Source of the DNA: a virus
Virus record (IMG/VR): IMGVR_UViG_3300045988_091501
Coordinates: 46,226 to 110,225 of that record
Direction: 5' to 3' (one strand)
Length of the DNA stretch: 64,000 nt
In this document: piece after piece, positions 1-64,000 of the stretch
How the letters are laid out: each line of letters begins with the position of its first letter
Position numbering within the stretch: position 1 is the first letter of the stretch
Made by a program: the position numbers and the translations under genes
The notes under the pieces: generated by a model
Database searches by the model: none
Told to the model about the DNA's origin: nothing
The model's input: only the letters and a program-made list of their open reading frames with translations

Positions 1-46
1 ACCGATTCAACAAGGACAATTTAGTTATAGTTAAAGGAGAAAAGAT

Positions 47-571
47 ATGATAACTTTAGGGTTAGATATGAGTAGTAAGAAAAGTGGTTATAGTCTTTTC
101 AATGATAAAGAATTAAAACTATACGGTCTTTGGGAAATACCTGAAGATATTACTGAATGGCGTGATAGAATTGTGTGGATGGGCAGACAGTTGGATAGTT
201 TTGTAAAGGAACACAAAGTAGACCAAGTGTTTGTAGAAGATGTTCCTTTGTCTATGGCTAATCCACAAACATTGAAAATTCTATCAGCATTACAAGGAAT
301 GATTATATCCGTGTGTATTCTTAATAATCTTAAAGTATCATTTATTGGAGTGTCACAATGGAGAAGTGCTCTAGGATTATTTACAGGCACAACAAAAGGC
401 ATGACAAGAGCAGAAATGAAGAAATCAAGTATTGAATATGCTAATAAGACATTTGATTTAGATTTGGTATGGAAGAGTAAGACAAGCAAGTTTAATCAAG
501 ATGACTCTAGTGATGCGATAAATGTGGCTTGGTCACAGTTGATTGATAAGAAACAATTTGGTCGGAGGTGA
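47..571 (+). CDS. RuvC-like Holliday junction resolvase
   Basis: 174-aa ORF with aaaggag RBS. N-terminal ITLGLDMSSKKSGYS, VFVEDVP and C-terminal DDSSDAINVAW acidic motifs are typical of RuvC-type phage resolvases. Confidence 0.65.
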   Translation: MITLGLDMSSKKSGYSLFNDKELKLYGLWEIPEDITEWRDRIVWMGRQLDSFVKEHKVDQVFVEDVPLSMANPQTLKILSALQGMIISVCILNNLKVSFIGVSQWRSALGLFTGTTKGMTRAEMKKSSIEYANKTFDLDLVWKSKTSKFNQDDSSDAINVAWSQLIDKKQFGRR

Positions 572-575
572 TTAG

Positions 576-3500
576 ATGGCTTTACAAGATTTTACACTTA
601 ATTTAAAAGCCAATGCTGATGCTTTAGACCAATCAATTAAAAAAGTTACGGATAGGACTTATACAGTTAAATTAAAACCTGATGGTAGTTCTATTAGAAC
701 ATTAACTCAAGACGTTACAAGTGCTGATGGTAAATTACAAGGTTTAGTTAAGACCATGACTAAATTTGATGCACAAGGAAGAGAATTAAATACAACTATT
801 ACTCAAAGTGCAAAATATGTTAAAACATGGGGTCAAGAATTTAGTGATTCATTCGGCAAGGTCTTGAGATTCGGTACAATTACGGCTATTATTGGAGCTT
901 TTACGAAAGCTATGTATGAAGCTGTTGATGTTGTAAAAGAATTTGATGATGCTATAACTGATTTAAGAAAAGTTTCTGATTTAGAAGGTCAAGCATTAGA
1001 TGATTATACGAAAAAACTAGGAGAATTAGGAGAAACCGTTGCGAGGACGAGAGTTGAGATGGTTCAAAATGCAACGATTTTCAAACAAGCTGGTTACTCT
1101 GATGACGATGCGGCAACATTGGCTAGAGTAGCTGCCCTCTATCAGAACGTAGCGGATTCAGAGGTATCTGCTCAAGAGGCAGGACAGTTTGTTGTATCAC
1201 AACTTAAAGCGTATGGATTAGCCGCTTCTGATGCCGCTAGTATTGTTGATAAGTTAAATGCTGTATCTAATAATTATTCCGTTTCTAACAGTGATTTAGC
1301 GATTGGTTTAACTAAATCAGCCGCCGCATTGCAGACATTAGGAAATACACAAGATGAAGTCATGGGCTTATTAACGGCTGGTACTGAACAGCTTACAGGT
1401 CAAGCATCCAAAGTTGGTAAGGGATTACAAACAATCGGTATCAATATTGCACAAGTAGCAACAGAAGCAGGAGAACTATCATATGAAGTAGGAAATACTA
1501 CAAAGACAATTTCTTTATTAGACGAAGCCACTGGTGATATGCGCTCCACTTTTGATGTTCTTAGCGATATTGTAAAAGATTGGAATAGTATGACCGATGC
1601 TCAACAAACTGCAATATCAAATGCTTTGGCTGGTAAGACGAGATTCGATGTGTTCGCCGCAGTTATGACCCGTTTTGACGATGCAATATCAGCTACTACA
1701 ACATCTATGAAGTCATTTGGCAGTGCAGAAGAAGAAAATGCAAAATACATGGAAAGTATGTCTGCTAAAATTGCTTTATTAAAGCAACAATTTCAAGAGC
1801 TTGTATTGGGTGATGGCGGTCTTGAAAAAGTAGGCAAGATATTTTTAGACTTAGGCATAAATACATTAAAATTAGTTAATGATTTAGGTGGTCTTAAAAC
1901 TGTATTAGTTGCGTTAGTTGGTGTAATTGCCACAATAAAGGCTGATTCAGTATTAAACGGATTAACAAAAATAACAAATATTATTCCTAATTTAATAGCA
2001 AATGTTGGCAAATTGGGAACAGTGTTTAATCTTATTGTATCTTCCCAAATTGATGAAGCATTATCTGGTGGTGCTATTCAAGCAATGTCTTTATCTCAGG
2101 CATTGCAAGCGGCTGGTGTCTCTGCTAGTGTAGCTCAAATTGCAATAGGGGGTTTATTTGCGGTATTAACTGCTGGTATTGCTATATATAGTCGTTTAAA
2201 ACAAGAGCAAGAACAAGCAACACAAAATGCTATTGACAGTGCAAATAGTTTTAAATCATATAGTGATACATTAGGTAATACTTTAAGTAAAATACAAAGT
2301 GAATCTACAACAAAATCACAACTTCTTGAAATCAATAAATCATTAAATGATTCTTATGATAATGAATCTGAAAAATTAAAAGATATAAATGATTTAAGGG
2401 CTGAGAATGTTGAGCTATTACATCAAGAGGCAGTTGCTAGAGCAGAACAAACTCAACATGAAATTGGAGCAGAAGCAACAAAACAAAGAAGATATTTACA
2501 ATCTTCTAATATAGGTCAAGAATCTGATTATGAAAGGGTAGAAGGATTAACAGGAACTCCAGAAGAAAGACTTAAAAAGGCAACTGGATCATTAAAAGAA
2601 TTTGAAGCAAATCAAGAAAATTTAAGTAATGCTGAATTGAGAAGATATTCCGCTTTAAGTTCTTATTATAATAAATTAAGTGCCGATGTTGAAAATGCTA
2701 AGAATGTTGTAGAAACTTATGATGAGGCACAAAAAATAGCCAACTCATCAACAGATGAATGGTCTAAAACAGTACAAGAAAATTCAGCAGAATTAGAAAA
2801 TCAAGGAAGCCAAGTTCAATTCACTGATGAAGAAATACAACAATATGCAGATGATATGGGTATTTCTTTTGAGGAAGCTAAAGATCAATTAAAAAGTTTC
2901 AATGGTGGAATTGATGATACCGCTACAGATATTGATAAATTAGCGAAATCAATAGGTGTATCAGTAGACGAACTTCAAAATTTTGCTGATACAATGGGTC
3001 TTTCTATTGACAGTGCGGCAGAAATCCTTCCTAGATTCAACGAATGGAATGAAGCTGTTGATGATATTCAATCATCTTATGAAGTTTTAACTCAGGCAGT
3101 TGAGGAATATAATGAACAAGGTGGCTATACCACTGATACTCTACAACAACTATTAGCTTTAGACCCAGCTTATCTTGCGGCTTTACAAGAAGAAAATGGT
3201 CAATTAACAATCAATACACAAATGTTAATGACTAAAGTGCAAGCACAAGCAGAAGAAGCTAAACAAATCATTTATAATACTGCAATAGAAAAATTAAATG
3301 CTGTTGCTAGTGGTGAAGCCGGTAATGCTACGGAGACAGCAGGGCAACAACATAATAATGCTGTAGCTGGAATTGATGCTGAAACTGGTTCATTAAATGA
3401 AAATACTAAAGCTAAACTAGCTAACGCAGTGGCAGAAGCTAGAGGTCGTGGAGGCGGTGCGTCTGAGGGTGAAATAAACAAAATTTTGTCTGAGATGACC

Positions 3501-4817
3501 AATCAATTAAAAGCGGTTGACAATTGGGCGAATACTACTGCGAAAAATTTCTCTAAAGGTATGGGAAAAGCCGCAAAAGCTACAAACAAAGCTACCAAAG
3601 CCGTTAAAGAACAGAAATCTGCCACAGAGACTTTAAAGGATAAATACAAGACAGTAATCGACTTTATCATAAAACAATATGACAAACAGATTGATAAGAT
3701 AAAAGAAGCTAAAGATGCCGCAATTAAATCTGTAGAATCCCAAATCAAGGCTCTTGAAAAGGAGAAGGATTCTAAGGTCAAGGCTATTGATGCTGAGATT
3801 ACTGCTTTGCAACGTGAGCGTGATGCAAGAGAAAAGTATTGGCAAGACCAACTTGACAAACTTGAAAAAGAAAATGATGAACGTGAACGGAACATTGCTT
3901 TACAAGAGAAACAACAAGCATTAGCATTAGCCCAACAAACTAATGTCATGGTGCTTAAAGATGGTCAATTTCAATATACACAAGATGAAAGTGCTGTTGC
4001 TGGTGCTGAACAAGATTTAGCACAACAAGAAGACCAAAATGAATATGAACGTCAAAAAGAACTCATTGAAGAACTTAGAGATACAGAACTTGAATGGTAT
4101 GATGAGCGTATTCAATCCTTAGAAGATTATAAAGATCAAGTTGAAGAGTATTATGAGAATCAGATTGAGCAACTTGAAGAATACAAAGAATATCTTGAAG
4201 AATATTATGAAGCTCAAATTGAAGCATTAAAAGCCGAAAAAGATGCTGTCAACGAAACACTTGAAGAAGGTGTGGCTAACCAACAAGAATATTGGGATAA
4301 GATGAAGGAGCAGTTACAATCTTTTGTCGAAGAATGGAACGCTTTAGTTGGTGGAATGACATTCCCTAATATAAGTGGAAGTGGTATTAGTTTAAGTGCT
4401 GTCGGTGGTAAGATTTCTGCTTCAATGAACGGTAAATCCACAGGTGATAACAAAGTATCCGCTTATGCAAGTGGTAAAGGTTCAATCGGTGATTCTGAAA
4501 TTGCTGTTGTAGGAGAAAATCCTAAGTATCGTGAACTTGTAATCGGTTCTAAGCTGAACAATGACCAAGGTGTTGTAATGAATTTGAAACGTGGTAGCGG
4601 TGTTGTTAATGCTGGTACAACAAACACACTTGCTAGTATATTCAATTCATTAAACGGTCAAAAGTCAGTTGGTCAACCTGTAAGCAATAGTAATCAATCT
4701 ATGAGTATTCAGATAGGCTCAATTAATTTACCAGAAGTAAAAGATGGTCAAGGATTTATTGATTATTTACAGAACTTTAGTGCAGATATTACACAACAAT
4801 CATTTAGAAGAGCATAG
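576..4817 (+). CDS. tail tape measure protein (TP901-type core)
   Basis: 1413 aa. Core region DAITDLRKVSD...NATIFKQAGYS...LAIGLTKSAAALQTLG resembles the TP901-family TMP core. Followed by TM segments and a long E/K/Q coiled coil. Confidence 0.85.
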   Translation: MALQDFTLNLKANADALDQSIKKVTDRTYTVKLKPDGSSIRTLTQDVTSADGKLQGLVKTMTKFDAQGRELNTTITQSAKYVKTWGQEFSDSFGKVLRFGTITAIIGAFTKAMYEAVDVVKEFDDAITDLRKVSDLEGQALDDYTKKLGELGETVARTRVEMVQNATIFKQAGYSDDDAATLARVAALYQNVADSEVSAQEAGQFVVSQLKAYGLAASDAASIVDKLNAVSNNYSVSNSDLAIGLTKSAAALQTLGNTQDEVMGLLTAGTEQLTGQASKVGKGLQTIGINIAQVATEAGELSYEVGNTTKTISLLDEATGDMRSTFDVLSDIVKDWNSMTDAQQTAISNALAGKTRFDVFAAVMTRFDDAISATTTSMKSFGSAEEENAKYMESMSAKIALLKQQFQELVLGDGGLEKVGKIFLDLGINTLKLVNDLGGLKTVLVALVGVIATIKADSVLNGLTKITNIIPNLIANVGKLGTVFNLIVSSQIDEALSGGAIQAMSLSQALQAAGVSASVAQIAIGGLFAVLTAGIAIYSRLKQEQEQATQNAIDSANSFKSYSDTLGNTLSKIQSESTTKSQLLEINKSLNDSYDNESEKLKDINDLRAENVELLHQEAVARAEQTQHEIGAEATKQRRYLQSSNIGQESDYERVEGLTGTPEERLKKATGSLKEFEANQENLSNAELRRYSALSSYYNKLSADVENAKNVVETYDEAQKIANSSTDEWSKTVQENSAELENQGSQVQFTDEEIQQYADDMGISFEEAKDQLKSFNGGIDDTATDIDKLAKSIGVSVDELQNFADTMGLSIDSAAEILPRFNEWNEAVDDIQSSYEVLTQAVEEYNEQGGYTTDTLQQLLALDPAYLAALQEENGQLTINTQMLMTKVQAQAEEAKQIIYNTAIEKLNAVASGEAGNATETAGQQHNNAVAGIDAETGSLNENTKAKLANAVAEARGRGGGASEGEINKILSEMTNQLKAVDNWANTTAKNFSKGMGKAAKATNKATKAVKEQKSATETLKDKYKTVIDFIIKQYDKQIDKIKEAKDAAIKSVESQIKALEKEKDSKVKAIDAEITALQRERDAREKYWQDQLDKLEKENDERERNIALQEKQQALALAQQTNVMVLKDGQFQYTQDESAVAGAEQDLAQQEDQNEYERQKELIEELRDTELEWYDERIQSLEDYKDQVEEYYENQIEQLEEYKEYLEEYYEAQIEALKAEKDAVNETLEEGVANQQEYWDKMKEQLQSFVEEWNALVGGMTFPNISGSGISLSAVGGKISASMNGKSTGDNKVSAYASGKGSIGDSEIAVVGENPKYRELVIGSKLNNDQGVVMNLKRGSGVVNAGTTNTLASIFNSLNGQKSVGQPVSNSNQSMSIQIGSINLPEVKDGQGFIDYLQNFSADITQQSFRRA

Positions 4818-4823
4818 ATTTTG

Positions 4824-4843
4824 AGGGGTTGAAACATACCCCT
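4824..4843 (+). terminator. weak hairpin after tape measure gene
   Basis: aggggt-N8-acccct stem directly after the stop codon. The downstream T-run is poor. Confidence 0.3.
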
Positions 4844-4868
4844 TGTACATATTAAGGAGGGCATTTGT

Positions 4869-5333
4869 ATGTCTATGGAAAAAGATAAAATTGCCTATGA
4901 GCAGTTATTACAAGGTATTCAATCATATGTCAATAAATGCCTTGAAGAAAGTAACCGAGATATTACAACAACAGGTAAGATTGTAGAGGTTGTTGAAGAT
5001 GGTGGTTACACAGTTGAAATAAATGGAGTACAGTATTCAGATATTGATACAATAGGTGGAGAATGTACTTTAAATGAAATGGTCAAAGTAGTTATACCAC
5101 AAGGTCAATATAACAATATGTTTATATTAAAAGGTGGTAGCGGTAGTAGTGGAAGTGTTACTCCAACTCCTAGTGTAAGTAGAGTATCAAGCGTAAATGG
5201 TAAAACGGGCGATGTTACACTTAATTATAATGACGTTGGAGCATTACCAAACAGCTATAAAACTAAACTAGACTTATGGGATTTAATAGTTAATACTGAT
5301 GGTAGTTTGACTTTACAATATAATGGAGGTTGA
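4869..5333 (+). CDS. hypothetical structural protein
   Basis: 154-aa ORF with aaggaggg RBS, in the late operon between the TMP and the fibre. Confidence 0.6.
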   Translation: MSMEKDKIAYEQLLQGIQSYVNKCLEESNRDITTTGKIVEVVEDGGYTVEINGVQYSDIDTIGGECTLNEMVKVVIPQGQYNNMFILKGGSGSSGSVTPTPSVSRVSSVNGKTGDVTLNYNDVGALPNSYKTKLDLWDLIVNTDGSLTLQYNGG

Positions 5334-5335
5334 CA

Positions 5336-8300
5336 ATGGCTCAAATTATTGACTTATTGAAAAATACAAGTTTTGAAGATAAAATGGACTTATTAATTAA
5401 AGCTATTTTAAAAGGAGAAAATTGGGATTATACCAAATTAGATAATAAACCTAGTATCAATGGTAATACACTTGAAGGAAATAAAACTAATGCGCAATTA
5501 GGTATTCCTACTAAAACAAGTGACTTAACTAACGATAGTTGGTTTGTATCAGATAAAAATTATGTTCATACAGATAATAATTATACAGATTTAGACAAAA
5601 TAAGTGTTTCATTGGTTAAAGATAAAGTTGACAAAATAGATGGTAAAGGTCTGTCTACAAATGACCTTACAGATGAGTTAAAAGCTGATTATGATGATGC
5701 CGTATTACAAGCTCACACACATAGCAATAAAACTATTTTAGATAATACTACTGCTAGTTATATAACAGAAGAAAAAACAAAGTTAAGTGGTATTGAGAAC
5801 AATGCACAAAAGAACACTGTAATAGGTGTTAAAGGTGAAGTTGAAACCGATTATAGAGTTGGCAATGTAAATATCACAAAGAAAAACATAGGTCTTGGAA
5901 ATGTTGCCAATGAACGTCAATGGTCTGCAACTAATCACCCTACTACAATGAGCGGTTATGGTATCACTGATGGAGCAAGTATCACAGATTATAATACATT
6001 AAAAGGTCGTGTAGGTACTAATGAAGATAACATTGCTATGTTAGATAGTGATGTCGAAGGTCTAACTACAGATGTAGACACGTTGAAAACTGATATGACT
6101 ACTGTTAAAGGTGCTGTAACTACAATTCAAGGTAATTATGTACCTAAGACAAGAAAGGTTAATGGGAAGGCTTTAAGTGCTGATATTACATTAGTGGCAA
6201 GTGATGTTAAAGCAATTCCTACAAGTCAAAAAGGTACGGCTAATGGTGTTGCTGAATTAGATGCAAATGGACTTGTGCTTAGTTCTCAACTTCCAAGCTA
6301 TGTCGATGACGTACTTGAATATGATACAAAGACAGATTTCCCCACAAATGGCGAAAGCGGAAAGATTTATATAGCAACTGACACAAATTTACAATATAGA
6401 TGGACTGGAACACAATATGTTGAAATTAGTTCTAGCCTTGCTTTAGGTGAAACAAGTTCAACTGCTTATCGTGGCGATAGGGGTAAAATAGCTTATGACC
6501 ATAGCCAAAAAACAAGTGGAAACCCACATAAGGTTACGAAAGGTGATGTGGGATTAAGTAATGTTCCTAATGTTACTACAAATGACCAAGCTCCAACTTT
6601 TACAGAATCGACAACTTTAACAAAACTTACAAGTGGCGAAAAATTGTCTGTAGCTTTTGGTAAAATTTCTAAAGCCATTACAGATTTAATCAATCATATT
6701 GCGAATAAAAATAATCCACATAAAGTAACTAAAACACAAGTAGGATTAGGTAGCGTAGGCAACTTTAAAGCAGTATCTACAGTTGCTTCACAAGGATTAA
6801 CCGACACAGAGAAAGCCAATGCTAGAACAAATATAGGAGCTGGAACAAGTAATTTTAGTGGTTCTTATGATAATCTTACAAACAAGCCAACTACTTTTCC
6901 TCCTTCAGAACATAATCATGATGACAGGTATTATACTGAATCTGAAATAGATGAAAAATTAAATGCTAAAGTAGATAACTCTGCTACTGGTGCTGACTTA
7001 TTGTTGTCAAAAATTACGAATAGTTGGACTAATACGATTACAGATAACACATATTTTATTAGACAACATATTGATGGAGCAAATAAATTTGGCAGAGTTA
7101 AATTTTCTGAGTTATGGACATATATAAAAGGAAAACTTGCTAGTGTTGCTACTAGCGGATCTTATAATGATCTATCTGACAAACCAACTTTCTTAGCTGG
7201 TGGTTCACAAACAACAACATCAACCGCTGACAGTGGAAGTAATGTATTTACTTTTACAAAATCAGATGGAACAAATGCAACTTTTACAGTTAAGAACGGT
7301 AGCAAAGGTTCAACTGGCGCAAATGGTACTTCTGCTGGTTTTGGAACTCCTACCGCTAGTATAGATGACAATATAGGCACTCCAAGTGTAACAGTTACAG
7401 CTACGGGAACAAATACAGCTAAAGTGTTCAATTTTTCATTTAAGAACCTTAAAGGTGCAAATGGTAACGATGGTACGAATGGCAAAGATGGTAAAGGAAT
7501 TTCTTCTTACGCCATTACATATCAAGCATCTTCAAGTGGTACAACGATTCCAACTGGGACATGGATCACTTCAGTACCTACTGTAAGTGCAGGACAATAT
7601 TTATGGACAAGAACAATTTTAACATATACAGATGACACTACAAGCACCTCTTATTCTGTTGGCAGAAATGGAACGAATGGTTCTAATGGTACAAGTGCGG
7701 GATTTGGCACACCGACTGCTACTGTTGATGCTAATGTTGGAACTCCAAGTGTAACAGTAACCGCAAGTGGTTCTAATACTGCTAAAGTATTTAACTTTGC
7801 TTTCAAGAATCTTAAAGGAAACACAGGTGCAACGGGTACTAGAGGTTCAGTAATTAATTATGGAACGGCTATTACGGGAACTTCAACAACTGCTACTGTA
7901 TTTTCGGGTTCTGGGTTGTCATCTTCTTTAGTTAATGATATGTATATTAATACTTCTACATTTTATTTATATAGATGTACTGTTGCTGGAAATGCGGCTA
8001 ATGCTAAATGGGTGTATGTAGGAAGTATTAAAGGTGAAAAAGGTGCAAATGGTGTAACACCAACAATTAAAGCCGCCGCTGGTGCAAACATAGGTGCGGT
8101 TGGTACTCCAAGTGTTACCGCAAGCACAAGTGGTACTACTACTACTTTTACTTTTAATAATCTCAAAGGTGAAAAGGGTACAAATGCAACTACTACCGCA
8201 ACTGGTACTGCAACTACTGCTGGATTAACAAAACTTTACACAGGCACAGGCACGGCAACTGATGGAACTATGACACAATCAGCAATAAGCAATAAATTAA

Positions 8301-9031
8301 ATAATAAAGCGCAAAGTGTTGTATTGACACCAGACTCTAATCTAAATAGTATTACAACACCCGGATTTTATAGTTGTGGTGGTGGAAATTCAATATCTAA
8401 TAAACCATCTGGTGTAGATGCTATAGGACTTATTGTTGTTCATAACGCAAGTGGGTCATATTATACACAGATTTTAACAAATTCGACTGACTTAAACACT
8501 TATAGACGAATGTGCCATAATGGCACTTGGAGCAATTGGACACAGGACATATATACCGATACAAACACTTGGAAAGCTAATAGTTTATCATCTGAGGGAT
8601 ATGTTGCTAAAGGATCTGGTCAAGCAAATAAAGTTTGGAAAACTGATGCTAATGGCAACCCTGCGTGGAGAAATGATGATAATACAACTTATAAAGATGC
8701 TACAACTTCTGCTCATGGCTTGATGACTGCTACTATGGTGACGAAGCTTAATGGCATCGCCGAAGGAGCTAATAAGACTACTGTAGATTCTACATTAGAT
8801 AGTACATCTACAAATCCAGTTCAAAACAAAGTTATCCATCATGCTTTAAATAATAAACTTTCAACAGATGGAACAGCGGTTAAAGCAACAGCAGATGCAA
8901 ATGGTAATACTATAACAACTTCTTATGCAAGCACCATAGAAATTAATGGTAGTAAATTAATATTAAAATCAAAGAGTGGAGCAACATTAAAGACTATAAC
9001 ATTACCAAGCTCACAACCTACATGGAGTTAA
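5336..9031 (+). CDS. tail fibre / receptor-binding protein with repeated modules
   Basis: ATG at 5336 lies 6 nt after GGAGG (the track start 5330 is TTG). Contains NPHKVTK repeats, a short collagen-like GANGNDGTNGKDGKG, three Ig-like repeats and a T/S/G/N-rich composition. Confidence 0.7.
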   Translation: MAQIIDLLKNTSFEDKMDLLIKAILKGENWDYTKLDNKPSINGNTLEGNKTNAQLGIPTKTSDLTNDSWFVSDKNYVHTDNNYTDLDKISVSLVKDKVDKIDGKGLSTNDLTDELKADYDDAVLQAHTHSNKTILDNTTASYITEEKTKLSGIENNAQKNTVIGVKGEVETDYRVGNVNITKKNIGLGNVANERQWSATNHPTTMSGYGITDGASITDYNTLKGRVGTNEDNIAMLDSDVEGLTTDVDTLKTDMTTVKGAVTTIQGNYVPKTRKVNGKALSADITLVASDVKAIPTSQKGTANGVAELDANGLVLSSQLPSYVDDVLEYDTKTDFPTNGESGKIYIATDTNLQYRWTGTQYVEISSSLALGETSSTAYRGDRGKIAYDHSQKTSGNPHKVTKGDVGLSNVPNVTTNDQAPTFTESTTLTKLTSGEKLSVAFGKISKAITDLINHIANKNNPHKVTKTQVGLGSVGNFKAVSTVASQGLTDTEKANARTNIGAGTSNFSGSYDNLTNKPTTFPPSEHNHDDRYYTESEIDEKLNAKVDNSATGADLLLSKITNSWTNTITDNTYFIRQHIDGANKFGRVKFSELWTYIKGKLASVATSGSYNDLSDKPTFLAGGSQTTTSTADSGSNVFTFTKSDGTNATFTVKNGSKGSTGANGTSAGFGTPTASIDDNIGTPSVTVTATGTNTAKVFNFSFKNLKGANGNDGTNGKDGKGISSYAITYQASSSGTTIPTGTWITSVPTVSAGQYLWTRTILTYTDDTTSTSYSVGRNGTNGSNGTSAGFGTPTATVDANVGTPSVTVTASGSNTAKVFNFAFKNLKGNTGATGTRGSVINYGTAITGTSTTATVFSGSGLSSSLVNDMYINTSTFYLYRCTVAGNAANAKWVYVGSIKGEKGANGVTPTIKAAAGANIGAVGTPSVTASTSGTTTTFTFNNLKGEKGTNATTTATGTATTAGLTKLYTGTGTATDGTMTQSAISNKLNNKAQSVVLTPDSNLNSITTPGFYSCGGGNSISNKPSGVDAIGLIVVHNASGSYYTQILTNSTDLNTYRRMCHNGTWSNWTQDIYTDTNTWKANSLSSEGYVAKGSGQANKVWKTDANGNPAWRNDDNTTYKDATTSAHGLMTATMVTKLNGIAEGANKTTVDSTLDSTSTNPVQNKVIHHALNNKLSTDGTAVKATADANGNTITTSYASTIEINGSKLILKSKSGATLKTITLPSSQPTWS
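7325..8179 (+). repeat. three copies of a 33-47-aa module inside the fibre gene
   Basis: 7325-7465 (GTSAGFGTPTASIDDNIGTPSVTVTATGTNTAKVFNFSFKNLKGANG), 7688-7828 (GTSAGFGTPTATVDANVGTPSVTVTASGSNTAKVFNFAFKNLKGNTG) and a partial copy at 8081-8179. Confidence 0.8.
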
Positions 9032-9048
9032 TAAAGGAGGAAAATTAA

Positions 9049-11196
9049 ATGGCATTAGTTAAACCTATTGCACAAAGCATATCAGCATTTGACGCAACAC
9101 AAGATAAGACATTTAGTTTTACCTCTAGTGGCGGTAGCCAAGTTGTTGCCAATAGGATTACAATTAGACTACAATCCGATAATAGTGTGGTCTATCAAAA
9201 TAAAGTAACATCTTATCGGTTTGAACAAACTGTGCCTAGTGGTACTTTAAAGAACGATAATTATTATAATTTCTATTTCAATACATTCGATATAGATGAC
9301 AATATGAGTGATGATAGTAATGTAATTCAGTTTTATTGTTACAGTGAACCTACGTTTAGTTTCACAAATTTGCCATTGAATAATTTAGTTGAAAATAGTA
9401 GTTATACATTTAATGTAGCTTACAATCAAACAGAGGGTGAACTACTTAATTATGTCAAGTTTTATCTATATGACAGTTTAGGACAGACAGTTGATGAAAG
9501 CGATTTTTATTATGGTCGTGTTCAAATGCCTATTTACTTTTCACATACATTTGGCGGATTCGACAATACCGCAAATTATGAAGTAGAAGCTATTGCTACA
9601 ACAGTAAATGGTATGACTGTTTCTACAGGTAAATATGCGTTTAATGTAAGATACTATCACCCTCAATTATTTAATCTATTAGACCTAGAGAATAATTGTG
9701 CAAAAGGGTATGTAAATATCAAAAGTAATATAAATGTTGCTGATGGTGAAGTACCACCAGAATTTGATCCACCTACATATCTTGATTCATTAGCGGCCTC
9801 AAATCCACAAGATTATGTGCATTGGGATATACCATTCACTTATGAAGAAGGTCAAGAAATAAGTCTATGGGTTACGCCTAGTGCTTTAGACGTTCACCAA
9901 TATGGTAACTGGGTAAAATGGTCTAAAGGATTTCGTATTAAGCAAAATTTCACATTTACTGCATTTATGAAAGCTGGTCGGTTTGGTGAGTTTGCTTTAA
10001 TTGGAACTAGGCAAAATGGATTTATACTTAGCCTAGTTAGAGAAATTCCTTACACTGAAACGGAAGTAAAGGACAAGATTGTAGTTGATGGATATGTTAA
10101 TGGTGTAAGAAAAGTTCATCAAGAATCTAATACCGTTGATATGTTAAATCAAAAGTCAAAGTATATGGTATGGTTTAGAAAGAGTGAAAATTACTACGAT
10201 GTAAGACTTGAAGTTCTAAGTCGCGGTACTGATACTTTGGCTTGGGATATAAAAGATATTGAGTTTGAACGTCTTACTGATAAATGGTATGTTGGTGAAG
10301 ATTATGCAATGGGTGAAGAATTTGTTACACAAGCTGATGATATGTCTAGTATATTCCCATTGTTTAACTTGATGCTATGGAATGGCATATATGACTTTAT
10401 GGATATTACTGGAAATGTATCAAGGAATTTCGACACAAATCAAAACCCTTATGATTATGATACATTTATACAATGTAATTTTAATGGTAATATAAGTGGG
10501 AGTAATGCGAATGTGCTGTTGTCCCAATTAAGATATGTTCGTATCAAGCGTAGAAAGAAAGGCACGTTTAAGTGGGTAACATTAAAGCAGTATGAAATTA
10601 CTTCTGCCGAAGACTTAGAATCTATCTTAATGCAAGATTATTTTGTACCTACAGATTATGATGCTGAATATGCTATTGTTCCTGTATTAGATGGTGATGT
10701 TGAAGGTGACTATGCTATCAATGGTATTAAGACAAAGTTTACTAATGTAACCATAGCAGACGCAAATACGGCATTTAGTTTTAGAGGTAACATAATATAC
10801 AATGGTGATACTAAGAACGCTCCTATGGCTACATACACGCCTTTAAAGGGCAAGTATGCTATCATAGAGAAGAACAGTGAACTTGATTATTGGAGTGGTT
10901 CAATTACATTAACAGTATTAGGATATAATTTTGACAAAACAAAGAGAATAGATAGAGCAGATGTTGTAAGAGAAACAAATGATTTATGCGAGTTCTTGAA
11001 TAATACAACTGCTAAGATTATAAAGGATTGGAATGGAAATATTCGTCTAGTGCGATTCACAGGTAGTCCACAAGTGGCATACGCTAATCTATATGGCAAT
11101 GGTATTGCTTATGTAACTGCTACTTGGGTTGAGCAAGGTGGATATGACAATCAATACGATTTATACGCAAATGGTCTAGTAGACTTAGAACAATAG
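9049..11196 (+). CDS. putative distal-tail (Dit-like) / baseplate protein
   Basis: 715-aa ORF with aaaggagg RBS. The call rests on position upstream of the Tal-like gene, not on a diagnostic motif. Confidence 0.35.
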   Translation: MALVKPIAQSISAFDATQDKTFSFTSSGGSQVVANRITIRLQSDNSVVYQNKVTSYRFEQTVPSGTLKNDNYYNFYFNTFDIDDNMSDDSNVIQFYCYSEPTFSFTNLPLNNLVENSSYTFNVAYNQTEGELLNYVKFYLYDSLGQTVDESDFYYGRVQMPIYFSHTFGGFDNTANYEVEAIATTVNGMTVSTGKYAFNVRYYHPQLFNLLDLENNCAKGYVNIKSNINVADGEVPPEFDPPTYLDSLAASNPQDYVHWDIPFTYEEGQEISLWVTPSALDVHQYGNWVKWSKGFRIKQNFTFTAFMKAGRFGEFALIGTRQNGFILSLVREIPYTETEVKDKIVVDGYVNGVRKVHQESNTVDMLNQKSKYMVWFRKSENYYDVRLEVLSRGTDTLAWDIKDIEFERLTDKWYVGEDYAMGEEFVTQADDMSSIFPLFNLMLWNGIYDFMDITGNVSRNFDTNQNPYDYDTFIQCNFNGNISGSNANVLLSQLRYVRIKRRKKGTFKWVTLKQYEITSAEDLESILMQDYFVPTDYDAEYAIVPVLDGDVEGDYAINGIKTKFTNVTIADANTAFSFRGNIIYNGDTKNAPMATYTPLKGKYAIIEKNSELDYWSGSITLTVLGYNFDKTKRIDRADVVRETNDLCEFLNNTTAKIIKDWNGNIRLVRFTGSPQVAYANLYGNGIAYVTATWVEQGGYDNQYDLYANGLVDLEQ

Positions 11197-11208
11197 AAAG
11201 GAGAAAAT

Positions 11209-12945
11209 ATGCCTACACAAGCAGAATATAATTTGGCTAAACAAAGGCTACGGGTTAAATATTTTAAGATAAATTTGCTTAATTATCAATTTCAAAATGT
11301 TGGTGAATTAACAGGTGATACGATTGAAACACCAAGTTTTACTATTGATGCAAATTCAGATATTCGTAGAACTTGTAGTATAGTATTTACTCCTAGAGAT
11401 AGTTCTTTCGACATTAGGCAAGGAAACAAAATTTGGCTTGATAAATATGTTCAAGTATTTGTCGGTCAAAAAGATATGAGAACAAATAAGATAGAATATA
11501 CTAATATGGGGATTTATTTAATAAATAATCCCCAACGTGTATATTCTGCAACAGATAACACTTTAACAATTCAAGGTGTTGACTTAATGGCTAGAATGAC
11601 AGGTTTAAGAAATGGCAACTTGCAAGGAATACCATACTTAGTACCTCAAGGCTCAAATGTTCGTGTTGCAATTATAGCTTGTCTTGAAATAGCTGGGTTT
11701 ACAAAATATGTCGTTGACGAATGTGAAATTGATACACCTAATGATATTAAAATTGATGTAGGTGGGACAATTTATCAGATATTGACAAAATTAAGGGATA
11801 TACTACCGAATTATCAGATGTATTTTGATGTAGACGGAGTATTCCATTACAACAAAATCCCTAGTGGTAAGAATGAGCAAGTTATGGTTGATGATGATAT
11901 ATGGAATGTGAATGTGGTCAACTATCAAAAAGCAACTAGCTTTGAAACGTTAAAGAACTCTATTGAGGTGTTTGGCAAGACGCATGATATTAAGAATTAT
12001 GGCGGTCAAGCAACTATTGATGGAGATACATATAAAATTTCTATAGCTGGGGTTAAGAAGTTAAGGAAAAATACAAAGATAGGTTTTAATACAAATGTTG
12101 ACTTAGGACAGACCAAGAAATTATCAGTGACAACAACTAAGACTAAGGTAAATAGTTCTACAGGCGAGGTTACAACAGAAACAACAACTGAAACTTATTC
12201 TATTAGAACTGAAAAGGGTGTTGTACCGACATTTAAAAATGAAGATACTTATTATGTTGTTAAGTTTGTGTTCGGTACTGACCATTGGGAATTTACAAAT
12301 GTTCAACAAGTAGAGAATCCTGTTGTTGCCGTTATCAGTGATGATGTCTATATTATCAATGATGCAAGTATATCACAATTAACAGATGGTATGACATATA
12401 CATTTAGGACTCCAAAGACAGGGTGTGAGAATGTATACTTACCTTATTTCAGAATTAACAATTTAAAGAAGTTAGAGATCAAAAACACTGTCAAGTTAAG
12501 GAATGATACAACTTATACATTGAAATATTTTGAAGCAAGTGAATATGACCAAGAGAAATATTTTCAATTTATGGGTGAGGTAACTCCATATGCTCAAATT
12601 AAAGAAGAAAATCCTGATAGTCCATATTATGTTGGTGGGTCTGTTGGGGAGATTCGGCAAGTGTTACAAGGTGGAGATTATGATAATATCTACACAAGTG
12701 ACTTGGCTATGGAAAGGGCGAAATATGAGTTATATAGGTTATGTAGATTACAAGACAGCGTAACAATAAATACCATTCCTATTTACTGGTTAGATGTAAA
12801 TTGGTTAATAGAGATTACTTTACCCAATAAATATGGAATAGAAGAAAAAGAGTTATACATGATTAAATCTATTAACATAGGGAATGGACTAGGAGCTACT
12901 CAAAGTATTACTGCTTCAAAATATTATCCATTTTATGATGAGTAA
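11209..12945 (+). CDS. putative tail hub / Tal-like minor structural protein
   Basis: 578-aa ORF with aaaggag RBS. The N-terminal region resembles prophage tail hub N-termini from memory only. Confidence 0.4.
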   Translation: MPTQAEYNLAKQRLRVKYFKINLLNYQFQNVGELTGDTIETPSFTIDANSDIRRTCSIVFTPRDSSFDIRQGNKIWLDKYVQVFVGQKDMRTNKIEYTNMGIYLINNPQRVYSATDNTLTIQGVDLMARMTGLRNGNLQGIPYLVPQGSNVRVAIIACLEIAGFTKYVVDECEIDTPNDIKIDVGGTIYQILTKLRDILPNYQMYFDVDGVFHYNKIPSGKNEQVMVDDDIWNVNVVNYQKATSFETLKNSIEVFGKTHDIKNYGGQATIDGDTYKISIAGVKKLRKNTKIGFNTNVDLGQTKKLSVTTTKTKVNSSTGEVTTETTTETYSIRTEKGVVPTFKNEDTYYVVKFVFGTDHWEFTNVQQVENPVVAVISDDVYIINDASISQLTDGMTYTFRTPKTGCENVYLPYFRINNLKKLEIKNTVKLRNDTTYTLKYFEASEYDQEKYFQFMGEVTPYAQIKEENPDSPYYVGGSVGEIRQVLQGGDYDNIYTSDLAMERAKYELYRLCRLQDSVTINTIPIYWLDVNWLIEITLPNKYGIEEKELYMIKSINIGNGLGATQSITASKYYPFYDE

Positions 12946-13046
12946 TTATATATAGTAAAAGGACAGTGGGTTGCAAACTATTTTCTAATGACCTTATTAG
13001 AATTACTTTTACTATATCTATATCTATAAAAGGAAAGGGCTGTACA

Positions 13047-13625
13047 ATGAACAATAAAAAAGAAAAAGAAGAAGAAATTTGGAAACCAATAGTTTCATTA
13101 CAACAGTACAATAAATATTATGAAATTTCTAATTTTGGCAATGTTAGAAATAAAAATCATTATGTTTTAAAACAACAAAAGGGAAAACATAATGAATATA
13201 GACGTATTATGTTAATTAGAGGGTGTTCTTTTGCTATACATAGGCTTGTAGCAGAAGCTTTTCTTGACAAAGCAGATTTTAAATATTGTGATTATGAAGA
13301 TATTAGCAATATTGATTTAGATAAATTAAAAATCAATCATAAAGATGAAGATCCTTCTAATAATTACGTAGATAATCTTGAGTGGTGTACGGATAGTTAT
13401 AACTGTTCTTATGGTACAAGAAACGAAAGAAGAGCAGAAAAAATGAGAATTCCAATAAAACAATATTCTTTAAACGGAGAATTTATTAAGGATTGGGATG
13501 GAGCTTACATAGCGAAAAAAGAATTAAATTTCAAAACAGACACTCATATTATAGAATGTTGTGAAGACAAAAGAAAGACTGCCTATAAATATATTTGGAA
13601 ATATGCTAATTATGATGAAGAATAA
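13047..13625 (+). CDS. HNH homing endonuclease (NUMOD4-like N-terminus)
   Basis: EIWKPIV..YYEISNFGNVRN (NUMOD4-like), INHKDEDPSNNYVDNLEWCT (HNH) and a C-terminal IKQYSLNGEFIKDW repeat. Inserted between tail genes. Confidence 0.75.
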   Translation: MNNKKEKEEEIWKPIVSLQQYNKYYEISNFGNVRNKNHYVLKQQKGKHNEYRRIMLIRGCSFAIHRLVAEAFLDKADFKYCDYEDISNIDLDKLKINHKDEDPSNNYVDNLEWCTDSYNCSYGTRNERRAEKMRIPIKQYSLNGEFIKDWDGAYIAKKELNFKTDTHIIECCEDKRKTAYKYIWKYANYDEE

Positions 13626-13639
13626 AGGAGATTTTAATT

Positions 13640-14272
13640 ATGGCAAATGAATCAGTATTGTTTAAACGTGGTGATAGTGCTACAATTACTAGCACACCAG
13701 TAATAGACGGGCAAATACTTTTTGATACAAGTGGCAATGGGAAAATGTATTTAGACAATGGTACAGATAGACTAGAAATGGGTGGAGCAGTTACAGTTGA
13801 TGCTTCTCTTTCTAAGACTTCTACTAATGCCGTTCAAAATAAAGCAGTAACAGGTAATATCTTAAATAGTTTAAAAGAAGTTAGCGCGGCTACACAACAA
13901 AATACGATTGCTGGTGCTTTGGCATTAAAAGAGGCAAACAGTGTATTAAAAGAGACAAATAGTAATTTGGGCGGTTGTTCATTCGAGCAGGAAGGAAATG
14001 ATTTTTATATCACAGGTGCTGATTCAGTGCGAAAAAAATTGGGTAGAACGGGGACAATCGCTGGTGTTGCCGTATATTTTGACGATCCTCCGCACTCTGT
14101 GCTCAAAACTTGGCAAGGAGGTTGCGTAAAATGGGATGGCGACAAGTTGATCGTCACTGTCGAAGATGACTATGCGCAAGGCCATCTTACAGTAGGCACA
14201 GTAATTGGAAAGAGAAATAGACCTCAAACATGGGGAGATACAACGGAAGGGTTTTTCATACTCTGGTATTAA
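13640..14272 (+). CDS. tail-fibre-like protein
   Basis: N-terminus MANESVLFKRGDSATI...GQILFDTSGNGKMYLDNG is typical of fibre / HylP / Mtd_N-type N-termini. The C-terminal part lies in a visibly GC-richer segment. Confidence 0.6.
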   Translation: MANESVLFKRGDSATITSTPVIDGQILFDTSGNGKMYLDNGTDRLEMGGAVTVDASLSKTSTNAVQNKAVTGNILNSLKEVSAATQQNTIAGALALKEANSVLKETNSNLGGCSFEQEGNDFYITGADSVRKKLGRTGTIAGVAVYFDDPPHSVLKTWQGGCVKWDGDKLIVTVEDDYAQGHLTVGTVIGKRNRPQTWGDTTEGFFILWY

Positions 14273-14290
14273 AGTTCGGAGGTAATATTT

Positions 14291-14374
14291 ATGCGTTATC
14301 TAAAAAACTTCTTTAAACTTTGCATTTTGTTTTCCTTCGGCGGATATTTGTACAGTACACATGGAGAAAGTTGA
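14291..14374 (+). CDS. 27-aa hydrophobic peptide
   Basis: GGAGG sits 8 nt upstream of the ATG. Peptide: MRYLKNFFKLCILFSFGGYLYSTHGES. Lies inside the GC-rich segment. Confidence 0.25.
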   Translation: MRYLKNFFKLCILFSFGGYLYSTHGES

Positions 14375-14460
14375 AACAGTCGAACTATATTATCTTACTA
14401 TTTGTGAAGAAGACGTTCGGCGCATATATAAATTGTTATGTTAAAAGAAAGGAGTTTTAT

Positions 14461-15327
14461 ATGTCATATATAAAATTTTTGAATAGTGATGAACACTTAG
14501 ATGGCGTTGTTAGAGTTGTTGATGAACACACCATTGAGGTTACTGGTTGTAATCAAAATCTAAGTGGTCTACAATGGTTTACAGATAGTGATATTATGTT
14601 TGGTGATTATAGCAAATTCAAATATGACTACGGTGAACCAAATTTAGGAGATAAAGTATATAAATATACGAATGATAACCATAAGTGGAAGAAGCCTATT
14701 TACACTACAACATTTAATGTTAATGGTGGTGGAACTGCTCAAGGGGCTTTAACACAAAAGGTTGCAAAGTATGAGGATTTAGTCATCCCTACAATTACAA
14801 CAGAAGAAAATTATTTGTTTGATGGTTGGAATCCTGTAATCCCTTCAAGTGGAGATATTACAGAGAACCGAACATTTACAGCAGAATTTACTTATGTTGA
14901 ACCATTAGAATCCGTAAAGGCTCGTAAAATTGATGAAATGAATCAAATTCAACAACAGACTATTGAGAATGGATTTAACGCAACTTTAACGGATGGAACA
15001 GTTGAACATTTTACTCTTACAGGGCATGACCAAACATCATTGCTTGGTTTAGCTGGTCAAGTTCAAGCTGGAATTGAACAAATTCCTTGGCACACAAGTG
15101 ACCATGATGAACATTGTAAATATTATTCTAATGCTGATATGAAAATTATTACAGATACGGCTACTTTTTTTGTGACTCTACAGGTAACATGGTTTAGAGA
15201 TTTAAGAATTTATATTAATAGTTTGCAAACTAAAGAAGAAGTAGAAGCTATTGAGTATAATATCATCATTCCAGAAGAGTATCAAAGTGAAGTATTAAAA
15301 GATTTGTTAAAGTCTATGGAGAAATAA
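14461..15327 (+). CDS. fibre-associated protein with Listeria-Bacteroides-type repeat and DUF4376-like C-terminus
   Basis: ATG with aaaggag RBS (the track ORF N-extension is rejected). TTTFNVNGGG...YLFDGWNP...FTAEFTY repeat. C-terminal KARKIDEMN...HFTLTGHDQTSL region. Confidence 0.6.
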   Translation: MSYIKFLNSDEHLDGVVRVVDEHTIEVTGCNQNLSGLQWFTDSDIMFGDYSKFKYDYGEPNLGDKVYKYTNDNHKWKKPIYTTTFNVNGGGTAQGALTQKVAKYEDLVIPTITTEENYLFDGWNPVIPSSGDITENRTFTAEFTYVEPLESVKARKIDEMNQIQQQTIENGFNATLTDGTVEHFTLTGHDQTSLLGLAGQVQAGIEQIPWHTSDHDEHCKYYSNADMKIITDTATFFVTLQVTWFRDLRIYINSLQTKEEVEAIEYNIIIPEEYQSEVLKDLLKSMEK

Positions 15328-15328
15328 T

Positions 15329-15973
15329 ATGAGTTATGGTAAGGACATTAGCGGAAGACGGTATGGGAAACTTGTTGCCATTAAGCCGACTGGTGAAACA
15401 AAAAATGGTAGAAAAATTTGGTTGTGCCAATGTGATTGTGGAAATACAAAAACTACAACTGTGACAATGCTAAATAGTGGAAAAACTTCTTCTTGCGGTT
15501 GTTATAAAATTGAAAAAGCAAGATCTGATTCAACAACTCATAATAAGAGAAATACTAGACTTTATACAATATGGAGTCATATGAAAGATAGGTGTTATAA
15601 TCCTAACAGTAAGATTTATAGATTTTATGGAGAAAGAAATATAATTATATGTGATGAATGGAAAAATGATTTTGAAGCGTTTTATAATTGGGCTATAAAT
15701 AATGGCTATGACGATTCGTCAACGATCGACAGAATAAATTCTTTTGGGAATTATGAACCAAGTAATTGTAGATGGATTACCATACAAGACCAACAAAGAA
15801 ATAGAACAAATAATAGATTTATCACATATAATAGTGAAACGAAAACTCTTTCCCAATGGGCTACAGAGTATGGGTTCACGTGGGAACAATTAAGAGATAG
15901 AATTGATAAATTAGGCTGGGATTTTGAAAAAGCAATTTTGACACCAATACACAAACATAAAATAGGAAAATGA
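15329..15973 (+). CDS. homing-endonuclease-like DNA-binding protein (family with 51334-52248)
   Basis: GRRYGKLVAI, CQCDCGN..SCGC, and the module RLYTIWSHMKDRCYNP..YGERNIIICDEW..FYNWAINNGY..IDRIN..YEPSNCRWI, which is shared with 51334-52248. Confidence 0.5.
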   Translation: MSYGKDISGRRYGKLVAIKPTGETKNGRKIWLCQCDCGNTKTTTVTMLNSGKTSSCGCYKIEKARSDSTTHNKRNTRLYTIWSHMKDRCYNPNSKIYRFYGERNIIICDEWKNDFEAFYNWAINNGYDDSSTIDRINSFGNYEPSNCRWITIQDQQRNRTNNRFITYNSETKTLSQWATEYGFTWEQLRDRIDKLGWDFEKAILTPIHKHKIGK

Positions 15974-15974
15974 T

Positions 15975-16445
15975 ATGAAGTATATATTAGGTAAATTAGG
16001 TTTATTCATATCTGTAGGCTTCACTTATTATATGCTAGAATGTTTCTTCCGAGGATATAGTCATTGGTCTATGTTCCTGCTTGCTGGATTTTTAGGTATA
16101 TTTGTAATAGACGGTGTGAATGATATACTGTCGTTTGAATGTGACTATCTTATACAAGTGCTAATTGTAACAACCCTTTGCACAATAGCGGAGGGTTGTT
16201 GTGGTTTAATTGTAAATGTATGGTTAGGATTAAATGTATGGGATTATTCCAATATGCCTTGGGGAACATTTTTCTTTGGACAATGTAATATTATATTCTG
16301 TCTTGTGTGGATGGCTTTAGTTGGCTTGTTTGGAATATTTTATTGTGATGGATATGATTATTATATAATGAAGATTGATCCTTGTCCTTATTATAAGATA
16401 TTCGGTAAGGTCTTTTTACGTTTCAAAGAAAGGAAGAACATATGA
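15975..16445 (+). CDS. multi-pass membrane protein
   Basis: 156 aa with about 4 hydrophobic segments, immediately upstream of the lysis genes. Confidence 0.6.
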   Translation: MKYILGKLGLFISVGFTYYMLECFFRGYSHWSMFLLAGFLGIFVIDGVNDILSFECDYLIQVLIVTTLCTIAEGCCGLIVNVWLGLNVWDYSNMPWGTFFFGQCNIIFCLVWMALVGLFGIFYCDGYDYYIMKIDPCPYYKIFGKVFLRFKERKNI

Positions 16446-16543
16446 TAGAAGATTTAAGAAAGATTATTATAGATATGAGAGCAAATGGTTTGTCTTTAAA
16501 TACATTGATACGAATAGTAAAAGAAATGTATCGTGTAAAGTAG
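16442..16543 (+). CDS. 33-aa hypothetical protein
   Basis: ATGA overlap with the preceding stop codon. Weak aaaggaag RBS. Confidence 0.25.
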   Translation: MIEDLRKIIIDMRANGLSLNTLIRIVKEMYRVK

Positions 16544-16558
16544 AAAGGAGTACATATT

Positions 16559-16927
16559 ATGCAAGAAGCAATTCAATTATTAGGATTATTAGGATTGGCT
16601 GTTATTAGTAACACTTTAGGTGGAACGTATGTTAATGTAAATATTAAGGATTTTAAGTTCGATTGGAAGAAATTAGTTAATGGTATCGCAAAGGCTTTAA
16701 TGATTGCCTTTATGTTCTTATCATTAGCTTATATTTTAGACCAAATTCCTAGCTTAATTGATGTTTTAGGTATGCAACCTAAGGCTATGATTATTGGTGC
16801 TATCAGTATTTATGTCGCTAAAACAGGTCAACACCTAATTGATATTTTTGGACTAAAGAAAGATGAAGTAAAAAAGGTCGAAGATAACATTCAAGACAAA
16901 ATTGAAGAAGAATATATGGATAGATAG
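16559..16927 (+). CDS. holin
   Basis: 122 aa with hydrophobic segments and a charged C-terminus. Directly upstream of the endolysin, with aaaggag RBS. Confidence 0.6.
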   Translation: MQEAIQLLGLLGLAVISNTLGGTYVNVNIKDFKFDWKKLVNGIAKALMIAFMFLSLAYILDQIPSLIDVLGMQPKAMIIGAISIYVAKTGQHLIDIFGLKKDEVKKVEDNIQDKIEEEYMDR

Positions 16928-16938
16928 GAGATGGTAAT

Positions 16939-18192
16939 ATGACAGTTAAAGAATTTCTTGATAAGATTGTTGATAACACCGTCTTAGATTGTAATAGAAA
17001 TAATCTATTGCCTAGTCCTACATTGGCTCAAGCAATTATTGAGAGTAGATATGGTACTAGTACATTGGCAACTCAAGCAAACGCTTTGTTCGGTATTAAG
17101 GCTAATTCTAAGTGGACAGGAAAGACATATTCTATCAATACAAAGGAATATAAAAATGGTCAATATGTAACTGTTGTAGCCGCATTTAGAGCCTATGACA
17201 GTTGGGATGATTCTATTATTGACCACAACCAATTTCTATTGAAGAATAAGCGTTATAACAATCTTGTGGGGGTACGAGATTATAAGGAATATTGTAAACT
17301 AATTAAACAAGATGGATATGCAACAAGCCCGACTTATACGCAGACATTGATTGATTGTATTGAAAAATATAATCTTGCTCAGTATGATGTTATTGCAGAA
17401 GAAAAGAAGGATGAAGAGGTAATTGAACCTACAACTCCATTCGTTAAAAGAAAGTTTAATGTTCACGCTGGTCACAATCCTAGCGGAATGGTTGCTTGTG
17501 GTTCTATTGGATATTTAGATGAGTCCACAGAAAATAGGAATGTATGCAACGGTCTTATTACATCGTTGACAGATATGGGGCATATCGCTTATGACTGTAC
17601 TTGCAATGATGGAACAAGTCAAAAGGATATTCTACAAAAAATTGTTGCTAAGTGTAATTCACATGAGGTTGATTTAGATATTTCTATTCACTTTAATGCC
17701 ATTAGCAAAGAAACTGAAAAAGATGGTGTAACCAAGGGTGTAGAAGTATGGATTCATCCTAATAGCAGAGGGACTGAAACTGAAACAACTGCAAAGGCTA
17801 TTTGTAGTGCTGTAGCTAATTTAGGATTTACTAATCGTGGTGTCAAGTATAGCAACGGTTTATATGTATTAAAGAATACAAAAGCTCCTGCTATGTTGAT
17901 CGAATGTTGCTTTGTAGATGACCCCGATGATTTTGAACTGTACGATTGTGAAAAAATGGTTAAAGCCATTTTATTAGGTCTTACTGGTTCTGAGGGCGTT
18001 GATAAGCCACAAGTTGAAGATAAGGATTATTATTACACTGTCGTTGTTGGATATTATGCAAATGAAAGCGGTGCTTTGACATTAAAGAAACAACTTGAAG
18101 ATTATGGATATTTGTTAAATCCTAATGAAGATGAGTTACATAAGGGGATTGTGACAAGTATACAAAAGATTCCAAAGGAATACTTAGGATAG
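16939..18192 (+). CDS. endolysin: glucosaminidase + Amidase_3 + SPOR-like domain
   Basis: LLPSPTLAQAIIESRYGTS..LFGIKA (glucosaminidase), HAGHNPSG..ISIHFNA..LIECCFVDD (amidase_3), YYTVVVGYYANESGALTLKKQLEDYGY (SPOR-like). Confidence 0.85.
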   Translation: MTVKEFLDKIVDNTVLDCNRNNLLPSPTLAQAIIESRYGTSTLATQANALFGIKANSKWTGKTYSINTKEYKNGQYVTVVAAFRAYDSWDDSIIDHNQFLLKNKRYNNLVGVRDYKEYCKLIKQDGYATSPTYTQTLIDCIEKYNLAQYDVIAEEKKDEEVIEPTTPFVKRKFNVHAGHNPSGMVACGSIGYLDESTENRNVCNGLITSLTDMGHIAYDCTCNDGTSQKDILQKIVAKCNSHEVDLDISIHFNAISKETEKDGVTKGVEVWIHPNSRGTETETTAKAICSAVANLGFTNRGVKYSNGLYVLKNTKAPAMLIECCFVDDPDDFELYDCEKMVKAILLGLTGSEGVDKPQVEDKDYYYTVVVGYYANESGALTLKKQLEDYGYLLNPNEDELHKGIVTSIQKIPKEYLG

Positions 18193-18196
18193 TACT

Positions 18197-18235
18197 ATGG
18201 GGAGAGGTCTTAATTGACTTCTCCCCATTTTTTTA
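18197..18235 (+). terminator. intrinsic terminator at the convergence of the late and early modules
   Basis: 13-bp stem atggggagaggtc / gacttctccccat (one G-T pair), 6-nt loop, then a T7 run. Confidence 0.8.
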
Positions 18236-18385
18236 CTTTTTTAGTATTTTAAGAAGCATAGAATATAATTTATAAATAAAACTAGAGTGCCATTTATCAA
18301 TCTTTTGTTGAAGTTTTCGATTGTAGTCATCTACAAACTCAACAAATTCTCTGTACTCTTCTTCTGTAATAGGTTTATTCTCCAT
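18233..18385 (-). CDS. small hypothetical protein (50 aa)
   Basis: ATG at 18385 is preceded by GGAGGA. The longer track start would overlap the dUTPase gene. Confidence 0.35.
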   Translation of the reverse strand: MENKPITEEEYREFVEFVDDYNRKLQQKIDKWHSSFIYKLYSMLLKILKK

Positions 18386-18938
18386 TTGTTGAACCAAATC
18401 CTCCATTCCTTTTTGCTGTAATTTTTCCTTCCTTTGCAAGATAATATTTAGTGAAAATACCTTGTGCAAAAGCATCACCTCGTTTTAGATTGATAGTTTT
18501 ATCATCAAGTGTACTATTAGTTATTTTAATAAAAATATGTCCTTCATTATCAGAATAGAAATAATCTTCATCAACAATTCCAACAGTATTATTTAATTGA
18601 CAGCGATACTTAAAACCAAGACTGCTTCTAGGATAGATTTGTAGCACATAATTCTTCTTCATCTTACATCTAATACCTGTAGGAATCTTAACTGTTGTAT
18701 TAGGCACGATATTCAAATCAATAGGTGTATAGAAATCATACCCTGCACTACCACTTGTAGCACGTTGAGGTAGTTTGATTGAATCATAAAATGGTCTGAT
18801 AAATGAATCTAGGTCAATTGTTTTAATAGTTCCATCTTCAAGTTCTCTTGTTGTTTGTAAATTAAATGTCTTAACAAAGTCGTTAAAAAATTGTTCGTAT
18901 GATACCTTTTCAAATTGTGCGACTGTTCTAAATAACAT
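18375..18938 (-). CDS. dut: dUTPase
   Basis: SGSAGYDFY, IYPRSSLG, GIVDEDY and RNGGFGSTN motifs. Confidence 0.8.
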   Translation of the reverse strand: MLFRTVAQFEKVSYEQFFNDFVKTFNLQTTRELEDGTIKTIDLDSFIRPFYDSIKLPQRATSGSAGYDFYTPIDLNIVPNTTVKIPTGIRCKMKKNYVLQIYPRSSLGFKYRCQLNNTVGIVDEDYFYSDNEGHIFIKITNSTLDDKTINLKRGDAFAQGIFTKYYLAKEGKITAKRNGGFGSTNGE

Positions 18939-19122
18939 TATTTTTCCTCCCGTGTTTATATCTTAATTCCCCAATGTCCAAAATCCCATTGATAAACCAT
19001 AATAATGCAGTGGTAATACACAATACTGTAGAAAATGTAGTAGGTACTTGAAATGCACAGATTATAGCTAATAATGACAATGTAAATTTTACAATGATTA
19101 AAATAATATTGATTAAAACCAT
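18928..19122 (-). CDS. small membrane protein
   Basis: 64 aa with two hydrophobic segments. Confidence 0.5.
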   Translation of the reverse strand: MVLINIILIIVKFTLSLLAIICAFQVPTTFSTVLCITTALLWFINGILDIGELRYKHGRKNNVI

Positions 19123-19132
19123 ATTGTCCCCT

Positions 19133-19672
19133 TTACTTTACTTGCATATTCAAATTAGTTACAATCTTAGCACCATTGATTGCCTTACCACTTTTAATGT
19201 CTTTCTTTAATGCGGTCTTATCTGCTGATACTTCAACCTTTTCCTTGATATATTCTTTAGGCAATGAATTAATATCATATACATCAACAGAATCGGATTT
19301 ACGATATGACAACTTCATTCTAGGTGTTTCCATCTTAAATTCATTAAGACCTTTTGTATCAACAACACCGTCTTCATTAGTATACTTCATACGGATATAA
19401 TTGTCAATACGATTCTTAATACGTTCAGCTAAATTTTCCTTAACTTTTCTACGTTGTGCAATGTTCTTTTCTTCTGTCTTAAATGCTTCAATGTCTGCTT
19501 GTAGGTTCTTGTAGAAACACATTGAGTTCTCAATCTTTTCATTTAAAGCCATTTGAATTTCATCAAACTTAGCGTTGAAAGATTCTTCGTCAAGCAACTC
19601 TCCGGTGTCGGGGTCACACATATAATCTTCTAATACTCTTAGCTGATAATCAATTTCATATAAATTAGCCAT
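19133..19672 (-). CDS. Gp157-like protein
   Basis: Start MANLYEID with aaaggag RBS. The coiled-coil pattern resembles the siphovirus Gp157 family. Confidence 0.5.
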   Translation of the reverse strand: MANLYEIDYQLRVLEDYMCDPDTGELLDEESFNAKFDEIQMALNEKIENSMCFYKNLQADIEAFKTEEKNIAQRRKVKENLAERIKNRIDNYIRMKYTNEDGVVDTKGLNEFKMETPRMKLSYRKSDSVDVYDINSLPKEYIKEKVEVSADKTALKKDIKSGKAINGAKIVTNLNMQVK

Positions 19673-19685
19673 AATTTCTCCTTTC

Positions 19686-19919
19686 TTAAATAGCAAATTT
19701 TTTCATTTCATTATAGAAATGAACAATTTCATCTTCATTTACCGAATGAATAACTACCATTGTAGGTTGAGTAAAGTCTAAACTTAAAACACCTAATAGA
19801 CTCTTTGCATTAATAACATAATGGTCTTTAATCATATCAATATTTGATTCAAACGATGTTGTGATCTTAATAAACTCCTTTAAATCTTCATACTTTAGTT
19901 TAATCTTTATACCATTCAC
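19686..19919 (-). CDS. HPr/Crh-like protein lacking the His15 region
   Basis: Probable GTG start 9 nt after AAGGAGG-type RBS. FESNIDM..VINAKSLLGVLSL aligns to the HPr segment around Ser46. No GIHARPA-type His motif is present. Confidence 0.45.
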   Translation of the reverse strand: MNGIKIKLKYEDLKEFIKITTSFESNIDMIKDHYVINAKSLLGVLSLDFTQPTMVVIHSVNEDEIVHFYNEMKKFAI

Positions 19920-20310
19920 TACAATCAACTCCTTCCTTAATTTTTGCATGAACCCATTTTGTAGTATTTGTGCTATTCCAAGAAGTCCCTCCATTGTCAA
20001 AAACGGTTATCATGTTGTTTTCTTTGTCATATCCTGCAAAATGTTTTTTGACATTTTTATTCTCGTGAAAATCCCAAACATAAATAGGTGTATCAACAGG
20101 AACTTTATTCCAATCAATTTCACGTTCTTTATATTCTGAATTAGCCCACTCTGCAAATTGTTCCGAGCAACCATATGGTTCTATATTAAATTCACAATTT
20201 GAACAATCTGTCCCTTTACAAGGTCGTAAATGACCATTTTGTTTTGCTATCTCTTGACCACTACATACAATATCAAGAATTTCCTTCGCATACTTTTCTC
20301 TGTTTAACAT
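19900..20310 (-). CDS. Cys-rich hypothetical protein
   Basis: ATG at 20310 lies 8 nt after AAAGGAG. Contains CKGTDCSNCEF. Confidence 0.6.
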   Translation of the reverse strand: MLNREKYAKEILDIVCSGQEIAKQNGHLRPCKGTDCSNCEFNIEPYGCSEQFAEWANSEYKEREIDWNKVPVDTPIYVWDFHENKNVKKHFAGYDKENNMITVFDNGGTSWNSTNTTKWVHAKIKEGVDCSEWYKD

Positions 20311-20314
20311 AATA

Positions 20315-20752
20315 TTATCTCCTTTCATATTGCCAACCATTATTAGTTGTATAATAAATATTTCTTATACCAAGTTCTTCAAGTCGTTTAGAACAAGCAT
20401 TGCATGGTTTTGTAAGCCGTGTAAGTCTTTTACAGCCTTCTTTTTTTTCGCTATACACAAATATACTGCACTTGCTTAAATCACCCTTAAATGACCTTGT
20501 AGCGTGTTGTAGAGCCATAATCTCAGCATGTAAACAAGGTTCATGTTCTTCACTAATATACTCTCTTTCTCCACTGTGTTCTCTATACTTATTGTATCTC
20601 ATTTGACAAGGATGAGTTTTTTTAGTGTTCCATCCTATCCCTACAACCTTGTTTTTATACATTATGACAGAGCCTATATGTATATTCTTTTTATTGTAAT
20701 CACTAAATTTACTTGCACTTTTGGCTAACTTAAATCCACGTTCTATGTTCAT
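20315..20752 (-). CDS. dCMP / cytidine deaminase family protein
   Basis: HAEIMAL and PCNACSKRL zinc motifs. ATG at 20752 follows AAAGGAG. Confidence 0.8.
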   Translation of the reverse strand: MNIERGFKLAKSASKFSDYNKKNIHIGSVIMYKNKVVGIGWNTKKTHPCQMRYNKYREHSGEREYISEEHEPCLHAEIMALQHATRSFKGDLSKCSIFVYSEKKEGCKRLTRLTKPCNACSKRLEELGIRNIYYTTNNGWQYERR

Positions 20753-20776
20753 AATTATCTCCTTTACTATGAACAT

Positions 20777-20805
20777 ATTATACCATAGAATTATTAATTT
20801 GTCAA
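20777..20805 (-). promoter_or_regulatory. consensus sigma-A promoter
   Basis: Minus strand TTGACA-17-TATAAT with TGG extended -10. 25 nt from the -10 to the deaminase ATG. Confidence 0.75.
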
Positions 20806-20876
20806 CCTATATTTGTTAATCATAATACACACATAGTCCTCTAGTATTATGGTTTAATTTTCTAATTTTTGCCTTG

Positions 20877-21266
20877 TCAAATATATTCTCCTTTTACATG
20901 ACCACTTAACACACCTTTAGATTGCAGATATTCCATCCATTCTTCAACTTGTTCAAAGGTGATTAAAGCTGGTTCAAATGTAGGATTTTTGTGAAGCATA
21001 TACTGATAATCGTAAGGCTGGCAAAAATCTTCATCTAATACATCAATGCGAATATCTGAACCGTCTTTAGGAATTGATACACTAAATGAAATATCAAAAC
21101 CTCTATATCTTTTTGTTTGTGGAAATTTAATAGGTCTACAAAAGTACCAACTTGGTTCATAATGATTAGTAAAGCCAATTTCTTTCATTTCTTCTTCTGA
21201 TAAAATATGTGCTTTGATTTTAGCGTTTACTCCATGACTATTTACTTCTACTTTTTCATCAAACAT
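20877..21266 (-). CDS. hypothetical protein
   Basis: 129-aa ORF with AAGGAGG RBS. Confidence 0.7.
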   Translation of the reverse strand: MFDEKVEVNSHGVNAKIKAHILSEEEMKEIGFTNHYEPSWYFCRPIKFPQTKRYRGFDISFSVSIPKDGSDIRIDVLDEDFCQPYDYQYMLHKNPTFEPALITFEQVEEWMEYLQSKGVLSGHVKGEYI

Positions 21267-21273
21267 AAAATCA

Positions 21274-21309
21274 CCTCCTTTATGATATGTATTATACCAT
21301 ATAAGGAGG
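21274..21309 (-). terminator. SD/anti-SD hairpin spanning the -10 box
   Basis: Minus-strand RNA CCUCCUUAU ... AUAAAGGAGG (7-9 bp with one bulge). The 3' arm is the RBS of 20877-21266. Confidence 0.45.
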
Positions 21310-21319
21310 CAATTGTCAA
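21291..21319 (-). promoter_or_regulatory. consensus sigma-A promoter
   Basis: TTGACA-17-TGGTATAAT. Confidence 0.75.
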
Positions 21320-21322
21320 GAA

Positions 21323-21829
21323 TTAATATAATTCTTTTGCTAAAATTATTTTTTCAGATTTGATTGTTTTATTTACATCAATAATCCTCTGATTAGAAGA
21401 GCCTATAAGATGTAATTTATAATCTTTAAGAGAATCAATAAATTCCCCATCAATAAGATAATCAACAAGTCCTTCACGCAAACAATCTCTTGGAACATCT
21501 TTAATTATAAGTTGCTCATAGGTGTAACCACTCCATACAAATATTGGTTTACCAACTTCATGCCTCAGTCTTTGTAAAAACCAATAAAAATGTTCCCCTT
21601 GGTCAAATGGTTCACCACCTAAAATAGATACGCAGTCAATATATGGGCTATTACACAAAGAAATAAATTTATCTTCTATTTCTTTAGTCCATTCTTCTCC
21701 ACCTTTAAAGTCCCAAGTTTCTTGATTAAAACAACCTTTGCAATGATGAGAACAACCTTGTACAAATAAAGAACACGCTATACCAATACCATTTACAACA
21801 TCCATATCTCTGATACTTGCATATCTCAT
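21323..21829 (-). CDS. nrdG: anaerobic RNR activating protein
   Basis: Radical-SAM CSHHCKGC cluster. ATG at 21829 follows AAAGGAG. Confidence 0.85.
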   Translation of the reverse strand: MRYASIRDMDVVNGIGIACSLFVQGCSHHCKGCFNQETWDFKGGEEWTKEIEDKFISLCNSPYIDCVSILGGEPFDQGEHFYWFLQRLRHEVGKPIFVWSGYTYEQLIIKDVPRDCLREGLVDYLIDGEFIDSLKDYKLHLIGSSNQRIIDVNKTIKSEKIILAKELY

Positions 21830-21832
21830 AAA

Positions 21833-21879
21833 AAACATCTCCTTTCATAGTATATATTATACCATAAAAAGAGATGTTT
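21833..21879 (-). terminator. SD/anti-SD hairpin with the -10 box in the loop
   Basis: AAACAUCUCUUU ... AAAGGAGAUGUUU (one bulge) followed by a U-run and the nrdG ATG. Confidence 0.5.
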
Positions 21880-21884
21880 GTCAA
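21856..21884 (-). promoter_or_regulatory. consensus sigma-A promoter
   Basis: TTGACA-17-TGGTATAAT, directly after the nrdD stop. Confidence 0.75.
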
Positions 21885-21889
21885 TGATT

Positions 21890-24058
21890 TTATTTAATTT
21901 CGTGATTATCTAAGTGAACAAATCTGTGAGCTATTTCATCTGTTCTTCCATCATTCCAAAAATTACTTCCAATATAACCGCAAGTACGTCTGGCTACATT
22001 CATCTTGCTATGGTCACGATTTTTGCAATTAGGACATTCCCAAATTAATTCTCCATTTTCATCAATAATTTTAATTTCACCATCATAACCACATACTTGA
22101 CAATAGTCAGATTTAGTATTGAGTTCAGCGTACATAATATTATCATAAATAAATTTTATAATATTAAGCACTGCTTGAACATTATGTGTTAAATCAGCAC
22201 ATTCAATATATGAAATTGCACCACCCAATGACAGCTCTTGAAATTTTGATTCAATGCTTAATTTATCGAATGGATTGATTTCTTCAAACACTGGAATATG
22301 ATAACTATTAGTAATATAGTTTCTATCTTTTCCGTCTAACTTAACAAAAATATCATTACCAAATCTTTCTTTTAACTTCTTAGCAAATTTATAAGTAGTG
22401 GATTCAATAGGAGAACCGTATAATGAATATCCTAAGTTATCTTGTTTTTTCCATTGCTCGCACTTGTTGTTTAAATACTGCATAATTTCAATCCCAAAAG
22501 AATGACCTTTATCATTGTTTGAATGTGATTGTTTTGTCATATATTTAACACATTCATATAAACCAGCATAACCTAAAGAAATGCTTGAATAACCACCGAA
22601 CAACAATTTATCAATAGGTTCATGTTGATTTAACCTTGCTAATGCTCCATCTTGCCATAGAATAGGTGCTACATCACTAGAAGTTCCTAATAATCTTTTA
22701 TGCCTTAACATTAAAGCCCTATGACATAACTCACAACGGTCTTCTAAAATATTCCAAAATTTATCCATATTTCCCTCGGAACTAAAAGCAACATCTGGTA
22801 AATTGATAGTTACTACACCTTGATTAAAACGACCATAAAATTTATAATTCCCTTGTTCATCTTTCCAAGGGGCTAAAAACGAACGGCATCCCATGTTAGG
22901 GAAACAATTACCTTCTTTTAATTCTTTCATTTTCTTTTCAGAAATATAGTCTGGAACAAGTCTTTTAGCCGTACATTGTGCCGATAGTTTTGTTAAATAC
23001 CAATAAGGAGAATTTTCGTGAATATTATCCTCTTCAAGAACATATAATAATTTTGGAAATGCTTGGGTTACATAAACTCCAACTTTATTCTTCATTCCTT
23101 GAATACGTTGTTTTAAAAATTCCTCAATAATCATAGCAAGTTCTTGCTTGTATTCTTTTGTTTCTCCTAAGTACATAAACACACTTAAGAAAGGAGCTTG
23201 TCCGTTTGTCGTAGACATACTGTTTATTTGATAATTAAATGTTTGCACACCATCTTCAATTTCTTTTGTTAAATCTTCCATTGCATATTTTTCTGCTTCT
23301 AAGTTGGTATTCCCACGTTTTATGTATTTATTATATGCAATATCATAACTATATTTAACAAAGGGTGCAAGATGAGATAAGCTAATGGTGCAACCACCAT
23401 ATTGTGAACTAGCGACTGCTGTAATAATTTGTGTGGCAACAGTGCAAACAGTCAAAAATCTATGTGGTTTATCAATACGAACTCCGTTAATAACTGTTCC
23501 ATTTTGCAACATATCTTCAAGATTGATTAAATCGCAATTATGCAAAGCCTTTTGACCAAAATAATCCATATCGTGAAAATGAATTATTCCTTCTTCATCG
23601 GCTTGTAAAATGTCTGGTGGCATAAGAAACCTTTTTGTAATATCTTTACTTATAATCCCAGCCATGTAATCTCTTTGAGTTGTAGCAAGTTCAGCATTTT
23701 TATTAGAGTTTTCTTTGTTTAAATATTCATTAGTACCGTTTAATAAATTGATTAAATCTTCATCTGTACTATTCTGAACATATCTTTGATATTCTCTTAC
23801 TTGTCTATAGCCCTCATATGCTTTTGCAGTATTTTTTTGTTTATATTTAATCAATTTATCAAATACCATTGATTCAATAGTATAAATTTCTACTTCTTCA
23901 ATTTGTTTTTGTAATAATTCTTGTTCGATTTCTTCTGCAATTCTTAATGCAATTTTTTCTTTAATGCCTTCTCCATATGGCATTGCTTTCATAATCGCGT
24001 TAGAAATTTTTTCTTTATTAAAAGGAACTTCCGTACAATCACGTTTAATTACATTCAT
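21890..24058 (-). CDS. nrdD: anaerobic ribonucleoside-triphosphate reductase
   Basis: 722 aa. ATP-cone N-terminus, C-terminal CQVCGY..CPNC zinc site and RRTCGYIG glycyl-radical motif. Confidence 0.9.
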   Translation of the reverse strand: MNVIKRDCTEVPFNKEKISNAIMKAMPYGEGIKEKIALRIAEEIEQELLQKQIEEVEIYTIESMVFDKLIKYKQKNTAKAYEGYRQVREYQRYVQNSTDEDLINLLNGTNEYLNKENSNKNAELATTQRDYMAGIISKDITKRFLMPPDILQADEEGIIHFHDMDYFGQKALHNCDLINLEDMLQNGTVINGVRIDKPHRFLTVCTVATQIITAVASSQYGGCTISLSHLAPFVKYSYDIAYNKYIKRGNTNLEAEKYAMEDLTKEIEDGVQTFNYQINSMSTTNGQAPFLSVFMYLGETKEYKQELAMIIEEFLKQRIQGMKNKVGVYVTQAFPKLLYVLEEDNIHENSPYWYLTKLSAQCTAKRLVPDYISEKKMKELKEGNCFPNMGCRSFLAPWKDEQGNYKFYGRFNQGVVTINLPDVAFSSEGNMDKFWNILEDRCELCHRALMLRHKRLLGTSSDVAPILWQDGALARLNQHEPIDKLLFGGYSSISLGYAGLYECVKYMTKQSHSNNDKGHSFGIEIMQYLNNKCEQWKKQDNLGYSLYGSPIESTTYKFAKKLKERFGNDIFVKLDGKDRNYITNSYHIPVFEEINPFDKLSIESKFQELSLGGAISYIECADLTHNVQAVLNIIKFIYDNIMYAELNTKSDYCQVCGYDGEIKIIDENGELIWECPNCKNRDHSKMNVARRTCGYIGSNFWNDGRTDEIAHRFVHLDNHEIK

Positions 24059-24243
24059 CTAATCCATATCTCCTTACAATCTTCTTCATCATTACTTTCC
24101 ATAAATTCCATTTGTAATAATTCTTCATCTATTTTATCATAATCATTTAGCCCATATTCCTCACATCTTATCTGTCCTCCTTCAAACCATAATAGAGCAA
24201 TTTGTTCATATGGTTGCTCTAATAAATACTCCTTTAGTGTCAT
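24055..24243 (-). CDS. hypothetical acidic protein
   Basis: 62-aa ORF, overlap-coupled to nrdD. Confidence 0.55.
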   Translation of the reverse strand: MTLKEYLLEQPYEQIALLWFEGGQIRCEEYGLNDYDKIDEELLQMEFMESNDEEDCKEIWIR

Positions 24244-24263
24244 TAGTAATTATATCCTCCTTT

Positions 24264-24974
24264 CTATTTATAAAATGTATGACCACTTTCATCTGTGAAT
24301 TGTTTAGTCCAACCATTCCATTCATTAGGACTACAATCACTTCTGAAAGCAACACAACCGTTAGTAGTGTCTTCTACCATGTAAGCATACAACAACGCAT
24401 ATACAGTTGAATCACTAATATTATCACGACCATAAGCAAATTGATTCTTTTGTGTAATCAATTCAACAGGATCAGTTGGAAATTGATCTGATTCAATCCT
24501 GTTTAAGATTACATTGGCAACGTTTACTTTACAATCAAAACTTGCTTCATGTGCTTCGGTTTCAATACATTTAAGCATCATGGTAATTTCACTCTCTGTA
24601 AACACATCATAAGGTGTTTCTGGTAAATCATCAAACTCGTAAATGTTGAACAATGCGTTGTAATATAACTGAAACCATACATATTTATCTTGGTCTTTGA
24701 TGCTTTCAATTAAATATAAGAAATGCAAACACTCTTCATTTTCTCGTTCACTTTGATTATACTCCATTTCAGAACATTTGTCAACATATTTATCATTTAG
24801 TTCATTATAGTTAATGCTTGACCTTTCAATATCCCCTTGTAAGCTCGTATTAGCCGATTCTAGGGCTTCAATTTGTCCTTGCTTAGACTTTATTGTATAG
24901 CCCATAATCATTAAAATTAGAGTCAATAAAACGATTCCTACACACTGAATAATATTATACTTCTCTATTTTCAC
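24264..24974 (-). CDS. membrane-anchored SleB-like cell-wall hydrolase
   Basis: GTG start 9 nt after GGAG. N-terminal TM, coiled coil, and C-terminal ETEAHEAS..VANVILNRIESDQFP..QKNQFAY (Hydrolase_2-like). Confidence 0.55.
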   Translation of the reverse strand: MKIEKYNIIQCVGIVLLTLILMIMGYTIKSKQGQIEALESANTSLQGDIERSSINYNELNDKYVDKCSEMEYNQSERENEECLHFLYLIESIKDQDKYVWFQLYYNALFNIYEFDDLPETPYDVFTESEITMMLKCIETEAHEASFDCKVNVANVILNRIESDQFPTDPVELITQKNQFAYGRDNISDSTVYALLYAYMVEDTTNGCVAFRSDCSPNEWNGWTKQFTDESGHTFYK

Positions 24975-24990
24975 TTTCTTCTTCTCCTTC

Positions 24991-27261
24991 TTAGTCTACT
25001 TGAGTAATAGGAACTTTTGCTTCTTCACATCTCGTCATCAGTTCTTTTAACCATGTATCACGTTCAGCATTGCCATCAATCAACAAAGCATCATTATATG
25101 TAGCCATATCACCAATATCAATTTGCATAATTTTAGAACGTGTATCAGCAACATATAATAGATTTCTATTTAACATTCTTTTGTGGCTAGGACTAACTAC
25201 ATTTAATACATATTTAGCCTCTGACCCTTGGCTTGCGTGGACACTAATACAATATGCTAACAATAAGTTTTGTAATTTAACTTTATCAAACACAATCAGT
25301 TCTTCATCAAACTGAGCAACAAGTTTCTTATCATCAAGTTCTCTAATAATACCATCTTGACCATTAAATACACTTGTTAAAGCAACGTCATCTAAACTTA
25401 ACATATTATCAGATTGTTCAATTTCTTTCCAAGAATCATATGGCAATGCTTGGTAGTCATTTTTCTTATTTAGTAATTTATCCCCAACTCTGAAAGAAAT
25501 TGTGGTTTTGTCTTTATCGACTTTTCTATCTAAGTGCATTTCATTAGGCTTTGGAGGATTGACTTCTGCTTGAATTGCATTGTTAATTCTATATGAACCT
25601 TCATCTCCTACATTAAACGGACTTAAACAAAGTATATCATGTGGCTTAACCCCTTTAGACAATAGTTTATTGTACTGTTCTACAATGGTGTCAAAAATAT
25701 TATCAGTTTGAACAAATTTGTAATTGTTATACACACTATACTCATTGTTATGTACTTTTACTATATCATTATCAAAGAACTGCTTTCCTTGTCTTACGTT
25801 TGTGGCAACAAATATGCCACCATCGGTATCATATCTAAAGATTTCATCAAGAGTAATCATAGGAACTTTGCCGCTATTGATTAAATCATTAAATACACAA
25901 CCAATTCCTACTGGCATTAACTGAGCTGGGTCGCCAACAAGAACAACTCTGATATTTGGATTCTCAATTACATTTAACATCATAAGAAAAGTAGGTAAAT
26001 CTGTCATACTCATTTCATCTACAATTAAAACGTCAGTAGAAATTTCACCATCTCTCAATGCTTTTCTATGAATAGTGCTTGCTCGACGATTAACGGACTC
26101 TGTAATTCTACGTGAAGCCTTCCCAGTCGGTGCTAATAAAGTATAAGTCATTCCATTGCTTTCCATTAGTTTAATAATTCCACGAATTGAAGTCGTTTTA
26201 CCGGAACCGGAATATCCTGCTAGAATCATAAAATTATATTTACAGAACATTTCAAGTGCTTTTCCTTGTTTTTCGGACATTGTAAAATCATCAATAGTAG
26301 TATATTGTGTCCAATCAATATCAAGTTGTGTGCTATTTGTAATCTTGTCTTTCACAAAATCAGCAACTTTACATTCGCCTTGATAAGTAGACATAATGCT
26401 TAAATCTTTTGACTTCTCATCATAATAGAATAAATCATTATTCATTGCGGTAGGAACAATTAAAGGTTCAAGTTCAGGCACATTATACTCTTCCATGATA
26501 TAATAATATAAATCATTTCCATTAAGTCTTGTACTGCCCTCTTGTTCATTTCTTTCCAACACACTTAAAATCAAATAAGCGCATCTCATTTCACTTACTT
26601 TTAAGTCTTTTCTTAATTCCATAATCGCTCTATCAGCAAATTCAAAAGAACGACCAAGTGTTGAGATTAAAACTTTATAAGGATTGGATTGAATTTCTTT
26701 TGCAATATGTTCTTCATCAAGATATTCTTCAATTAACTTCTTGCAGTCACTTACATCAAATTTGTAATCCTTGAAATGTTGAATAATACCAAGATACTTA
26801 TATTTTTCAAGTAAGTTTCTTGCATAAGCACCAAGATACACTTCTCCGACACCTTTGATTCTACTTACATCAATAACATCTTTGCCTTGAGTTAAAATCA
26901 ATTCAATGAAATCAGGATATGCTTCTAAGATATTATCAGCAATTCTTTCACTTGTAGTACAATCCATAAGAATTTCTTTCTTTTGGTCTAAAGTAAGCGT
27001 TGACACATCAAAGTTGCTCATAGATGGAACTGATAAAATTTTATACGTTCCACCGTATCTTTTGTCATAGGCAATTTCTTCAATTTCAATTTCATAGTCT
27101 TTATTTTCATCTATATATGAATCACCACCTTTCGTTGAAAAGGTAAAGTAAGGACTTAATTTGACACTATCATTGTGGTCAATAGGACTCCATGAAAATA
27201 TTCTATAATCATCTTTCTTAAAACAACATTTTACACATCTTGCTTTTAATGTAATACTCAT
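24991..27261 (-). CDS. RecD-like SF1 DNA helicase
   Basis: GYSGSGKTT (Walker A), LIVDEMSM (Walker B), VGDPAQL, ISVHASQGSE. Confidence 0.75.
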   Translation of the reverse strand: MSITLKARCVKCCFKKDDYRIFSWSPIDHNDSVKLSPYFTFSTKGGDSYIDENKDYEIEIEEIAYDKRYGGTYKILSVPSMSNFDVSTLTLDQKKEILMDCTTSERIADNILEAYPDFIELILTQGKDVIDVSRIKGVGEVYLGAYARNLLEKYKYLGIIQHFKDYKFDVSDCKKLIEEYLDEEHIAKEIQSNPYKVLISTLGRSFEFADRAIMELRKDLKVSEMRCAYLILSVLERNEQEGSTRLNGNDLYYYIMEEYNVPELEPLIVPTAMNNDLFYYDEKSKDLSIMSTYQGECKVADFVKDKITNSTQLDIDWTQYTTIDDFTMSEKQGKALEMFCKYNFMILAGYSGSGKTTSIRGIIKLMESNGMTYTLLAPTGKASRRITESVNRRASTIHRKALRDGEISTDVLIVDEMSMTDLPTFLMMLNVIENPNIRVVLVGDPAQLMPVGIGCVFNDLINSGKVPMITLDEIFRYDTDGGIFVATNVRQGKQFFDNDIVKVHNNEYSVYNNYKFVQTDNIFDTIVEQYNKLLSKGVKPHDILCLSPFNVGDEGSYRINNAIQAEVNPPKPNEMHLDRKVDKDKTTISFRVGDKLLNKKNDYQALPYDSWKEIEQSDNMLSLDDVALTSVFNGQDGIIRELDDKKLVAQFDEELIVFDKVKLQNLLLAYCISVHASQGSEAKYVLNVVSPSHKRMLNRNLLYVADTRSKIMQIDIGDMATYNDALLIDGNAERDTWLKELMTRCEEAKVPITQVD

Positions 27262-27524
27262 TTTCTACTCCAATTCTCTAAATAATTAGCTATTTCTGTT
27301 ATGTTATTTCTTGATTCAATATACTTGTCTATACTTTCTTGAATAAATTGAATAACAGCTTTTGGGGCACAAGAAATTTTTACTGAACTCATATAAGAAT
27401 CATATGAACGTATTGTAGTCCATAGAAACTTCTTTTTTACTTTTACATCACATTGCACTCCTAAACTATCTGCGTTAATATTTACTTTAAAAGTATAACC
27501 ATCTTTCTTTATAATCTTAGTCAT
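27258..27524 (-). CDS. hypothetical protein
   Basis: 88-aa ORF, ATGA-coupled to the helicase gene. Confidence 0.6.
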   Translation of the reverse strand: MTKIIKKDGYTFKVNINADSLGVQCDVKVKKKFLWTTIRSYDSYMSSVKISCAPKAVIQFIQESIDKYIESRNNITEIANYLENWSRK

Positions 27525-27690
27525 AATATTTATATTTATTCTCCTTCTTTTTATTTACAACTTTAAATCCTTTTCTTGCTTTATATTTATCACAGGTCTG
27601 ACATAATTTCTTCTGTTCAGCATTTCTTCCTTTGTCACATTTACCTTTACAAATATAATAGATACAAGGTGCTAATCTTTCTTTAGACAT
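27517..27690 (-). CDS. 57-aa Cys-rich (zinc-ribbon-like) protein, absent from the ORF track
   Basis: MSKERLAPCIYYICKGKCDKGRNAEQKKLCQTCDKYKARKGFKVVNKKKENKYKYYD. AAAGGAG RBS. First gene after the promoter at 27720. Confidence 0.6.
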   Translation of the reverse strand: MSKERLAPCIYYICKGKCDKGRNAEQKKLCQTCDKYKARKGFKVVNKKKENKYKYYD

Positions 27691-27693
27691 AAA

Positions 27694-27743
27694 AAATATC
27701 TCCTTTCATTGATATAGTAATTATACCATGAAAGGAGATATTT
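27694..27743 (-). terminator. 16-bp perfect SD/anti-SD hairpin with the -10 box in its loop
   Basis: 27694-27709 is the exact reverse complement of 27728-27743. The 3' arm AUGAAAGGAGAUAUUU is followed by UUU and the ATG. Confidence 0.6.
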
Positions 27744-27748
27744 GTCAA
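27720..27748 (-). promoter_or_regulatory. consensus sigma-A promoter
   Basis: TTGACA-17-TGGTATAAT. Confidence 0.75.
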
Positions 27749-27756
27749 GTAAAAAT

Positions 27757-28212
27757 TTACCATCTTAATTCAAAATATTTATTATAAATCTTATTCCATT
27801 CTGCTTGTGTAATTCCACCTCTATCATATTTTTCTTCTAAATTATAAAGGCATTGTGCAAGATAACGGTCTGTATGCCAATTACTAAATAAAGGCTCATA
27901 TTCATTGTTGATAAGTACACTTAATTGTCCCCCAAATGTGCTTGATACAGATATTCTACCTTTTAAGTATTGACATAACTTGGCTTTGGTCTTATCAGAA
28001 ACATTGTAGCCACGTTTCTCCATTTCTGTAATGACTAAATTACAATACAATCTAAAATGATCCAAGTCATAATTCATAATAGGATTGATAAGAATTTGAT
28101 TAGTTGCCCCTTTTTCATAAATATCTTTAGCAATAGCAACACATTCTCTTAACTGAGAACACAACTGTTGTCTAGGTAATACATCTAACAAATCATAATG
28201 CCATAATCTCAT
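27757..28212 (-). CDS. DenV / pyrimidine-dimer glycosylase-family protein (TIGR02328-like)
   Basis: The N-terminus MRLWHYDLLDVLPRQQLCSQLREC matches the MRLWH..LP.QQL..QhREC signature from memory. Confidence 0.5.
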   Translation of the reverse strand: MRLWHYDLLDVLPRQQLCSQLRECVAIAKDIYEKGATNQILINPIMNYDLDHFRLYCNLVITEMEKRGYNVSDKTKAKLCQYLKGRISVSSTFGGQLSVLINNEYEPLFSNWHTDRYLAQCLYNLEEKYDRGGITQAEWNKIYNKYFELRW

Positions 28213-28215
28213 ATT

Positions 28216-28602
28216 TTACTCCTTTACAATATACTTACTCAACATATCAATTTCTTCTTGTAATTCTTTAATGTGAGATTCAATTTCTTCCCATTCATCT
28301 GTTTCAAAATTATAATAAAAACTTGCTGGGAAATTACCATTATAATCAATATTATTTGTTCTATTGTCATTAAATATTTTATTCAGATAGTTTAGTGCTT
28401 CCTTAGATTTACAAACCACATAAGCACTGTCTTGTGATAAACGATAATCATTATCAAGCGGAAGTAATGTTCCATAGTCATTATATGCAAACAAGTCTTT
28501 ACCATACTTATCTTGTAATTCTTTGCTTTCATATCTTTCACATTCATTTTCATACTCAAATTCTTTACCATCAAATGCAATATAAATTGTCTTCTCTGTC
28601 AT
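28216..28602 (-). CDS. hypothetical protein
   Basis: 128-aa ORF. Confidence 0.65.
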   Translation of the reverse strand: MTEKTIYIAFDGKEFEYENECERYESKELQDKYGKDLFAYNDYGTLLPLDNDYRLSQDSAYVVCKSKEALNYLNKIFNDNRTNNIDYNGNFPASFYYNFETDEWEEIESHIKELQEEIDMLSKYIVKE

Positions 28603-28606
28603 ATTA

Positions 28607-28771
28607 TTACCCCTTTCTAATATGCCGAATTATTTTATCTAATAAATTAAGTTGCGCGAATAGCTCTTGCCTATATGTTCCCTCTGCTCTGTCGTAACTA
28701 CCAATTCCATATAAATGAGCATCAATATCATCTTTTTGCTCATAAAGCCAAATTAGTAAATCTTTATCCAT
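28607..28771 (-). CDS. 54-aa hypothetical protein, absent from the ORF track
   Basis: AAGGAGG RBS. Translation verified codon by codon (MDKDLLIWLYEQKDD...). Confidence 0.55.
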   Translation of the reverse strand: MDKDLLIWLYEQKDDIDAHLYGIGSYDRAEGTYRQELFAQLNLLDKIIRHIRKG

Positions 28772-28785
28772 ATTATTTTTCCTCC

Positions 28786-29187
28786 TTAAATAATTCCAAT
28801 CGTTTCGTCTTCATAATTACATTTCTTTGCTTTTTCAAACATATCTAAATATTTTTCATCAAATTCAAATGTATCTTTTTTAATATTTGCAATTAATGTC
28901 AAGCATCTATTATACATTTCTGTTGTAAAATCTTTGCAATTTATATTATTTCTATTCCTATTAAAAATATAATAAATTAAATTAGGAGTTCTCTTAATTG
29001 CTTCTGATACCAAAGGCTCTAAAAATAAATGTAAAACAAAATCTTTGGTCAATTCTACTTGTGACTCACCGTAAGTATAATATTTATCATAATATGCTTG
29101 CATAGCTGAAAGTTTGTCTTTATATAATTCTTTGTTGTACCAACCTTTGCAAATTAGCATAATATCAATTAAAGTATTATCTGTCAT
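28786..29187 (-). CDS. hypothetical protein
   Basis: 133-aa ORF. Confidence 0.65.
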   Translation of the reverse strand: MTDNTLIDIMLICKGWYNKELYKDKLSAMQAYYDKYYTYGESQVELTKDFVLHLFLEPLVSEAIKRTPNLIYYIFNRNRNNINCKDFTTEMYNRCLTLIANIKKDTFEFDEKYLDMFEKAKKCNYEDETIGII

Positions 29188-29348
29188 TCAATCACCTCCA
29201 CTTCTAAGTTTTCACATCTCAATCTACTAGCAATTTGTTTACTAAATATTTGATATTGATAAGGATGACGCAGAGCTATACATTCTTCTGCTAATCGTTC
29301 ACACGCTTCTTTTAATAATTCTACATCATCTGTTAAAATCTTAATCAT
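29184..29348 (-). CDS. 54-aa hypothetical protein, absent from the ORF track
   Basis: AGGAGG lies 7 nt upstream. TAATG and ATGA overlaps with both neighbours. Confidence 0.55.
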   Translation of the reverse strand: MIKILTDDVELLKEACERLAEECIALRHPYQYQIFSKQIASRLRCENLEVEVIE

Positions 29349-29524
29349 TATCGTACCTCCTGTAACTTTTCATATAATTCTTCATACATTTCATTATTGA
29401 AATAAACCACTCTACTAGCAAGCATCTTAATAATTTCTTTAGCCTCGTCTAATGTTTGAATATCATCTATTGCTTTTGGGTCATGTTTCATAATACGTTT
29501 GTATAAACTATAAATATTGTTCAT
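29348..29524 (-). CDS. 58-aa hypothetical protein, absent from the ORF track
   Basis: MNNIYSLYKRIMKHDPKAIDD..., verified codon by codon. The RBS is weak. Confidence 0.45.
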   Translation of the reverse strand: MNNIYSLYKRIMKHDPKAIDDIQTLDEAKEIIKMLASRVVYFNNEMYEELYEKLQEVR

Positions 29525-29527
29525 AAT

Positions 29528-29710
29528 TTAACCCTTCCATTCACAGTGTAATACATTTTTATGGAAATTCATTGCACATTCTTTGCACAATAAAATTTTG
29601 GTTGAATGGTCAAGATATTCACCTTCCCATCTAACTGTATATTCTTTTGCCTCATTAAAATCTGTAATTTCTTTTCCACATTTGTCACAATGATATTTAG
29701 TTACTGTCAT
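29528..29710 (-). CDS. zinc-ribbon protein
   Basis: Start MTVTKYHCDKCGK after GGAAAGGAG. A second CKEC pair is present. Confidence 0.6.
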   Translation of the reverse strand: MTVTKYHCDKCGKEITDFNEAKEYTVRWEGEYLDHSTKILLCKECAMNFHKNVLHCEWKG

Positions 29711-29715
29711 AATAA

Positions 29716-29765
29716 AAATCTCCTTTCCATTTGATACTTGTATTATATCATAGGAAAGGAGATTT
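29716..29765 (-). terminator. 13-bp perfect SD/anti-SD hairpin with the -10 box in its loop
   Basis: 29716-29728 is the reverse complement of 29753-29765. The 3' arm GGAAAGGAGAUUU is followed by UUAUUAUG. Confidence 0.55.
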
Positions 29766-29770
29766 GTCAA
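29742..29770 (-). promoter_or_regulatory. consensus sigma-A promoter
   Basis: TTGACA-17-TGATATAAT, 3 nt after the polymerase stop. Confidence 0.75.
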
Positions 29771-29773
29771 GAG

Positions 29774-32700
29774 TTAATCTATACTTTTTAATATTGTATA
29801 ATCTCTTAAAATTTCTTCTTGTTCTTCACTTTCAACCCACTTGTCATTATTGTCTTTAACACGTTTATTTTGTGTTCTAAAAGCAGTTTTAATTATGTCC
29901 CCACTCTTACATGGGTGGTCTTCATAATTACGTTTATTTGCCTTAATAAAGGTGTTCTCACCATCATTAACGTGATATAAAGTAACAAATGGAGTGTTGT
30001 ATTGATTTAACTCTACTTCTGATACAATGTAAATATTATCATCTGTTGATTTATCAATCAATTCTGTATAACCACTAAGTCCTAATTGATAAGCCATTGT
30101 TTCAAGTAATGTAATAGGTTTATACATATACTTTGTAGAAACAAAATCAACAATTCCTTGATAATTATTTAGAATATATTCCATTAAAGAAACATTATCA
30201 ATTTCTTTGAACATTTTTTCTGTTTCTTTACCACAAAATTGTTTAATTTCATGTATATTTAATCCAAAGTTTATACATTCATCTTTCTTTAATTGTTTAC
30301 ATTCTCTTAATCTTTTCATAATAGAATCAACATCATTATAAATATTCCATTGATTTATTACATAATTCACATCCCCATATTCTGCAAAATAATCTAACTT
30401 AAATAAAATATCAATACTCTTTTTATTCAAATCACTTTGTAATAAATCTTTAAAAATAAAGAACAACCCATCATATTCATTTTTATGTTGACTCATATTG
30501 TATAAGATTTGTGGTGCTACCTTTTGCATATTCTTTATACTTGCCATAGTTTGATTGATACAATTGTTTTCTCTATCAATGGAAAATTGTCTATTGTCAT
30601 CACCAAATGCAATAGGTTTTAATTTGATGCCACGTTTAAGCATTTCTTTCTTTAATGCAGTTACCTTATCTTTGTCACCTTTGTTAGTATATCTTTGTAA
30701 TGTTACTTTATAAAATTCTAATGGATAATAAGCCTTTTGCCAAGCAAGTGTAACACTATCAATAGCCATACAATAAGCATGAGCAGAATTGAAACCATAA
30801 GAAGCACTATCCTCAATTACTTGCCATACTTTTTCAGCCATTTTCATAGCATTATCTTTGTCTGTTGTTTCTTTTGTGTTAAGTATAGCTTGTGCAAAAT
30901 TAGGAATAAACTTTTCTTTTGCTTGTGTAATCACATAATGTTTCTTTTTACTAATAGCTTTAATGATTGTATATGTTTCACTCATAGGAAATCCCGCAAA
31001 TCCTAATACTTTCATTAAATGCTCTTGATATAAAATAAATGAGCTTGAACAATATTGGTCTTGAATAAGGTCATCAAAAGCCTTTATTCCATAATCAAAA
31101 TGTTTGCGTTGTTCAAATGTTTTATACATTGATTGAAATGATGGTCTAATACCAGCTACAAATTGTGTCAACTCTGAAATGTTCTTTGGTTTAAATCTCA
31201 TAACTTTTTCAGTAGATTTTTGTTGCTCACATTGATTCACACACATTGTATAACCATTAGCATAAATATCCCAAGTCTTACTATCATTGTCAATCTTAGC
31301 AAGCAATTCGTTTACAGATAATGGTTCAATTCCTATCTCTTTATAAATATCATAGGTCAATCCAATAGAATCTACAATGAGGTAGTCCTGCTTCAACATG
31401 CCGAAAGCATCAATAGTGCCACTTTCAATAACCGCAACGAAAGTTTCTTTAGCTTTATCTCCTTGTGATTCAGATTTTACCATGATAACCCCGACTTCTT
31501 CTACAACATCAAAGTCTGCGCAAATTGTGCCGCAAGGATGTGCTTTCAAATTATCTACAATTCCCATGTATTGTTGACAACCATCAATTAAATATCCATA
31601 TTTTTCTTTATCAACATAATCATAAATATCAATAAATTCTTTTTCATCATCATCTGCGTGTTTTAAAGCATTTTCATATTTACTAATTTGCTTTGTTACA
31701 GTATTGGCTAATTGTGGATCAAGATTATATGCTCTTGAATACATTTTAAATGCAGATTTATAATGCAATGTACCTAAAGCCAATAGGTCAAATGTTCCTT
31801 CTTCCCCAATTATATCTTTTTGCGCTTGTATAAATGGTTCTCTTGATGATACATTGTGGTCAATGTCTGGCGGTGTGTGAGAATCTAATACTCTTTCTTT
31901 TGTTAAAAATCTTTCAGAATACATAAGCACTGGTGAATTAACTTTATCTACTTTTGTAAATCTAAATAATTTATTCAAATAACAAGATACGCCACTACCT
32001 CTACCACTAGGAGTCAATATCCCACCATATTCATCAATTCCACGTTTCATTATTTCATAAGTATCAATGAAATAATCAGCCATGTTACATCCTTCAATTT
32101 CGGCTATATCATGCTTAATTTCTTTAATATATTCATCATACTTATCTTTGTTAATATCATTAGATTGCCTTTCCCATTCATATCTAAGGATATTCTCAAA
32201 AACTTCATTTCTTTGTTCTTGTGTTAAATCACGATATTTTTTAGCCACAGGAACTTTTAATGACCTATCCAATATAATATCATCAAATGTAAGTATAATA
32301 TTAGTATTCTCTATTGCTTCTGTAATTTCTTCATCACTTAAAATTCCTTGTTCTTTAAATCTATTAAAGAATGTTTCATAACTTGGTAAATCCATATACC
32401 AACCTTGTTCATCTTCATAACTAATCTTATTAGATTTTAACAAGTCGTCTCTATCTGCCATTTGTGATTCAGTAATAACATGACTGTCAGTTCCAGCTAT
32501 AATTGGAATGTTATATTTATAATGCAATTCCATAATATGAGCATTTATTTCTTTTTGTGCTTGTGTATTATGAGGTTGCACTTCAAGATAAAAATCTGTG
32601 AAATGATTAAATAATTTAAGAACAATTTCATCAATTTTTGAATAGTCAACTACATTAGCATTATCACCAAATGGCAAATCTCTATCATCTATTGTATATT

Positions 32701-33190
32701 TATTCCAAAAGGCAATACAAGCCGATGTAACGAATACATCATCTTTTGGCAATGACAAAAGAATATCTAAATCCATTCTATTCTTATAATAATACCCAGT
32801 TTTAAATGACTCATAGATTGCTCTATTTATTTTCTTACGACCATTTTCATTCTTTGCTAATAAAATAATATGACAATTACTTGAATCAGAAGAATTTCTG
32901 TCTTTTACCCAATATGCTTCTGTACCAAATACGAACTTGATTGGTTTATAATTAGGATTTGATTCAAGATTCTTTTTATTAAATTTTTCAAGGTCATCAT
33001 AAATCTTAAAATAATTTCCTTGCCATCCGTGTTCAACAGTTGAATAAATTGTTGGTATACCTTGGTCTGCTGATTTCTTATATTCTTTAAAATAATCCAT
33101 AGGCACAAGTGGAGAATCTTTATTATATCTATGTGATAAACTCGTATGTTTGTGATAATTACAAAATGATAAAATTTTACAATTATTCAT
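29774..33190 (-). CDS. DNA polymerase III alpha (DnaE-like) with PHP domain
   Basis: About 1138 aa. N-terminal YHKHTSLSH and GTDSH PHP motifs and size support the call. Start MNNCKIL at 33190 overlaps the HNH stop (ATGAATAA). Confidence 0.75.
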   Translation of the reverse strand: MNNCKILSFCNYHKHTSLSHRYNKDSPLVPMDYFKEYKKSADQGIPTIYSTVEHGWQGNYFKIYDDLEKFNKKNLESNPNYKPIKFVFGTEAYWVKDRNSSDSSNCHIILLAKNENGRKKINRAIYESFKTGYYYKNRMDLDILLSLPKDDVFVTSACIAFWNKYTIDDRDLPFGDNANVVDYSKIDEIVLKLFNHFTDFYLEVQPHNTQAQKEINAHIMELHYKYNIPIIAGTDSHVITESQMADRDDLLKSNKISYEDEQGWYMDLPSYETFFNRFKEQGILSDEEITEAIENTNIILTFDDIILDRSLKVPVAKKYRDLTQEQRNEVFENILRYEWERQSNDINKDKYDEYIKEIKHDIAEIEGCNMADYFIDTYEIMKRGIDEYGGILTPSGRGSGVSCYLNKLFRFTKVDKVNSPVLMYSERFLTKERVLDSHTPPDIDHNVSSREPFIQAQKDIIGEEGTFDLLALGTLHYKSAFKMYSRAYNLDPQLANTVTKQISKYENALKHADDDEKEFIDIYDYVDKEKYGYLIDGCQQYMGIVDNLKAHPCGTICADFDVVEEVGVIMVKSESQGDKAKETFVAVIESGTIDAFGMLKQDYLIVDSIGLTYDIYKEIGIEPLSVNELLAKIDNDSKTWDIYANGYTMCVNQCEQQKSTEKVMRFKPKNISELTQFVAGIRPSFQSMYKTFEQRKHFDYGIKAFDDLIQDQYCSSSFILYQEHLMKVLGFAGFPMSETYTIIKAISKKKHYVITQAKEKFIPNFAQAILNTKETTDKDNAMKMAEKVWQVIEDSASYGFNSAHAYCMAIDSVTLAWQKAYYPLEFYKVTLQRYTNKGDKDKVTALKKEMLKRGIKLKPIAFGDDNRQFSIDRENNCINQTMASIKNMQKVAPQILYNMSQHKNEYDGLFFIFKDLLQSDLNKKSIDILFKLDYFAEYGDVNYVINQWNIYNDVDSIMKRLRECKQLKKDECINFGLNIHEIKQFCGKETEKMFKEIDNVSLMEYILNNYQGIVDFVSTKYMYKPITLLETMAYQLGLSGYTELIDKSTDDNIYIVSEVELNQYNTPFVTLYHVNDGENTFIKANKRNYEDHPCKSGDIIKTAFRTQNKRVKDNNDKWVESEEQEEILRDYTILKSID

Positions 33191-33746
33191 TACTACCTTC
33201 CCTTTCCCACCAATAACCATATGCTGATTTTTGTTTTCCACTAATTACACCATTTATATTAGATGAACATATTTTATTATTTTTACAAATTTTAATTGAA
33301 TTTAAGTATTCAATTGCTTCTTTTGAAGAGTTGAATAATTTAATTTTTTTATGTGTTATTTTATCACACATCCATATTTTTTTCTTTTTTGAAATTGATA
33401 AATTTTTATTATGATTTCCATAATTATTATTATATTTTTGTGTGCCCCATTCTAAATTATAATAATTATTATTTAATTTATTTTCATCTTTATGACATAC
33501 AATTGGATAATTATTTGGATTCTCAACAAACGCTAAAGCCACTAATCTATTTATACGATATGTTCTCATATCATTATTCCCATATCTTAAAGTTATTTGT
33601 TCATATCCATATTTATTTATATGTTTTGTAAGCCATTTATTTGTATTTGTTGACCAAACATTGCCATCATTTGTTATATAAAACATTTTTGAATCATCTA
33701 TTGGTTTAATATATGTATCATCAAGTAAATTTGGTACTAATTTCAT
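33183..33746 (-). CDS. HNH homing endonuclease (NUMOD4-like)
   Basis: FYITNDGNVWS (NUMOD4-like), VCHKDENKLNNNYYNLEWGT (HNH). Sits immediately upstream of the polymerase gene. Confidence 0.75.
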   Translation of the reverse strand: MKLVPNLLDDTYIKPIDDSKMFYITNDGNVWSTNTNKWLTKHINKYGYEQITLRYGNNDMRTYRINRLVALAFVENPNNYPIVCHKDENKLNNNYYNLEWGTQKYNNNYGNHNKNLSISKKKKIWMCDKITHKKIKLFNSSKEAIEYLNSIKICKNNKICSSNINGVISGKQKSAYGYWWEREGSNE

Positions 33747-33780
33747 AACTCATCCCTTATCTCCTTTCTATATTTACTCA

Positions 33781-33809
33781 ATTATATCACAAAAGACCAC
33801 CTTTGTCAA
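33781..33809 (-). promoter_or_regulatory. consensus sigma-A promoter
   Basis: TTGACA-17-TGATATAAT. Confidence 0.75.
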
Positions 33810-33820
33810 GTGGTCTTTTT
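33791..33820 (-). terminator. terminator hairpin with the -35 hexamer in its loop
   Basis: AAAAAGACCAC-UUGACAAAG-GUGGUCUUUU on the minus-strand RNA. Confidence 0.65.
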
Positions 33821-33823
33821 AAT

Positions 33824-34753
33824 CTATTTTAATCCATTAAAAATATGTGCAATAACATCAATAGTCCAACCATTTCCAATACATTTATATCTTTGTGTAT
33901 CAGATAATCCTTCTGTATAATTGTCTGGTAGTGTTTGCGCTCGCTCACATTCAATAGGCGTTGGTTTATAATATTCACCATTTTCGTATTGAATATTAGT
34001 TGCTCCGCTATTTGAGATATTTTGTCCTGTCATTAAACATCTCATTTTTTGGTCTAAAGTTCTAATTGCTTTATGCGCCTTTTCATGTGCAAGAGTTCCT
34101 TCTTGTTTATTATTTAATCTATCTGTTATATTATATTGTTCTTTTTCTTCTGTTGGTTGAACAATATCTTTTAAAGTTAAACCTTTGTCTATTGGTTGTG
34201 ATACATTCGGGATGTTTGTCCAGTATAGTCTTTTTCTACTTTGCGCAGAAAGCAATTTGCTATCAATCATAATAGGTTCTACGCCTAATGCTTGAGTAAT
34301 AACATCTTGCCATTTTTTGCACATCTTTACATTTTCCAATAAAAAATATTTTGGTTTGCTTTCTTTTAATACTCTTACATATTCCCAAAATAAATAAGAA
34401 TATCCATCAAATTCAAATCCTTTTTCTTTCAAATCTAAATATTGTTCAAGTGATGTAATTTCTATATTGTCTTTTGTACTTGCTCCATTCATTCTTCCGG
34501 CAAACGAAAAATTTTGACAAGGACTACCCCCAATTAGCAAGTCTAAATAACCATTATATTGTGTTCCATCAACATCTCTCACATCCCCAATTTCTGTTAT
34601 ATCGTTCCAATTTTTTTGTGCTATTTTAATTGCATAATCACAAATTTCACTAGCATGATAACCATTAACTTTAATTCCAGCTCTGTCTAAAGCACATCTG
34701 CCCCCCCCAATTCCATCAAAAAGACTTAATACATTTAATCCATTTTCATTCAT
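33824..34753 (-). CDS. DNA (cytosine-5)-methyltransferase
   Basis: LFDGIGGG (motif I), GGSPCQNFS (IV), LLENV (VI), QSRKR (VIII), GNGW (X). Confidence 0.9.
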   Translation of the reverse strand: MNENGLNVLSLFDGIGGGRCALDRAGIKVNGYHASEICDYAIKIAQKNWNDITEIGDVRDVDGTQYNGYLDLLIGGSPCQNFSFAGRMNGASTKDNIEITSLEQYLDLKEKGFEFDGYSYLFWEYVRVLKESKPKYFLLENVKMCKKWQDVITQALGVEPIMIDSKLLSAQSRKRLYWTNIPNVSQPIDKGLTLKDIVQPTEEKEQYNITDRLNNKQEGTLAHEKAHKAIRTLDQKMRCLMTGQNISNSGATNIQYENGEYYKPTPIECERAQTLPDNYTEGLSDTQRYKCIGNGWTIDVIAHIFNGLK

Positions 34754-34781
34754 TTTTTATATCTCCTTTCATATTAAAATT

Positions 34782-34797
34782 ATGTTATTTGTAACAT
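34782..34797 (-). promoter_or_regulatory. operator-like palindrome ATGTTA-N4-TAACAT (leader copy)
   Basis: The 6-bp half-sites are exact. Confidence 0.45.
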
Positions 34798-34810
34798 AAT
34801 CCATCAATTT

Positions 34811-34826
34811 ATGTTAATTATAACAT
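34811..34826 (-). promoter_or_regulatory. operator-like palindrome ATGTTA-N4-TAACAT overlapping the -10 box
   Basis: Exact half-sites centred on TATAAT of the methyltransferase promoter. Confidence 0.45.
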
Positions 34827-34845
34827 AAAAAGGAGCTTTTGTCAA
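34817..34845 (-). promoter_or_regulatory. consensus sigma-A promoter
   Basis: TTGACA-17-TGTTATAAT. 64 nt from the -10 to the methyltransferase ATG. Confidence 0.75.
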
Positions 34846-34854
34846 GCCCCTTTT
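34828..34854 (-). terminator. terminator hairpin with part of the -35 hexamer in its loop
   Basis: AAAAGGGGCUU-GACAA-AAGCUCCUUUU (one mismatch). Confidence 0.55.
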
Positions 34855-34858
34855 GCAA

Positions 34859-35071
34859 TTAAATCTCTTCAATTTTAAAATAATCATCATAATCAACGTC
34901 TTCTAATTCATAATTATCAAGTACAAAATCTAAATAATCTGTATATCCTTCATTTCTTAATTTATTTAAAGCTTCTTCTTTAGATTCTGCTTCAATAATT
35001 CCTTCTCTGTGTCCATATCTTAAATGTCCTACTGCATAATTTGCGTCTTGAAATACTCTAAATTTTGCCAT
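34859..35071 (-). CDS. hypothetical protein
   Basis: 70-aa ORF. Confidence 0.6.
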   Translation of the reverse strand: MAKFRVFQDANYAVGHLRYGHREGIIEAESKEEALNKLRNEGYTDYLDFVLDNYELEDVDYDDYFKIEEI

Positions 35072-35082
35072 GTTTTATCTCC

Positions 35083-35412
35083 TTAACCTTCAATCTTTTT
35101 AAATTCAATCTTTTTAAACAATTTTTTGAAATCGTCTTTAGTATATACTCTATATTCATTTTCATATATTCCTTTATGTTCGTCTTGATACATTACAATA
35201 TAATCACCAATATTTACTTTTTCTTCGTTACAAGTAAGCGTCCCAAATTTATTATTATATCTAATAATATTGTTAGTTGTTGCACCTAAAATCCAATCTG
35301 GAATTGTTAAATAATTTTCTGATGATCGACTTGTCAATGGATGCTTTTCATCAGTGTTGTCATATTGAAATTGCCATGCCATACATACATTTTCTCTTAC
35401 ATATTTACTCAT
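35083..35412 (-). CDS. hypothetical protein
   Basis: 109-aa ORF. Confidence 0.6.
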   Translation of the reverse strand: MSKYVRENVCMAWQFQYDNTDEKHPLTSRSSENYLTIPDWILGATTNNIIRYNNKFGTLTCNEEKVNIGDYIVMYQDEHKGIYENEYRVYTKDDFKKLFKKIEFKKIEG

Positions 35413-35425
35413 AATTATCTCCTTT

Positions 35426-35650
35426 CTATGCCATATAATATCCTTGTTCTTGAATTTTATCCCATTCTGACTTATGATACCATAAAATATGGTATTCTTC
35501 TACACCCATACAATTAACTAATACTTTGATTTCCAACATAGGGTCAGTTTCAATAAAATTTGGGTCTTTTTCTTGTATATATTTTTCCCATTTTTTAGTA
35601 ACATCTACAACTGAAATTACCTTTTTAATATAATGTTCTAATAAATTCAT
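35426..35650 (-). CDS. hypothetical protein
   Basis: 74-aa ORF. Confidence 0.6.
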   Translation of the reverse strand: MNLLEHYIKKVISVVDVTKKWEKYIQEKDPNFIETDPMLEIKVLVNCMGVEEYHILWYHKSEWDKIQEQGYYMA

Positions 35651-35926
35651 TTAATCACCAACCTTAATAATATGTTTAAATTGTTTTTCATAGAAATCAA
35701 GATACAATTCTTTAGCATCACCATTATATGTTGCTTCAATAAATTGAGGATAAATAAAATTATACTTGGTATTTTTTACAATAAGCATAGCTTTGTTATT
35801 TTGAATTGTATGATTAGCCCATACAATAATTACTTTTAAGTCATCGTTTGTTTCATCATTGTCATGAAAACAATCTGCATCTTTAATTTCTTGATAACAT
35901 AAATCTAAAAATTCCATTGTGTCCAT
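35651..35926 (-). CDS. hypothetical protein
   Basis: 91-aa ORF. Confidence 0.6.
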   Translation of the reverse strand: MDTMEFLDLCYQEIKDADCFHDNDETNDDLKVIIVWANHTIQNNKAMLIVKNTKYNFIYPQFIEATYNGDAKELYLDFYEKQFKHIIKVGD

Positions 35927-35927
35927 G

Positions 35928-36437
35928 TTACATCACCATCCAATCTTCTGCTAATACATCACTAATGCTAGGAGTCCAAGGAACAACTTTACCTTGCACT
36001 GTTTTAAGTGCGATATAAGGCTCATATTCAACCAAATCTTGTTCATTGACTAATTGTTCAGCTATTTTAGTACATGGCTTATATGAGCCTTGTGGAACGT
36101 AATAAATGAATTGATTCTTTCCATTCCAACCTTGTCTTGTTAATTTAGAACCTTTTAACAGTTTGTCTAAGGCTTCATCAAATTTCATTAAACAATCATC
36201 CGTTTCTGCTATATATTGTTTAAATAATGAATTTCCTTTCCAATATATTCTACGTGATTTAGGACAAGCAACTCCTTTTCTAATGTCATCAATAGTATAA
36301 CTTTTATATATTGTTCCATCAAATAAAACATCAACAATTTTATGACCATTTGATAAAATATGTACTTCACTGTCTATTGATATAAAGTCTACACCATCTG
36401 CTCCAATTTCTTCCATTTCTTCTAAAATTGACTTCAT
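35928..36437 (-). CDS. DUF2829 / Tad2-like domain protein (candidate anti-Thoeris sponge)
   Basis: The C-terminal half FDEALDKLLKGSKLTRQGWNGKNQFIYY...EPYIALKTVQGKVVPWTPSISDVLAEDWMV matches the DUF2829 signature from memory. An extra ~80-aa N-terminal region is present. Confidence 0.6.
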   Translation of the reverse strand: MKSILEEMEEIGADGVDFISIDSEVHILSNGHKIVDVLFDGTIYKSYTIDDIRKGVACPKSRRIYWKGNSLFKQYIAETDDCLMKFDEALDKLLKGSKLTRQGWNGKNQFIYYVPQGSYKPCTKIAEQLVNEQDLVEYEPYIALKTVQGKVVPWTPSISDVLAEDWMVM

Positions 36438-36454
36438 ATTACTCTCCTTTCAAT

Positions 36455-36482
36455 AAAAGGAGTGAATATATTCACTCCTTTT
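36455..36482 (-). terminator. palindromic SD/anti-SD hairpin
   Basis: AAAAGGAGUGAAUAUAUUCACUCCUUUU, between the Sak4-like and Tad2-like genes. Confidence 0.55.
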
Positions 36483-36489
36483 CAGTTTG

Positions 36490-37533
36490 TTATACTTCTA
36501 CATTTCTCTCTCTTGCAAAAGCAACTAGGTTATTATAAATTGTTTCCAACTCAACCAATTGACTGTCTTTTGCTTCTGAAATTCTTACACCCTCTCCAAG
36601 TTGTTTATAAATAATATCCTCTACTTCTTCTGGATATAGTTCAAACAATGCAGTTACATAGGGCTCAATACAATCTAAGTAATCTTGCTTGGTATATCCA
36701 TTGGAATCCATTGTAAATGATACTAAATCAGCACCATAATTTTCAGCAGACCTCTTTTGTGCTTCTTTCATAGCTTCAATTAAATTCTCTGCTGTAAATG
36801 GATTGATAACAGGCTGAATATCAAACCTAGAACCAGCATAATATTCGGCAGTTTCATGTGCATATGCAGTAGACATAATTGTTTTTCCAGTTGTTTCGTC
36901 AACTCCGTTGCCCTTAATATAAAATCTGAAATCGCACATATCCTTTAAAAACCTAGCCGAATCTTTTACAGAATTAGAACCTTTTGGAACAATTTTAAAT
37001 ACACCATTTCCAACAGCTTTAATCTTACCATTTACTACTTGTTGTTCTTTGATTTCAACGAACTCTTCGTGCATAATAAAGATAACAGTATAACCACAAG
37101 AACATAATTTATTTACATCCGCTTTAAATGCTGTTCTATATAAAGCATACCCATTAGGCATATCTGATTGACCATTCATTTCACTTACATCTCTTACACC
37201 ATATTCCCTTGCAGTTGCAGTAGCATAGATTTCAATAATGTCTGTTGCAGTATCAATTACAATAGTTTGAAATTTTTCTTTCATTTGACCGAGGGTTTTT
37301 TCATCTGTTAATTGTTTAACTACGTCTACAAAATCTTTCTTTTGTTTAATAGGAATTTTATACCCCTTAATAGCTGTACCACCAGCTTCTCCCATTAATA
37401 ATAATGGCTTTGGAAATCTCATAGCTTGAGGTGTTTTCCCAAGGGTATTTCCACCATAAATAAGTATCTTCAAGCCTTCAATTCCATAAGATACTCCACT
37501 CTCTTCCAAACCTAATAAGTTTAAATTTGCCAT
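36490..37533 (-). CDS. AAA_24 / Sak4-like recombination ATPase
   Basis: KILIYGGNTLGKT P-loop, PLLLMGEAGG, IVIDTATD. Confidence 0.5.
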   Translation of the reverse strand: MANLNLLGLEESGVSYGIEGLKILIYGGNTLGKTPQAMRFPKPLLLMGEAGGTAIKGYKIPIKQKKDFVDVVKQLTDEKTLGQMKEKFQTIVIDTATDIIEIYATATAREYGVRDVSEMNGQSDMPNGYALYRTAFKADVNKLCSCGYTVIFIMHEEFVEIKEQQVVNGKIKAVGNGVFKIVPKGSNSVKDSARFLKDMCDFRFYIKGNGVDETTGKTIMSTAYAHETAEYYAGSRFDIQPVINPFTAENLIEAMKEAQKRSAENYGADLVSFTMDSNGYTKQDYLDCIEPYVTALFELYPEEVEDIIYKQLGEGVRISEAKDSQLVELETIYNNLVAFARERNVEV

Positions 37534-37578
37534 CTTCTATTTACCTTTCTATATTCACTAATAATAATCAAATTCTCT

Positions 37579-37604
37579 AAAAGGGCAGACATTACATCTG
37601 CCCT
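37579..37604 (-). terminator. intrinsic terminator
   Basis: 8-bp stem AGGGCAGA / UCUGCCCU, 7-nt loop, short U-run. Confidence 0.5.
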
Positions 37605-37614
37605 ATATCTTATC

Positions 37615-38604
37615 TTAGAACGGAGACTTCTTTGTTGAAGAACCAAATGGATTAGCCTTTGTACCACTAGAACTTGCTCCCTTTGGAGAACTCTTAGGCT
37701 TATCCTTGTTCTCTTTAGCGGTTTTCACCATATTGTTAATCTTAATATCACGCTCATTTAATGCCTGTTTCATATCTTCGGGATTGATATAGTATTCATT
37801 TTCCTCATCGAACGCTTCATCACCACGGAATACACTATATTCAGTAACACTAAATCCACTTACCATGTGTGATTCTCTACGACCAAAACCACCAGTTGTA
37901 GGTTTCTTAACTCCTACTTGCTTAGTGATAATCTCATAATATAGCTTTACAGACTGACCAGCTTCATAGAATGAATTGAAATCATCTGCAAGATCAGACT
38001 CTACAATAAATGTGAAAGGTGTAGTTTCAGCGTTTCGATTAAATGTATAAAGCTCAACCTTTAGTCTACCTGTTTCTTCTGCGTCCTCACCCTTTGTTTC
38101 AGGGATAATACTGCGAATAATACCACTGATTTCACAGTCTGCACTGTCTTCTTTGGGAACACCAGTAGATGTAATTCTAAATCCATTCACTTGTGTAATA
38201 GACTTAAATTCATATGTGTCCTTATTAACGTATTCGTTCGCAGATAGGATTCCATCAATCTTAACTCTTGTAGGCACTTCCCCATCCTTTGCATTATTCT
38301 TAGGAATATAATTTTCAAGAACAGTCTTTAAGGACTTAAAATTCGGATTGTCAATAAGCTGTCCGTTCTCATCTAACTTCTTCTCACTTGCAGGGAAGAA
38401 ATCTACACCAATCGCATTTCCCTTTACATCTACAAGGAACATAGGGTTCTTAAATTCCTTCTTTGCCATCTGTTGACAAGTTACCTTCTTTTCAACTCCG
38501 TTTGCTCCCTTTAAGGTAACTTCCTTTGTAATCTCTTCAAGATTCATTTCAAGTAATTCACCAATAACCTGCGTATTGTTAATACTAGCCTTAATTTCAC
38601 TCAT
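37615..38604 (-). CDS. putative ssDNA-binding protein
   Basis: 329 aa, adjacent to the Sak4-like gene. Disordered G/S/K tail ending in ..KKSPF. No strong motif. Confidence 0.35.
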   Translation of the reverse strand: MSEIKASINNTQVIGELLEMNLEEITKEVTLKGANGVEKKVTCQQMAKKEFKNPMFLVDVKGNAIGVDFFPASEKKLDENGQLIDNPNFKSLKTVLENYIPKNNAKDGEVPTRVKIDGILSANEYVNKDTYEFKSITQVNGFRITSTGVPKEDSADCEISGIIRSIIPETKGEDAEETGRLKVELYTFNRNAETTPFTFIVESDLADDFNSFYEAGQSVKLYYEIITKQVGVKKPTTGGFGRRESHMVSGFSVTEYSVFRGDEAFDEENEYYINPEDMKQALNERDIKINNMVKTAKENKDKPKSSPKGASSSGTKANPFGSSTKKSPF

Positions 38605-38715
38605 TTTAATTCTAATTCCTTTCTTCTCTTAAACTTTTTAATATGTACTTATCTATAATATCACTCCGAAGAGATAATAAAATAAATGTATAATTTAATC
38701 TAAGTCATCTCACCC

Positions 38716-38973
38716 TTAGTCATTCACTGTCTTACCATTTGCAACTTTTTCAATTACATCTTTATTCTTTAAGTTGTTTTTAATAAACTCTTTTAATTCT
38801 TCCATTGTACAACCATTGTTAATTTTGTCAAGATATAATTGACTAGCAGTTTCAAAACCAATAACCATATTCTTGATAAAGTTCTCTTTTAAACTACTTT
38901 CATAGTGATTAACAATGTTTGCCATTGCTTGTTTCTTTGTTGGTTTCTTTGATTGTTTACTTTGCATAGCCAT
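38716..38973 (-). CDS. hypothetical protein (85 aa)
   Basis: Start MAMQSKQSKK was chosen because the longer track ORF overlaps 38957-39271. Confidence 0.5.
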   Translation of the reverse strand: MAMQSKQSKKPTKKQAMANIVNHYESSLKENFIKNMVIGFETASQLYLDKINNGCTMEELKEFIKNNLKNKDVIEKVANGKTVND

Positions 38974-39271
38974 AATATTCAAACTCCCCTCTGTCACATA
39001 CTGGACATAACCAAGCTGTAAACCATTCTTTATTATTATACTCCAATTCAGTATGAGTCTCGCAATAATTATAAGGTTGCAGTTTTGCGCTACACTCAAT
39101 ACAATATTGTTCTTTATTAAACCAATCAAGAATTACTTGTTTCATTTTATCATCATTTGTCGTGTGATACAAGTAAAATAACATATCCTTAATCAATTCT
39201 TTCCCATCTGTGCCATCACGATAATAATGTTCGTTGATCGTTTCTACAATTTCTAATGCAAAATTTTCCAT
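38957..39271 (-). CDS. Cys-rich hypothetical protein
   Basis: 104 aa with AAAGGAGG RBS. CIEC and CPVC pairs. Confidence 0.65.
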   Translation of the reverse strand: MENFALEIVETINEHYYRDGTDGKELIKDMLFYLYHTTNDDKMKQVILDWFNKEQYCIECSAKLQPYNYCETHTELEYNNKEWFTAWLCPVCDRGEFEYYGYAK

Positions 39272-39293
39272 ATAATCCTCCTTTATATTTATT

Positions 39294-39389
39294 AGATTGA
39301 GAGATTTATCGGAGTCCCAATATCTAGGACTCCTACAAACGGAGGTAAAAAATGAATAAAAACATTAGAATCCCGATAAATCTCTCAAT
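39294..39389 (-). repeat. 18-bp perfect inverted repeat enclosing a 60-nt structured core
   Basis: 39294-39311 gattgagagatttatcgg is the reverse complement of 39372-39389. Inner 7-bp hairpin ggagtcc / ggactcc at 39310-39332. Confidence 0.7.
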
Positions 39390-39395
39390 CATGTA

Positions 39396-39424
39396 TATTA
39401 TATCATATTATTTAGTTGGTGTCA
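39396..39424 (-). promoter_or_regulatory. consensus sigma-A promoter with its -35 inside the thyX-like coding end
   Basis: TTGACA-17-TGATATAAT. Confidence 0.7.
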
Positions 39425-40055
39425 AGCATAATTCTTTAAAATGTGGTAAAGTCTCAATCCAGCCACAAAAGTCTTGCCACTCTGGAAGCCTATGGAATCT
39501 TCTTTGTTGATAAATCGTCTTTAACTGCTGATAATTTGTAGTCATTCTTGCAGTTAAATACATACCACATGGATTGCTATAAAGAATTTCTAAATATTTT
39601 ACTTCAGCAATTTCTTGTAGCGGAAACTTATCTCCATCTTTTGCCACTTTAATCTTTTCTTGTAAGGCATTATAATCTTCAACTTTTTCTTTAATAACAT
39701 CAATACATCTTTGATCTGTATATCTAATGTATGCTTTATCTAAGTTAAACTTTGTAATCTTGTGCATTGTAGATTGACTTGATACAAAATCAATAAAATG
39801 ATAACGTTCTACTTCTACTGATAATTTAGGTGTAAACTTCCAATCAAATTGAACTACAACACCCTTTAGAAAATTATCGTGTCCAGTTCCAGTTTCAACA
39901 TTTCCAAGTTGCCTTGTTCTATCAGTGATTTCATATGTGCATTTATTAGTATCAATAGCCATAGGATATTTACTTGCTTTGATTGATTCATCAATACCAT
40001 ATACTTTAACATCACTAATTATATTTTTGAAATCTTCTAAACAAATTTCACTCAT
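39408..40055 (-). CDS. thyX: ThyX-family (flavin-dependent thymidylate synthase-like) protein, divergent motif
   Basis: GTGHDNFLKGVVVQF and VERYHFIDFVSSQS align to the ThyX GHE..F and RHR..S regions. RHR is replaced by RYH. ATG at 40055 lies 7 nt after GGAGG. Confidence 0.5.
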   Translation of the reverse strand: MSEICLEDFKNIISDVKVYGIDESIKASKYPMAIDTNKCTYEITDRTRQLGNVETGTGHDNFLKGVVVQFDWKFTPKLSVEVERYHFIDFVSSQSTMHKITKFNLDKAYIRYTDQRCIDVIKEKVEDYNALQEKIKVAKDGDKFPLQEIAEVKYLEILYSNPCGMYLTARMTTNYQQLKTIYQQRRFHRLPEWQDFCGWIETLPHFKELCLTPTK

Positions 40056-40180
40056 CAATCTTCCTCCACAATATCAACAATTCTACCATCATTCACAATC
40101 AATCTCTTACCATTTGCATAAAATCTCTCACAATCTTCTAATGTAATACTGTCTAAATCAATTACTTTGCTATAATCCAT
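40055..40180 (-). CDS. 41-aa hypothetical protein, absent from the ORF track
   Basis: AAGGAG RBS. Verified codon by codon. The stop codon shares one base (40055) with the thyX-like ATG. Confidence 0.5.
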   Translation of the reverse strand: MDYSKVIDLDSITLEDCERFYANGKRLIVNDGRIVDIVEED

Positions 40181-40189
40181 ATAATCTCC

Positions 40190-40873
40190 TTAATCAATCA
40201 ATTCAATTTCATCCCAACGCCAGCACAACTGTCCATTTTCTTTATCAATAGCGTTCATATATTTCTTGTCAAATGTAACTGAAAAGTAAAACCCTCTTTC
40301 TTTCATAGTACAATCATAATTAACAATTCCTTCTTTGCCAACATATTCGTCTAAACAAATATATTTATTTTTTCTATGTGGTTCAACATTGATAATACGA
40401 ACTCTTTGACCTTCCTTAATTGTTCTTCCAATTAGACCTCTGCCTTTTGTTGCAGTCTTATTAGTAAAATCCATTCTATCAATACAATTGTCAACAGCGG
40501 TCTTGAAATTAAAATCATCATATTTTTCATAACGTGATGTGTTTGATCTAGAAACTAATTTGTTATCAATATAATATTTTGCATTAGTATGTTTTCCGTC
40601 TTCACAAGTAATAATCAATTTGTAATTATGCGATGAATTTAATAATTCAATCATATTGCATGTATTTTTTTCAATACATTCACCGTGACCATCTTTAATG
40701 CCGTGACTACTACTACCCCAACCATTTACATCATTATCCCAGTTAATTATAACATTTCTTTCATTAAGGGCAACAACTGTACCTTTATCTCCTGCTTTAG
40801 TATCAAACCAAGTCTTTCCTGTTGCAACAATTCTGTCTCCTTCTTTTAAACTCATCAATTCTTTAAATGTCAT
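40190..40873 (-). CDS. hypothetical protein
   Basis: 227-aa ORF with AAAGGAGGA RBS. Confidence 0.7.
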   Translation of the reverse strand: MTFKELMSLKEGDRIVATGKTWFDTKAGDKGTVVALNERNVIINWDNDVNGWGSSSHGIKDGHGECIEKNTCNMIELLNSSHNYKLIITCEDGKHTNAKYYIDNKLVSRSNTSRYEKYDDFNFKTAVDNCIDRMDFTNKTATKGRGLIGRTIKEGQRVRIINVEPHRKNKYICLDEYVGKEGIVNYDCTMKERGFYFSVTFDKKYMNAIDKENGQLCWRWDEIELID

Positions 40874-41056
40874 TTCTTAATCCTCCTTTAATATAATTTT
40901 GTGCGTTAAGCTCCTTTTCTATTCCGCACATGTAGTCACACCCTTACTCTACTGACTACTCACCTCATCAAATGTTTTTAAGGTATAAACATTTCAAATT
41001 AAACTTCGCTTGTTAAAGTTTTGAGTCAATTAAAAGCTACGAAAAGTTTGACTTCA

Positions 41057-41148
41057 TTCATGCAATAGGAATCGAACCTATACCTCTCCTAGGAATTGTA
41101 TGCTCTGCCTTACTTACTTGGCATCTCCTAATATTACACCATACATGA
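41057..41148 (-). ncRNA. 92-nt tRNA-like RNA with aberrant anticodon region
   Basis: Acceptor TCATGTA / TGCATGA (one G-U). Canonical T-arm ATAGG-TTCGATT-CCTAT. The only central helix is TGCC-N9/10-GGCA. No convincing D-arm. Confidence 0.35.
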
Positions 41149-41292
41149 ACTTTAATTATTATCTCGGTTTAATCGACCTCACCTTAAACGGGGTTGTTCA
41201 TCAACTCACATGGAACAGTTCTACCAAATTAAGCTATTGCTTGTTTAACGATACAAGCTACCTCCAACTGCCAAGTCATAACATATAGCCAT

Positions 41293-41370
41293 GGTGCATT
41301 GTAGGACTCTAACCTACATTTCTCTTATAGCGAGCGTCTTTATTAGACTAAATACCTATATGTTTCGCAC
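41293..41370 (-). ncRNA. weak tRNA-like element
   Basis: T-arm-like GTAGG-TTAGAGT-CCTAC. The acceptor has only 5 of 7 pairs. Stem GTCT / AGAC carries a 5-nt loop. Confidence 0.2.
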
Positions 41371-41396
41371 TGTCTGTGTACTTTAGACGGTGATAG

Positions 41397-41466
41397 TTGG
41401 TTAATTTGGAATTGAACCAAAATTTCCTTTATTAAAAAGGCGTACTTACGTTTATACTATTAACCA
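41397..41466 (-). tRNA. 70-nt tRNA-like gene with non-canonical anticodon loop
   Basis: Perfect acceptor TGGTTAA / TTAACCA. D-stem GTAT / GTAC with no GG in its loop. Stem CCTTT / AAAGG leaves only the 5-nt loop TTAAT. T-arm TTTGG-TTCAATT-CCAAA. Confidence 0.45.
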
Positions 41467-41561
41467 ATTTATATATTTATCTATAATCTTTTGAATGATT
41501 CGGCATATAAATACATTTGTACCCATTAAGTAACATTTTGTGTTTCCTTTCTTAAATAAAA

Positions 41562-41649
41562 TACGCACTCCGAGAATCGAACTCGGCTTTACCTTGTTAG
41601 GGCTTACGATTTATAAGATCGTGGCTCTTACCTACTGAGCTAAGTGCGC
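41562..41649 (-). tRNA. tRNA with anticodon UAU and a 19-nt variable region
   Basis: GCGCACT-TA-GCTC-AGTAGGTAA-GAGC-C-ACGAT-CTTATAA-ATCGT-AAGCCCTAACAAGGTAAAG-CCGAG-TTCGATT-CTCGG-AGTGCGT-A. Confidence 0.7.
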
Positions 41650-41755
41650 ATGTGAGGTTTGTAGCTTTCACTACCATGTTTTATTTTCGATGGGCTAGAC
41701 CTCAAAGTAACCATCTAGTTAGGAGCGACCTAACAACTTCTTGCTTTATATATGT

Positions 41756-41784
41756 ATTATACCACACATATTAACATTTGTCAA
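41756..41784 (-). promoter_or_regulatory. consensus sigma-A promoter upstream of the tRNA-like cluster
   Basis: TTGACA-17-TGGTATAAT. Confidence 0.75.
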
Positions 41785-41937
41785 CTACTTTTTTACAGAA
41801 ACATGATAACCTTGACTTTCATAATTCTTCTTGGCTGTGTCCTTGTCAGAACTCTTAATAGTAACTTCAAACATCTCTACAATTCCATTGTCAAGTTCTT
41901 TTCTACAAATTAAAACGCTTCTTCCTTGCTTTTTCAT
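41785..41937 (-). CDS. 50-aa hypothetical protein, absent from the ORF track
   Basis: AAAGGAG RBS. MKKQGRSVLICRKELDNGIVEMFEV... The stop codon abuts the -35 of the tRNA promoter. Confidence 0.55.
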   Translation of the reverse strand: MKKQGRSVLICRKELDNGIVEMFEVTIKSSDKDTAKKNYESQGYHVSVKK

Positions 41938-41968
41938 TATTCTTATCTCCTTTCTTAACTATATATGT

Positions 41969-41997
41969 ATTATACCATATATTATATCAAAAGTCAA
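41969..41997 (-). promoter_or_regulatory. near-consensus sigma-A promoter
   Basis: TTGACT-17-TGGTATAAT. The -35 overlaps the stop of 41994-42467. Confidence 0.7.
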
Positions 41998-42467
41998 CCA
42001 TTATTTTTATTAAATGGAATAAATGTTTCATAATAATTCTTGCATACATAAACATCATATTCTTCATCTTCATCAAGTTTGAACACAAATACCATAGTGT
42101 TACCACTTCCAGTAAATCTACACCAATCGTTTTCATCATTAGGGTCAAATTTTTCAATACATTCTTTTACCCACTTATTAATTGTGTCATCATCAATATG
42201 TACCCCATTATTAAACGAATAGTAATGTGTTGGAAATTCTACATTGTCTTTAGTCAGCGGAAAATAATCAGCTAATTCATCAGCATATGTTTCTTCTCCA
42301 CAACAAGGACATACTACATATCCAGCTCCATATGTTCCAACTTGAATATCATCATCTTCTACTTCAAGTTCAGAGCCACAATGCTCACAAGTAATTTTAT
42401 AAGTTTTTGGTTTAGATTCGTCTTGTTTCTGTGTTACATGATTATACTTATCCTTTAATACTATCAT
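41994..42467 (-). CDS. zinc-ribbon hypothetical protein
   Basis: 157 aa with CEHCGS..CPCCGE. Confidence 0.65.
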   Translation of the reverse strand: MIVLKDKYNHVTQKQDESKPKTYKITCEHCGSELEVEDDDIQVGTYGAGYVVCPCCGEETYADELADYFPLTKDNVEFPTHYYSFNNGVHIDDDTINKWVKECIEKFDPNDENDWCRFTGSGNTMVFVFKLDEDEEYDVYVCKNYYETFIPFNKNNG

Positions 42468-42850
42468 TATTTTTGCTCCTTTCTTTGCTCCTTATATTGA
42501 TAAATACATTCTCTTGCAATCATAGGAATGTTAGGCTTTGCTTGCATATAACAATCCCATTTTTCTAATTTATTGCAATCTTTTTCAAATGCGTCACCTA
42601 CTGCAATTTCATATTCACATCTGCTCCATTCTTGCCATTGAATTATTCTTTCAATCTCTTTACATAGTCCTTCAAATCCATATAAAGTATCTTCACCATA
42701 TCTTTCATATTTATAGTTCTTAGGAGAACGTAAATATTTCTTAATAGTCTTTTCAGTGTACTCTTGAACATAACAATTTCTAAAAATATTGAATGGTTCA
42801 ATTTTATTTGTGCTTTGATTATAATTCAATACATAATATTCAAATTTCAT
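42467..42850 (-). CDS. hypothetical protein
   Basis: 127-aa ORF. Confidence 0.65.
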   Translation of the reverse strand: MKFEYYVLNYNQSTNKIEPFNIFRNCYVQEYTEKTIKKYLRSPKNYKYERYGEDTLYGFEGLCKEIERIIQWQEWSRCEYEIAVGDAFEKDCNKLEKWDCYMQAKPNIPMIARECIYQYKEQRKEQK

Positions 42851-42854
42851 ATCA

Positions 42855-43658
42855 TCACCTAAGCTTTACTAAATGTTCATTTACAACAGTCCAACAATTA
42901 GGTTTAATCTTCATATCCTTAATCCACTGTTCTACACATTTGTCAATCCGATTGGCAAGTTCTAATTCTTGTTCTCTTGTAATTTCAAAACTTTCACTTA
43001 CTTCTCCACACTCACCATACAAACTATCATACATAGATTCAATAATTTCTTCTTCATTACTGTCCCATGACAATACTGGTTTTTCACAAGTTCCTACATA
43101 TATTTCTTCACAAATATCTTCAACACATTCTTTAGCATCTTCAATAGTCTCTTGTTCTGTATCGAAACTACCATTATAATATTCACCATCAGAAGACCAA
43201 CAGTATTTTGTCTTATCTATTTTATCAATCCAATATGGAGGAATATCATCACAATCATCTTCATCAAGCCAACCTCCAAATTCTTGAGCAATTCCTTTCA
43301 TAATTTCAACTGATTTACCATAACAACTTAAATTTAAAAATGTAGTTTCTGATTTAACCATATCTTCAAGATTATACTTACTATAATATTCTAAATTTTC
43401 ATAAAAGTTGATATTTTTATATTCATAAAACATAGCTCTGTTTTCATTACCATCATTAAATGTAATAAATCCACTTGTTATTTTCCATTCATTACTATCA
43501 TCATATTTTTCTTTAATGTCACTTAAAAACTGATTTACAGAACCATAATTTTTTTCATGAATTCCATCATTGATTAATTTATAATGCTCATCAATATAAT
43601 CAACAATCTGTTCTGCTGTAATGTGTCCTTTTAATCTTAAAATTGTATCACAACCCAT
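42855..43658 (-). CDS. hypothetical protein
   Basis: 267-aa ORF. Confidence 0.7.
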   Translation of the reverse strand: MGCDTILRLKGHITAEQIVDYIDEHYKLINDGIHEKNYGSVNQFLSDIKEKYDDSNEWKITSGFITFNDGNENRAMFYEYKNINFYENLEYYSKYNLEDMVKSETTFLNLSCYGKSVEIMKGIAQEFGGWLDEDDCDDIPPYWIDKIDKTKYCWSSDGEYYNGSFDTEQETIEDAKECVEDICEEIYVGTCEKPVLSWDSNEEEIIESMYDSLYGECGEVSESFEITREQELELANRIDKCVEQWIKDMKIKPNCWTVVNEHLVKLR

Positions 43659-43668
43659 AATCTCGCTC

Positions 43669-43890
43669 CTATTCTACAACCAATTTAACATCCCCAATAA
43701 CAGGTTCAATATCATATGAATTAACATCTTTGTAATATTGATCTTCTTCTAAATCATATAGAATTGGATTTTCTCCATCAATATCTGTTAAATAAATTCC
43801 ATAATAACATGGCATTAATCCTTTATTATTGTATTTTACAAGTATTCCACTTTTAATTTTTTCTGTTTTTGTATTAAATTCTACTTCCAT
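43669..43890 (-). CDS. hypothetical protein
   Basis: 73-aa ORF. Confidence 0.6.
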   Translation of the reverse strand: MEVEFNTKTEKIKSGILVKYNNKGLMPCYYGIYLTDIDGENPILYDLEEDQYYKDVNSYDIEPVIGDVKLVVE

Positions 43891-43902
43891 ATCTGCTCCT
43901 TT

Positions 43903-45588
43903 CTAAAACAAATCATCTTTACAAGGTCTATTATAACATGAAATTTCATATTTGTCAATAATTATTTGATAAGTTTTTTTACCATTCCATTCATTTATGT
44001 TTAATTCACCTACACAATCCATCTTTAGCTTAGTTTTGCTTGGTTCATTTACAAACACATCATTTTCATAATAACCTAATTGTAAATTTCCCTTGTCTTT
44101 TTTTAGACAGTTAAAAATAACAACATCAACACCTTCTTTATGTAACTTTAATGTGCGTTTATTCTTACCAATAATCTGCCATTCTGAAGGAGTAAATACA
44201 ATATTAGTAATGTGCCACAAAGGTTTTTCTAAGCCTTTGCCCCACAACACACTGTAAGGTTCAAATAGACCAAATAATCTTGCAGGTATAGATTTTATTG
44301 AATAAGACTTTAGAACGTCTATATGGGGCGTATATGAAAGTTCAAAGGTATTGTAGTAGTCTACAAGTGCTTGAATGTTATCAACTTGAATTTGAACACC
44401 GCAAGAATCTTCGTGACCACTAGCCCAATCAACTAATTCATTATTATCCAAATCTTCCCTTAATGGAATAGGACTTCTTAATGAACCAATCATTATATCA
44501 CCTTTAATAGATCCGACTATTGTAGGCTTGTTATCACATAATGTCTTAATCTTGCCAGCCAACAATCCACTATAAGAACGTGGTACATCATCACTTGCAA
44601 ATACAATCAAATTGTTCTGTCCACAAGACAATATCGTGTCTATATTGTTCTGAACCACATCGTTCACAATCTTAATCTGATTTTGATGTGATTGCTCTAC
44701 CATATCTAATGTTTCATTTATATCACATTGACCGATAAAAGCAAGAATAAGCTGTTGTTTTAATTCTATATCGTTACAACGACATACACTATTTATTTTA
44801 GGAATAATCTTAAAACCAAGGTCACGTTGAGTATAATCGCTACCGATAAACCTATCAATCATAGCACCAAGAAATTCATTATTTACACAATCTCTTGTTT
44901 CAAGTCCGAAATGATAATACTCTCTATTCTCCATTTCTGACATAATCATACTATCAGATACAAGACTTAATGCTACTAAGTCTATGAAATATCCCGACCA
45001 ATCTAAGCCGAGTTGATTGTCTAATCCTTGTAAGAATTTATGTGTGACTAAAGCACCGCTACCATTTCTTGATACATTATATCTCAGGTCTTGATTATTT
45101 ATAAGACACCCTTTACCAATTGGTGTAACTATGTCATGGTGGTCTAAAACAATAAGCCCAATACCAAGTCCACACAATTCGTCTGCTTGTTCACAATTAT
45201 TTGTTCCAGCATCAGGAATAATCACAAGGTCAGGTCTTTCTTGTCTAATTCTGTCCATAATATCTTCATCATCAAGTCCACGTTGTTTACCGCTATGAAT
45301 AAGAATCTTAATAGTCCACTTGTCACTTAATTTCATAAGATATTGATATAAAATTACAGTAGAACATATGCCATCTCCATCACCATCTTGAATAATAAAC
45401 AATGTACTATCTAATTTAGACCAATATTCAATTTCTTGACAAGCATATGGAATATCTTCATATTTCCACCATTCATCAAGATATTTGCCAGTGGGATTAA
45501 GATATTCTTTCGTATCTTTAACCCCACATTTTTCTAAATACGACTCTACTGTTATAGGCTCATTGCCATATAATTCATTTACTTGCAT
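43903..45588 (-). CDS. DHH-family phosphoesterase (RecJ-like exonuclease)
   Basis: IIQDGDGDGICS, IIPDAGTNN and LDHHD motifs. Confidence 0.55.
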   Translation of the reverse strand: MQVNELYGNEPITVESYLEKCGVKDTKEYLNPTGKYLDEWWKYEDIPYACQEIEYWSKLDSTLFIIQDGDGDGICSTVILYQYLMKLSDKWTIKILIHSGKQRGLDDEDIMDRIRQERPDLVIIPDAGTNNCEQADELCGLGIGLIVLDHHDIVTPIGKGCLINNQDLRYNVSRNGSGALVTHKFLQGLDNQLGLDWSGYFIDLVALSLVSDSMIMSEMENREYYHFGLETRDCVNNEFLGAMIDRFIGSDYTQRDLGFKIIPKINSVCRCNDIELKQQLILAFIGQCDINETLDMVEQSHQNQIKIVNDVVQNNIDTILSCGQNNLIVFASDDVPRSYSGLLAGKIKTLCDNKPTIVGSIKGDIMIGSLRSPIPLREDLDNNELVDWASGHEDSCGVQIQVDNIQALVDYYNTFELSYTPHIDVLKSYSIKSIPARLFGLFEPYSVLWGKGLEKPLWHITNIVFTPSEWQIIGKNKRTLKLHKEGVDVVIFNCLKKDKGNLQLGYYENDVFVNEPSKTKLKMDCVGELNINEWNGKKTYQIIIDKYEISCYNRPCKDDLF

Positions 45589-45914
45589 GGTAATTCTCTT
45601 ACTCTTCTAATAATGTCACAAATTCCTCTGTGATTAAAAGCTCCATAAAGAATATTTAACACATCGTCTTTACTTATCAGTTCTTCATTATAATCATCTT
45701 TTAACTCAGTAAGTTCTAATGAGTTTTCCATATAGTAAAACCCACCGATATATCCATCTCCTAAATCAACAAGATAACCGTTTACACCTTCATCATCAGA
45801 AAGGTCTACAATTGTTCCAATTCTATCAATATTATTTACCATGCCATCATCAGACCATTCATCCATATTTAAGATTTTAACCTTATCTCCAACTTTAAAC
45901 TTATAATCACTCAT
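45579..45914 (-). CDS. hypothetical protein
   Basis: ATG at 45914 lies 9 nt after GGAGG (the track start is TTG). Confidence 0.6.
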   Translation of the reverse strand: MSDYKFKVGDKVKILNMDEWSDDGMVNNIDRIGTIVDLSDDEGVNGYLVDLGDGYIGGFYYMENSLELTELKDDYNEELISKDDVLNILYGAFNHRGICDIIRRVRELPCK

Positions 45915-46479
45915 TATCAATTACCTCCACTTCATATCCTAATGCTTCGCTAATTTGTGCTAATGTCATCTTCTTAGGCTCTTTACGTTCCCAAATACAA
46001 GTAAGATAAATGTTGTCAAACAAATCTTCTAACGAATAAGCCTTGGATTCATAAATTTTCATAATGTCATAATCTTCTACATAATATCCATTTTCATTTA
46101 ATTTTTCATCATATGTTGCTTTAAACCAACCATCAAAATTAGAACAAATTAGTCCATCACTTCTCTTTCTTAATAAATATCTATTTCCGTTTCTACACTC
46201 AACAATCATACCTTCTTTTAGCTCCATTTTATTATCCTCCTTATATTCTACAACTGTTACTTCATTTGGCTTACTAACCACATCTCCGTAATATAAGTGC
46301 CTCCCACTATAAACATAATAATTTCTTTTGTTTTCTTTCCAATAAGTAGTGTTCTCATCACCATAGCACCATTTAATCCCACGTTTGTAACACTCTTTTA
46401 TAAATTCTTCTGCTTTTCCTTCTGTTTTGCAATGCACTGCAATCTTGCTATTTTTAAAATCTTCCCAATTAAATTCCAT
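45907..46479 (-). CDS. hypothetical protein
   Basis: 190-aa ORF. Confidence 0.65.
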   Translation of the reverse strand: MEFNWEDFKNSKIAVHCKTEGKAEEFIKECYKRGIKWCYGDENTTYWKENKRNYYVYSGRHLYYGDVVSKPNEVTVVEYKEDNKMELKEGMIVECRNGNRYLLRKRSDGLICSNFDGWFKATYDEKLNENGYYVEDYDIMKIYESKAYSLEDLFDNIYLTCIWERKEPKKMTLAQISEALGYEVEVIDNE

Positions 46480-46481
46480 TT

Positions 46482-46850
46482 CTATTCCTCCTTTTCTTCT
46501 AACAAATCAATAATTACACTTGTTTTAAATACATATGTTTCATTATTCTTATATTTAGATTTTTTTGATAAATCAGAAATCGACTTCAAAGATTGTAATT
46601 CTTCCTTAACAATCCTTCTTTGTTCACTGATTTCTTTTAATTTTTTCATTAGTTTTGCACTAATAATTGCGTCACATTTCTTCATTTCAATATAGTGCAA
46701 AATATCCTCTCTTTGCAAATCATATTCAGATTGTAATTTTGCAAGTTCTGACTTTCTTTTGTTTACTTTATCAAGAAAATTATTATATTCTAAAATCCAT
46801 TCAGCACCTTTGCAAGAATGTTCTTTTTCTTGTAAAATTTTATTGTTCAT
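46482..46850 (-). CDS. coiled-coil hypothetical protein
   Basis: 122-aa ORF with GGAGG RBS, 25 nt from the -10. Confidence 0.65.
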   Translation of the reverse strand: MNNKILQEKEHSCKGAEWILEYNNFLDKVNKRKSELAKLQSEYDLQREDILHYIEMKKCDAIISAKLMKKLKEISEQRRIVKEELQSLKSISDLSKKSKYKNNETYVFKTSVIIDLLEEKEE

Positions 46851-46874
46851 ATTCTACCTCCATTTGATATATGT

Positions 46875-46903
46875 ATTATACCATATCAATCAATATTTGT
46901 CAA
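46875..46903 (-). promoter_or_regulatory. consensus sigma-A promoter overlapping the 3' end of 46886-47143
   Basis: TTGACA-17-TGGTATAAT. Confidence 0.75.
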
Positions 46904-47143
46904 TGCCAATTTCAAATTATTTAATCTTTCTTGTTCTTTTTTAACTTTTTCTTCTTGTTTCCTAATGATGTTTTTCAGTAATTTTTTCTTGTAATATTCT
47001 TCTTTTTCTTTTGAACAATAATAACATTCACCAGATTTCTCTTTAATAGTACAATATAAATGTTGAGTAGCATAATTACAATTTAAATCTTTAATCTCCC
47101 AAGTTCCATCATAATATACAATTACTGCTGACATTTCTTTCAT
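46886..47143 (-). CDS. hypothetical protein
   Basis: 85-aa ORF with GGGAG RBS. Confidence 0.6.
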   Translation of the reverse strand: MKEMSAVIVYYDGTWEIKDLNCNYATQHLYCTIKEKSGECYYCSKEKEEYYKKKLLKNIIRKQEEKVKKEQERLNNLKLALTNID

Positions 47144-47172
47144 AATTTATTCTCCCTTCATTTGATAAACCA

Positions 47173-47201
47173 ATTATAACATAAAAATCCAGTCTTGTCA
47201 A
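47173..47201 (-). promoter_or_regulatory. consensus sigma-A promoter
   Basis: TTGACA-17-TGTTATAAT. Confidence 0.75.
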
Positions 47202-47211
47202 CTGGATTTTT
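47183..47211 (-). terminator. terminator hairpin with the -35 hexamer in its loop
   Basis: AAAAAUCCAGU-UGACAAG-ACUGGAUUUUU, an 11-bp perfect stem. Confidence 0.7.
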
Positions 47212-47218
47212 AATAAAT

Positions 47219-47602
47219 TTAGAAATTAACATTTGCTAATATATCATTCAATTCTTTCTTTGTTGTTTCGCCTAACTCTAAATCAAGAATAATTTGAGCA
47301 ATTTTATCATCACACTCTTTTCTTAATTTTCTCTCTAACTCATATCTTTTATCTCTTCTTGTATTGTCACCTAAATAATAAAGACGACAATCAATAATCT
47401 CAGCATCCTTCCTTTGTAACATACCGTACTTTTCTGCAATTTGTCTTGCCTTGACATTTGTTTCATTAACTAATGCTTTAATTTCATCAATCATCTTATC
47501 ATAATCTTCTTGATAATCATTAGGAATTAAATCAAGTTTCTCTTGATACTTCTTTGTTACCTCTCTTGTGATATAATCCTTAATTACTCCTGTTACTCTC
47601 AT
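47219..47602 (-). CDS. hypothetical protein
   Basis: 127-aa ORF with AAAGGAG RBS. Confidence 0.65.
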   Translation of the reverse strand: MRVTGVIKDYITREVTKKYQEKLDLIPNDYQEDYDKMIDEIKALVNETNVKARQIAEKYGMLQRKDAEIIDCRLYYLGDNTRRDKRYELERKLRKECDDKIAQIILDLELGETTKKELNDILANVNF

Positions 47603-47619
47603 TGTTTAGTCTCCTTTCT

Positions 47620-48171
47620 TTAAATTCCATACTTTTCAAATAAATTTCTTTGTGGTGCAAATTCACCAAAATATTCTTTTTCTGCTCTTAATCTTGCTAT
47701 AATGGCATCTTCTAAATTCTTATAAGAACCTAAGTTAATCTTTTTATGATTATAACCTATTCTTGCAACATAACTATTATGTTCTATACTTACACCCATA
47801 AAAGGACACTTGCTATTTTTAGGTTTCGATTGATTGTTGCTATTTTGTTTGGGAGTGCATATCCTTAAATTTAATTTTCTATTGTCTAAACGATTATTAT
47901 TGATGTGGTCTATATTTCTCTCTTTATCTTCAATACCCATAATTATGTTATGTAGCCTTACTAATTTTTTATTTTTGTAATCTCTTGCTCTAACATATAA
48001 ATTATCTATACTCCAACAATATTCCTTAATTTTATCATAGTCTTCTAAATCAAAATAAAATTTTTCACCTTTAGAAGTATACCCAATTCCGTATTCACCA
48101 GTTAAATCGTAAGTATTATATCTTTTATTTCCATGCAAAGTTAAATTACCACCTCTAATCTTCGTATTCAA
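47620..48171 (-). CDS. HNH endonuclease with AP2-like domain
   Basis: NIDHINNNRLDNRKLNLRICTPKQN (HNH). GVSIEHNSYVARIGYNHKKINLGSYKNLEDA (AP2-like). Confidence 0.7.
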   Translation of the reverse strand: MNTKIRGGNLTLHGNKRYNTYDLTGEYGIGYTSKGEKFYFDLEDYDKIKEYCWSIDNLYVRARDYKNKKLVRLHNIIMGIEDKERNIDHINNNRLDNRKLNLRICTPKQNSNNQSKPKNSKCPFMGVSIEHNSYVARIGYNHKKINLGSYKNLEDAIIARLRAEKEYFGEFAPQRNLFEKYGI

Positions 48172-49678
48172 TCTTTAACTTATCTACATTGATAGGATTG
48201 TTTTGCTTATCAGTACAAAACATATCTAATGTTCTACTTGTCGATAAATCAATATACTGAAATACTTTAATATTCTTTGGATATTTACTACCACGACCTT
48301 TAATAATATGTATGACATTGTTTGGATAAATTGTACTACCAAATGATTGTTTATTATTCTTACAATTCCACTTGGCAATAGCAGATTCAAGTTGTGACAG
48401 TTCTTTCTTTGTTGGTGGTAACATAATCATTGTTCCATCTGTTTTACGCACTTGGGATTTACCACCAGCTAAACAAGATTCTGTTGGATATTCCATATTA
48501 TCTTCTTGTCCATTTGTTTGAACGGCAGAAATTAAACTAACTCCACATTCACGTTGTACTTGTTTAAGCCTATCTGTTAATGCAAGCAATACCATATCTT
48601 CTCTTTGTGGTACTTTTGTTTCACTTGATATTTCTTTACTTACGAACCCATTATTACTAATGTAATCATAGCATATTGTTTTAACATTTTTATTTAAAGC
48701 ATAGTCTTTAATCGTTTCAGTTAAACTTTTTGTCGTAAACTCTGGATCGTCACAAATATATAACTCACTGTCAAGGAGAATTTCATTTGCTTTATCAACT
48801 CTTTCTTCTTCACCTTCTTCATAACTGCCATCAATAATATGATTTCTTGGAACACCACTTATCCATGCAATAATCATAGGGTCAAGTTCATCTCTTAAAT
48901 CAAGTTCTGTATTTATAAATAATCCAGCACCCTTTCTTGATTTATTTTTAACATAGCATTGTTTGTTTAAATCATAATATTCTTTAATTGTAGCTTTACA
49001 TAAATCGCCCATAGAAAGAATAGATTTGCCACCACCGCTTTTTGCTCCACGAATGATAAAACCATACATACCTCTATAAATACCATTGAGATATTCTGAT
49101 TGAAAACTATTGCCAATCAAAGGTGATTCTTTGAATCTTTCTTTAGACTCCATAAAATCAGTCCCAGCTACATATTCTTCCTTTACACGTTTAACATTAA
49201 ATTGTCGTTTAATTCCTACTTGTAATCCTTCATAATAGTTAATAATATCCTCAATGCTATATTGGTTCAAATTCTCAAGTTGACTTTCTTCACTTTTATC
49301 TTCATCATAGAATTTCTTAATGTCAAACCCTTTTTCTTTATAAGCATTAAGACAACTGAATTTCCTAAACTCTGTATAATAGTATCCAAAGTTATCAACA
49401 TCTGTTAATTCAATAACTGTTGCTATATAATCTTCAAAATTGTTATCCTCTAACACGTTATATTCACTTACAAAAGGTTTAACAAACTCATCTATATCCA
49501 TGATACTAACGCTTTTACAACCGTTTAATGCCAAATTATATATCGTAGCATATAATATCTTTTGAAACAATATAGTCCATTCGTCTTTGTCAAGTGGATA
49601 TTTTGAATCAAGCGTTAATTCGGGTCGTTGTAAATAGCAACCAAGTAAACGGTCGTTTATAGTATGATTAACCAACAT
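48155..49678 (-). CDS. replicative DNA helicase (DnaB-like)
   Basis: 507 aa. N-terminal DnaB-like domain. Walker A GAKSGGGKS. Confidence 0.7.
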   Translation of the reverse strand: MLVNHTINDRLLGCYLQRPELTLDSKYPLDKDEWTILFQKILYATIYNLALNGCKSVSIMDIDEFVKPFVSEYNVLEDNNFEDYIATVIELTDVDNFGYYYTEFRKFSCLNAYKEKGFDIKKFYDEDKSEESQLENLNQYSIEDIINYYEGLQVGIKRQFNVKRVKEEYVAGTDFMESKERFKESPLIGNSFQSEYLNGIYRGMYGFIIRGAKSGGGKSILSMGDLCKATIKEYYDLNKQCYVKNKSRKGAGLFINTELDLRDELDPMIIAWISGVPRNHIIDGSYEEGEEERVDKANEILLDSELYICDDPEFTTKSLTETIKDYALNKNVKTICYDYISNNGFVSKEISSETKVPQREDMVLLALTDRLKQVQRECGVSLISAVQTNGQEDNMEYPTESCLAGGKSQVRKTDGTMIMLPPTKKELSQLESAIAKWNCKNNKQSFGSTIYPNNVIHIIKGRGSKYPKNIKVFQYIDLSTSRTLDMFCTDKQNNPINVDKLKIEYED

Positions 49679-49688
49679 AGTTCATCTC

Positions 49689-49850
49689 CTAAATAATTAT
49701 TGTTTTGACATTGTTTTCTATTTCAATATCACCCTCATCTGTAGTTCTTGACCCATAATAATACCCTCCACCATCTGCGTATTGAGCTTCAATTTCATAA
49801 TCTAATATATTTCTTTCTTTTGCGAAATCATATAATTCTTGTACTGTCAT
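49689..49850 (-). CDS. hypothetical protein (53 aa)
   Basis: Start MTVQELYDF after AAAGGAG. The track N-extension is rejected. Confidence 0.5.
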   Translation of the reverse strand: MTVQELYDFAKERNILDYEIEAQYADGGGYYYGSRTTDEGDIEIENNVKTIII

Positions 49851-49916
49851 TTTTTCTCCTTTCTTAATGTTTATTATAGTAAACCATAATGCCATTTTTG
49901 TATATAATAATAAACA

Positions 49917-50096
49917 TTACGTTTCAATTTCTTCTTTAAGCCATTCAATTTCCGCCTTTAAGGCATCTTCATAACAACAATATTTTTTACCATTGCTTAT
50001 TTTATATCTATAACCTAAAGGATACTCAGATTCTATCATAGAATGAGCAACATTTCCTATTGTCATTTCACTTATAATCTTTTCAAAATTTGTCAT
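49917..50096 (-). CDS. 59-aa hypothetical protein, absent from the ORF track
   Basis: GGGAGA RBS, ATGA overlap with the upstream stop. Verified codon by codon. Confidence 0.55.
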   Translation of the reverse strand: MTNFEKIISEMTIGNVAHSMIESEYPLGYRYKISNGKKYCCYEDALKAEIEWLKEEIET

Positions 50097-50314
50097 ACTT
50101 CATTCTCCCAAATAATACAAATCACACCATCTTCTCTAAATATTTTTCTTACTTCTTTTTCTAACAACTTATTAGGAATACTACCTACATTCTGATAGTT
50201 AATTCCATATTCATATAGTCTTGGTGTAATTGTCATATTCTTACAAATACTTGGGCATAACCAAAATCCTTTACTATCATGTTTATGCTGATTGCAAAAT
50301 TCTTTTACTGTCAT
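50093..50314 (-). CDS. hypothetical protein
   Basis: 73-aa ORF. Confidence 0.6.
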   Translation of the reverse strand: MTVKEFCNQHKHDSKGFWLCPSICKNMTITPRLYEYGINYQNVGSIPNKLLEKEVRKIFREDGVICIIWENEV

Positions 50315-50844
50315 GTTAGTTCTCCTATATCAATATATTTCTTTTTCTTATTACCACAACTTTTCTTAATCACAATTTCATTATCAGTAAAATCAAATTC
50401 ATCAATACTCTTTTCAATCTCTTTGGTCTGATTGAAATATTTTTCAGCTTCAATCCCATAAAAAGGCAATAATGATAAAATACTGCCATTTGATTCTTCT
50501 GAAAATAGATTAAGTTCTAACACTTCATACATATAGTATAGGATATATTGTAATGTTAAATAAGACCATACTTCATGTTCTTGTAAGATGTTTTTCGTCT
50601 GGCTCATCAACAATGTCCATGGCACTTCTGATTTATCATATCCATTGTCTAAGTATATTTTCAATATGTAATCAGTATAAACTCTTCTGTCACTTGATTC
50701 ACTTGGTTCATATTTAGCCTTTGCTTTATTTCTTTTAGCCATTACCTTATTATAACATTCTTCATTACAATAATAACTTGCTTTACCAACCTTATAAGCT
50801 GTATCTTTATCAAGTTGTTTACCGCAACAACGACATTTTGGCAT
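50311..50844 (-). CDS. zinc-ribbon protein near the replication genes
   Basis: 177 aa. N-terminal CRCCGK..CNEEC. Confidence 0.6.
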   Translation of the reverse strand: MPKCRCCGKQLDKDTAYKVGKASYYCNEECYNKVMAKRNKAKAKYEPSESSDRRVYTDYILKIYLDNGYDKSEVPWTLLMSQTKNILQEHEVWSYLTLQYILYYMYEVLELNLFSEESNGSILSLLPFYGIEAEKYFNQTKEIEKSIDEFDFTDNEIVIKKSCGNKKKKYIDIGELT

Positions 50845-51089
50845 TATAATTCAATCCCTTCGATTTCGGCTCTCATTTCAAGACAATATAAATACTGTCC
50901 CATTGTACTTGCTTGTTTCTTTAATAATTCAAGACTACAAGACGGCTCAAAATTCAAAGTATTAGATTCATATTTAACAATCATTTTATGCAACTTATCA
51001 TATCTAATCTTTGTTTGAAAATATTCTGCCTTAAATCTCTCTTTGTAATCATCACTTTCCATAAGTTTTACCGTATCTAATAGCTCCAT
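50844..51089 (-). CDS. hypothetical protein
   Basis: 81-aa ORF. Confidence 0.6.
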   Translation of the reverse strand: MELLDTVKLMESDDYKERFKAEYFQTKIRYDKLHKMIVKYESNTLNFEPSCSLELLKKQASTMGQYLYCLEMRAEIEGIEL

Positions 51090-51277
51090 TACTTTAATTC
51101 CTCCTTAAACTGCTTTAAAATTTCTAACATTTTATAGTCCTCAATATAGAATAAATCTTCAACTCTTGCAAATCTCTTAAAGTTTTCAACTAACTGCCCA
51201 AATCTCCAATCTGGAACAAGTTTCCAAATTTTTAATAATTCATTCATAAATGGTTCAATTCTGTTAATATCTCTCAT
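51089..51277 (-). CDS. hypothetical protein (62 aa)
   Basis: Start MRDINRIEPF after AAAAGGAGG. The longer track ORF would run through the promoter. Confidence 0.55.
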   Translation of the reverse strand: MRDINRIEPFMNELLKIWKLVPDWRFGQLVENFKRFARVEDLFYIEDYKMLEILKQFKEELK

Positions 51278-51301
51278 TGTTTGCCTCCTTTTCATAAACA
51301 C

Positions 51302-51330
51302 ATTATACCACATAATTTACTCGTTGTCAA
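51302..51330 (-). promoter_or_regulatory. consensus sigma-A promoter
   Basis: TTGACA-17-TGGTATAAT. Confidence 0.75.
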
Positions 51331-51333
51331 ATT

Positions 51334-52248
51334 CTAATCTGTTGTTTCAACTTTATATTTATACATTGCTTCATATAATTTTTGCGGTATTTTATCTTTA
51401 TATTCATCTGCAATTTGTTTAATATATTTTTCTTTTGTTTCTTTATATTTGTTAAAAGCATCTATTTCTTTTTCATAATAACCCAAATGTTTTGTGTTTC
51501 CGTTAAAATGAAAACTAGAAATATATTTTCCTTTAAACTTTCTAGTTCCAATTAAACAATTTCTTGTTTTATCACATTTAGTAAATAGGCTATTTATTCT
51601 TTGTGGAACAAATACACAAGTTTTTGGAGAATATAACTTATTTCCTTTAATAAGAATATCTTTGTCTAAACACATTGTTTCATTACCAATTTCATAATAA
51701 TTTTCATCATACCATTTTGCAAAATTGCTAAAGTTATGCCATTCTTCACAAACTGCGCAGTTTTGATATGTTTTTCTGTTATTTTTAAATTTTTCATTAT
51801 AGCATCTTGACATCATGCTTTCCCAATATTTAAAAGCTGGGTGATGATAAGCCATTCCATCTAGTTCACCTATAAAACCTACACCGTAAGTATTTTTAAA
51901 AAATGGATTTTTAACTGATCCTTTAATAAAACTATCATAATTTGAATGTTTTTTAAATTTGTATTCATCTTGAAATTCAATTATAATATTGGTACTATCA
52001 ATATAATTTACTATTTTCATTAAACAACCCTGATTATTTGTATTCATTTTATATAAACGATTTTCTTTTTTTAAATCTTTATTTTTAATGAGTCCATTTT
52101 TAAAATGGTCATATCTACTTTTTGTTTTATATTTATATCCAACAAAACCAACAACAATGTCTTTAGTATTATTATATTCTAAAATTTCCATCAAACAACC
52201 TTGTTTATTATAATTTCTTTCACCAACTCTATTGTTTAGTTTATTCAT
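51334..52248 (-). CDS. homing-endonuclease-like protein (full-length paralog of 61156-61677)
   Basis: Two N-terminal NQGCLM.I..Y repeats, the RCYN..CEEW module shared with 15329-15973, and an AP2-like C-terminus shared with 61156-61677. Confidence 0.5.
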   Translation of the reverse strand: MNKLNNRVGERNYNKQGCLMEILEYNNTKDIVVGFVGYKYKTKSRYDHFKNGLIKNKDLKKENRLYKMNTNNQGCLMKIVNYIDSTNIIIEFQDEYKFKKHSNYDSFIKGSVKNPFFKNTYGVGFIGELDGMAYHHPAFKYWESMMSRCYNEKFKNNRKTYQNCAVCEEWHNFSNFAKWYDENYYEIGNETMCLDKDILIKGNKLYSPKTCVFVPQRINSLFTKCDKTRNCLIGTRKFKGKYISSFHFNGNTKHLGYYEKEIDAFNKYKETKEKYIKQIADEYKDKIPQKLYEAMYKYKVETTD

Positions 52249-52459
52249 TTATTATCAATTCTCCATTATATTTAAAATTGTTATTAATACTTAATTCGCT
52301 TGCATAGTTAATAGTCAAGTCCATTTCCTCTTGTTCAGTTACATCAAATATAATATGACAATCATATACATATTGACCTTTTGGTTTGGTGAACATTACT
52401 ACATATTCGTGACCATGTATTAACCCATTTCTTGACTTATTCTTGTACTTTGCTTGCAT
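52241..52459 (-). CDS. hypothetical protein
   Basis: 72-aa ORF. Confidence 0.55.
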   Translation of the reverse strand: MQAKYKNKSRNGLIHGHEYVVMFTKPKGQYVYDCHIIFDVTEQEEMDLTINYASELSINNNFKYNGELIINE

Positions 52460-52616
52460 TATTCACCTCTGTATGTTCACAAGCCCAAACACTTGTCTGA
52501 GTTTGTATTGGGCTTGTTTTCATAGGGCAATCAATACAACCATCATGTTCTGCACACATTTGTAATATTTGACTTTGTTCTTGTATCATTTGACCCATAT
52601 CAATATTAAGTTGCAT
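52437..52616 (-). CDS. 59-aa Cys-rich protein, absent from the ORF track
   Basis: AAGGAGGG lies 7 nt upstream. Verified codon by codon. Overlaps both neighbours. Confidence 0.5.
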   Translation of the reverse strand: MQLNIDMGQMIQEQSQILQMCAEHDGCIDCPMKTSPIQTQTSVWACEHTEVNNASKVQE

Positions 52617-52797
52617 AAGCTAACCCTCCTTGCAATGTATCTCTATCAGCATACTTTAAAATAGGCACGAAAATTTTTTTGCCACAACAAGTGCAATATT
52701 CACCTATATAATCATTTTCACTGATTTCTTGATTGCAACAACCAGTTTTATAACACTTGTTATTTATATCATAAAACCATATACAATAATCAATCAT
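52606..52797 (-). CDS. Cys-rich protein (intact paralog of 53468-53734)
   Basis: MIDYCIWFYDINNKCYKTGCC...YCTCCGKKIFVP. Confidence 0.6.
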   Translation of the reverse strand: MIDYCIWFYDINNKCYKTGCCNQEISENDYIGEYCTCCGKKIFVPILKYADRDTLQGGLAYAT

Positions 52798-53057
52798 TCA
52801 ATCACCTCAATTTCTTCACACTGTAAATCTTCATCGTAACATACATAATCAAAATTTTTATCTACAAATTCTACAATATTTCCGTCATTGTCTTCGTGTT
52901 CTTCAATCCATTTATTCACTGCTTTTGTATTTGCAAAATACCCTAACGTAATGTCATGATTAACATAATTATCATAATAATCATCATATCCATCTTCATC
53001 AACATAATCACTTGGAATATATTCTTGTTCTAGATAATATAATCTATAAATTTTCAT
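52794..53057 (-). CDS. acidic hypothetical protein
   Basis: 87-aa ORF. Confidence 0.6.
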   Translation of the reverse strand: MKIYRLYYLEQEYIPSDYVDEDGYDDYYDNYVNHDITLGYFANTKAVNKWIEEHEDNDGNIVEFVDKNFDYVCYDEDLQCEEIEVIE

Positions 53058-53209
53058 TAAAATGCCCCTTCCATAGTTAATTTATCTTCATTTTCGTCAT
53101 CATAAAAATCTAATGCTTACTCGCAATTACAACCCTCACATAAAACATATCCATTTGGCATAATTTGTTCACAAGGAATTTCACCATATTAATACTTAGA
53201 TAATCATAT

Positions 53210-53455
53210 TTAGAAATAGCTTGTTTCTGCATTTTCTTTTAGACCTCTCTGCTTAATCATTTGCGTCAACACCCAATTATCCACACAACCATATTGACTT
53301 AATTCTCTAATCATCATAAAATCAGAATACATTTCATTGTATTGAGATAATAATTCTTTATCTCTATATAATGCGTTACAAATCGCAACTAATTCTGATG
53401 AATTTAATGTAATATTTACTTCATTCTTTGTTGAACCTACTGTATTTATTCTCAT
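53210..53455 (-). CDS. hypothetical protein
   Basis: 81-aa ORF with AAGGAGG RBS. Confidence 0.6.
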   Translation of the reverse strand: MRINTVGSTKNEVNITLNSSELVAICNALYRDKELLSQYNEMYSDFMMIRELSQYGCVDNWVLTQMIKQRGLKENAETSYF

Positions 53456-53467
53456 TTAATTTCCTCC

Positions 53468-53734
53468 TTAATTAGAAAAACTAAGACACTCTCCATCTTT
53501 TTCAATACAAGGAACAGCAATCAATTTACCACAATATGTACAAAATCCACCTCTTCTATTATTGTCAAATGAATAATTATGACAACATTCTGTATGGTAA
53601 CATCCATTTTCTCTATCAACCATTCAAACACAACACTCTTTTGGAATCCATCTACAAGATTCAATTCTTGAAACTTGATAATTACTTTCTAGTGCATTTC
53701 TTCTTAAATTTTTTAATAGCTTCTTGTTTGACAT
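53468..53734 (-). pseudogene. Cys-rich paralog interrupted by an in-frame TGA (or a read-through / two-cistron gene)
   Basis: One frame reads MSNKK...KECCV-TGA-MVDRENGCYHTECC...FCTYCGKLIAVP. The TGA at 53624-53626 aligns to Trp of 52606-52797. Confidence 0.5.
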
Positions 53735-53751
53735 ATACTTTCTTAACATTT

Positions 53752-54879
53752 TTAACATACAATTTCTCTCCTTTCAAACAACTTTTCCCATACTTCTTTG
53801 CCTTGGTCAACTGGTGAATCTTTATACCCTAAGAATCTATCTTCATCATTATCCCATACAACTCCTATTTCTTGAGCATATGGTCTAATCATATCAATGA
53901 TTCTATCAACCTTTTCACGATACTTTAAGAACTCTTTAGTATATTTCCCGTCTATCATAACATTTTCATACTGTCTATCTAACGCTATAATAAACTTATT
54001 GACACCATACTTTAACAACAACTTTAACTTAGCTTTTTGTAAGTTCATACCAAACATGGCAACTGATATATTATAGTCATAAAATCCGTCTATATGAATA
54101 ACTGATTTAGGAGCCTCAAACAATATAGCTGTTCTAGTTCGTTCAATATCAGTTTTGTTCATATTTAATCCGTATAGAACAAGACCCATTTGAAACTTAT
54201 ATTCAGTTCCGTCTAGTAATTTAAGTGGTATATACTTTAAACCTAGATTTACTAAATCAGGATTTGTGTTTCTGCAATGTGTTCCCACAAAATTACCTTC
54301 ATCATCGAATATAGGTATAACCACTTGTTGATTATAATTATACCATCTTATATCAAATTTGTCAAGTGTGTCTTTTGTCATTCCTTCTTTTAGCCACGGT
54401 TCATAATAACATGGTGTAAGATAATTCAAAATTGACTTATCATAAATTTGATTTTTTACATTAGAATAGTTCTTAGTATATTTCAATAAGGTGTTTTGCC
54501 ATTTATATATATTAGTATTTACTTGCTTAACTTCTTCTGTAAAGTCAAATGGAATGTTTAATTGCTCACATATCCATTTCATAGCAGACCATGTTGAACA
54601 TTTACCATCTATAAGTTCTTTATGTTTTTTTACAAGGCTTAATAATGAATAGGAACAGTTACAACCACTAAAGCAATAGAATGAACGTGTTTCTTGGTTA
54701 AAAGCAAGGTTATAACCGCCATCAGAAGGGTTAGCATTATGACAGCAAGTTTGAAATCTATTCATTCTTCTGTGTGTATTAAGTCTATTCATTATAACAT
54801 AATAATCATCAATAGACATTTGTTCATATAAGACTTTATTTATAAATTCTTTGAACTGTTCGTACTGTTGTTCTGTCAT
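53752..54879 (-). CDS. DNA primase (zinc finger + Toprim-like)
   Basis: CCHNANPSDGGYNLAF..FYCFSGCNCS zinc finger. LFEAPKSV and IIALDRQ acidic motifs. ATG at 54879 lies 9 nt after AAAGAGG. Confidence 0.55.
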   Translation of the reverse strand: MTEQQYEQFKEFINKVLYEQMSIDDYYVIMNRLNTHRRMNRFQTCCHNANPSDGGYNLAFNQETRSFYCFSGCNCSYSLLSLVKKHKELIDGKCSTWSAMKWICEQLNIPFDFTEEVKQVNTNIYKWQNTLLKYTKNYSNVKNQIYDKSILNYLTPCYYEPWLKEGMTKDTLDKFDIRWYNYNQQVVIPIFDDEGNFVGTHCRNTNPDLVNLGLKYIPLKLLDGTEYKFQMGLVLYGLNMNKTDIERTRTAILFEAPKSVIHIDGFYDYNISVAMFGMNLQKAKLKLLLKYGVNKFIIALDRQYENVMIDGKYTKEFLKYREKVDRIIDMIRPYAQEIGVVWDNDEDRFLGYKDSPVDQGKEVWEKLFERREIVC

Positions 54880-54901
54880 AATCATCAACCTCTTTAACCT
54901 A

Positions 54902-54930
54902 ATTATAACATAAAATAGTCATTTTGTCAA
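54902..54930 (-). promoter_or_regulatory. consensus sigma-A promoter
   Basis: TTGACA-17-TGTTATAAT. Confidence 0.75.
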
Positions 54931-54946
54931 TGCCTATTTTATCTAT

Positions 54947-56029
54947 TTAATTATTCTCCTTCTGTTCTACATTGAATATATAATCATCCCAATACAAATC
55001 ATCTATATCTTTACTTGCCTTCTCAAACGGCACTTTATATTCTGTAATTAGATATGACCTTAATTCTCCCATATCAGAAAATTCTTTTCTTTCTATTTCT
55101 CTTGTGTTATATCCATCATCATAATCTTCTTCTACAACAAGGGTAAGGATATTAGATGTCATACCAATCAACTTTAAAATTTCTTTAGCATTTGAATCAT
55201 CTGTCATTTCGGACAAAAGAGGTTTGATGAACTGATTTTTCTTAATCTCGTTGATTGTTTTATCATTACCAACTACAGAATTGATTACTTCTAATGCAAA
55301 ATCAGACCATTTCAGTCTCAATAATCTTTCAATAAATCGTCCTAAATATGAATTTGGCGTATCGTTTAGCTGAACAATTTCAGAATTAATTAACTCTCTT
55401 GCATAATCATGCGCTTTCTTTAAGTCATAGAAGTTTGTCACTCTTGCAGGTTCAAATGAATATCCAGTATCAAAAGGATGAATCATATCACATAAGTAAT
55501 GTTTACTCTTAGTCATTTTATTAAGCTTATCTAATATTTCAAATGCCTTTTCTTTGTAGCCAGAATTACCTAATGTACCATTGTAAAATATTTTGTCCTC
55601 TAAATTGAAATAGTCGTAATGTTTTACAATGTTCTCAAGCAATTCATCAGCAGTTTTAATTTCTTTCTCTACTCGAAACTCTGATACATAATATTTACAA
55701 TATGCGTCCTGTTCACTCTGTAGTGGCTCTATGTAAAATATTCTGTTTTGTTCAGTAATACCATTAAATAACATTCTGACTGCGAACTCATCTGTGCAAT
55801 TAGTCTTGATTTTATTGTTGTATAGGTTCACATGACCAGATTCAAGTGCGGTAATACACTTCTCATATTTCTCCATGTCTTCTCTATATTTTTTATTCTG
55901 TTCAGTCGTAACCTTTTTATTACCATTCTCAGGTGTTGGCTTATTTGGTTTCGACATTATGATATATTTACAACTTGATGAAAAATTACTTGCATTCCTT
56001 TTCTCTAAAGGAAAATGATAATATCCCAA
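54947..56029 (-). CDS. hypothetical protein
   Basis: 360 aa. TTG start 7 nt after AAAGGAG. Confidence 0.6.
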   Translation of the reverse strand: MGYYHFPLEKRNASNFSSSCKYIIMSKPNKPTPENGNKKVTTEQNKKYREDMEKYEKCITALESGHVNLYNNKIKTNCTDEFAVRMLFNGITEQNRIFYIEPLQSEQDAYCKYYVSEFRVEKEIKTADELLENIVKHYDYFNLEDKIFYNGTLGNSGYKEKAFEILDKLNKMTKSKHYLCDMIHPFDTGYSFEPARVTNFYDLKKAHDYARELINSEIVQLNDTPNSYLGRFIERLLRLKWSDFALEVINSVVGNDKTINEIKKNQFIKPLLSEMTDDSNAKEILKLIGMTSNILTLVVEEDYDDGYNTREIERKEFSDMGELRSYLITEYKVPFEKASKDIDDLYWDDYIFNVEQKENN

Positions 56030-56050
56030 TGTTTGTCTCCTTTCTTATAT

Positions 56051-56486
56051 TTATCTATTTTTTAACATCATAATTTTTCGTTCAATTTCACTAAGATGCT
56101 CTGTAATTTCTTCCTCATCATCCGTAGAAAATTCAGACCAACCATCTAAATTTTTTTCAATATCTTCTATTAGTTCTTTTTCTAAATCTTCAACATTAAC
56201 TTCTGAAAAATCATGCAATATTGGTTTAACTTTTTCTTCTATAATAAAAAACTGAATATGGAGTAATTACCAATGTAAACTCTTCTCCTTCTTCATTGAA
56301 CCATGCCATACCATATCCATTTACACGATAAGAAATAAAAGCATCTAATAAATCATTTGATACATCTGTCAAATAGCTTTGACTACCATAAAAATCACCT
56401 AATTTAAAATTACATCAACCATATTTAGGATTGCTAATCATATTTTTAACCTCCTTATCAAGCCAACCACAATCAAAACATTTCAT
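56051..56486 (-). pseudogene. disrupted gene: in-frame TGA plus a +1 frameshift in a T6 run
   Basis: AGGAGAG RBS and ATG at 56486. TGA at 56415-56417. The frame changes between 56230 and 56270 (cagttttttatt). The C-terminal part ends at 56051. Confidence 0.55.
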
Positions 56487-56495
56487 AATACTCTC

Positions 56496-57065
56496 CTATG
56501 CACTAAAACACTTATCCATGATATAATTAGTATTATCTTTATTATATAAATCTTTACAAGCCTTTATAAATTTATGAATTGATTCACCATAATCAGATAA
56601 GTCAACATTTAATACCTTTAATATTGTTTCATCATCTAATTCTTCTGTTCTATACTTGCTTGTTGGACTACCTTGACCATCCCTATTGCAGAACCCTTTA
56701 ACTTTACTACTCAATCGTAAAATAGTTAAACCATGTAATCCATACATTTCATGTAGAATAATAATATAAGTTTTTCCACGATATTTTACATTAATGTTGC
56801 CATGTAATACAGTTCCATTTTCAGAAATATATACTTCACCGATTAAAGTGTTATATAAATCATAAATTCCATTTTGAGAATAAACATAGGCATTTACAGA
56901 TTCAATATTAGCCAATGTCCCAGTCAATGTATGAAAATATTCATATTCCTTTTCATCGTAATGGATTAAAGGCGTATCTCCATAATAAACTTCACCAATA
57001 TCATGTTTTTCATCATTCCAAAATGTGCAATATTTTTCTTTTAATTCATCGTTAGACAATCTCAT
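56496..57065 (-). CDS. hypothetical protein
   Basis: 189-aa ORF with AAAGGAG RBS. Confidence 0.7.
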   Translation of the reverse strand: MRLSNDELKEKYCTFWNDEKHDIGEVYYGDTPLIHYDEKEYEYFHTLTGTLANIESVNAYVYSQNGIYDLYNTLIGEVYISENGTVLHGNINVKYRGKTYIIILHEMYGLHGLTILRLSSKVKGFCNRDGQGSPTSKYRTEELDDETILKVLNVDLSDYGESIHKFIKACKDLYNKDNTNYIMDKCFSA

Positions 57066-57093
57066 AATTTATCTCCTTTGATTTGATAAGACT

Positions 57094-57122
57094 ATTATAT
57101 CACAAAAAGGAGTCTTTGTCAA
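57094..57122 (-). promoter_or_regulatory. consensus sigma-A promoter
   Basis: TTGACA-17-TGATATAAT. Confidence 0.75.
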
Positions 57123-57131
57123 CTCCTTTTT
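57104..57131 (-). terminator. SD-like/anti-SD terminator hairpin with the -35 hexamer in its loop
   Basis: AAAAAGGAGU-UGACAAAG-ACUCCUUUUU, a 10-bp perfect stem. Confidence 0.7.
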
Positions 57132-57705
57132 ACCACTGGTACATTACTAATCCATTCCAACCTTTTTGCCATTCACGCTCTTTGCCATCATAATATTCCC
57201 TCATCTGTACTTTATAGTCAGCATTACAATCAATTAAATTTTGTGTACTATCATCAATAAATAAAGAATACTCATCAATATTATTCATATTGATAAAACC
57301 TTTACTTACATTCAACGGCAATGCAATCATCTGAATGTCTTTAAACCCTCTATCGTCAAACCACTTTCTTTTAAGCGCATAATTTTCAATATTTGCTTTA
57401 GTCACAAGAATAATCTTATCCCTATATCTATCCATAAATTCTAAAGATCCGTCAATAGGTTTGACAATCTTAAAAAATAACCCATTGTTAAATATACTTT
57501 CAACTTCTTCACTTGTCATTCCACGATAGCAACACTGAAAATTCCAACTTGTTACATCTGAACCATCAAAATTGCCACCATAGCGTTCATTCAGAATATC
57601 AATCATAGCTTGGCAAGAATGAAAAATTACTCCATCTATGTCAAGAAATATTTTATCAATTTCATTATCTGTAATAAAACTGTCAATATCTTTAATTACT
57701 CTCAT
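57130..57705 (-). CDS. HAD-family 5'(3')-deoxyribonucleotidase-like protein
   Basis: IFLDIDGVIF (DxDxV motif I). Size and layout resemble NT5C-type phage nucleotidases. Confidence 0.5.
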   Translation of the reverse strand: MRVIKDIDSFITDNEIDKIFLDIDGVIFHSCQAMIDILNERYGGNFDGSDVTSWNFQCCYRGMTSEEVESIFNNGLFFKIVKPIDGSLEFMDRYRDKIILVTKANIENYALKRKWFDDRGFKDIQMIALPLNVSKGFINMNNIDEYSLFIDDSTQNLIDCNADYKVQMREYYDGKEREWQKGWNGLVMYQW

Positions 57706-58057
57706 TATTGTTCTCCTTTTCCTTAATTGTATAAATCAATCCATCTTGGTCAATTATTTCATATTTATTATTGAACTCAACAAAATTTACTTCATCTGAA
57801 ATTGTTACTTTATATGTATATTCCTTTGCTAACATACTGTATATTCCCTCTACACAAGAAAGAATAGCTACGAGCATACCAGCAACGGTAACAATTATAG
57901 TTCCAACTGTATAATAATTATCTTTTTTTGTAGTCAACAATCCCCATCCAAAAATACAAATTCCAATAATTGCATATATAAACCATGCAATATATTCTAT
58001 TGTTCTACTTTGGCTTAATACTGTAAAATACACCCTCCACAACTTCCATACCGCCAA
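57692..58057 (-). CDS. membrane protein
   Basis: Two or three TM segments. The start is uncertain (TTG, no clear RBS, overlaps the upstream gene). Confidence 0.45.
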   Translation of the reverse strand: MAVWKLWRVYFTVLSQSRTIEYIAWFIYAIIGICIFGWGLLTTKKDNYYTVGTIIVTVAGMLVAILSCVEGIYSMLAKEYTYKVTISDEVNFVEFNNKYEIIDQDGLIYTIKEKENNNESN

Positions 58058-58359
58058 TCATTTAATTGAAAAGCATAATAAATATCTTCTTGTTCACATT
58101 TATCTGTTGTAATTCTATCTAACCATTCTTTATTTTCTTTAATCCAGTCTTCACATTTAAGTCCGTCTTGGTAATTATCACATTTTACTTCCCAATCAAT
58201 TCCAAACCGCCAACTTGAATAAATATCCTTTGTATTCATAGGCTCATTTCTCAAATCTTTTGGAATCTTATCAGACACATTTTTCCCGTCAATCAATAAT
58301 GTCCATTCACCTCTACACAAATTAGGATATCTACCACTCCATTTTGCTTCTACTTTCAT
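58015..58359 (-). CDS. hypothetical protein
   Basis: 114-aa ORF with AAGGAGG RBS. Confidence 0.65.
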   Translation of the reverse strand: MKVEAKWSGRYPNLCRGEWTLLIDGKNVSDKIPKDLRNEPMNTKDIYSSWRFGIDWEVKCDNYQDGLKCEDWIKENKEWLDRITTDKCEQEDIYYAFQLNDWRYGSCGGCILQY

Positions 58360-58360
58360 T

Positions 58361-59236
58361 TCAACATACCTCCTTCATAAATCCTTCAATCTTTTCACTA
58401 TCAGCCTTATAATAATGCTCTAATGTTACATCGGGTTTCTTATGACCCATACTACTTGCTACTGCTAAAATCGGCACTTCTAAATCGTTCAGACAATAGC
58501 TTGCATAACTCGCTCTAAGACAATGATTACTTAATTTTGCAATCTTCTCATCATCAAATCCAGCTCTTTTAGCCAAGCATTTCCATGTTCTTGAACAACT
58601 CTGCTTATCCATTTTAGTACCTTGATTACTAACAAACAAATATACACAACCATCTTTTCTCATATCGGCAATATATTTATCAATAACCTTGCAAGTATTT
58701 TCACTTAAATATACTGTCCTCGGTTTCATACCTTTTGTAATGGCTAAGTCAATAGCATTATTACTATCTCTGTTCAAATACATATCAAGTGTTACATTGC
58801 TAATTTCACAAAATCTTACACCAGTATTGAACATAAACATTAGCATAGCTTTCTCACGAACGTTCTTTGCATTATGAATTAAAGCCATTACTTCATCTTT
58901 AACTAATACCATATGATGTTCTTGTTCTTCCTTACGTTTAGGCAATTTAATACCAATCATAGGATTAACCATATCAATCAACTGTAACTCATCAAGAATG
59001 ATATTATAAAAAGAACTTAAACTTCTAACCATAATCTCAAGTGTAGAATAAGCATGACCATCTTTATATTTCATAAGATACATATTAACATCAGCTTTCT
59101 TAATATCTTCTACATTTTTATTGACAGTATTGAAAAACTTAGTTACGTTTTCAATATATGTGTGAATAGAGTTTGCCGATAAATCAATATATTCTGCATA
59201 TTCTGTATAAGATTTGATATAATCATTTAAGCTCAT
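58361..59236 (-). CDS. tyrosine recombinase / integrase
   Basis: TGVRFCEI (Arg), HCLRASYASY (HxxR), GHKKPDVTLEHYY (catalytic Tyr). Confidence 0.75.
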   Translation of the reverse strand: MSLNDYIKSYTEYAEYIDLSANSIHTYIENVTKFFNTVNKNVEDIKKADVNMYLMKYKDGHAYSTLEIMVRSLSSFYNIILDELQLIDMVNPMIGIKLPKRKEEQEHHMVLVKDEVMALIHNAKNVREKAMLMFMFNTGVRFCEISNVTLDMYLNRDSNNAIDLAITKGMKPRTVYLSENTCKVIDKYIADMRKDGCVYLFVSNQGTKMDKQSCSRTWKCLAKRAGFDDEKIAKLSNHCLRASYASYCLNDLEVPILAVASSMGHKKPDVTLEHYYKADSEKIEGFMKEVC

Positions 59237-59267
59237 AATTGTTACCTACCTTTCATTTGATAAGGTA

Positions 59268-59296
59268 ATTATAACATAGATAGTTGAGTTTGTCAA
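59268..59296 (-). promoter_or_regulatory. consensus sigma-A promoter
   Basis: TTGACA-17-TGTTATAAT, upstream of the recombinase. Confidence 0.75.
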
Positions 59297-59392
59297 CCAT
59301 TAAATTTAAAAAGTTTCTCTTTCTATATCGTAACCTATGTATTTACCCTTCATGATATTATTCTCCGATTCAAAATTATATATATTTATTAT

Positions 59393-59650
59393 TTATGTCT
59401 TAATTTTATATACCCTAATTGGTTGCCCTTTGCTTTTATCACTTTCTTGTGGGTAATATGTATTACCAATCCATTCAAATTTTAAATATACTAATTCAAA
59501 ATCATTTTTTTCAATACTGCATTTTTTAGGTAATTCATGAAAATTTTTACTAAGGTTAAAACAAGCCTCTACATCATTATCCTTATACCAATTCATATTT
59601 ATCAAAAATTGTGTTTTATCATTACTGATACCGCTATAAAAGTTTCTCAT
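59393..59650 (-). CDS. hypothetical protein
   Basis: 85-aa ORF with GGAGG RBS. Confidence 0.6.
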   Translation of the reverse strand: MRNFYSGISNDKTQFLINMNWYKDNDVEACFNLSKNFHELPKKCSIEKNDFELVYLKFEWIGNTYYPQESDKSKGQPIRVYKIKT

Positions 59651-59738
59651 TCATACCTCCAAAAGAAAATCTAAATTGTTGTCATTTTTAATTTTATCAT
59701 AAACTTCTTTTCTTCTGTTCGATTGAAAACTCATTTTC

Positions 59739-60053
59739 CTAATTTTTATATTTGTCTAACCAACCCATTTGCCAACATCTAAATAAAAAACTATCTAATA
59801 CTTTCATTTCTTCATTGTTAGTTTCAATATTAGTTTTTTCTAAAATATCTTCTTTTGCTTTTTCAATGGTATCAAATCTATTATCTGAGCATCTTTCTCT
59901 ATGTTTATTAGCATATTCAAACGCTCTTAATTCATCTTTACCAAGCCATTTCACCCATGCTCCGCAGTCATTACAGTAAAGACTTGTATTATTACCTTTC
60001 ACTTCTGTATGCAAATCAATACTTCCGCATTTCTTACAACAATTCTGATACAT
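59739..60053 (-). CDS. zinc-ribbon protein
   Basis: CKKCGS..CNDCG. Confidence 0.6.
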   Translation of the reverse strand: MYQNCCKKCGSIDLHTEVKGNNTSLYCNDCGAWVKWLGKDELRAFEYANKHRERCSDNRFDTIEKAKEDILEKTNIETNNEEMKVLDSFLFRCWQMGWLDKYKN

Positions 60054-60071
60054 AATTTTTCCTCCAATATA

Positions 60072-60332
60072 TTATTCTCCGTCATATAATTTCACTGTTC
60101 CATCTGAATTGTAGATAGGTGTCATACTATCACCCTGAATCCAGTAATATAAAACATTAGTATTTTTATCTACTAAAATTGCTCCATAAAAATTTGTGTC
60201 GACAACCTCAAAATCACATAACTTTGAATTTGGGCTCTTAATTTTCTCATCAATATTGATAACATTGGTACATCCAGTCATTCCAAAACACAATGTTAAT
60301 CCTAATACAACTGCTAAAATTTTCTTCTTCAT
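60072..60332 (-). CDS. small secreted lipoprotein (candidate superinfection-exclusion factor)
   Basis: MKKKILAVVLGLTLCFGMTGC signal peptide with a lipobox-like Cys. Has its own promoter. Confidence 0.55.
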   Translation of the reverse strand: MKKKILAVVLGLTLCFGMTGCTNVINIDEKIKSPNSKLCDFEVVDTNFYGAILVDKNTNVLYYWIQGDSMTPIYNSDGTVKLYDGE

Positions 60333-60361
60333 ATGATTTATTTCTCCTTTCGTTTGTATGT

Positions 60362-60390
60362 ATTATATCATAATTCTTACGCTTTGTCAA
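60362..60390 (-). promoter_or_regulatory. consensus sigma-A promoter
   Basis: TTGACA-17-TGATATAAT. The -35 contains the TGA stop of 60387-60566. Confidence 0.75.
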
Positions 60391-60566
60391 TCCACATAAT
60401 CGGTCAATTCTGCACCACAGCACATACATTTTACAGTTTGACATTCAATAATGCCACTTGGTAAAAACTTCCATACAAATTGTTCTCCTGCTGTTGCATG
60501 AGTAAAACATTTCTTTCTATGATTTTCTACCCATTTGTCTAATTTTTGACTTGTTTCAAATACCAT
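60387..60566 (-). CDS. 59-aa Cys-rich protein, absent from the ORF track
   Basis: AAAAGGAG RBS. MVFETSQKLDKWVENHRKKCFTH...CQTVKCMCCGAEL. Verified codon by codon. Confidence 0.55.
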   Translation of the reverse strand: MVFETSQKLDKWVENHRKKCFTHATAGEQFVWKFLPSGIIECQTVKCMCCGAELTDYVD

Positions 60567-60568
60567 TT

Positions 60569-61151
60569 TTATTTCTCCTTTTTCAATATTCTTTTAACTT
60601 GTTTTTTAACCAAATCCATATTCAAATTTGCATAGCTATTATCAATTAGTAAATCCCAAGGTCTGTTAGCTTCAAATTCTGTGAATTGTTCATCTTCTGC
60701 TTTGTTCCTATCTTCCCATGCAATCTTAAAATCAGAACGTGTTGATGCTCTTGCTCTACGAATGTACTCATCACAATAAATGTAGATAATTTTAAGATTG
60801 ATTTGGTCTTTGAAATGCTCTTGTAAATACTTGATTCCATCATAATCAATCACATATATACAATTATCTTCAATATCCTCTAACGTAGCACAATATTCAT
60901 ACTCACCTATTTTAGTATAAGCTATTACAGTCTGATTGTCAAGTATATTTTGAAATTCTTCTTTTGAATCAAACCAATGCTCAACCCCATTAGTTTCATT
61001 TGACCGCATAGGGCGCGTTGTATGTGATACTATTAATGGATGGTCTAAGATTGTTGATAATCGTTTTGCAATATAGTCTTTACCCACTAGATGTACGCCC
61101 ACAAATAGCAATAATATTTTTCTTTTTAATAATTTCGTTTCTTAAATCCAT
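60569..61151 (-). pseudogene. guanylate-kinase-like (d)NMP kinase split by a +1 frameshift in the P-loop
   Basis: Frame A reads MDLRNEIIKKKNIIAICGRTSSG-TAA. Frame B reads GKDYIAKRL...SHTTRPMRSNETNGVEHWF. Together they restore GRTSSGKD. The lesion is at agtGGGtaaag. Confidence 0.6.
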
Positions 61152-61155
61152 ATTT

Positions 61156-61677
61156 TTAATCATCAACTTCTACCTCCCATTTATATAACGCTTCATAAAC
61201 ATTATCTTTTATTTGACCTTTGTATTTATCAGCTACTTTTTTAATATACATTTCTTTATATTGTTTATATGCTTCAAACGCTTCTTTTGGTGTATTAAAT
61301 ACTCCTAAATGCTTTTGTTGTTTTTTATCTCTCCCAATTTTTTCACTGCATTGAGCAATATACTTATTTAACTTCTTTTTATAATAAACACCAATAGGAT
61401 ACAGTCCTCTATTTTTATTTGTTTTTGTAAATAACACATTTATTTCATTTGGCACAAAACAACAAGTATCTGGACTATATATTTTATTCCCTTTAACAAG
61501 AATATCTTTATCTAAACATACTCTTTCATTTTTGTCTTTTAATTCTATAAAATTTTCGTTATCAAATTCTACTACTATTTTATTAGAATTTTTGTATTCA
61601 ACAATAGTCATTTTGCAATCTTGTCTATTGATTTTAGATTGTCCTATTCTATCGTATCCTTTAAAATTCTTATTCAT
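61156..61677 (-). CDS. truncated homing-endonuclease-like paralog
   Basis: CLDKDILVKGNKIYSP..FVPNEIN..LGVFNTPKEAFEAYKQYKE matches 51334-52248 but lacks its central module. Confidence 0.5.
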   Translation of the reverse strand: MNKNFKGYDRIGQSKINRQDCKMTIVEYKNSNKIVVEFDNENFIELKDKNERVCLDKDILVKGNKIYSPDTCCFVPNEINVLFTKTNKNRGLYPIGVYYKKKLNKYIAQCSEKIGRDKKQQKHLGVFNTPKEAFEAYKQYKEMYIKKVADKYKGQIKDNVYEALYKWEVEVDD

Positions 61678-61855
61678 TTTCATTCTCCTTATATCTCTTA
61701 ATTATAATACTGTCTCCATCAATAAAAAATTCAAATGGAACACCCCAAGAGTTCCATTCTCCAAGACCAAACACTTGTTTTCTTATTTCTTTTGGAATTT
61801 GAATCCTTCCTAAATCATCTATTCTTCTTATAAGACCAGTTGCTTTCATTTTCAT
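61670..61855 (-). CDS. AbrB/SpoVT-family DNA-binding protein
   Basis: IRRIDDLGRIQIPKEIRKQV is a typical SpoVT-AbrB swapped-hairpin motif. 61 aa. Confidence 0.6.
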   Translation of the reverse strand: MKMKATGLIRRIDDLGRIQIPKEIRKQVFGLGEWNSWGVPFEFFIDGDSIIIKRYKENENE

Positions 61856-61871
61856 CTCTCCTTTCTATTCC

Positions 61872-62090
61872 TTACACAACCCTAATAACATATTTTTTTC
61901 CAGTGGTATTACATTTTGGACACGTTTCAATTCCATTTACATGATTTTCAGCCAACCATGCAGCGCCACATTTCTTACATCGCATTTTGGTTGACCATCC
62001 GCCATTCTTTTCACTATCAATAGTTCCATAATCAACAAATCCAACTACCGCATCATAATCAATCACTCTAATTTCCATTAGTCTCTCCAT
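61872..62090 (-). CDS. zinc-ribbon protein
   Basis: CKKCGA..CPKCN. Start is ambiguous (62090 or 62078). Confidence 0.55.
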   Translation of the reverse strand: MERLMEIRVIDYDAVVGFVDYGTIDSEKNGGWSTKMRCKKCGAAWLAENHVNGIETCPKCNTTGKKYVIRVV

Positions 62091-62159
62091 TTGAAATTGC
62101 TATTTATTTTGTATTGCTAAATATTAAAAACACCATTTTATATTTTATAATATAATATG

Positions 62160-62342
62160 TCAGTCTGGCTCAACAATAATTGTGCTCAATCCTTTTTCGT
62201 CCAACACACAATAACCTTCAATGTCACAATGATATTTTTCCATTAACCATTCACCAATTTCAAAAATATTATAATTATCTGGTGCTTCTACTTCTGTCGG
62301 TAAGTTTTTATTTCCAATCCATTCAACATCTATTACTTTCAT
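62160..62342 (-). CDS. hypothetical protein
   Basis: 60-aa ORF. Confidence 0.5.
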   Translation of the reverse strand: MKVIDVEWIGNKNLPTEVEAPDNYNIFEIGEWLMEKYHCDIEGYCVLDEKGLSTIIVEPD

Positions 62343-62357
62343 ATTATTCTCATCTCC

Positions 62358-62504
62358 TTAATTAAACAATATTACATAAATAAAAAATACAATAAATGCG
62401 GCTATAGCATAAGTTACAAGGTCATTATTATTATTCTGATTTTGTTTTTGCCTTTCCATTTCTTTTTTCTTAATATAATCTTGTGTTTCGATATTAACAC
62501 TCAT
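62358..62504 (-). CDS. 48-aa C-terminally membrane-anchored protein, absent from the ORF track
   Basis: AAGGAGA RBS. ...NNNNDLVTYAIAAFIVFFIYVILFN. Confidence 0.5.
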   Translation of the reverse strand: MSVNIETQDYIKKKEMERQKQNQNNNNDLVTYAIAAFIVFFIYVILFN

Positions 62505-62506
62505 GT

Positions 62507-62704
62507 TTAATTCTCCTTATACAAATCTTTAGCGCAATATGGACAATATAAAATAGAAATGAGCTTATCATTTTCATTATCCAAATGTAAGTGATGATAC
62601 CAATTAGTATAAGCATCATCTATACTATATTCTTCTATACTAATATTGTCAATATTTTTCATGGCTTCGCATGTGTGGTCTTTAACAAATTTAATTTTTT
62701 GCAT
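62507..62704 (-). CDS. hypothetical protein
   Basis: 65-aa ORF. Confidence 0.55.
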   Translation of the reverse strand: MQKIKFVKDHTCEAMKNIDNISIEEYSIDDAYTNWYHHLHLDNENDKLISILYCPYCAKDLYKEN

Positions 62705-62706
62705 AG

Positions 62707-62946
62707 TTAATCCTCCATTTCACTTTCCAATTTAAAATCTAATCTTCTTAAATTTTCTTCAATTTCAAGTGATAATTTACTTTCACATTTTTTACACAAA
62801 TGTTTATGCAAGATATAATACCCACGTTCTTCATACCATCCATCATCATATTCTAATGATTGACCTAAATATTTACCACATCCATCACAATAAAAATTAT
62901 GCACTCTTTCTTCATAATATCTAGGTGATATTTTAATTTGTTTCAT
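62707..62946 (-). CDS. zinc-ribbon protein
   Basis: CDGCGK..CKKCES. Confidence 0.6.
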   Translation of the reverse strand: MKQIKISPRYYEERVHNFYCDGCGKYLGQSLEYDDGWYEERGYYILHKHLCKKCESKLSLEIEENLRRLDFKLESEMED

Positions 62947-62961
62947 CTTTAATTCTCCTTT

Positions 62962-63126
62962 CTAATTATCATATTCTTTAATCTTATCACCAAACATTTT
63001 GCTAAATCCATTCTCAATTTCAGTTTCAATTCTCATTTTTCGTTTTCGATTTTGAATTTCCTTTTTCTTTTGAAATTGAGAATATAAATAATCATTTACA
63101 AATTTAGATTCAATTTTGAATTTCAT
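62962..63126 (-). CDS. 54-aa basic protein, absent from the ORF track
   Basis: Verified codon by codon. The RBS is distant and weak. Confidence 0.4.
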   Translation of the reverse strand: MKFKIESKFVNDYLYSQFQKKKEIQNRKRKMRIETEIENGFSKMFGDKIKEYDN

Positions 63127-63135
63127 TTTTGATTT

Positions 63136-63624
63136 TTAATCCTCGTTTCTTTGTGCTTGTTTAATTAAAGGCAAGATTTGTTTCTCCCATTCCTCCTGAT
63201 AAATTAAATCATATTTATAAACAAGCCCCTTATCAGTAAACCCACCTAGAATTTCATTTACCCAATTTCGCCAATCATATTCCTTATAATATCTATCATA
63301 AACTAAATCATTTACTTTATTGATAAGTAGCTGTAAATGAAGCCAACGATTGATGCTCATTCTGTCTGTTACACACATTAAATAAGAACGAAACTCATCA
63401 TAACATTCTTGATATGTTTCTTGTTGTAAAGAATTAAGATTAGTCCACATTTCAACCATATCGTCAATATCTTGATTCTTTAGATATTCCTTACTTGCAC
63501 ATTTCCATAAATATTGGATATGATTGATTGTTTTAGCATCCTTAATAACTTCATTAGATAATTCAAATTCATCCTTATAAAAATAATCACAAATCGTTTT
63601 CCAATACATATATTCTGTTTCCAT
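63136..63624 (-). CDS. hypothetical protein (162 aa)
   Basis: Start METEYMYW after AAAGGAG, 25 nt from the -10. The track N-extension runs through the promoter. Confidence 0.65.
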   Translation of the reverse strand: METEYMYWKTICDYFYKDEFELSNEVIKDAKTINHIQYLWKCASKEYLKNQDIDDMVEMWTNLNSLQQETYQECYDEFRSYLMCVTDRMSINRWLHLQLLINKVNDLVYDRYYKEYDWRNWVNEILGGFTDKGLVYKYDLIYQEEWEKQILPLIKQAQRNED

Positions 63625-63648
63625 TGTATTCTCCTTTCTTTTGCTTGT

Positions 63649-63677
63649 ATTATAACACATTGGAACAATAATGTCAA
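63649..63677 (-). promoter_or_regulatory. consensus sigma-A promoter
   Basis: TTGACA-17-TGTTATAAT. Confidence 0.75.
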
Positions 63678-63748
63678 TATATTTCCCCCACATTTTTTAA
63701 TTCCTATATTACCCTTTGGCGAATTTTCATATTCCATATTACCCCCCC

Positions 63749-63784
63749 AAATTTCCCTACTGTCTGACAATTCGTGGGAAATTT
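63749..63784 (-). repeat. 9-bp inverted repeat flanking a TGTCTGACAA motif
   Basis: aaatttccc (63749-63757) / gggaaattt (63776-63784). Confidence 0.6.
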
Positions 63785-63868
63785 TGAAATATTCTGACAA
63801 TTTAATCAAATTGTGGCAATTTTACAAACAATTCAAATTGCATACAAAAATAGCACTATTGGTTAAAA

Positions 63869-63879
63869 TTGTCTGACAA
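63869..63879. promoter_or_regulatory. perfect 11-bp palindrome TTGTCTGACAA (operator-like)
   Basis: TTGTC-N-GACAA. Weaker copies at 63761-63770 and 63793-63800. Confidence 0.4.
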
Positions 63880-63960
63880 CTAAAATTGTCAACGCTAATA
63901 GTTTAACCGCCAGTGCCATTGATTCATCAACGCTTTAAAGCCGATTTCTTATTATGCCTT

Positions 63961-63989
63961 ATTATACCATACATTCCTTTGCTTGTCAA
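63961..63989 (-). promoter_or_regulatory. consensus sigma-A promoter with a long non-coding leader
   Basis: TTGACA-17-TGGTATAAT. No credible ORF in the ~260 nt downstream. Confidence 0.7.
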
Positions 63990-64000
63990 CAAAAAAAAGA

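What the first reader, a model, noticed from the sequence alone, without database searches (positions are those of the whole stretch)
21274..29765. The same anti-SD / -10-in-loop / SD architecture recurs at three more promoters
The first site is 29716-29728 versus 29753-29765: a 13-bp perfect pair, AAAUCUCCUUUCC ... GGAAAGGAGAUUU, followed by UUAUUAUG of the zinc-ribbon gene. The second is 21833-21845 versus 21868-21879: 12-13 bp with one bulge, AAAGGAGAUGUUU followed by UUUAUG of nrdG. The third is 21274-21283 versus 21301-21309: CCUCCUUAU ... AUAAAGGAGG. In each case the 5' arm lies in the 17-bp promoter spacer, TATAAT lies in the loop, and the 3' arm is the downstream SD. Four independent occurrences with different arm sequences argue for selection on the structure rather than chance. 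They also imply that the promoter spacers are constrained to encode anti-SD strings.
Basis: partly seen in the sequence, partly recalled or inferred. Interest (0 to 1): 0.65.

Follow-up and report, generated by a model that had tools for sequence, protein, structure and literature searches.

The report
Promoter-embedded hairpins insulating phage genes
Four strong phage promoters each sit inside an RNA hairpin that only transcripts arriving from the upstream gene can form, so those transcripts are probably stopped or left untranslatable at the gene boundary; this is a real, selected structure, but a variant of designs already known from phage T4 and its relatives.

Summary
All genes here are on the minus strand. 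Four of the 21 perfect TTGACA-N17-TATAAT promoters have a spacer complementary to their own Shine-Dalgarno (SD) region: -35 boxes at 29770, 27748, 21884 and 21319. The hairpins are longer than reported (13-26 bp, dG -21 to -29 kcal/mol). No spacer shuffle reaches them, and the other 17 promoters sit at background.

Related metagenomic phages show compensatory and G-C to G-U changes. The stems fold well only as sense RNA, so selection acts on RNA.

- The 5' arm lies upstream of the predicted transcription start, so only read-through RNA from the upstream gene can form the hairpin.
- Each hairpin is followed by a U-run found at no other minus-strand gene.
- Five further promoters carry terminator hairpins with the -35 box in the loop.
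- The cassettes mark gene insertions, deletions and swaps between relatives.

Best reading: these are composite terminator/promoter cassettes, like the PeSLs of T4-type phages. They also mask the SD in read-through RNA, as in T4 genes e and I-TevI. I rate this a new variant of a known kind, of moderate interest. No transcript data exist, so termination and masking are inferred.

The parts
29708..29770 (-). Type-B cassette upstream of the 60-aa zinc-ribbon gene. -35 box 29765-29770, -10 box 29742-29747, ATG 29708-29710. The DnaE stop codon (29774-29776) lies 3 nt upstream of the -35 box.
   Evidence: perfect 12/12 promoter; hairpin dG -22.9 kcal/mol, z -5.2.
29753..29765 (-). 5' arm AAAUCUCCUUUCC (anti-SD) inside the 17-nt spacer. 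An inner helix pairs 29745-29750 with 29732-29737.
   Evidence: duplex with own UTR -18.6 kcal/mol; 0 of 1000 shuffles reach it.
29711..29728 (-). 3' arm GGAAAGGAGAUUU (29716-29728, the SD) followed by the U-rich tail UUUUUAUU.
   Evidence: predicted SD unpaired probability 0.88 in the promoter's own transcript and 0.00 in read-through RNA.
27688..27748 (-). The stop codon of the upstream Pyr_excise (pyrimidine-dimer glycosylase) gene, 27757-27759, lies 8 nt upstream of the -35 box.
   Evidence: (repeat I1), 7, 31, 35, 49: 22 pairs; 3 double-compensated and 3 wobble-only variable pairs in relatives.
21827..21884 (-). Type-B cassette upstream of nrdG. -35 box 21879-21884, -10 box 21856-21861, U6 run 21830-21835, ATG 21827-21829. 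The nrdD stop codon lies 5 nt upstream of the -35 box.
   Evidence: (repeat I5), 7, 9, 36, 50: 22-bp stem, 3-nt loop, dG -27.6 kcal/mol, z -8.5. It is the only type-B site that the terminator scan also flags.
21858..21879 (-). 5' arm of the nrdG hairpin: spacer plus the first four bases of the -10 box (AAACAUCUCUUUUUAUGGUAUA).
21833..21854 (-). 3' arm of the nrdG hairpin, containing the SD AAAGGAG (21839-21845).
   Evidence: Three G-U pairs make the fold specific to the sense strand (sense -21.6, antisense -9.3 kcal/mol).
21264..21319 (-). Type-B cassette upstream of the 129-aa gene. -35 box 21314-21319, 5' arm 21294-21312, -10 box 21291-21296, 3' arm with SD 21271-21288, U4 run 21267-21270, ATG 21264-21266. 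The nrdG stop codon lies 3 nt upstream of the -35 box.
   Evidence: dG -21.7 kcal/mol, z -4.6. Relatives carry UG, UA or CA at the two wobble positions, and all variants pair.
57103..57132 (-). Type-A fusion: terminator-like hairpin AAAAAGGAGU/GACUCCUUUUU with the -35 box (TTGACA) in the loop. The 3' arm is the promoter spacer, and a U-run runs into the -10 box.
54910..54942 (-). Type-A fusion at the promoter whose -35 box is at 54930.
   Evidence: (repeat I23).
47182..47212 (-). Type-A fusion AAAAAUCCAGU-UGACA-AGACUGGAUUUUU at the promoter whose -35 box is at 47201.
34829..34853 (-). Type-A fusion AAAAGGGGCU-UGACA-AAGCUCCUUUU at the promoter whose -35 box is at 34845.
   Evidence: Relatives show a G-U to A-U change.
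33791..33819 (-). Type-A fusion AAAGACCAC-UUGACAA-GGUGGUCUUU at the promoter whose -35 box is at 33809.

Best explanation
Each site is a compact cassette of about 60 nt that combines a read-through insulator with a promoter.

RNA polymerase arriving from the upstream gene transcribes the promoter spacer (the 5' arm), then the -10 region, then the SD region (the 3' arm). The resulting long hairpin is followed directly by a U-run just before the ATG. I propose two effects on that RNA:
1. The hairpin plus U-run acts as an intrinsic terminator or attenuator of upstream transcription.
2. In any RNA that reads through, the hairpin locks the SD of the next gene in a helix, so the gene is not translated from foreign transcripts.

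Transcripts started at the embedded consensus promoter begin inside the loop or 3' arm. They lack the 5' arm, so they are neither terminated nor masked and carry a free SD on an 18-25 nt leader.

Because the sigma-factor contacts leave the spacer sequence free, the spacer can encode the anti-SD arm. The same cassettes serve as short patches of homology at which genes are inserted, deleted or swapped between related phages.

Shown by sequence: the promoters, the hairpins, their sense-RNA specificity and covariation, the U-runs, their position right after upstream stop codons, and the mosaic junctions. Inferred: the transcription start positions, termination, translational masking, and recombination as the cause of the mosaics.
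For: Structure and selection:
- Fold z-scores are -4.6 to -8.5.
- Cognate spacer/UTR duplexes are -17 to -20 kcal/mol, against a shuffle mean of about -6 +/- 2, with 0 of 1000 shuffles reaching them.
- Relatives show compensatory and wobble-only substitutions.
- Sense RNA folds much better than antisense at two sites: -21.6 against -9.3 and -21.2 against -13.2 kcal/mol.

Read-through-only logic:
- The 5' arm lies between the -35 and -10 boxes, and the upstream ORFs stop 3-8 nt before the -35 box.
- The predicted unpaired probability of the SD is 0.42-0.88 in the promoter's own transcripts and 0.00 in read-through RNA. At five control promoters the two contexts give broadly similar values (0.36-0.84 and 0.52-0.96).

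Terminator component:
- The SD-to-ATG spacers of the four sites are 62-78% U. None of the other minus-strand genes reaches 62%, and the mean over all other genes on both strands is 31% U and 54% A.
- Five other promoters carry canonical A-tract/stem/U-tract hairpins with the -35 box in the loop.
- In relatives, L003:3500 and L072:6607 keep the hairpin with the -10 box in the loop plus the U-run, but the real SD lies free downstream of it.

Module behaviour:
- L074 carries a hybrid cassette (5' half from the nrdG cassette, 3' half from the 129-aa cassette) exactly where nrdG is missing.
- Identical cassettes precede different genes (L062:3927, L072:9771, L072:7464).
- The 129-aa cassette has at least four different upstream neighbours.

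Precedents:
- PeSL stem-loops were shown to terminate transcription and lie between the -35 and -10 boxes or over the -10 box (PMC2839356).
- In T4 genes e and I-TevI, RBS-masking hairpins have the 5' strand carrying the promoter (PMC3014915 and PMC2988022).
Against: - There are no transcript ends, reporter data or known host. Transcription starts are assumed from the consensus.
- The stems are AU-rich and much longer (13-26 bp) than typical terminators. The simple terminator scan flags only the nrdG site.
- Part of each U-run pairs with the conserved AAA after TTGACA, so it is not wholly independent evidence for termination.
- In unrelated phage contigs with the same anti-SD-spacer/SD pairing, about half lack a U-run (L150, L125, L219). 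That argues masking alone can be the selected function.
- Conversely, the two variants with a free SD argue that masking is dispensable.
- Twelve of the 21 perfect promoters in the window have no such hairpin, so insulation is not obligatory.
- It is unclear why nrdG should be uncoupled from nrdD.
Confidence: 0.5

Rival explanations
1. The hairpin is a purely translational device, as in T4 genes e, soc, 49 and I-TevI. It does not terminate transcription. It only masks the SD on long transcripts, so that each gene is translated solely from its own promoter. One use would be to silence early genes on later read-through RNA.
For: - The SD core is fully paired in every type-B hairpin and its orthologues.
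- Among 93 unrelated viral promoters with CTCCTT in the spacer, 10 pair with their own UTR at or below -15 kcal/mol, against 3.2 expected (0 of 200 shuffles). About half of those have no U-run.
- The stems are longer and more AU-rich than typical terminators.
Against: - The U-rich SD-to-ATG spacers are unique to these four genes on the minus strand.
- The L003:3500 and L072:6607 variants keep the hairpin and U-run but leave the SD free.
- Sister type-A hairpins at other promoters do not touch any SD.
- The embedded promoter is of the same class as the upstream ones, so there is no evident temporal switch.
Confidence: 0.2
2. The hairpin is simply an intrinsic terminator squeezed into the promoter and leader to save space. 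Inclusion of the SD in the 3' arm is a geometric by-product with no regulatory value.
For: - Evidence comes from the U-runs, the type-A analogues, and the variants with a free SD.
- Lactococcus phage WRP3 uses many type-A fusions.
- PeSL stem-loops act as terminators (PMC2839356).
Against: - Anti-SD/SD pairing is enriched even where no U-run follows.
- The stems are far longer than termination needs and always cover the whole SD.
- 5'-arm substitutions are restricted to ones that keep pairing with the invariant SD.
Confidence: 0.17
3. The long perfect duplexes are RNase III processing sites, or 3'-end stabilisers, on polycistronic early RNA. This would resemble the intercistronic RNase III sites of T7 and of Bacillus phage SP82 (from my own knowledge, not tested here).
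For: Three of the four stems have at least 20 nearly uninterrupted pairs. The 29770 hairpin has internal loops like those of T7 sites.
Against: - No sequence or structure test for RNase III is available here.
- This reading does not explain the U-run or the type-A hairpins, whose stems are only 10-13 bp.
- The 29770 outer stem has only 13 bp.
Confidence: 0.05
4. The feature acts at the DNA level. The inverted repeat flanking the -10 box is an operator for a dimeric phage or host repressor, or a cruciform, that shuts off these promoters.
For: The repeats are centred on the -10 region. A true palindromic operator-like pair exists at another promoter (34780-34828).
Against: - The arms differ between sites except for the SD core.
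- G-U wobbles make the DNA palindromes imperfect, and the sense RNA folds much better than the antisense.
- Substitutions in relatives are G-C to G-U or compensatory. That preserves RNA pairing, not a recognition sequence.
Confidence: 0.03
5. There is no function. The complementarity is a relic of how the cassettes arise or recombine, for example inverted duplication of an SD segment, or is due to composition.
For: - The cassettes are paralogous and mobile.
- Terminator stems in this phage are often built from AAAGGAG/CUCCUUU (57122, 34845, and 36455-36482).
Against: - Shuffle and non-cognate controls do not reproduce the complementarity.
- Compensatory changes occur in three junction families, and a distant phage with unrelated arms (L064:4993; DnaE C-terminal part 33% identical) has the same layout.
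- The pairing is enriched in unrelated contigs.
Confidence: 0.05

Closest known systems
PeSLs (promoter-early stem-loops): composite terminator/promoter cassettes of T4-type phages RB49/phi1, PST/T4 and nt-1/KVP40 (Arbiol et al. 2010, PMC2839356; Comeau et al. 2014, PMC4122927)
   Same: - PeSLs have a strong sigma-70-type early promoter fused to a stem-loop.
- The stem lies between the -35 and -10 boxes or over the -10 box.
- The SD and start codon sit at the 3' end, and the element follows directly on the upstream stop codon.
- There are many copies per genome.
- The stem-loop terminates upstream transcription (shown by lacZ assay for PeSLs).
- The cassettes flank insertions, deletions and gene replacements between close relatives. 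Here that includes a chimeric cassette (L074).
   Different: - The phage lineage is different: an uncultured low-GC phage of about 100-117 kb with a DnaE-type polymerase. It is only distantly related (about 34-36% DnaE identity) to Geobacillus E3, large Bacillus phages and Lactococcus 949/WRP3-like phages.
- The stems are not GGGG...CCCC. They are 13-26 bp long, and their 3' arm is the SD itself, so the spacer must be an anti-SD.
- PeSL descriptions place the SD outside the stem.
- Terminator activity is untested here.
T4-type RBS-sequestering hairpins with an embedded promoter (genes e, soc, 49, I-TevI/II/III, segB; Aeh1 mobE) (reviews PMC3014915, PMC2988022)
   Same: The SD is buried in a stable helix only on transcripts started upstream. 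The promoter lies in or next to the 5' strand, so its own transcripts lack that strand and are translated.
   Different: - In T4 the embedded promoter is a late (gp55) or middle promoter, and the device delays translation of late genes carried on early RNA.
- Here the embedded promoter has the same host-type consensus as the upstream ones, and the genes are replication or nucleotide-metabolism genes.
- A U-run follows the hairpin here, and the element recurs as a modular cassette.
Intrinsic terminators overlapping the next promoter with the -35 box in the loop ('type A'), seen here in this phage and in Lactococcus phage WRP3 (KM677185)
   Same: The promoter spacer doubles as one arm of a hairpin followed by a U-run. 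These elements sit at the same kind of gene junctions in the same genome.
   Different: The hairpin lies upstream (5' arm before the -35 box, 3' arm in the spacer). The U-run precedes the -10 box, and the SD is not involved.
Intercistronic RNase III sites of T7 and SP82 early RNA (from my own knowledge, not tested)
   Same: Both are long, near-perfect hairpins between early genes of a lytic phage.
   Different: Those sites do not embed a promoter or the SD. Nothing here tests for cleavage.

Membership tests
PeSL-type composite promoter/terminator cassette | Strong sigma-70-like early promoter (-35 and -10 boxes) | tested here: met
   21 perfect TTGACA-N17-TATAAT sites, all on the minus strand. 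Allowing one mismatch gives 27 matches on both strands, against 2.5 expected.
PeSL-type composite promoter/terminator cassette | [quoted passage not shown] | tested here: met
   dG -21 to -29 kcal/mol. The 5' arm is in the spacer, and the -10 box is in the loop or apical stem.
PeSL-type composite promoter/terminator cassette | Intergenic position: upstream stop codon at the 5' end, SD and start codon at the 3' end | tested here: met
   Stop codons lie 3-8 nt before the -35 box, and the ATG lies 24-31 nt after the -10 box.
PeSL-type composite promoter/terminator cassette | The stem-loop terminates or attenuates upstream transcription | not testable with these tools
   Only indirect support: a U-run follows every hairpin, and the scan flags the nrdG site.
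PeSL-type composite promoter/terminator cassette | Repeated in the genome and associated with insertion, deletion or replacement of flanking ORFs between close relatives | tested here: met
   - L074 has a hybrid cassette at the nrdG deletion.
- The same cassette precedes different genes (L062, L072).
- The 129-aa cassette has at least four upstream contexts.
- An HNH endonuclease and a methylase are inserted with their own cassettes.
PeSL-type composite promoter/terminator cassette | Occurs in T4-type myoviruses, with G-run/C-run stems | tested here: not met
   The phage has a DnaE-type polymerase and is distantly related to Geobacillus E3, Bacillus and Lactococcus phages. The stems are anti-SD/SD sequences.
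T4-type RBS-sequestering hairpin with embedded promoter | The SD or AUG is paired in a stable helix on upstream-initiated RNA | tested here: met
   Tested in silico only: the predicted unpaired probability of the SD is 0.00 in read-through RNA (folds).
T4-type RBS-sequestering hairpin with embedded promoter | The embedded promoter's own transcripts lack the 5' strand | tested here: met
   By position: the 5' arm lies between the -35 and -10 boxes. The transcription start is predicted, not mapped.
T4-type RBS-sequestering hairpin with embedded promoter | The embedded promoter belongs to a later temporal class than the upstream promoters | tested here: not met
   Embedded and upstream promoters share the same consensus TTGACAAA...TRTGnTATAAT.
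T4-type RBS-sequestering hairpin with embedded promoter | Translation from long transcripts is reduced | not testable with these tools
   This needs reporter or toeprint assays.
Canonical intrinsic (Rho-independent) terminator | Short GC-rich stem with a 3-8 nt loop | tested here: inconclusive
   The stems have 13-26 bp, are AU-rich, and contain 4-6 G-C pairs. Only the nrdG hairpin passes the scan.
Canonical intrinsic (Rho-independent) terminator | A U-tract immediately 3' of the stem | tested here: met
   The tails are U6, U6, U5AUU and U4. The SD-to-ATG spacers are 62-78% U, compared with a mean of 31% at the other genes.
RNase III processing site | About 20 bp or more of dsRNA; cleavage by RNase III | not tested
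   The length criterion is met at three of four sites. Cleavage cannot be tested here.
Rfam families | Match to any curated RNA family | tested here: not met
   Only two tRNAs were found in the window.

The most novel reading that the evidence does not exclude
These are a general, so far unnamed class of 'self-exempting' gene insulators in phages of low-GC bacteria. A single element of about 60 nt serves as promoter, as terminator for foreign transcripts, and as a translational lock on any read-through, with the promoter spacer co-opted as the anti-SD arm. The element also serves as the portable junction at which genes are shuffled. The same pairing is enriched in unrelated viral contigs (10 observed against 3.2 expected; 6 against 0.24 at -19 kcal/mol or below). 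It also occurs in a distant phage with unrelated arms (L064).
Probability: 0.3. Interest if true: 0.6.

Novelty: new variant of a known kind. Interest (0 to 1): 0.42.

Why it matters
The case shows three functions written into one short stretch of DNA: RNA polymerase recognition, an RNA hairpin, and ribosome binding. The 'free' promoter spacer is used as the anti-SD arm. If confirmed, it would extend PeSL-like mobile regulatory cassettes from T4-type phages of Gram-negative hosts to an uncultured phage with Gram-positive-type signals. It would link those cassettes with the T4 trick of masking ribosome sites on long transcripts. It would also offer compact, context-dependent insulator parts for synthetic operons, since the terminator is invisible to the promoter it contains. 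For annotation, it warns that hairpins at promoters in such phages need not be operators.

Tried and rejected
- A megablast of 9 kb against the GenBank phage collection found no close relative; the only hit covered 2% of the query at 77% identity. Relatives came from IMG/VR and metagenome contigs instead.
- An Rfam scan of the window found only two tRNAs.
- One alignment of all 18 type-B cassettes (A1) was not in structural register across junction families. I therefore analysed each junction separately (A2-A4).
- In A2 the L002 arms score as 'broken' only because they are shifted by one position. On its own that sequence is fully paired.
- My first automatic classification of type A and type B, by counting paired spacer bases, was too loose: it called 71 of 103 cassettes 'type B'. 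I replaced it with duplex-energy thresholds.
- The distant phages Geobacillus E3 and MT835469 show neither architecture in the 43 kb around dnaE. Lactococcus WRP3 shows type A only.
- More distant nrdD-nrdG phages (L004-L012) have no promoter at that junction.
- I considered and rejected the DNA-level operator or cruciform reading, and the composition artefact (see the rival explanations).
- I considered translational coupling through a ribosome terminating 8-13 nt before the 5' arm. I judged it unlikely, because only a few base pairs of a 13-26 bp stem would be opened.
- Literature searches found PeSLs described only for T4-type and cyanophage genomes. They found no description of the SD-in-stem variant in phages of Gram-positive hosts. 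The library is limited, so this is not proof of absence.

Full report
**Setting**

The window has a plus-strand block (1-18192), a convergent terminator (18197-18228), and then only minus-strand genes from 18233 to 64000. The minus-strand block encodes replication and nucleotide-metabolism functions. These include a DnaE-type polymerase (29774-33241), a RecD2-like helicase, a Pyr_excise glycosylase, NrdD, NrdG and a dCMP deaminase.

The window holds 21 perfect TTGACA-N17-TATAAT sites, all on the minus strand. Allowing one mismatch gives 27 matches on both strands, against 2.5 expected. Most have the form TTGACAAA...TRTGnTATAAT.

The phage has no close cultured relative. Its DnaE is 34-37% identical to proteins of Geobacillus virus E3, large Bacillus phages and Lactococcus 949/WRP3-like phages. 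Close relatives are IMG/VR and metagenome contigs of about 100-117 kb.

**Check of the observation**

The three arm pairs are at the stated coordinates. Read on the coding (minus) strand, each site runs in this order: upstream stop codon, 3-8 nt, -35 box, spacer (5' arm), -10 box, 3' arm containing AAAGGAG or AGGAGG, U-run, ATG.

| Site (-35 box) | Helix | dG (kcal/mol) | z-score |
|---|---|---|---|
| 21884 (nrdG) | 22 continuous pairs, 3-nt loop | -27.6 | -8.5 |
| 27748 (57-aa gene) | about 25 pairs | -28.4 | -6.7 |
| 21319 (129-aa gene) | about 20 pairs | -21.7 | -4.6 |
| 29770 (zinc-ribbon gene) | 13 + 6 pairs | -22.9 | -5.2 |

Duplex energy between each spacer and its own 40-nt leader is -17.3 to -20.2 kcal/mol for these four sites. 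It is -1.8 to -10.2 for the other 17 perfect promoters. No spacer shuffle out of 1000 reaches the observed value at any of the four sites. Only 0.2-0.5% of the 420 non-cognate spacer/leader combinations do.

The distribution is bimodal, so AAAGGAG-rich, AT-rich composition does not explain the pairing. One caveat is that the 27748 and 21884 cassettes are paralogues and cross-pair at -23.2 kcal/mol.

**Selection acts on an RNA structure**

Orthologous junctions in relatives vary in ways that keep the pairs.

- **nrdG junction.** Contig 127361 (L002, NrdG 92% identical) has UUUUCCUCCUUUUAUGG / CCAUGAAAGGAGGAA in place of AAACAUCUCUUUUUAUGG / CUAUGAAAGGAGAUGUUU. Three pairs changed on both sides.
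- **57-aa junction.** L062 has three double changes. Five other variants differ only by C-to-U in the 5' arm opposite G. Overall 98.5% of cells are paired, against 47-65% when the partners are slid. Only 3 of 500 shuffles reach the observed covariation.
- **129-aa junction.** The two wobble positions occur as UG, UA or CA, and all variants pair. L002 and L095 carry re-registered arms that are still fully paired, and L095 adds an A-U to G-U change.
- **Distant phage.** L064 (DnaE C-terminal part 33% identical) has the same layout with unrelated arms, AUACACCUUUUAUGUGGUAUA / UAUACUAUAUAAGAGGUGUAU, at -27.1 kcal/mol.

G-U pairs make the fold strand-specific. Sense RNA folds at -21.6 against -9.3 kcal/mol for antisense at 21884, and -21.2 against -13.2 at 21319. 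This rules out a DNA palindrome recognised by a protein and points to the sense transcript.

The 5' arm lies between the -35 and -10 boxes, upstream of the start of transcription from that promoter. The start is taken as 6-8 nt after TATAAT, from general knowledge of sigma-70/sigma-A promoters; it is not mapped.

The hairpin can therefore form only in RNA that arrives from the upstream gene. Partition-function folding predicts the consequence. The SD core has an unpaired probability of 0.42-0.88 in the promoter's own transcript and 0.00 in read-through RNA. At five control promoters without the hairpin, the two contexts give broadly similar values (0.36-0.84 and 0.52-0.96).

**Evidence for a terminator component**

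1. Each hairpin is followed at once by a U-run: U6, U6, U5AUU and U4. The SD-to-ATG spacers are 62-78% U. No other minus-strand gene reaches 62%, and the mean over all other genes on both strands is 31% U and 54% A.
2. Five other perfect promoters (-35 boxes at 57122, 54930, 47201, 34845, 33809) carry textbook A-tract/stem/U-tract hairpins. In these the TTGACA is the loop and the spacer is the 3' arm. I call this 'type A'. So in 9 of 21 promoters the spacer is one arm of a hairpin followed by a U-run.
3. In relatives, two cassettes keep the hairpin with the -10 box in the loop and the U-run, but place the real SD free, downstream of the hairpin. These are L003:3500, before an HNH/NUMOD1 homing endonuclease, and L072:6607, before a DNA methylase.
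4. Lactococcus phage WRP3 has many type-A fusions.

Several points count against a pure terminator. The stems are AU-rich and very long. Only the nrdG site passes the simple terminator scan. Part of each U-run pairs with the AAA that follows TTGACA.

**Evidence that SD masking matters in its own right**

I scanned IMG/VR for consensus promoters with CTCCTT in the spacer. Among 93 such promoters outside this clade:

- 10 pair with their own leader at or below -15 kcal/mol, against 3.2 expected. With CTCCTT held fixed, 0 of 200 shuffles reach this.
- 6 pair at or below -19 kcal/mol, against 0.24 expected.
- About half of the 10 have no U-run (for example L150, L125, L219).
- 18 others are type-A fusions.

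Both designs therefore recur in unrelated phages.

**Cassettes as modules**

- nrdG is flanked by two cassettes that share TTGACA...TATGGTATAAT.
- Several relatives lack nrdG altogether. In them the gene that precedes nrdG in L001 is followed directly by the 129-aa cassette.
- L074 has a hybrid: the 5' half of the nrdG cassette joined to the 3' half of the 129-aa cassette, with the junction inside the shared -10 region.
- The same cassette, identical through the ATG, precedes different genes in L062:3927, L072:9771 and L072:7464.
- The 129-aa cassette has at least four different upstream neighbours.
- More distant homologues of the downstream genes have no cassette at all. L101 has a promoter without a hairpin.
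- The element is therefore gained and lost as a unit. No case keeps this cassette's promoter and SD while losing complementarity.

**Comparison with known systems**

[quoted passage not shown] They mediate modular shuffling (PMC2839356; PMC4122927). The present cassettes meet every structural criterion. They differ in lineage, in stem sequence, and in having the SD as the 3' arm. Terminator activity is untested here.

T4 genes e, soc, 49, I-TevI and others bury the ribosome-binding site in a helix on long transcripts, while a promoter in the 5' strand yields translatable RNA (PMC3014915, PMC2988022). The logic is the same here, but the embedded promoter is not of a later temporal class. Searches found no description of the combined design in phages of Gram-positive hosts. 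That is a limited search.

**Verdict**

The most likely mechanism is a read-through insulator that the embedded promoter escapes. It would combine termination or attenuation with an SD lock.

| Reading | Confidence |
|---|---|
| Both termination and SD lock | 0.5 |
| SD lock only | 0.2 |
| Terminator only | 0.17 |
| RNase III processing or 3'-end stabiliser | 0.05 |
| DNA-level operator or cruciform | 0.03 |
| No function | 0.05 |

I file it as a new variant of a known kind: a PeSL-like cassette with T4-like ribosome-site masking. Interest is moderate.

Noticed in passing
window 34780-34828 (- strand promoter with -35 box at 34845): Two perfect copies of TTATGTTA-N4-TAACATAA. One overlaps the -10 box (34809-34828) and the other lies at about +12 to +31 (34780-34799). 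0 of 100 shuffles give as many matches. They look like tandem palindromic operators for a dimeric DNA-binding protein controlling the 309-aa gene at 33824-34753.
   Followed up: partly
window 36455-36482 (-): A promoterless perfect 14-bp hairpin, AAAAGGAGUGAAUA/UAUUCACUCCUUUU, lies between two genes and is followed by a free SD and ATG. Several terminator stems in this phage (also at 57122 and 34845) are built from SD-like and anti-SD-like strings in the opposite order to the type-B sites.
   Followed up: partly
window 21827-21838: The mechanical ORF start of nrdG (ATG 21838) is probably wrong. The SD spacing, and relative L001 (one T fewer, which puts that ATG out of frame), point to ATG 21829.
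   Followed up: yes
window 41396-41466 and 41561-41650 (-): tRNA-Leu(UAA) and tRNA-Ile(UAU) genes lie downstream of the perfect promoter whose -35 box is at 41784.
   Followed up: no
L003:3569-4339 and L072:6670-7464: In relatives, an HNH/NUMOD1 homing endonuclease is inserted between nrdG and the 129-aa gene, and an N6/N4 DNA methylase is inserted after dnaE. Each brings its own promoter-hairpin cassette in which the SD lies outside the hairpin.
   Followed up: partly
L074:16216 compared with L001:2950/3514 and L068:15456: A chimeric cassette sits exactly at an nrdG presence/absence polymorphism. This is consistent with deletion by recombination between the two flanking cassettes inside the shared TATGGTATAAT.
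   Followed up: partly
L086 (Lactococcus phage WRP3, KM677185) 1630, 7277, 11458, 13943, 23186: Five of the consensus (0-1 mismatch) promoters in this 43-kb region carry a terminator-like hairpin with the -35 box in the loop (type A). No type-B site was seen in this region.
   Followed up: partly
window 24756-24784 (-): A perfect consensus promoter lies inside the listed 236-aa ORF (24264-24974, GTG start, with a cell-wall hydrolase domain at its C-terminus). It is either an internal promoter or a sign that the true gene start is further downstream.
   Followed up: no
window, leaders of promoters with -35 boxes at 59296, 57122, 47201, 46903, 29770, 27748: A shared leader motif, UAUCAAAUG(A/G)AAGG, lies between the -10 box and the SD. 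It suggests that many promoter-leader cassettes are paralogous.
   Followed up: no

What the first reader, a model, noticed from the sequence alone, without database searches (positions are those of the whole stretch)
27691..27748. Promoter nested in a 16-bp perfect SD/anti-SD hairpin, with the -10 box as the loop
27694-27709 (aaatatctcctttcat) is the exact reverse complement of 27728-27743. On the minus-strand RNA this reads 5' AAAUAUCUCCUUUCAU, an 18-nt loop, AUGAAAGGAGAUAUUU, then UUU-AUG. The 5' arm occupies the promoter spacer and touches the -35. The loop contains TATAAT. The 3' arm is the SD of the 57-aa ORF at 27517-27690, and the stem runs into a U6 tract. A transcript arriving from upstream would meet a terminator-like hairpin, and if it read through, its SD would be sequestered. 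A transcript started at this promoter (predicted TSS about 27713, inside the loop) carries only the 3' arm and has a free SD. Translation of the cistron would therefore depend on which promoter made the mRNA.
Basis: partly seen in the sequence, partly recalled or inferred. Interest (0 to 1): 0.7.

Follow-up and report, generated by a model that had tools for sequence, protein, structure and literature searches.

The report
Phage promoter inside a terminator hairpin
A strong phage promoter sits inside an RNA hairpin that should stop or translationally silence transcripts arriving from upstream while leaving its own transcripts translatable; the design is real and recurs, but it is a compact variant of arrangements already known from T4-type phages, B. 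subtilis sigG and IS elements.

Summary
On the minus strand a 12/12 consensus promoter with extended -10 (TTGACA 27748-27743, 17-nt spacer, TGgTATAAT) lies inside a perfect 16-bp inverted repeat. The 5' arm is the spacer, the loop holds the -10, the 3' arm is the SD of the 57-aa ORF, and U6 precedes the ATG. It is not chance (1/200 simulations) and not unique. The window has 21 perfect promoters, all on the minus strand. Four share this geometry (class B: 27748, 29770, 21884, 21319). Five have a classical terminator hairpin with the -35 in its loop (class A). The arms differ between cassettes but stay complementary. A U-run after the SD occurs in 4/4 class B genes and 2/54 others. Predicted SD accessibility is 0.4-0.9 in local transcripts and about 1e-4 in read-through transcripts. 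In relatives the cassettes are islands of identity between swapped genes. The same spacer/SD pairing recurs in unrelated phage contigs but hardly in a bacterial-genome sample. The best reading is a self-insulating terminator-promoter-RBS cassette. It is analogous to T4-type PeSLs and works like T4 e/I-TevI, B. subtilis sigG and IS10. It is a new variant of a known kind. All function is inferred.

The parts
27757..28212 (-). Upstream gene, a DenV-like pyrimidine-dimer DNA glycosylase of 151 aa. Its stop codon (27759-27757) ends 8 nt before the -35.
   Evidence: (PF03013, E = 9e-15)
27743..27748 (-). -35 hexamer TTGACA. Its last A (27743) is the first base of the 5' arm.
27728..27743 (-). 5' arm AAAUAUCUCCUUUCAU (anti-SD), which occupies the promoter spacer
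27720..27728 (-). Extended -10, TGgTATAAT (hexamer 27725-27720), in the apical part of the hairpin
27711..27727 (-). Inner 6-bp extension of the stem (27727-27722 with 27716-27711) around the 5-nt loop 27721-27717. The predicted TSS, about 27713 (A), lies in its 3' half. A27710 is bulged.
   Evidence: the TSS is inferred from the standard -10-to-+1 distance
27694..27709 (-). 3' arm AUGAAAGGAGAUAUUU, containing the SD (AAAGGAG 27706-27700)
27691..27696 (-). U6 tract. It is both the terminator-like tail and the SD-AUG spacer.
27517..27690 (-). Downstream 57-aa Cys-rich ORF (ATG 27690-27688), the first gene of the unit that continues into an 88-aa ORF and a RecD2-like helicase
29716..29770 (-). 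Second class B cassette. The -35 is at 29770-29765, the 13-bp perfect arms are 29765-29753 and 29728-29716, the -10 (29747-29742) is in the loop, U5 follows, and the ATG is at 29710 (60-aa zinc-ribbon-like ORF). The -35 starts 3 nt after the Pol III alpha stop codon.
21833..21884 (-). Third class B cassette, between nrdD and nrdG. It is a 22-bp stem with G.U pairs and the -10 at its tip, followed by U6 and the ATG at 21829.
21270..21319 (-). Fourth class B cassette. The spacer AUUGCCUCCUU pairs with the SD AAGGAGGUGAU, followed by U4 and the ATG at 21266.
33791..33820 (-). Class A cassette (example). It is a terminator hairpin with the -35 TTGACA in its loop and the U-tract in the promoter spacer. 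Others are at 57104-57131, 47183-47211, 34828-34854 and 54912-54940.

Best explanation
The element is one copy of a recurring, compact 'self-insulating' expression cassette of a novel AT-rich phage. The phage carries Pol III alpha, a RecD2-like helicase and NrdDG, and is probably a virus of an anaerobic low-GC Firmicute. Four functions overlap within about 55 nt. (1) A consensus sigma-A-type promoter with an extended -10 starts transcription at about 27713, inside the hairpin's apical region. The local mRNA therefore carries only the 3' arm, has a free SD 23 nt from its 5' end, and is translated. (2) RNA polymerase arriving from the upstream unit (promoter 29770, ending with the denV-like gene) transcribes both arms. 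The 22-bp hairpin forms directly ahead of U6 and acts as an intrinsic terminator or attenuator. (3) Any transcript that escapes termination has its SD locked in the stem, so the 57-aa cistron cannot be initiated independently. (4) The cassette is conserved as a unit and serves as a recombination joint between exchangeable gene modules. Shown here: the anatomy, its non-randomness and recurrence, the complementarity kept between divergent arms, the link with the U-run, the thermodynamic contrast, and the mosaic boundaries. Inferred: the TSS, termination in vivo, the translational effect and the recombination role.
For: The promoter is 12/12 with TG, one of 21 perfect copies, all on the minus strand (27 matches at up to 1 mismatch against 2.5 expected). 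Four promoters pair their spacer with their own SD. The sum of own spacer-leader duplex energies is -185 kcal/mol against a permuted mean of -143 (sd 11); 7 of 20,000 permutations reach it. U-run after the SD: 4/4 against 2/54, p = 3.5e-5. Terminator scores of class B (16.0, 5.8, 15.6, -1.1, -1.6) are at least those of class A hairpins. L021:1608 has a 15-bp hairpin around the -10 followed by U5 with the SD outside, so hairpin plus U-tract is selected without SD involvement. Conversely L079, L067 and L042 in unrelated phages have 11-14-bp spacer:SD stems without a U-tract, so SD masking is selected in its own right. SD accessibility is 0.42-0.88 in local RNA and about 1e-4 in read-through RNA. 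Natural variants of the 5' arm are C->U or A->G changes that keep G.U pairs. Sense RNA stays at -19 to -24 kcal/mol while the antisense fold falls to -7.7 to -14.6. The cassettes are 95-97% identical islands flanked by unrelated genes in contig ..087976. Outside the clade, 6/53 spacers have at least 10 nt of perfect complementarity to their own leader (0.35 expected) and 3 have at least 12 nt (0.02 expected). A further 13-bp case was found at a promoter not selected by the search pattern (L073:7709). A bacterial-genome sample gave 1/54. Precedents for each function exist: PMC2839356, PMC4122927, PMC3014915, PMC2988022, PMC5942855.
Against: There are no transcript-end or expression data. Orthologues are too similar to show double compensatory changes: 0 of 22 pairs, because the 3' arm is invariant. 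The one-sided wobble changes are also what AT-biased mutation would give (roughly p = 0.2 by my estimate). One relative carries a disruptive T->C (L021:2465). The stem is long and AT-rich, and the strict terminator scan did not call it. Two of five class B hairpins score slightly below the E. coli-calibrated threshold. The upstream and embedded promoters are of the same class, so the benefit of silencing read-through is not obvious.
Confidence: 0.65

Rival explanations
1. Translational insulation only. The hairpin does not terminate transcription to any useful extent. Its selected role is solely to mask the SD on read-through RNA, as for T4 gene e or sigG, and the U-run is incidental.
For: Unrelated phages have spacer:SD stems without a U-tract (L079, L067, L042). 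The stems are long, AT-rich and atypical for terminators, and the strict scan finds none. The accessibility contrast is huge.
Against: The U-run is tightly linked to the hairpin in this clade (4/4 against 2/54). It follows the stem rather than the SD in L021:1608. The same genome uses plain terminator hairpins fused to promoters (class A).
Confidence: 0.15
2. Double-strand-specific RNase (RNase III) processing site. The roughly 22-bp stem on read-through RNA is cleaved, which separates the transcription units and destroys or frees the SD. The parallels are the T7 early intercistronic sites and the SP82 early mRNA sites in B. subtilis; the latter is from my own knowledge (Panganiban and Whiteley 1983) and was not checked here.
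For: The stem length (22 bp, about two helical turns) and the near-perfect pairing suit RNase III. The position is intercistronic.
Against: Nothing specific supports it. Stem lengths vary from 13 to 22 bp between cassettes. The U-run association is unexplained by this model. It is not exclusive of the main model.
Confidence: 0.08
3. DNA-level element. The inverted repeat is either an operator for a dimeric repressor that shuts off early promoters, or a cruciform that hides or exposes the -10 according to supercoiling.
For: The repeat is centred on the -10. The arms are AT-rich and near-perfect with a short centre, which favours extrusion. Many promoters in the window share a short ATG..CAT symmetry around the -10.
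Against: Arm sequences and arm spacing differ between cassettes (loops of 18, 24, 3 and 5 nt), so no common half-site exists. Natural changes are one-sided and keep only sense-strand RNA pairing; they would be mismatches in a cruciform or an asymmetric operator. The 3' arm content is simply the SD.
Confidence: 0.05
4. No selected function. The repeat would be a by-product of cassette duplication or recombination, or of template-switch perfection of a quasi-palindrome, with CTCC/GGAG simply being the only G+C-rich words available in a 31% GC genome.
For: The genome uses GGAG/CTCC cores in several other hairpins (36455-36482, class A 57122 and 34845). Cassettes do move between contexts.
Against: Complementarity extends well beyond the CTCC/GGAG core, with different flanks in each cassette, and it recurs independently in unrelated phages far above cross-pair controls. 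It is rare in bacterial genomes. It is linked to a U-run.
Confidence: 0.05

Closest known systems
PeSL (promoter-early stem-loop) composite promoter-terminator cassettes of T4-like myoviruses (Arbiol et al. 2010, PMC2839356; Comeau et al. 2014, PMC4122927)
   Same: Both have a near-perfect TTGACA-N17-TATAAT promoter fused to a stem-loop placed in different registers, including overlap with the -35 or the -10. Both occupy the whole short intergenic space from the upstream stop to the SD and ATG. Both occur in many copies per genome and are found at the boundaries of gene swaps between close relatives. Promoter and terminator activity were shown for PeSLs with lacZ fusions.
   Different: This is an unrelated phage lineage with a Gram-positive style of promoter (TG-extended -10, AAAGGAG SD). 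There is no sequence similarity. PeSL stems are short G(n)/C(n)-type hairpins, and the SD is described as a separate 3' module. Here the 3' arm is the SD itself, the 5' arm is an anti-SD written into the spacer, the entire -10 is the loop, and the U-tract doubles as the SD-AUG spacer.
Promoter placed inside an RBS-sequestering hairpin: T4 genes e, soc, 49, I-TevI/II/III, segB; Aeh1 mobE (reviewed in PMC3014915, PMC2988022)
   Same: Read-through transcripts from upstream promoters form a helix that buries the SD and/or AUG. Transcripts from the promoter embedded in the 5' part of the structure lack the 5' strand and are translated. For gene e the reported effect is about 100-fold.
   Different: In T4 the embedded promoter is a late (gp55) promoter, so the device is a temporal switch. 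Here the embedded and upstream promoters are the same consensus sigma-A type. The T4 hairpins are not described as terminators and are not repeated mobile cassettes.
B. subtilis sigG read-through hairpin (PMC5942855 and references 9 and 52 therein)
   Same: It is a Firmicute example. [quoted passage not shown]
   Different: It is a single chromosomal locus with a different sigma factor for the internal promoter. It is not a terminator and is not repeated or mobile.
IS10/IS50 'fold-back inhibition', protection from external promoters (Davis, Simons and Kleckner 1985; Schulz and Reznikoff 1991). This is from my own knowledge; I could not retrieve these papers here.
   Same: An inverted repeat spans the resident promoter. 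Only transcripts entering from outside contain both arms and have the RBS sequestered. The rationale is autonomy of a mobile module from its context.
   Different: It belongs to a transposase gene of an IS element, not a phage gene cassette. It has no U-tract or terminator role, and its promoters are weak.

Membership tests
PeSL-type composite promoter-terminator cassette | Near-consensus sigma-70-type promoter (TTGACA-N17-TATAAT) | tested here: met
   12/12 match plus TG
PeSL-type composite promoter-terminator cassette | Stable stem-loop overlapping or adjoining the promoter, within the short interval between the upstream stop and the downstream SD/ATG | tested here: met
   Hairpin 27743-27694, -24.2 kcal/mol. 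The intergenic space is 66 nt and the upstream stop lies 8 nt before the -35.
PeSL-type composite promoter-terminator cassette | Many copies per genome with the stem-loop in several registers | tested here: met
   The window has 21 perfect promoters: 4 class B (-10 in the loop) and 5 class A (-35 in the loop). In the clade there are 70 unique cassettes, of which 18 are B-like and 17 A-like.
PeSL-type composite promoter-terminator cassette | Cassettes lie at the boundaries of gene replacements or indels between close relatives | tested here: met
   29770-29711 and 27751-27678 are 95-97% identical islands between non-homologous genes in the comparison with L021.
PeSL-type composite promoter-terminator cassette | Found in the hyperplastic regions of T4-like myoviruses, the lineage in which the family was defined | tested here: not met
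   The closest Pol III alpha relatives (at most 37% identity) are gut 'Bacteriophage sp.' records, Geobacillus E3, and Bacillus and Lactococcus phages, none of them T4-like. The element is therefore an analogue, not a homologous member.
PeSL-type composite promoter-terminator cassette | Measured promoter and terminator activity | not testable with these tools
   Needs reporter fusions or term-seq.
Promoter-internal RBS-sequestering hairpin (T4 e / I-TevI / sigG / IS10 type) | The SD and/or start codon is buried in a stable helix on upstream-initiated RNA | tested here: met
   P(SD unpaired) is about 1e-4 in read-through RNA. This is a thermodynamic prediction only.
Promoter-internal RBS-sequestering hairpin (T4 e / I-TevI / sigG / IS10 type) | The TSS of the embedded promoter lies 3' of the 5' arm, so local RNA cannot form the helix | tested here: met
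   The -10 is at 27725-27720, which puts +1 at about 27713, 15 nt downstream of the end of the 5' arm. P(SD unpaired) is 0.42 in local RNA. The TSS is predicted, not mapped.
Promoter-internal RBS-sequestering hairpin (T4 e / I-TevI / sigG / IS10 type) | The embedded promoter belongs to a different temporal or sigma class than the upstream promoters (T4 and sigG cases) | tested here: not met
   The upstream promoter 29770 and the embedded promoter are the same consensus type.
Promoter-internal RBS-sequestering hairpin (T4 e / I-TevI / sigG / IS10 type) | Measured difference in translation between read-through and local transcripts | not testable with these tools
   Needs translational fusions or toeprinting.
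Intrinsic (Rho-independent) terminator | Stable hairpin followed immediately by a U-tract | tested here: met
   The core stem is -21.3 kcal/mol, the tail is UUUUUUAUG, and the d-score is 16.0. The U-run is specific to class B genes.
Intrinsic (Rho-independent) terminator | Canonical shape: G+C-rich stem of about 5-15 bp and a loop of 3-8 nt | tested here: inconclusive
   The strict scan found no terminator in 24000-34000. The stem is 22 bp and AT-rich with a 5-nt loop once the inner pairs are counted.
Intrinsic (Rho-independent) terminator | RNA 3' ends mapped in the U-tract | not testable with these tools
   Needs term-seq or in vitro transcription.
Palindromic operator of a dimeric DNA-binding protein | A common half-site sequence and fixed half-site spacing across the regulated promoters, with both arms conserved symmetrically | tested here: not met
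   The five cassette families have different arms and different spacings. The changes are one-sided and keep only RNA G.U pairs.
Any curated RNA family (Rfam 15) | Match at the family's gathering score | tested here: not met
   The window contains only two tRNAs at gathering score. The best hits on 27600-27850 are generic hairpins far below threshold.

The most novel reading that the evidence does not exclude
The spacer-encoded anti-SD is a general, convergently evolved device of phages of Gram-positive-type hosts that makes each gene module both transcriptionally and translationally autonomous. In this reading it also provides a factor-free global shut-off. Once transcription of the early region comes mainly from read-through, for example after antitermination or from still unidentified middle promoters, every class B-led cistron is transcribed but translationally silent. 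The device would thus serve as insulator, timer and recombination joint at once.
Probability: 0.2. Interest if true: 0.65.

Novelty: new variant of a known kind. Interest (0 to 1): 0.45.

Why it matters
If it works as inferred, it shows how far regulatory functions can be superimposed. The terminator of one unit, the promoter of the next, an anti-SD, the SD and the SD-AUG spacer all fit within about 55 nt, using the only sequence-free part of a promoter (the spacer) to encode the anti-SD. It extends the PeSL idea of mobile promoter-terminator joints that shuffle gene modules from T4-like phages of Gram-negative hosts to an unrelated, uncultured phage clade. Unrelated phage contigs suggest convergent evolution. 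It matters for phage genome annotation, because operon boundaries and expression cannot be read from promoters alone. It also offers a natural template for compact insulated expression cassettes in synthetic biology. It does not open a new mechanistic category.

Tried and rejected
- Megablast of 26000-30000 against GenBank phages found nothing, so no annotated close relative exists.
- Distant homologues of the upstream gene (L011-L014, 35-44% identity) have no promoter or hairpin at the equivalent place. They give no deep comparative signal.
- Loci fetched with the 360-aa protein (L034-L041) contain no consensus promoter at all. They seem to share only that gene and were dropped.
- The strict terminator scan called nothing, not even the class A hairpins, because their loops exceed 8 nt. 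I therefore scored the hairpins by hand.
- Orthologue covariation gave no double compensatory changes, so I did not build a covariance model. The evidence for pairing rests on paralogous and convergent cassettes with cross-pair controls instead.
- My first U-run table misplaced the nrdG start at 21838 instead of 21829. This was corrected.
- My first accessibility figure for L021:1608 used a false SD inside the arm. This was corrected.
- The literature look-ups for IS10 fold-back inhibition failed. That precedent is cited from memory only.
- I rejected the operator and cruciform readings, and the reading of a single peculiar hairpin, for the reasons given under the rival explanations.

Full report
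**1. The observation**

Read on the minus strand, the region is:

...TAA(stop, 27759-27757) atttttac TTGACA(27748-27743) aatatctcctttcaTGg TATAAT(27725-27720) tactatatca ATGAAAGGAGATATTT TTT ATG(27690).

- The promoter scan scores it 12 of 12 with an extended -10 TG.
- The two 16-nt arms (27743-27728 and 27709-27694) are perfectly complementary.
- Six more pairs inside the 18-nt 'loop' reduce it to 5 nt. The result is a 22-bp stem with one bulged A, at -24.2 kcal/mol.
- The 101-nt context folds at -31.5 kcal/mol, z = -6.5, and none of 200 shuffles folds as well.
- The T-run is 27696-27691.
- The 57-aa ORF is real and evolves mostly by synonymous changes among relatives.
- A perfect inverted repeat with arms of at least 16 nt and a loop of at most 60 nt arose in 1 of 200 Markov simulations of the window. 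The window has six repeats with arms of at least 13 nt against 0.28 expected.

**2. It is not a singleton**

The window (30.7% GC) has a late or structural block on the + strand (1-18192). This converges with a long minus-strand block that carries 21 perfect TTGACA-N17-TATAAT promoters, nearly all with TG and all on the minus strand. At up to one mismatch there are 27 matches against 2.5 expected. Folding each promoter shows two recurring fusions of a promoter with a hairpin.

- **Class B** has the geometry of the finding. The spacer is the 5' arm, the -10 is in the loop, the SD is the 3' arm, and a U-run precedes the ATG. It occurs at promoters 27748, 29770 (13-bp perfect arms), 21884 (between nrdD and nrdG) and 21319.
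- **Class A** is a classical hairpin with the -35 hexamer in the loop and the U-tract in the spacer. It occurs at 57122, 54930, 47201, 34845 and 33809.

Each class B spacer pairs with its own leader better than with the leaders of the other promoters, which also contain AAAGGAG. The summed duplex energy is -185 against a permuted mean of -143 +/- 11, and 7 of 20,000 permutations reach it. Class B promoters begin 3-8 nt after the upstream stop codon, and class A promoters 7-17 nt after it.

**3. Context and relatives**

The neighbouring genes are a DenV-like glycosylase, a RecD2-like helicase, Pol III alpha, NrdD and NrdG. There is no close GenBank relative. Megablast finds nothing, and Pol III alpha is at most 37% identical to gut phage records, Geobacillus E3, and Bacillus and Lactococcus phages. 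IMG/VR holds about ten close relatives.

In these relatives the promoter boxes and the 3' arm never change. The 5' arm shows C->T changes at three positions. The 21319-type arm differs from the perfect version by C->T and A->G. All of these keep G.U pairs in the sense RNA.

- **Strand asymmetry:** the sense hairpins stay at -19 to -24 kcal/mol while the antisense fold drops to between -7.7 and -14.6. One disruptive T->C is the exception.
- **Pair count:** on five distinct orthologues, 110 of 110 cells are paired over 22 pairs. Three pairs change on one side and none on both.

This is consistent with an RNA structure on the transcribed strand. On its own it is weak evidence, because AT-biased mutation would give similar changes.

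**4. Two discriminating natural variants**

- **Terminator-like shape without the SD.** In contig ..087976 (L009/L021), a promoter at L021:1608 has a perfect 15-bp hairpin joining the spacer to the post--10 sequence, followed by U5. The SD lies downstream of the hairpin and stays accessible in read-through RNA (0.86). So hairpin plus U-tract is kept without any SD role.
- **SD masking without the terminator-like tail.** A pattern scan of viral contigs (TTGACA..CTCCTT..TATAAT) found unrelated phages (36-47% GC) whose spacers pair with their own SD over 10-14 nt using quite different flanks: L042, L079, L106, L094, L096 and L067. Three of them (L079, L067, L042) have no U-tract.

The excess over cross-pairing controls is large. 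Six of 53 hits have at least 10 nt of complementarity against 0.35 expected, and 3 have at least 12 nt against 0.02 expected. A further 13-bp case (L073:7709) was found at a promoter not selected by the pattern. The same pattern in a sample of bacterial genomes gave 1 of 54 (0.11 expected) and no class A hairpins.

SD masking and termination are therefore separable. Each appears to be selected, and the four cassettes in the window combine them.

**5. Support for each step of the mechanism**

- **Termination:** a U-run of at least 4 between SD and start occurs in 4/4 class B genes and in 2/54 other SD-led genes, p = 3.5e-5. Hairpin and tail scores of class B (16.0, 5.8, 15.6, -1.1, -1.6) match or exceed those of class A.
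- **Translation dependent on promoter of origin:** with the TSS at the standard distance (27713), the SD is predicted unpaired with probability 0.42-0.88 in local RNA and about 1e-4 in read-through RNA for all four class B cassettes. Eight other promoters in the window give ratios of 0.5-2.6.
- **Read-through is plausible:** no terminator-like site lies between promoter 29770 and this element.
- **Modularity:** compared with L021, the cassettes 29770-29711 and 27751-27678 are 95-97% identical islands. The genes immediately downstream are unrelated: MLKEIE... in place of the 57-aa and 88-aa ORFs, and MFTVIRPPH... in place of the zinc-ribbon ORF.

**6. Comparison with what is known**

- **PeSLs of T4-like phages.** These are composite cassettes with a near-perfect sigma-70 promoter and a stem-loop in one of five registers, including overlap with the -35 or the -10. 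They end in an SD and ATG. Promoter and terminator activities have been demonstrated, and they have a role in modular shuffling (PMC2839356, PMC4122927).
- **T4 genes e, soc, 49, I-TevI/II/III and segB, and Aeh1 mobE.** A promoter sits inside an RBS-sequestering hairpin, so only locally started RNA is translated (PMC3014915, PMC2988022).
- **B. subtilis sigG.** It has a hairpin of 20 or more bp that silences read-through RNA from the upstream operon (PMC5942855).
- **IS10/IS50 fold-back inhibition.** This has the same logic (my own knowledge, not retrieved here).

The present element works like all of these and has the anatomy and behaviour of a PeSL. It is not a homologous member, because the phage lineage is different and there is no sequence similarity. 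It also differs in three ways:

- the SD itself is the 3' arm, and the anti-SD is written into the 17-nt spacer;
- the U-tract doubles as the SD-AUG spacer;
- the embedded promoter is of the same class as the upstream promoters.

No Rfam family matches.

**7. Verdict**

The element is a self-insulating terminator-promoter-RBS cassette, one of a modular family. It is a new variant of a known kind, of moderate interest. All functional steps remain inferred: the TSS, termination, translational silencing and the recombination role.

Noticed in passing
window 39295-39390 (minus strand), downstream of promoter 39425-39397: An 18-nt perfect inverted repeat, which extends to a hairpin of about 30 bp (-42.1 kcal/mol, z = -5.9). 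It starts within about 5 nt of the predicted TSS and ends just before the SD (AAAGGAGG) of the next ORF. It could be a 5'-terminal mRNA stabiliser or an RNase III site. Rfam returns only sub-threshold generic hairpin hits. It is conserved in relatives.
   Followed up: partly
window 36455-36482: A perfect 14+14 palindrome with no loop, AAAAGGAGTGAATA/TATTCACTCCTTTT, between two minus-strand genes and without a promoter. It is followed by UUUUAUU and then, 5 nt later, by the real SD and the ATG at 36437. It is a terminator-like hairpin that again uses a GGAG/CTCC core.
   Followed up: partly
window 27632-27659 (+ strand): An 11/12 promoter-like match (TTGTCA-16-TATAAT) lies antisense inside the 57-aa ORF. 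If active, it would send an antisense RNA across the start codon and the palindrome. It may simply be a by-product of the coding sequence.
   Followed up: no
window 24756-24784 (minus strand): A perfect TTGACA-N17-TATAAT without the TG lies inside a long open frame (ORF 24264-24974). It is conserved in all relatives and no SD follows it. It could be an internal promoter or a chance match within coding sequence.
   Followed up: no
window 41396-41784 (minus strand): Promoter 41784 drives a non-coding stretch containing tRNA-Ile(TAT), which is unusually long at 90 nt, and tRNA-Leu(TAA). The promoter has a short 8-9-bp stem around its -10, and both arms differ between the window and relatives (ATATGTGT/ACATATAT against ATATATGTG/CACATATAT).
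   Followed up: no
window 21829-24058: nrdD and its activase gene nrdG, which I would expect to be co-transcribed, are separated by a class B terminator-promoter cassette (21884-21833).
   Followed up: partly
window 54947-56029; loci L034-L041: This 360-aa protein is 85-91% identical in larger phage contigs (up to 182 kb) that contain no consensus promoters within 20 kb. That suggests horizontal transfer of this single gene between unrelated phages.
   Followed up: partly
window promoters 59296, 57122, 47201, 46903, 29770, 27748: Six of the 21 promoters share the leader motif TATCAA(A)TG(A/G)AAGGAG between the -10 and the SD. This suggests that the promoter-leader units are paralogous copies spread by recombination.
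   Followed up: no
L021:1608-1672 (contig IMGVR_UViG_3300045988_087976): The hairpin-only (terminator-type) cassette precedes a DNA methyltransferase-like gene (DLILTSPPYN motif) that is absent from the window.
   Followed up: no
window 34753-34845 (minus strand): The class A promoter 34845 has a leader of about 57 nt with a second stable hairpin (GGAUUAUGUUAC...AACAUAAUUU) ahead of the SD. The leader sequence differs between relatives.
   Followed up: no
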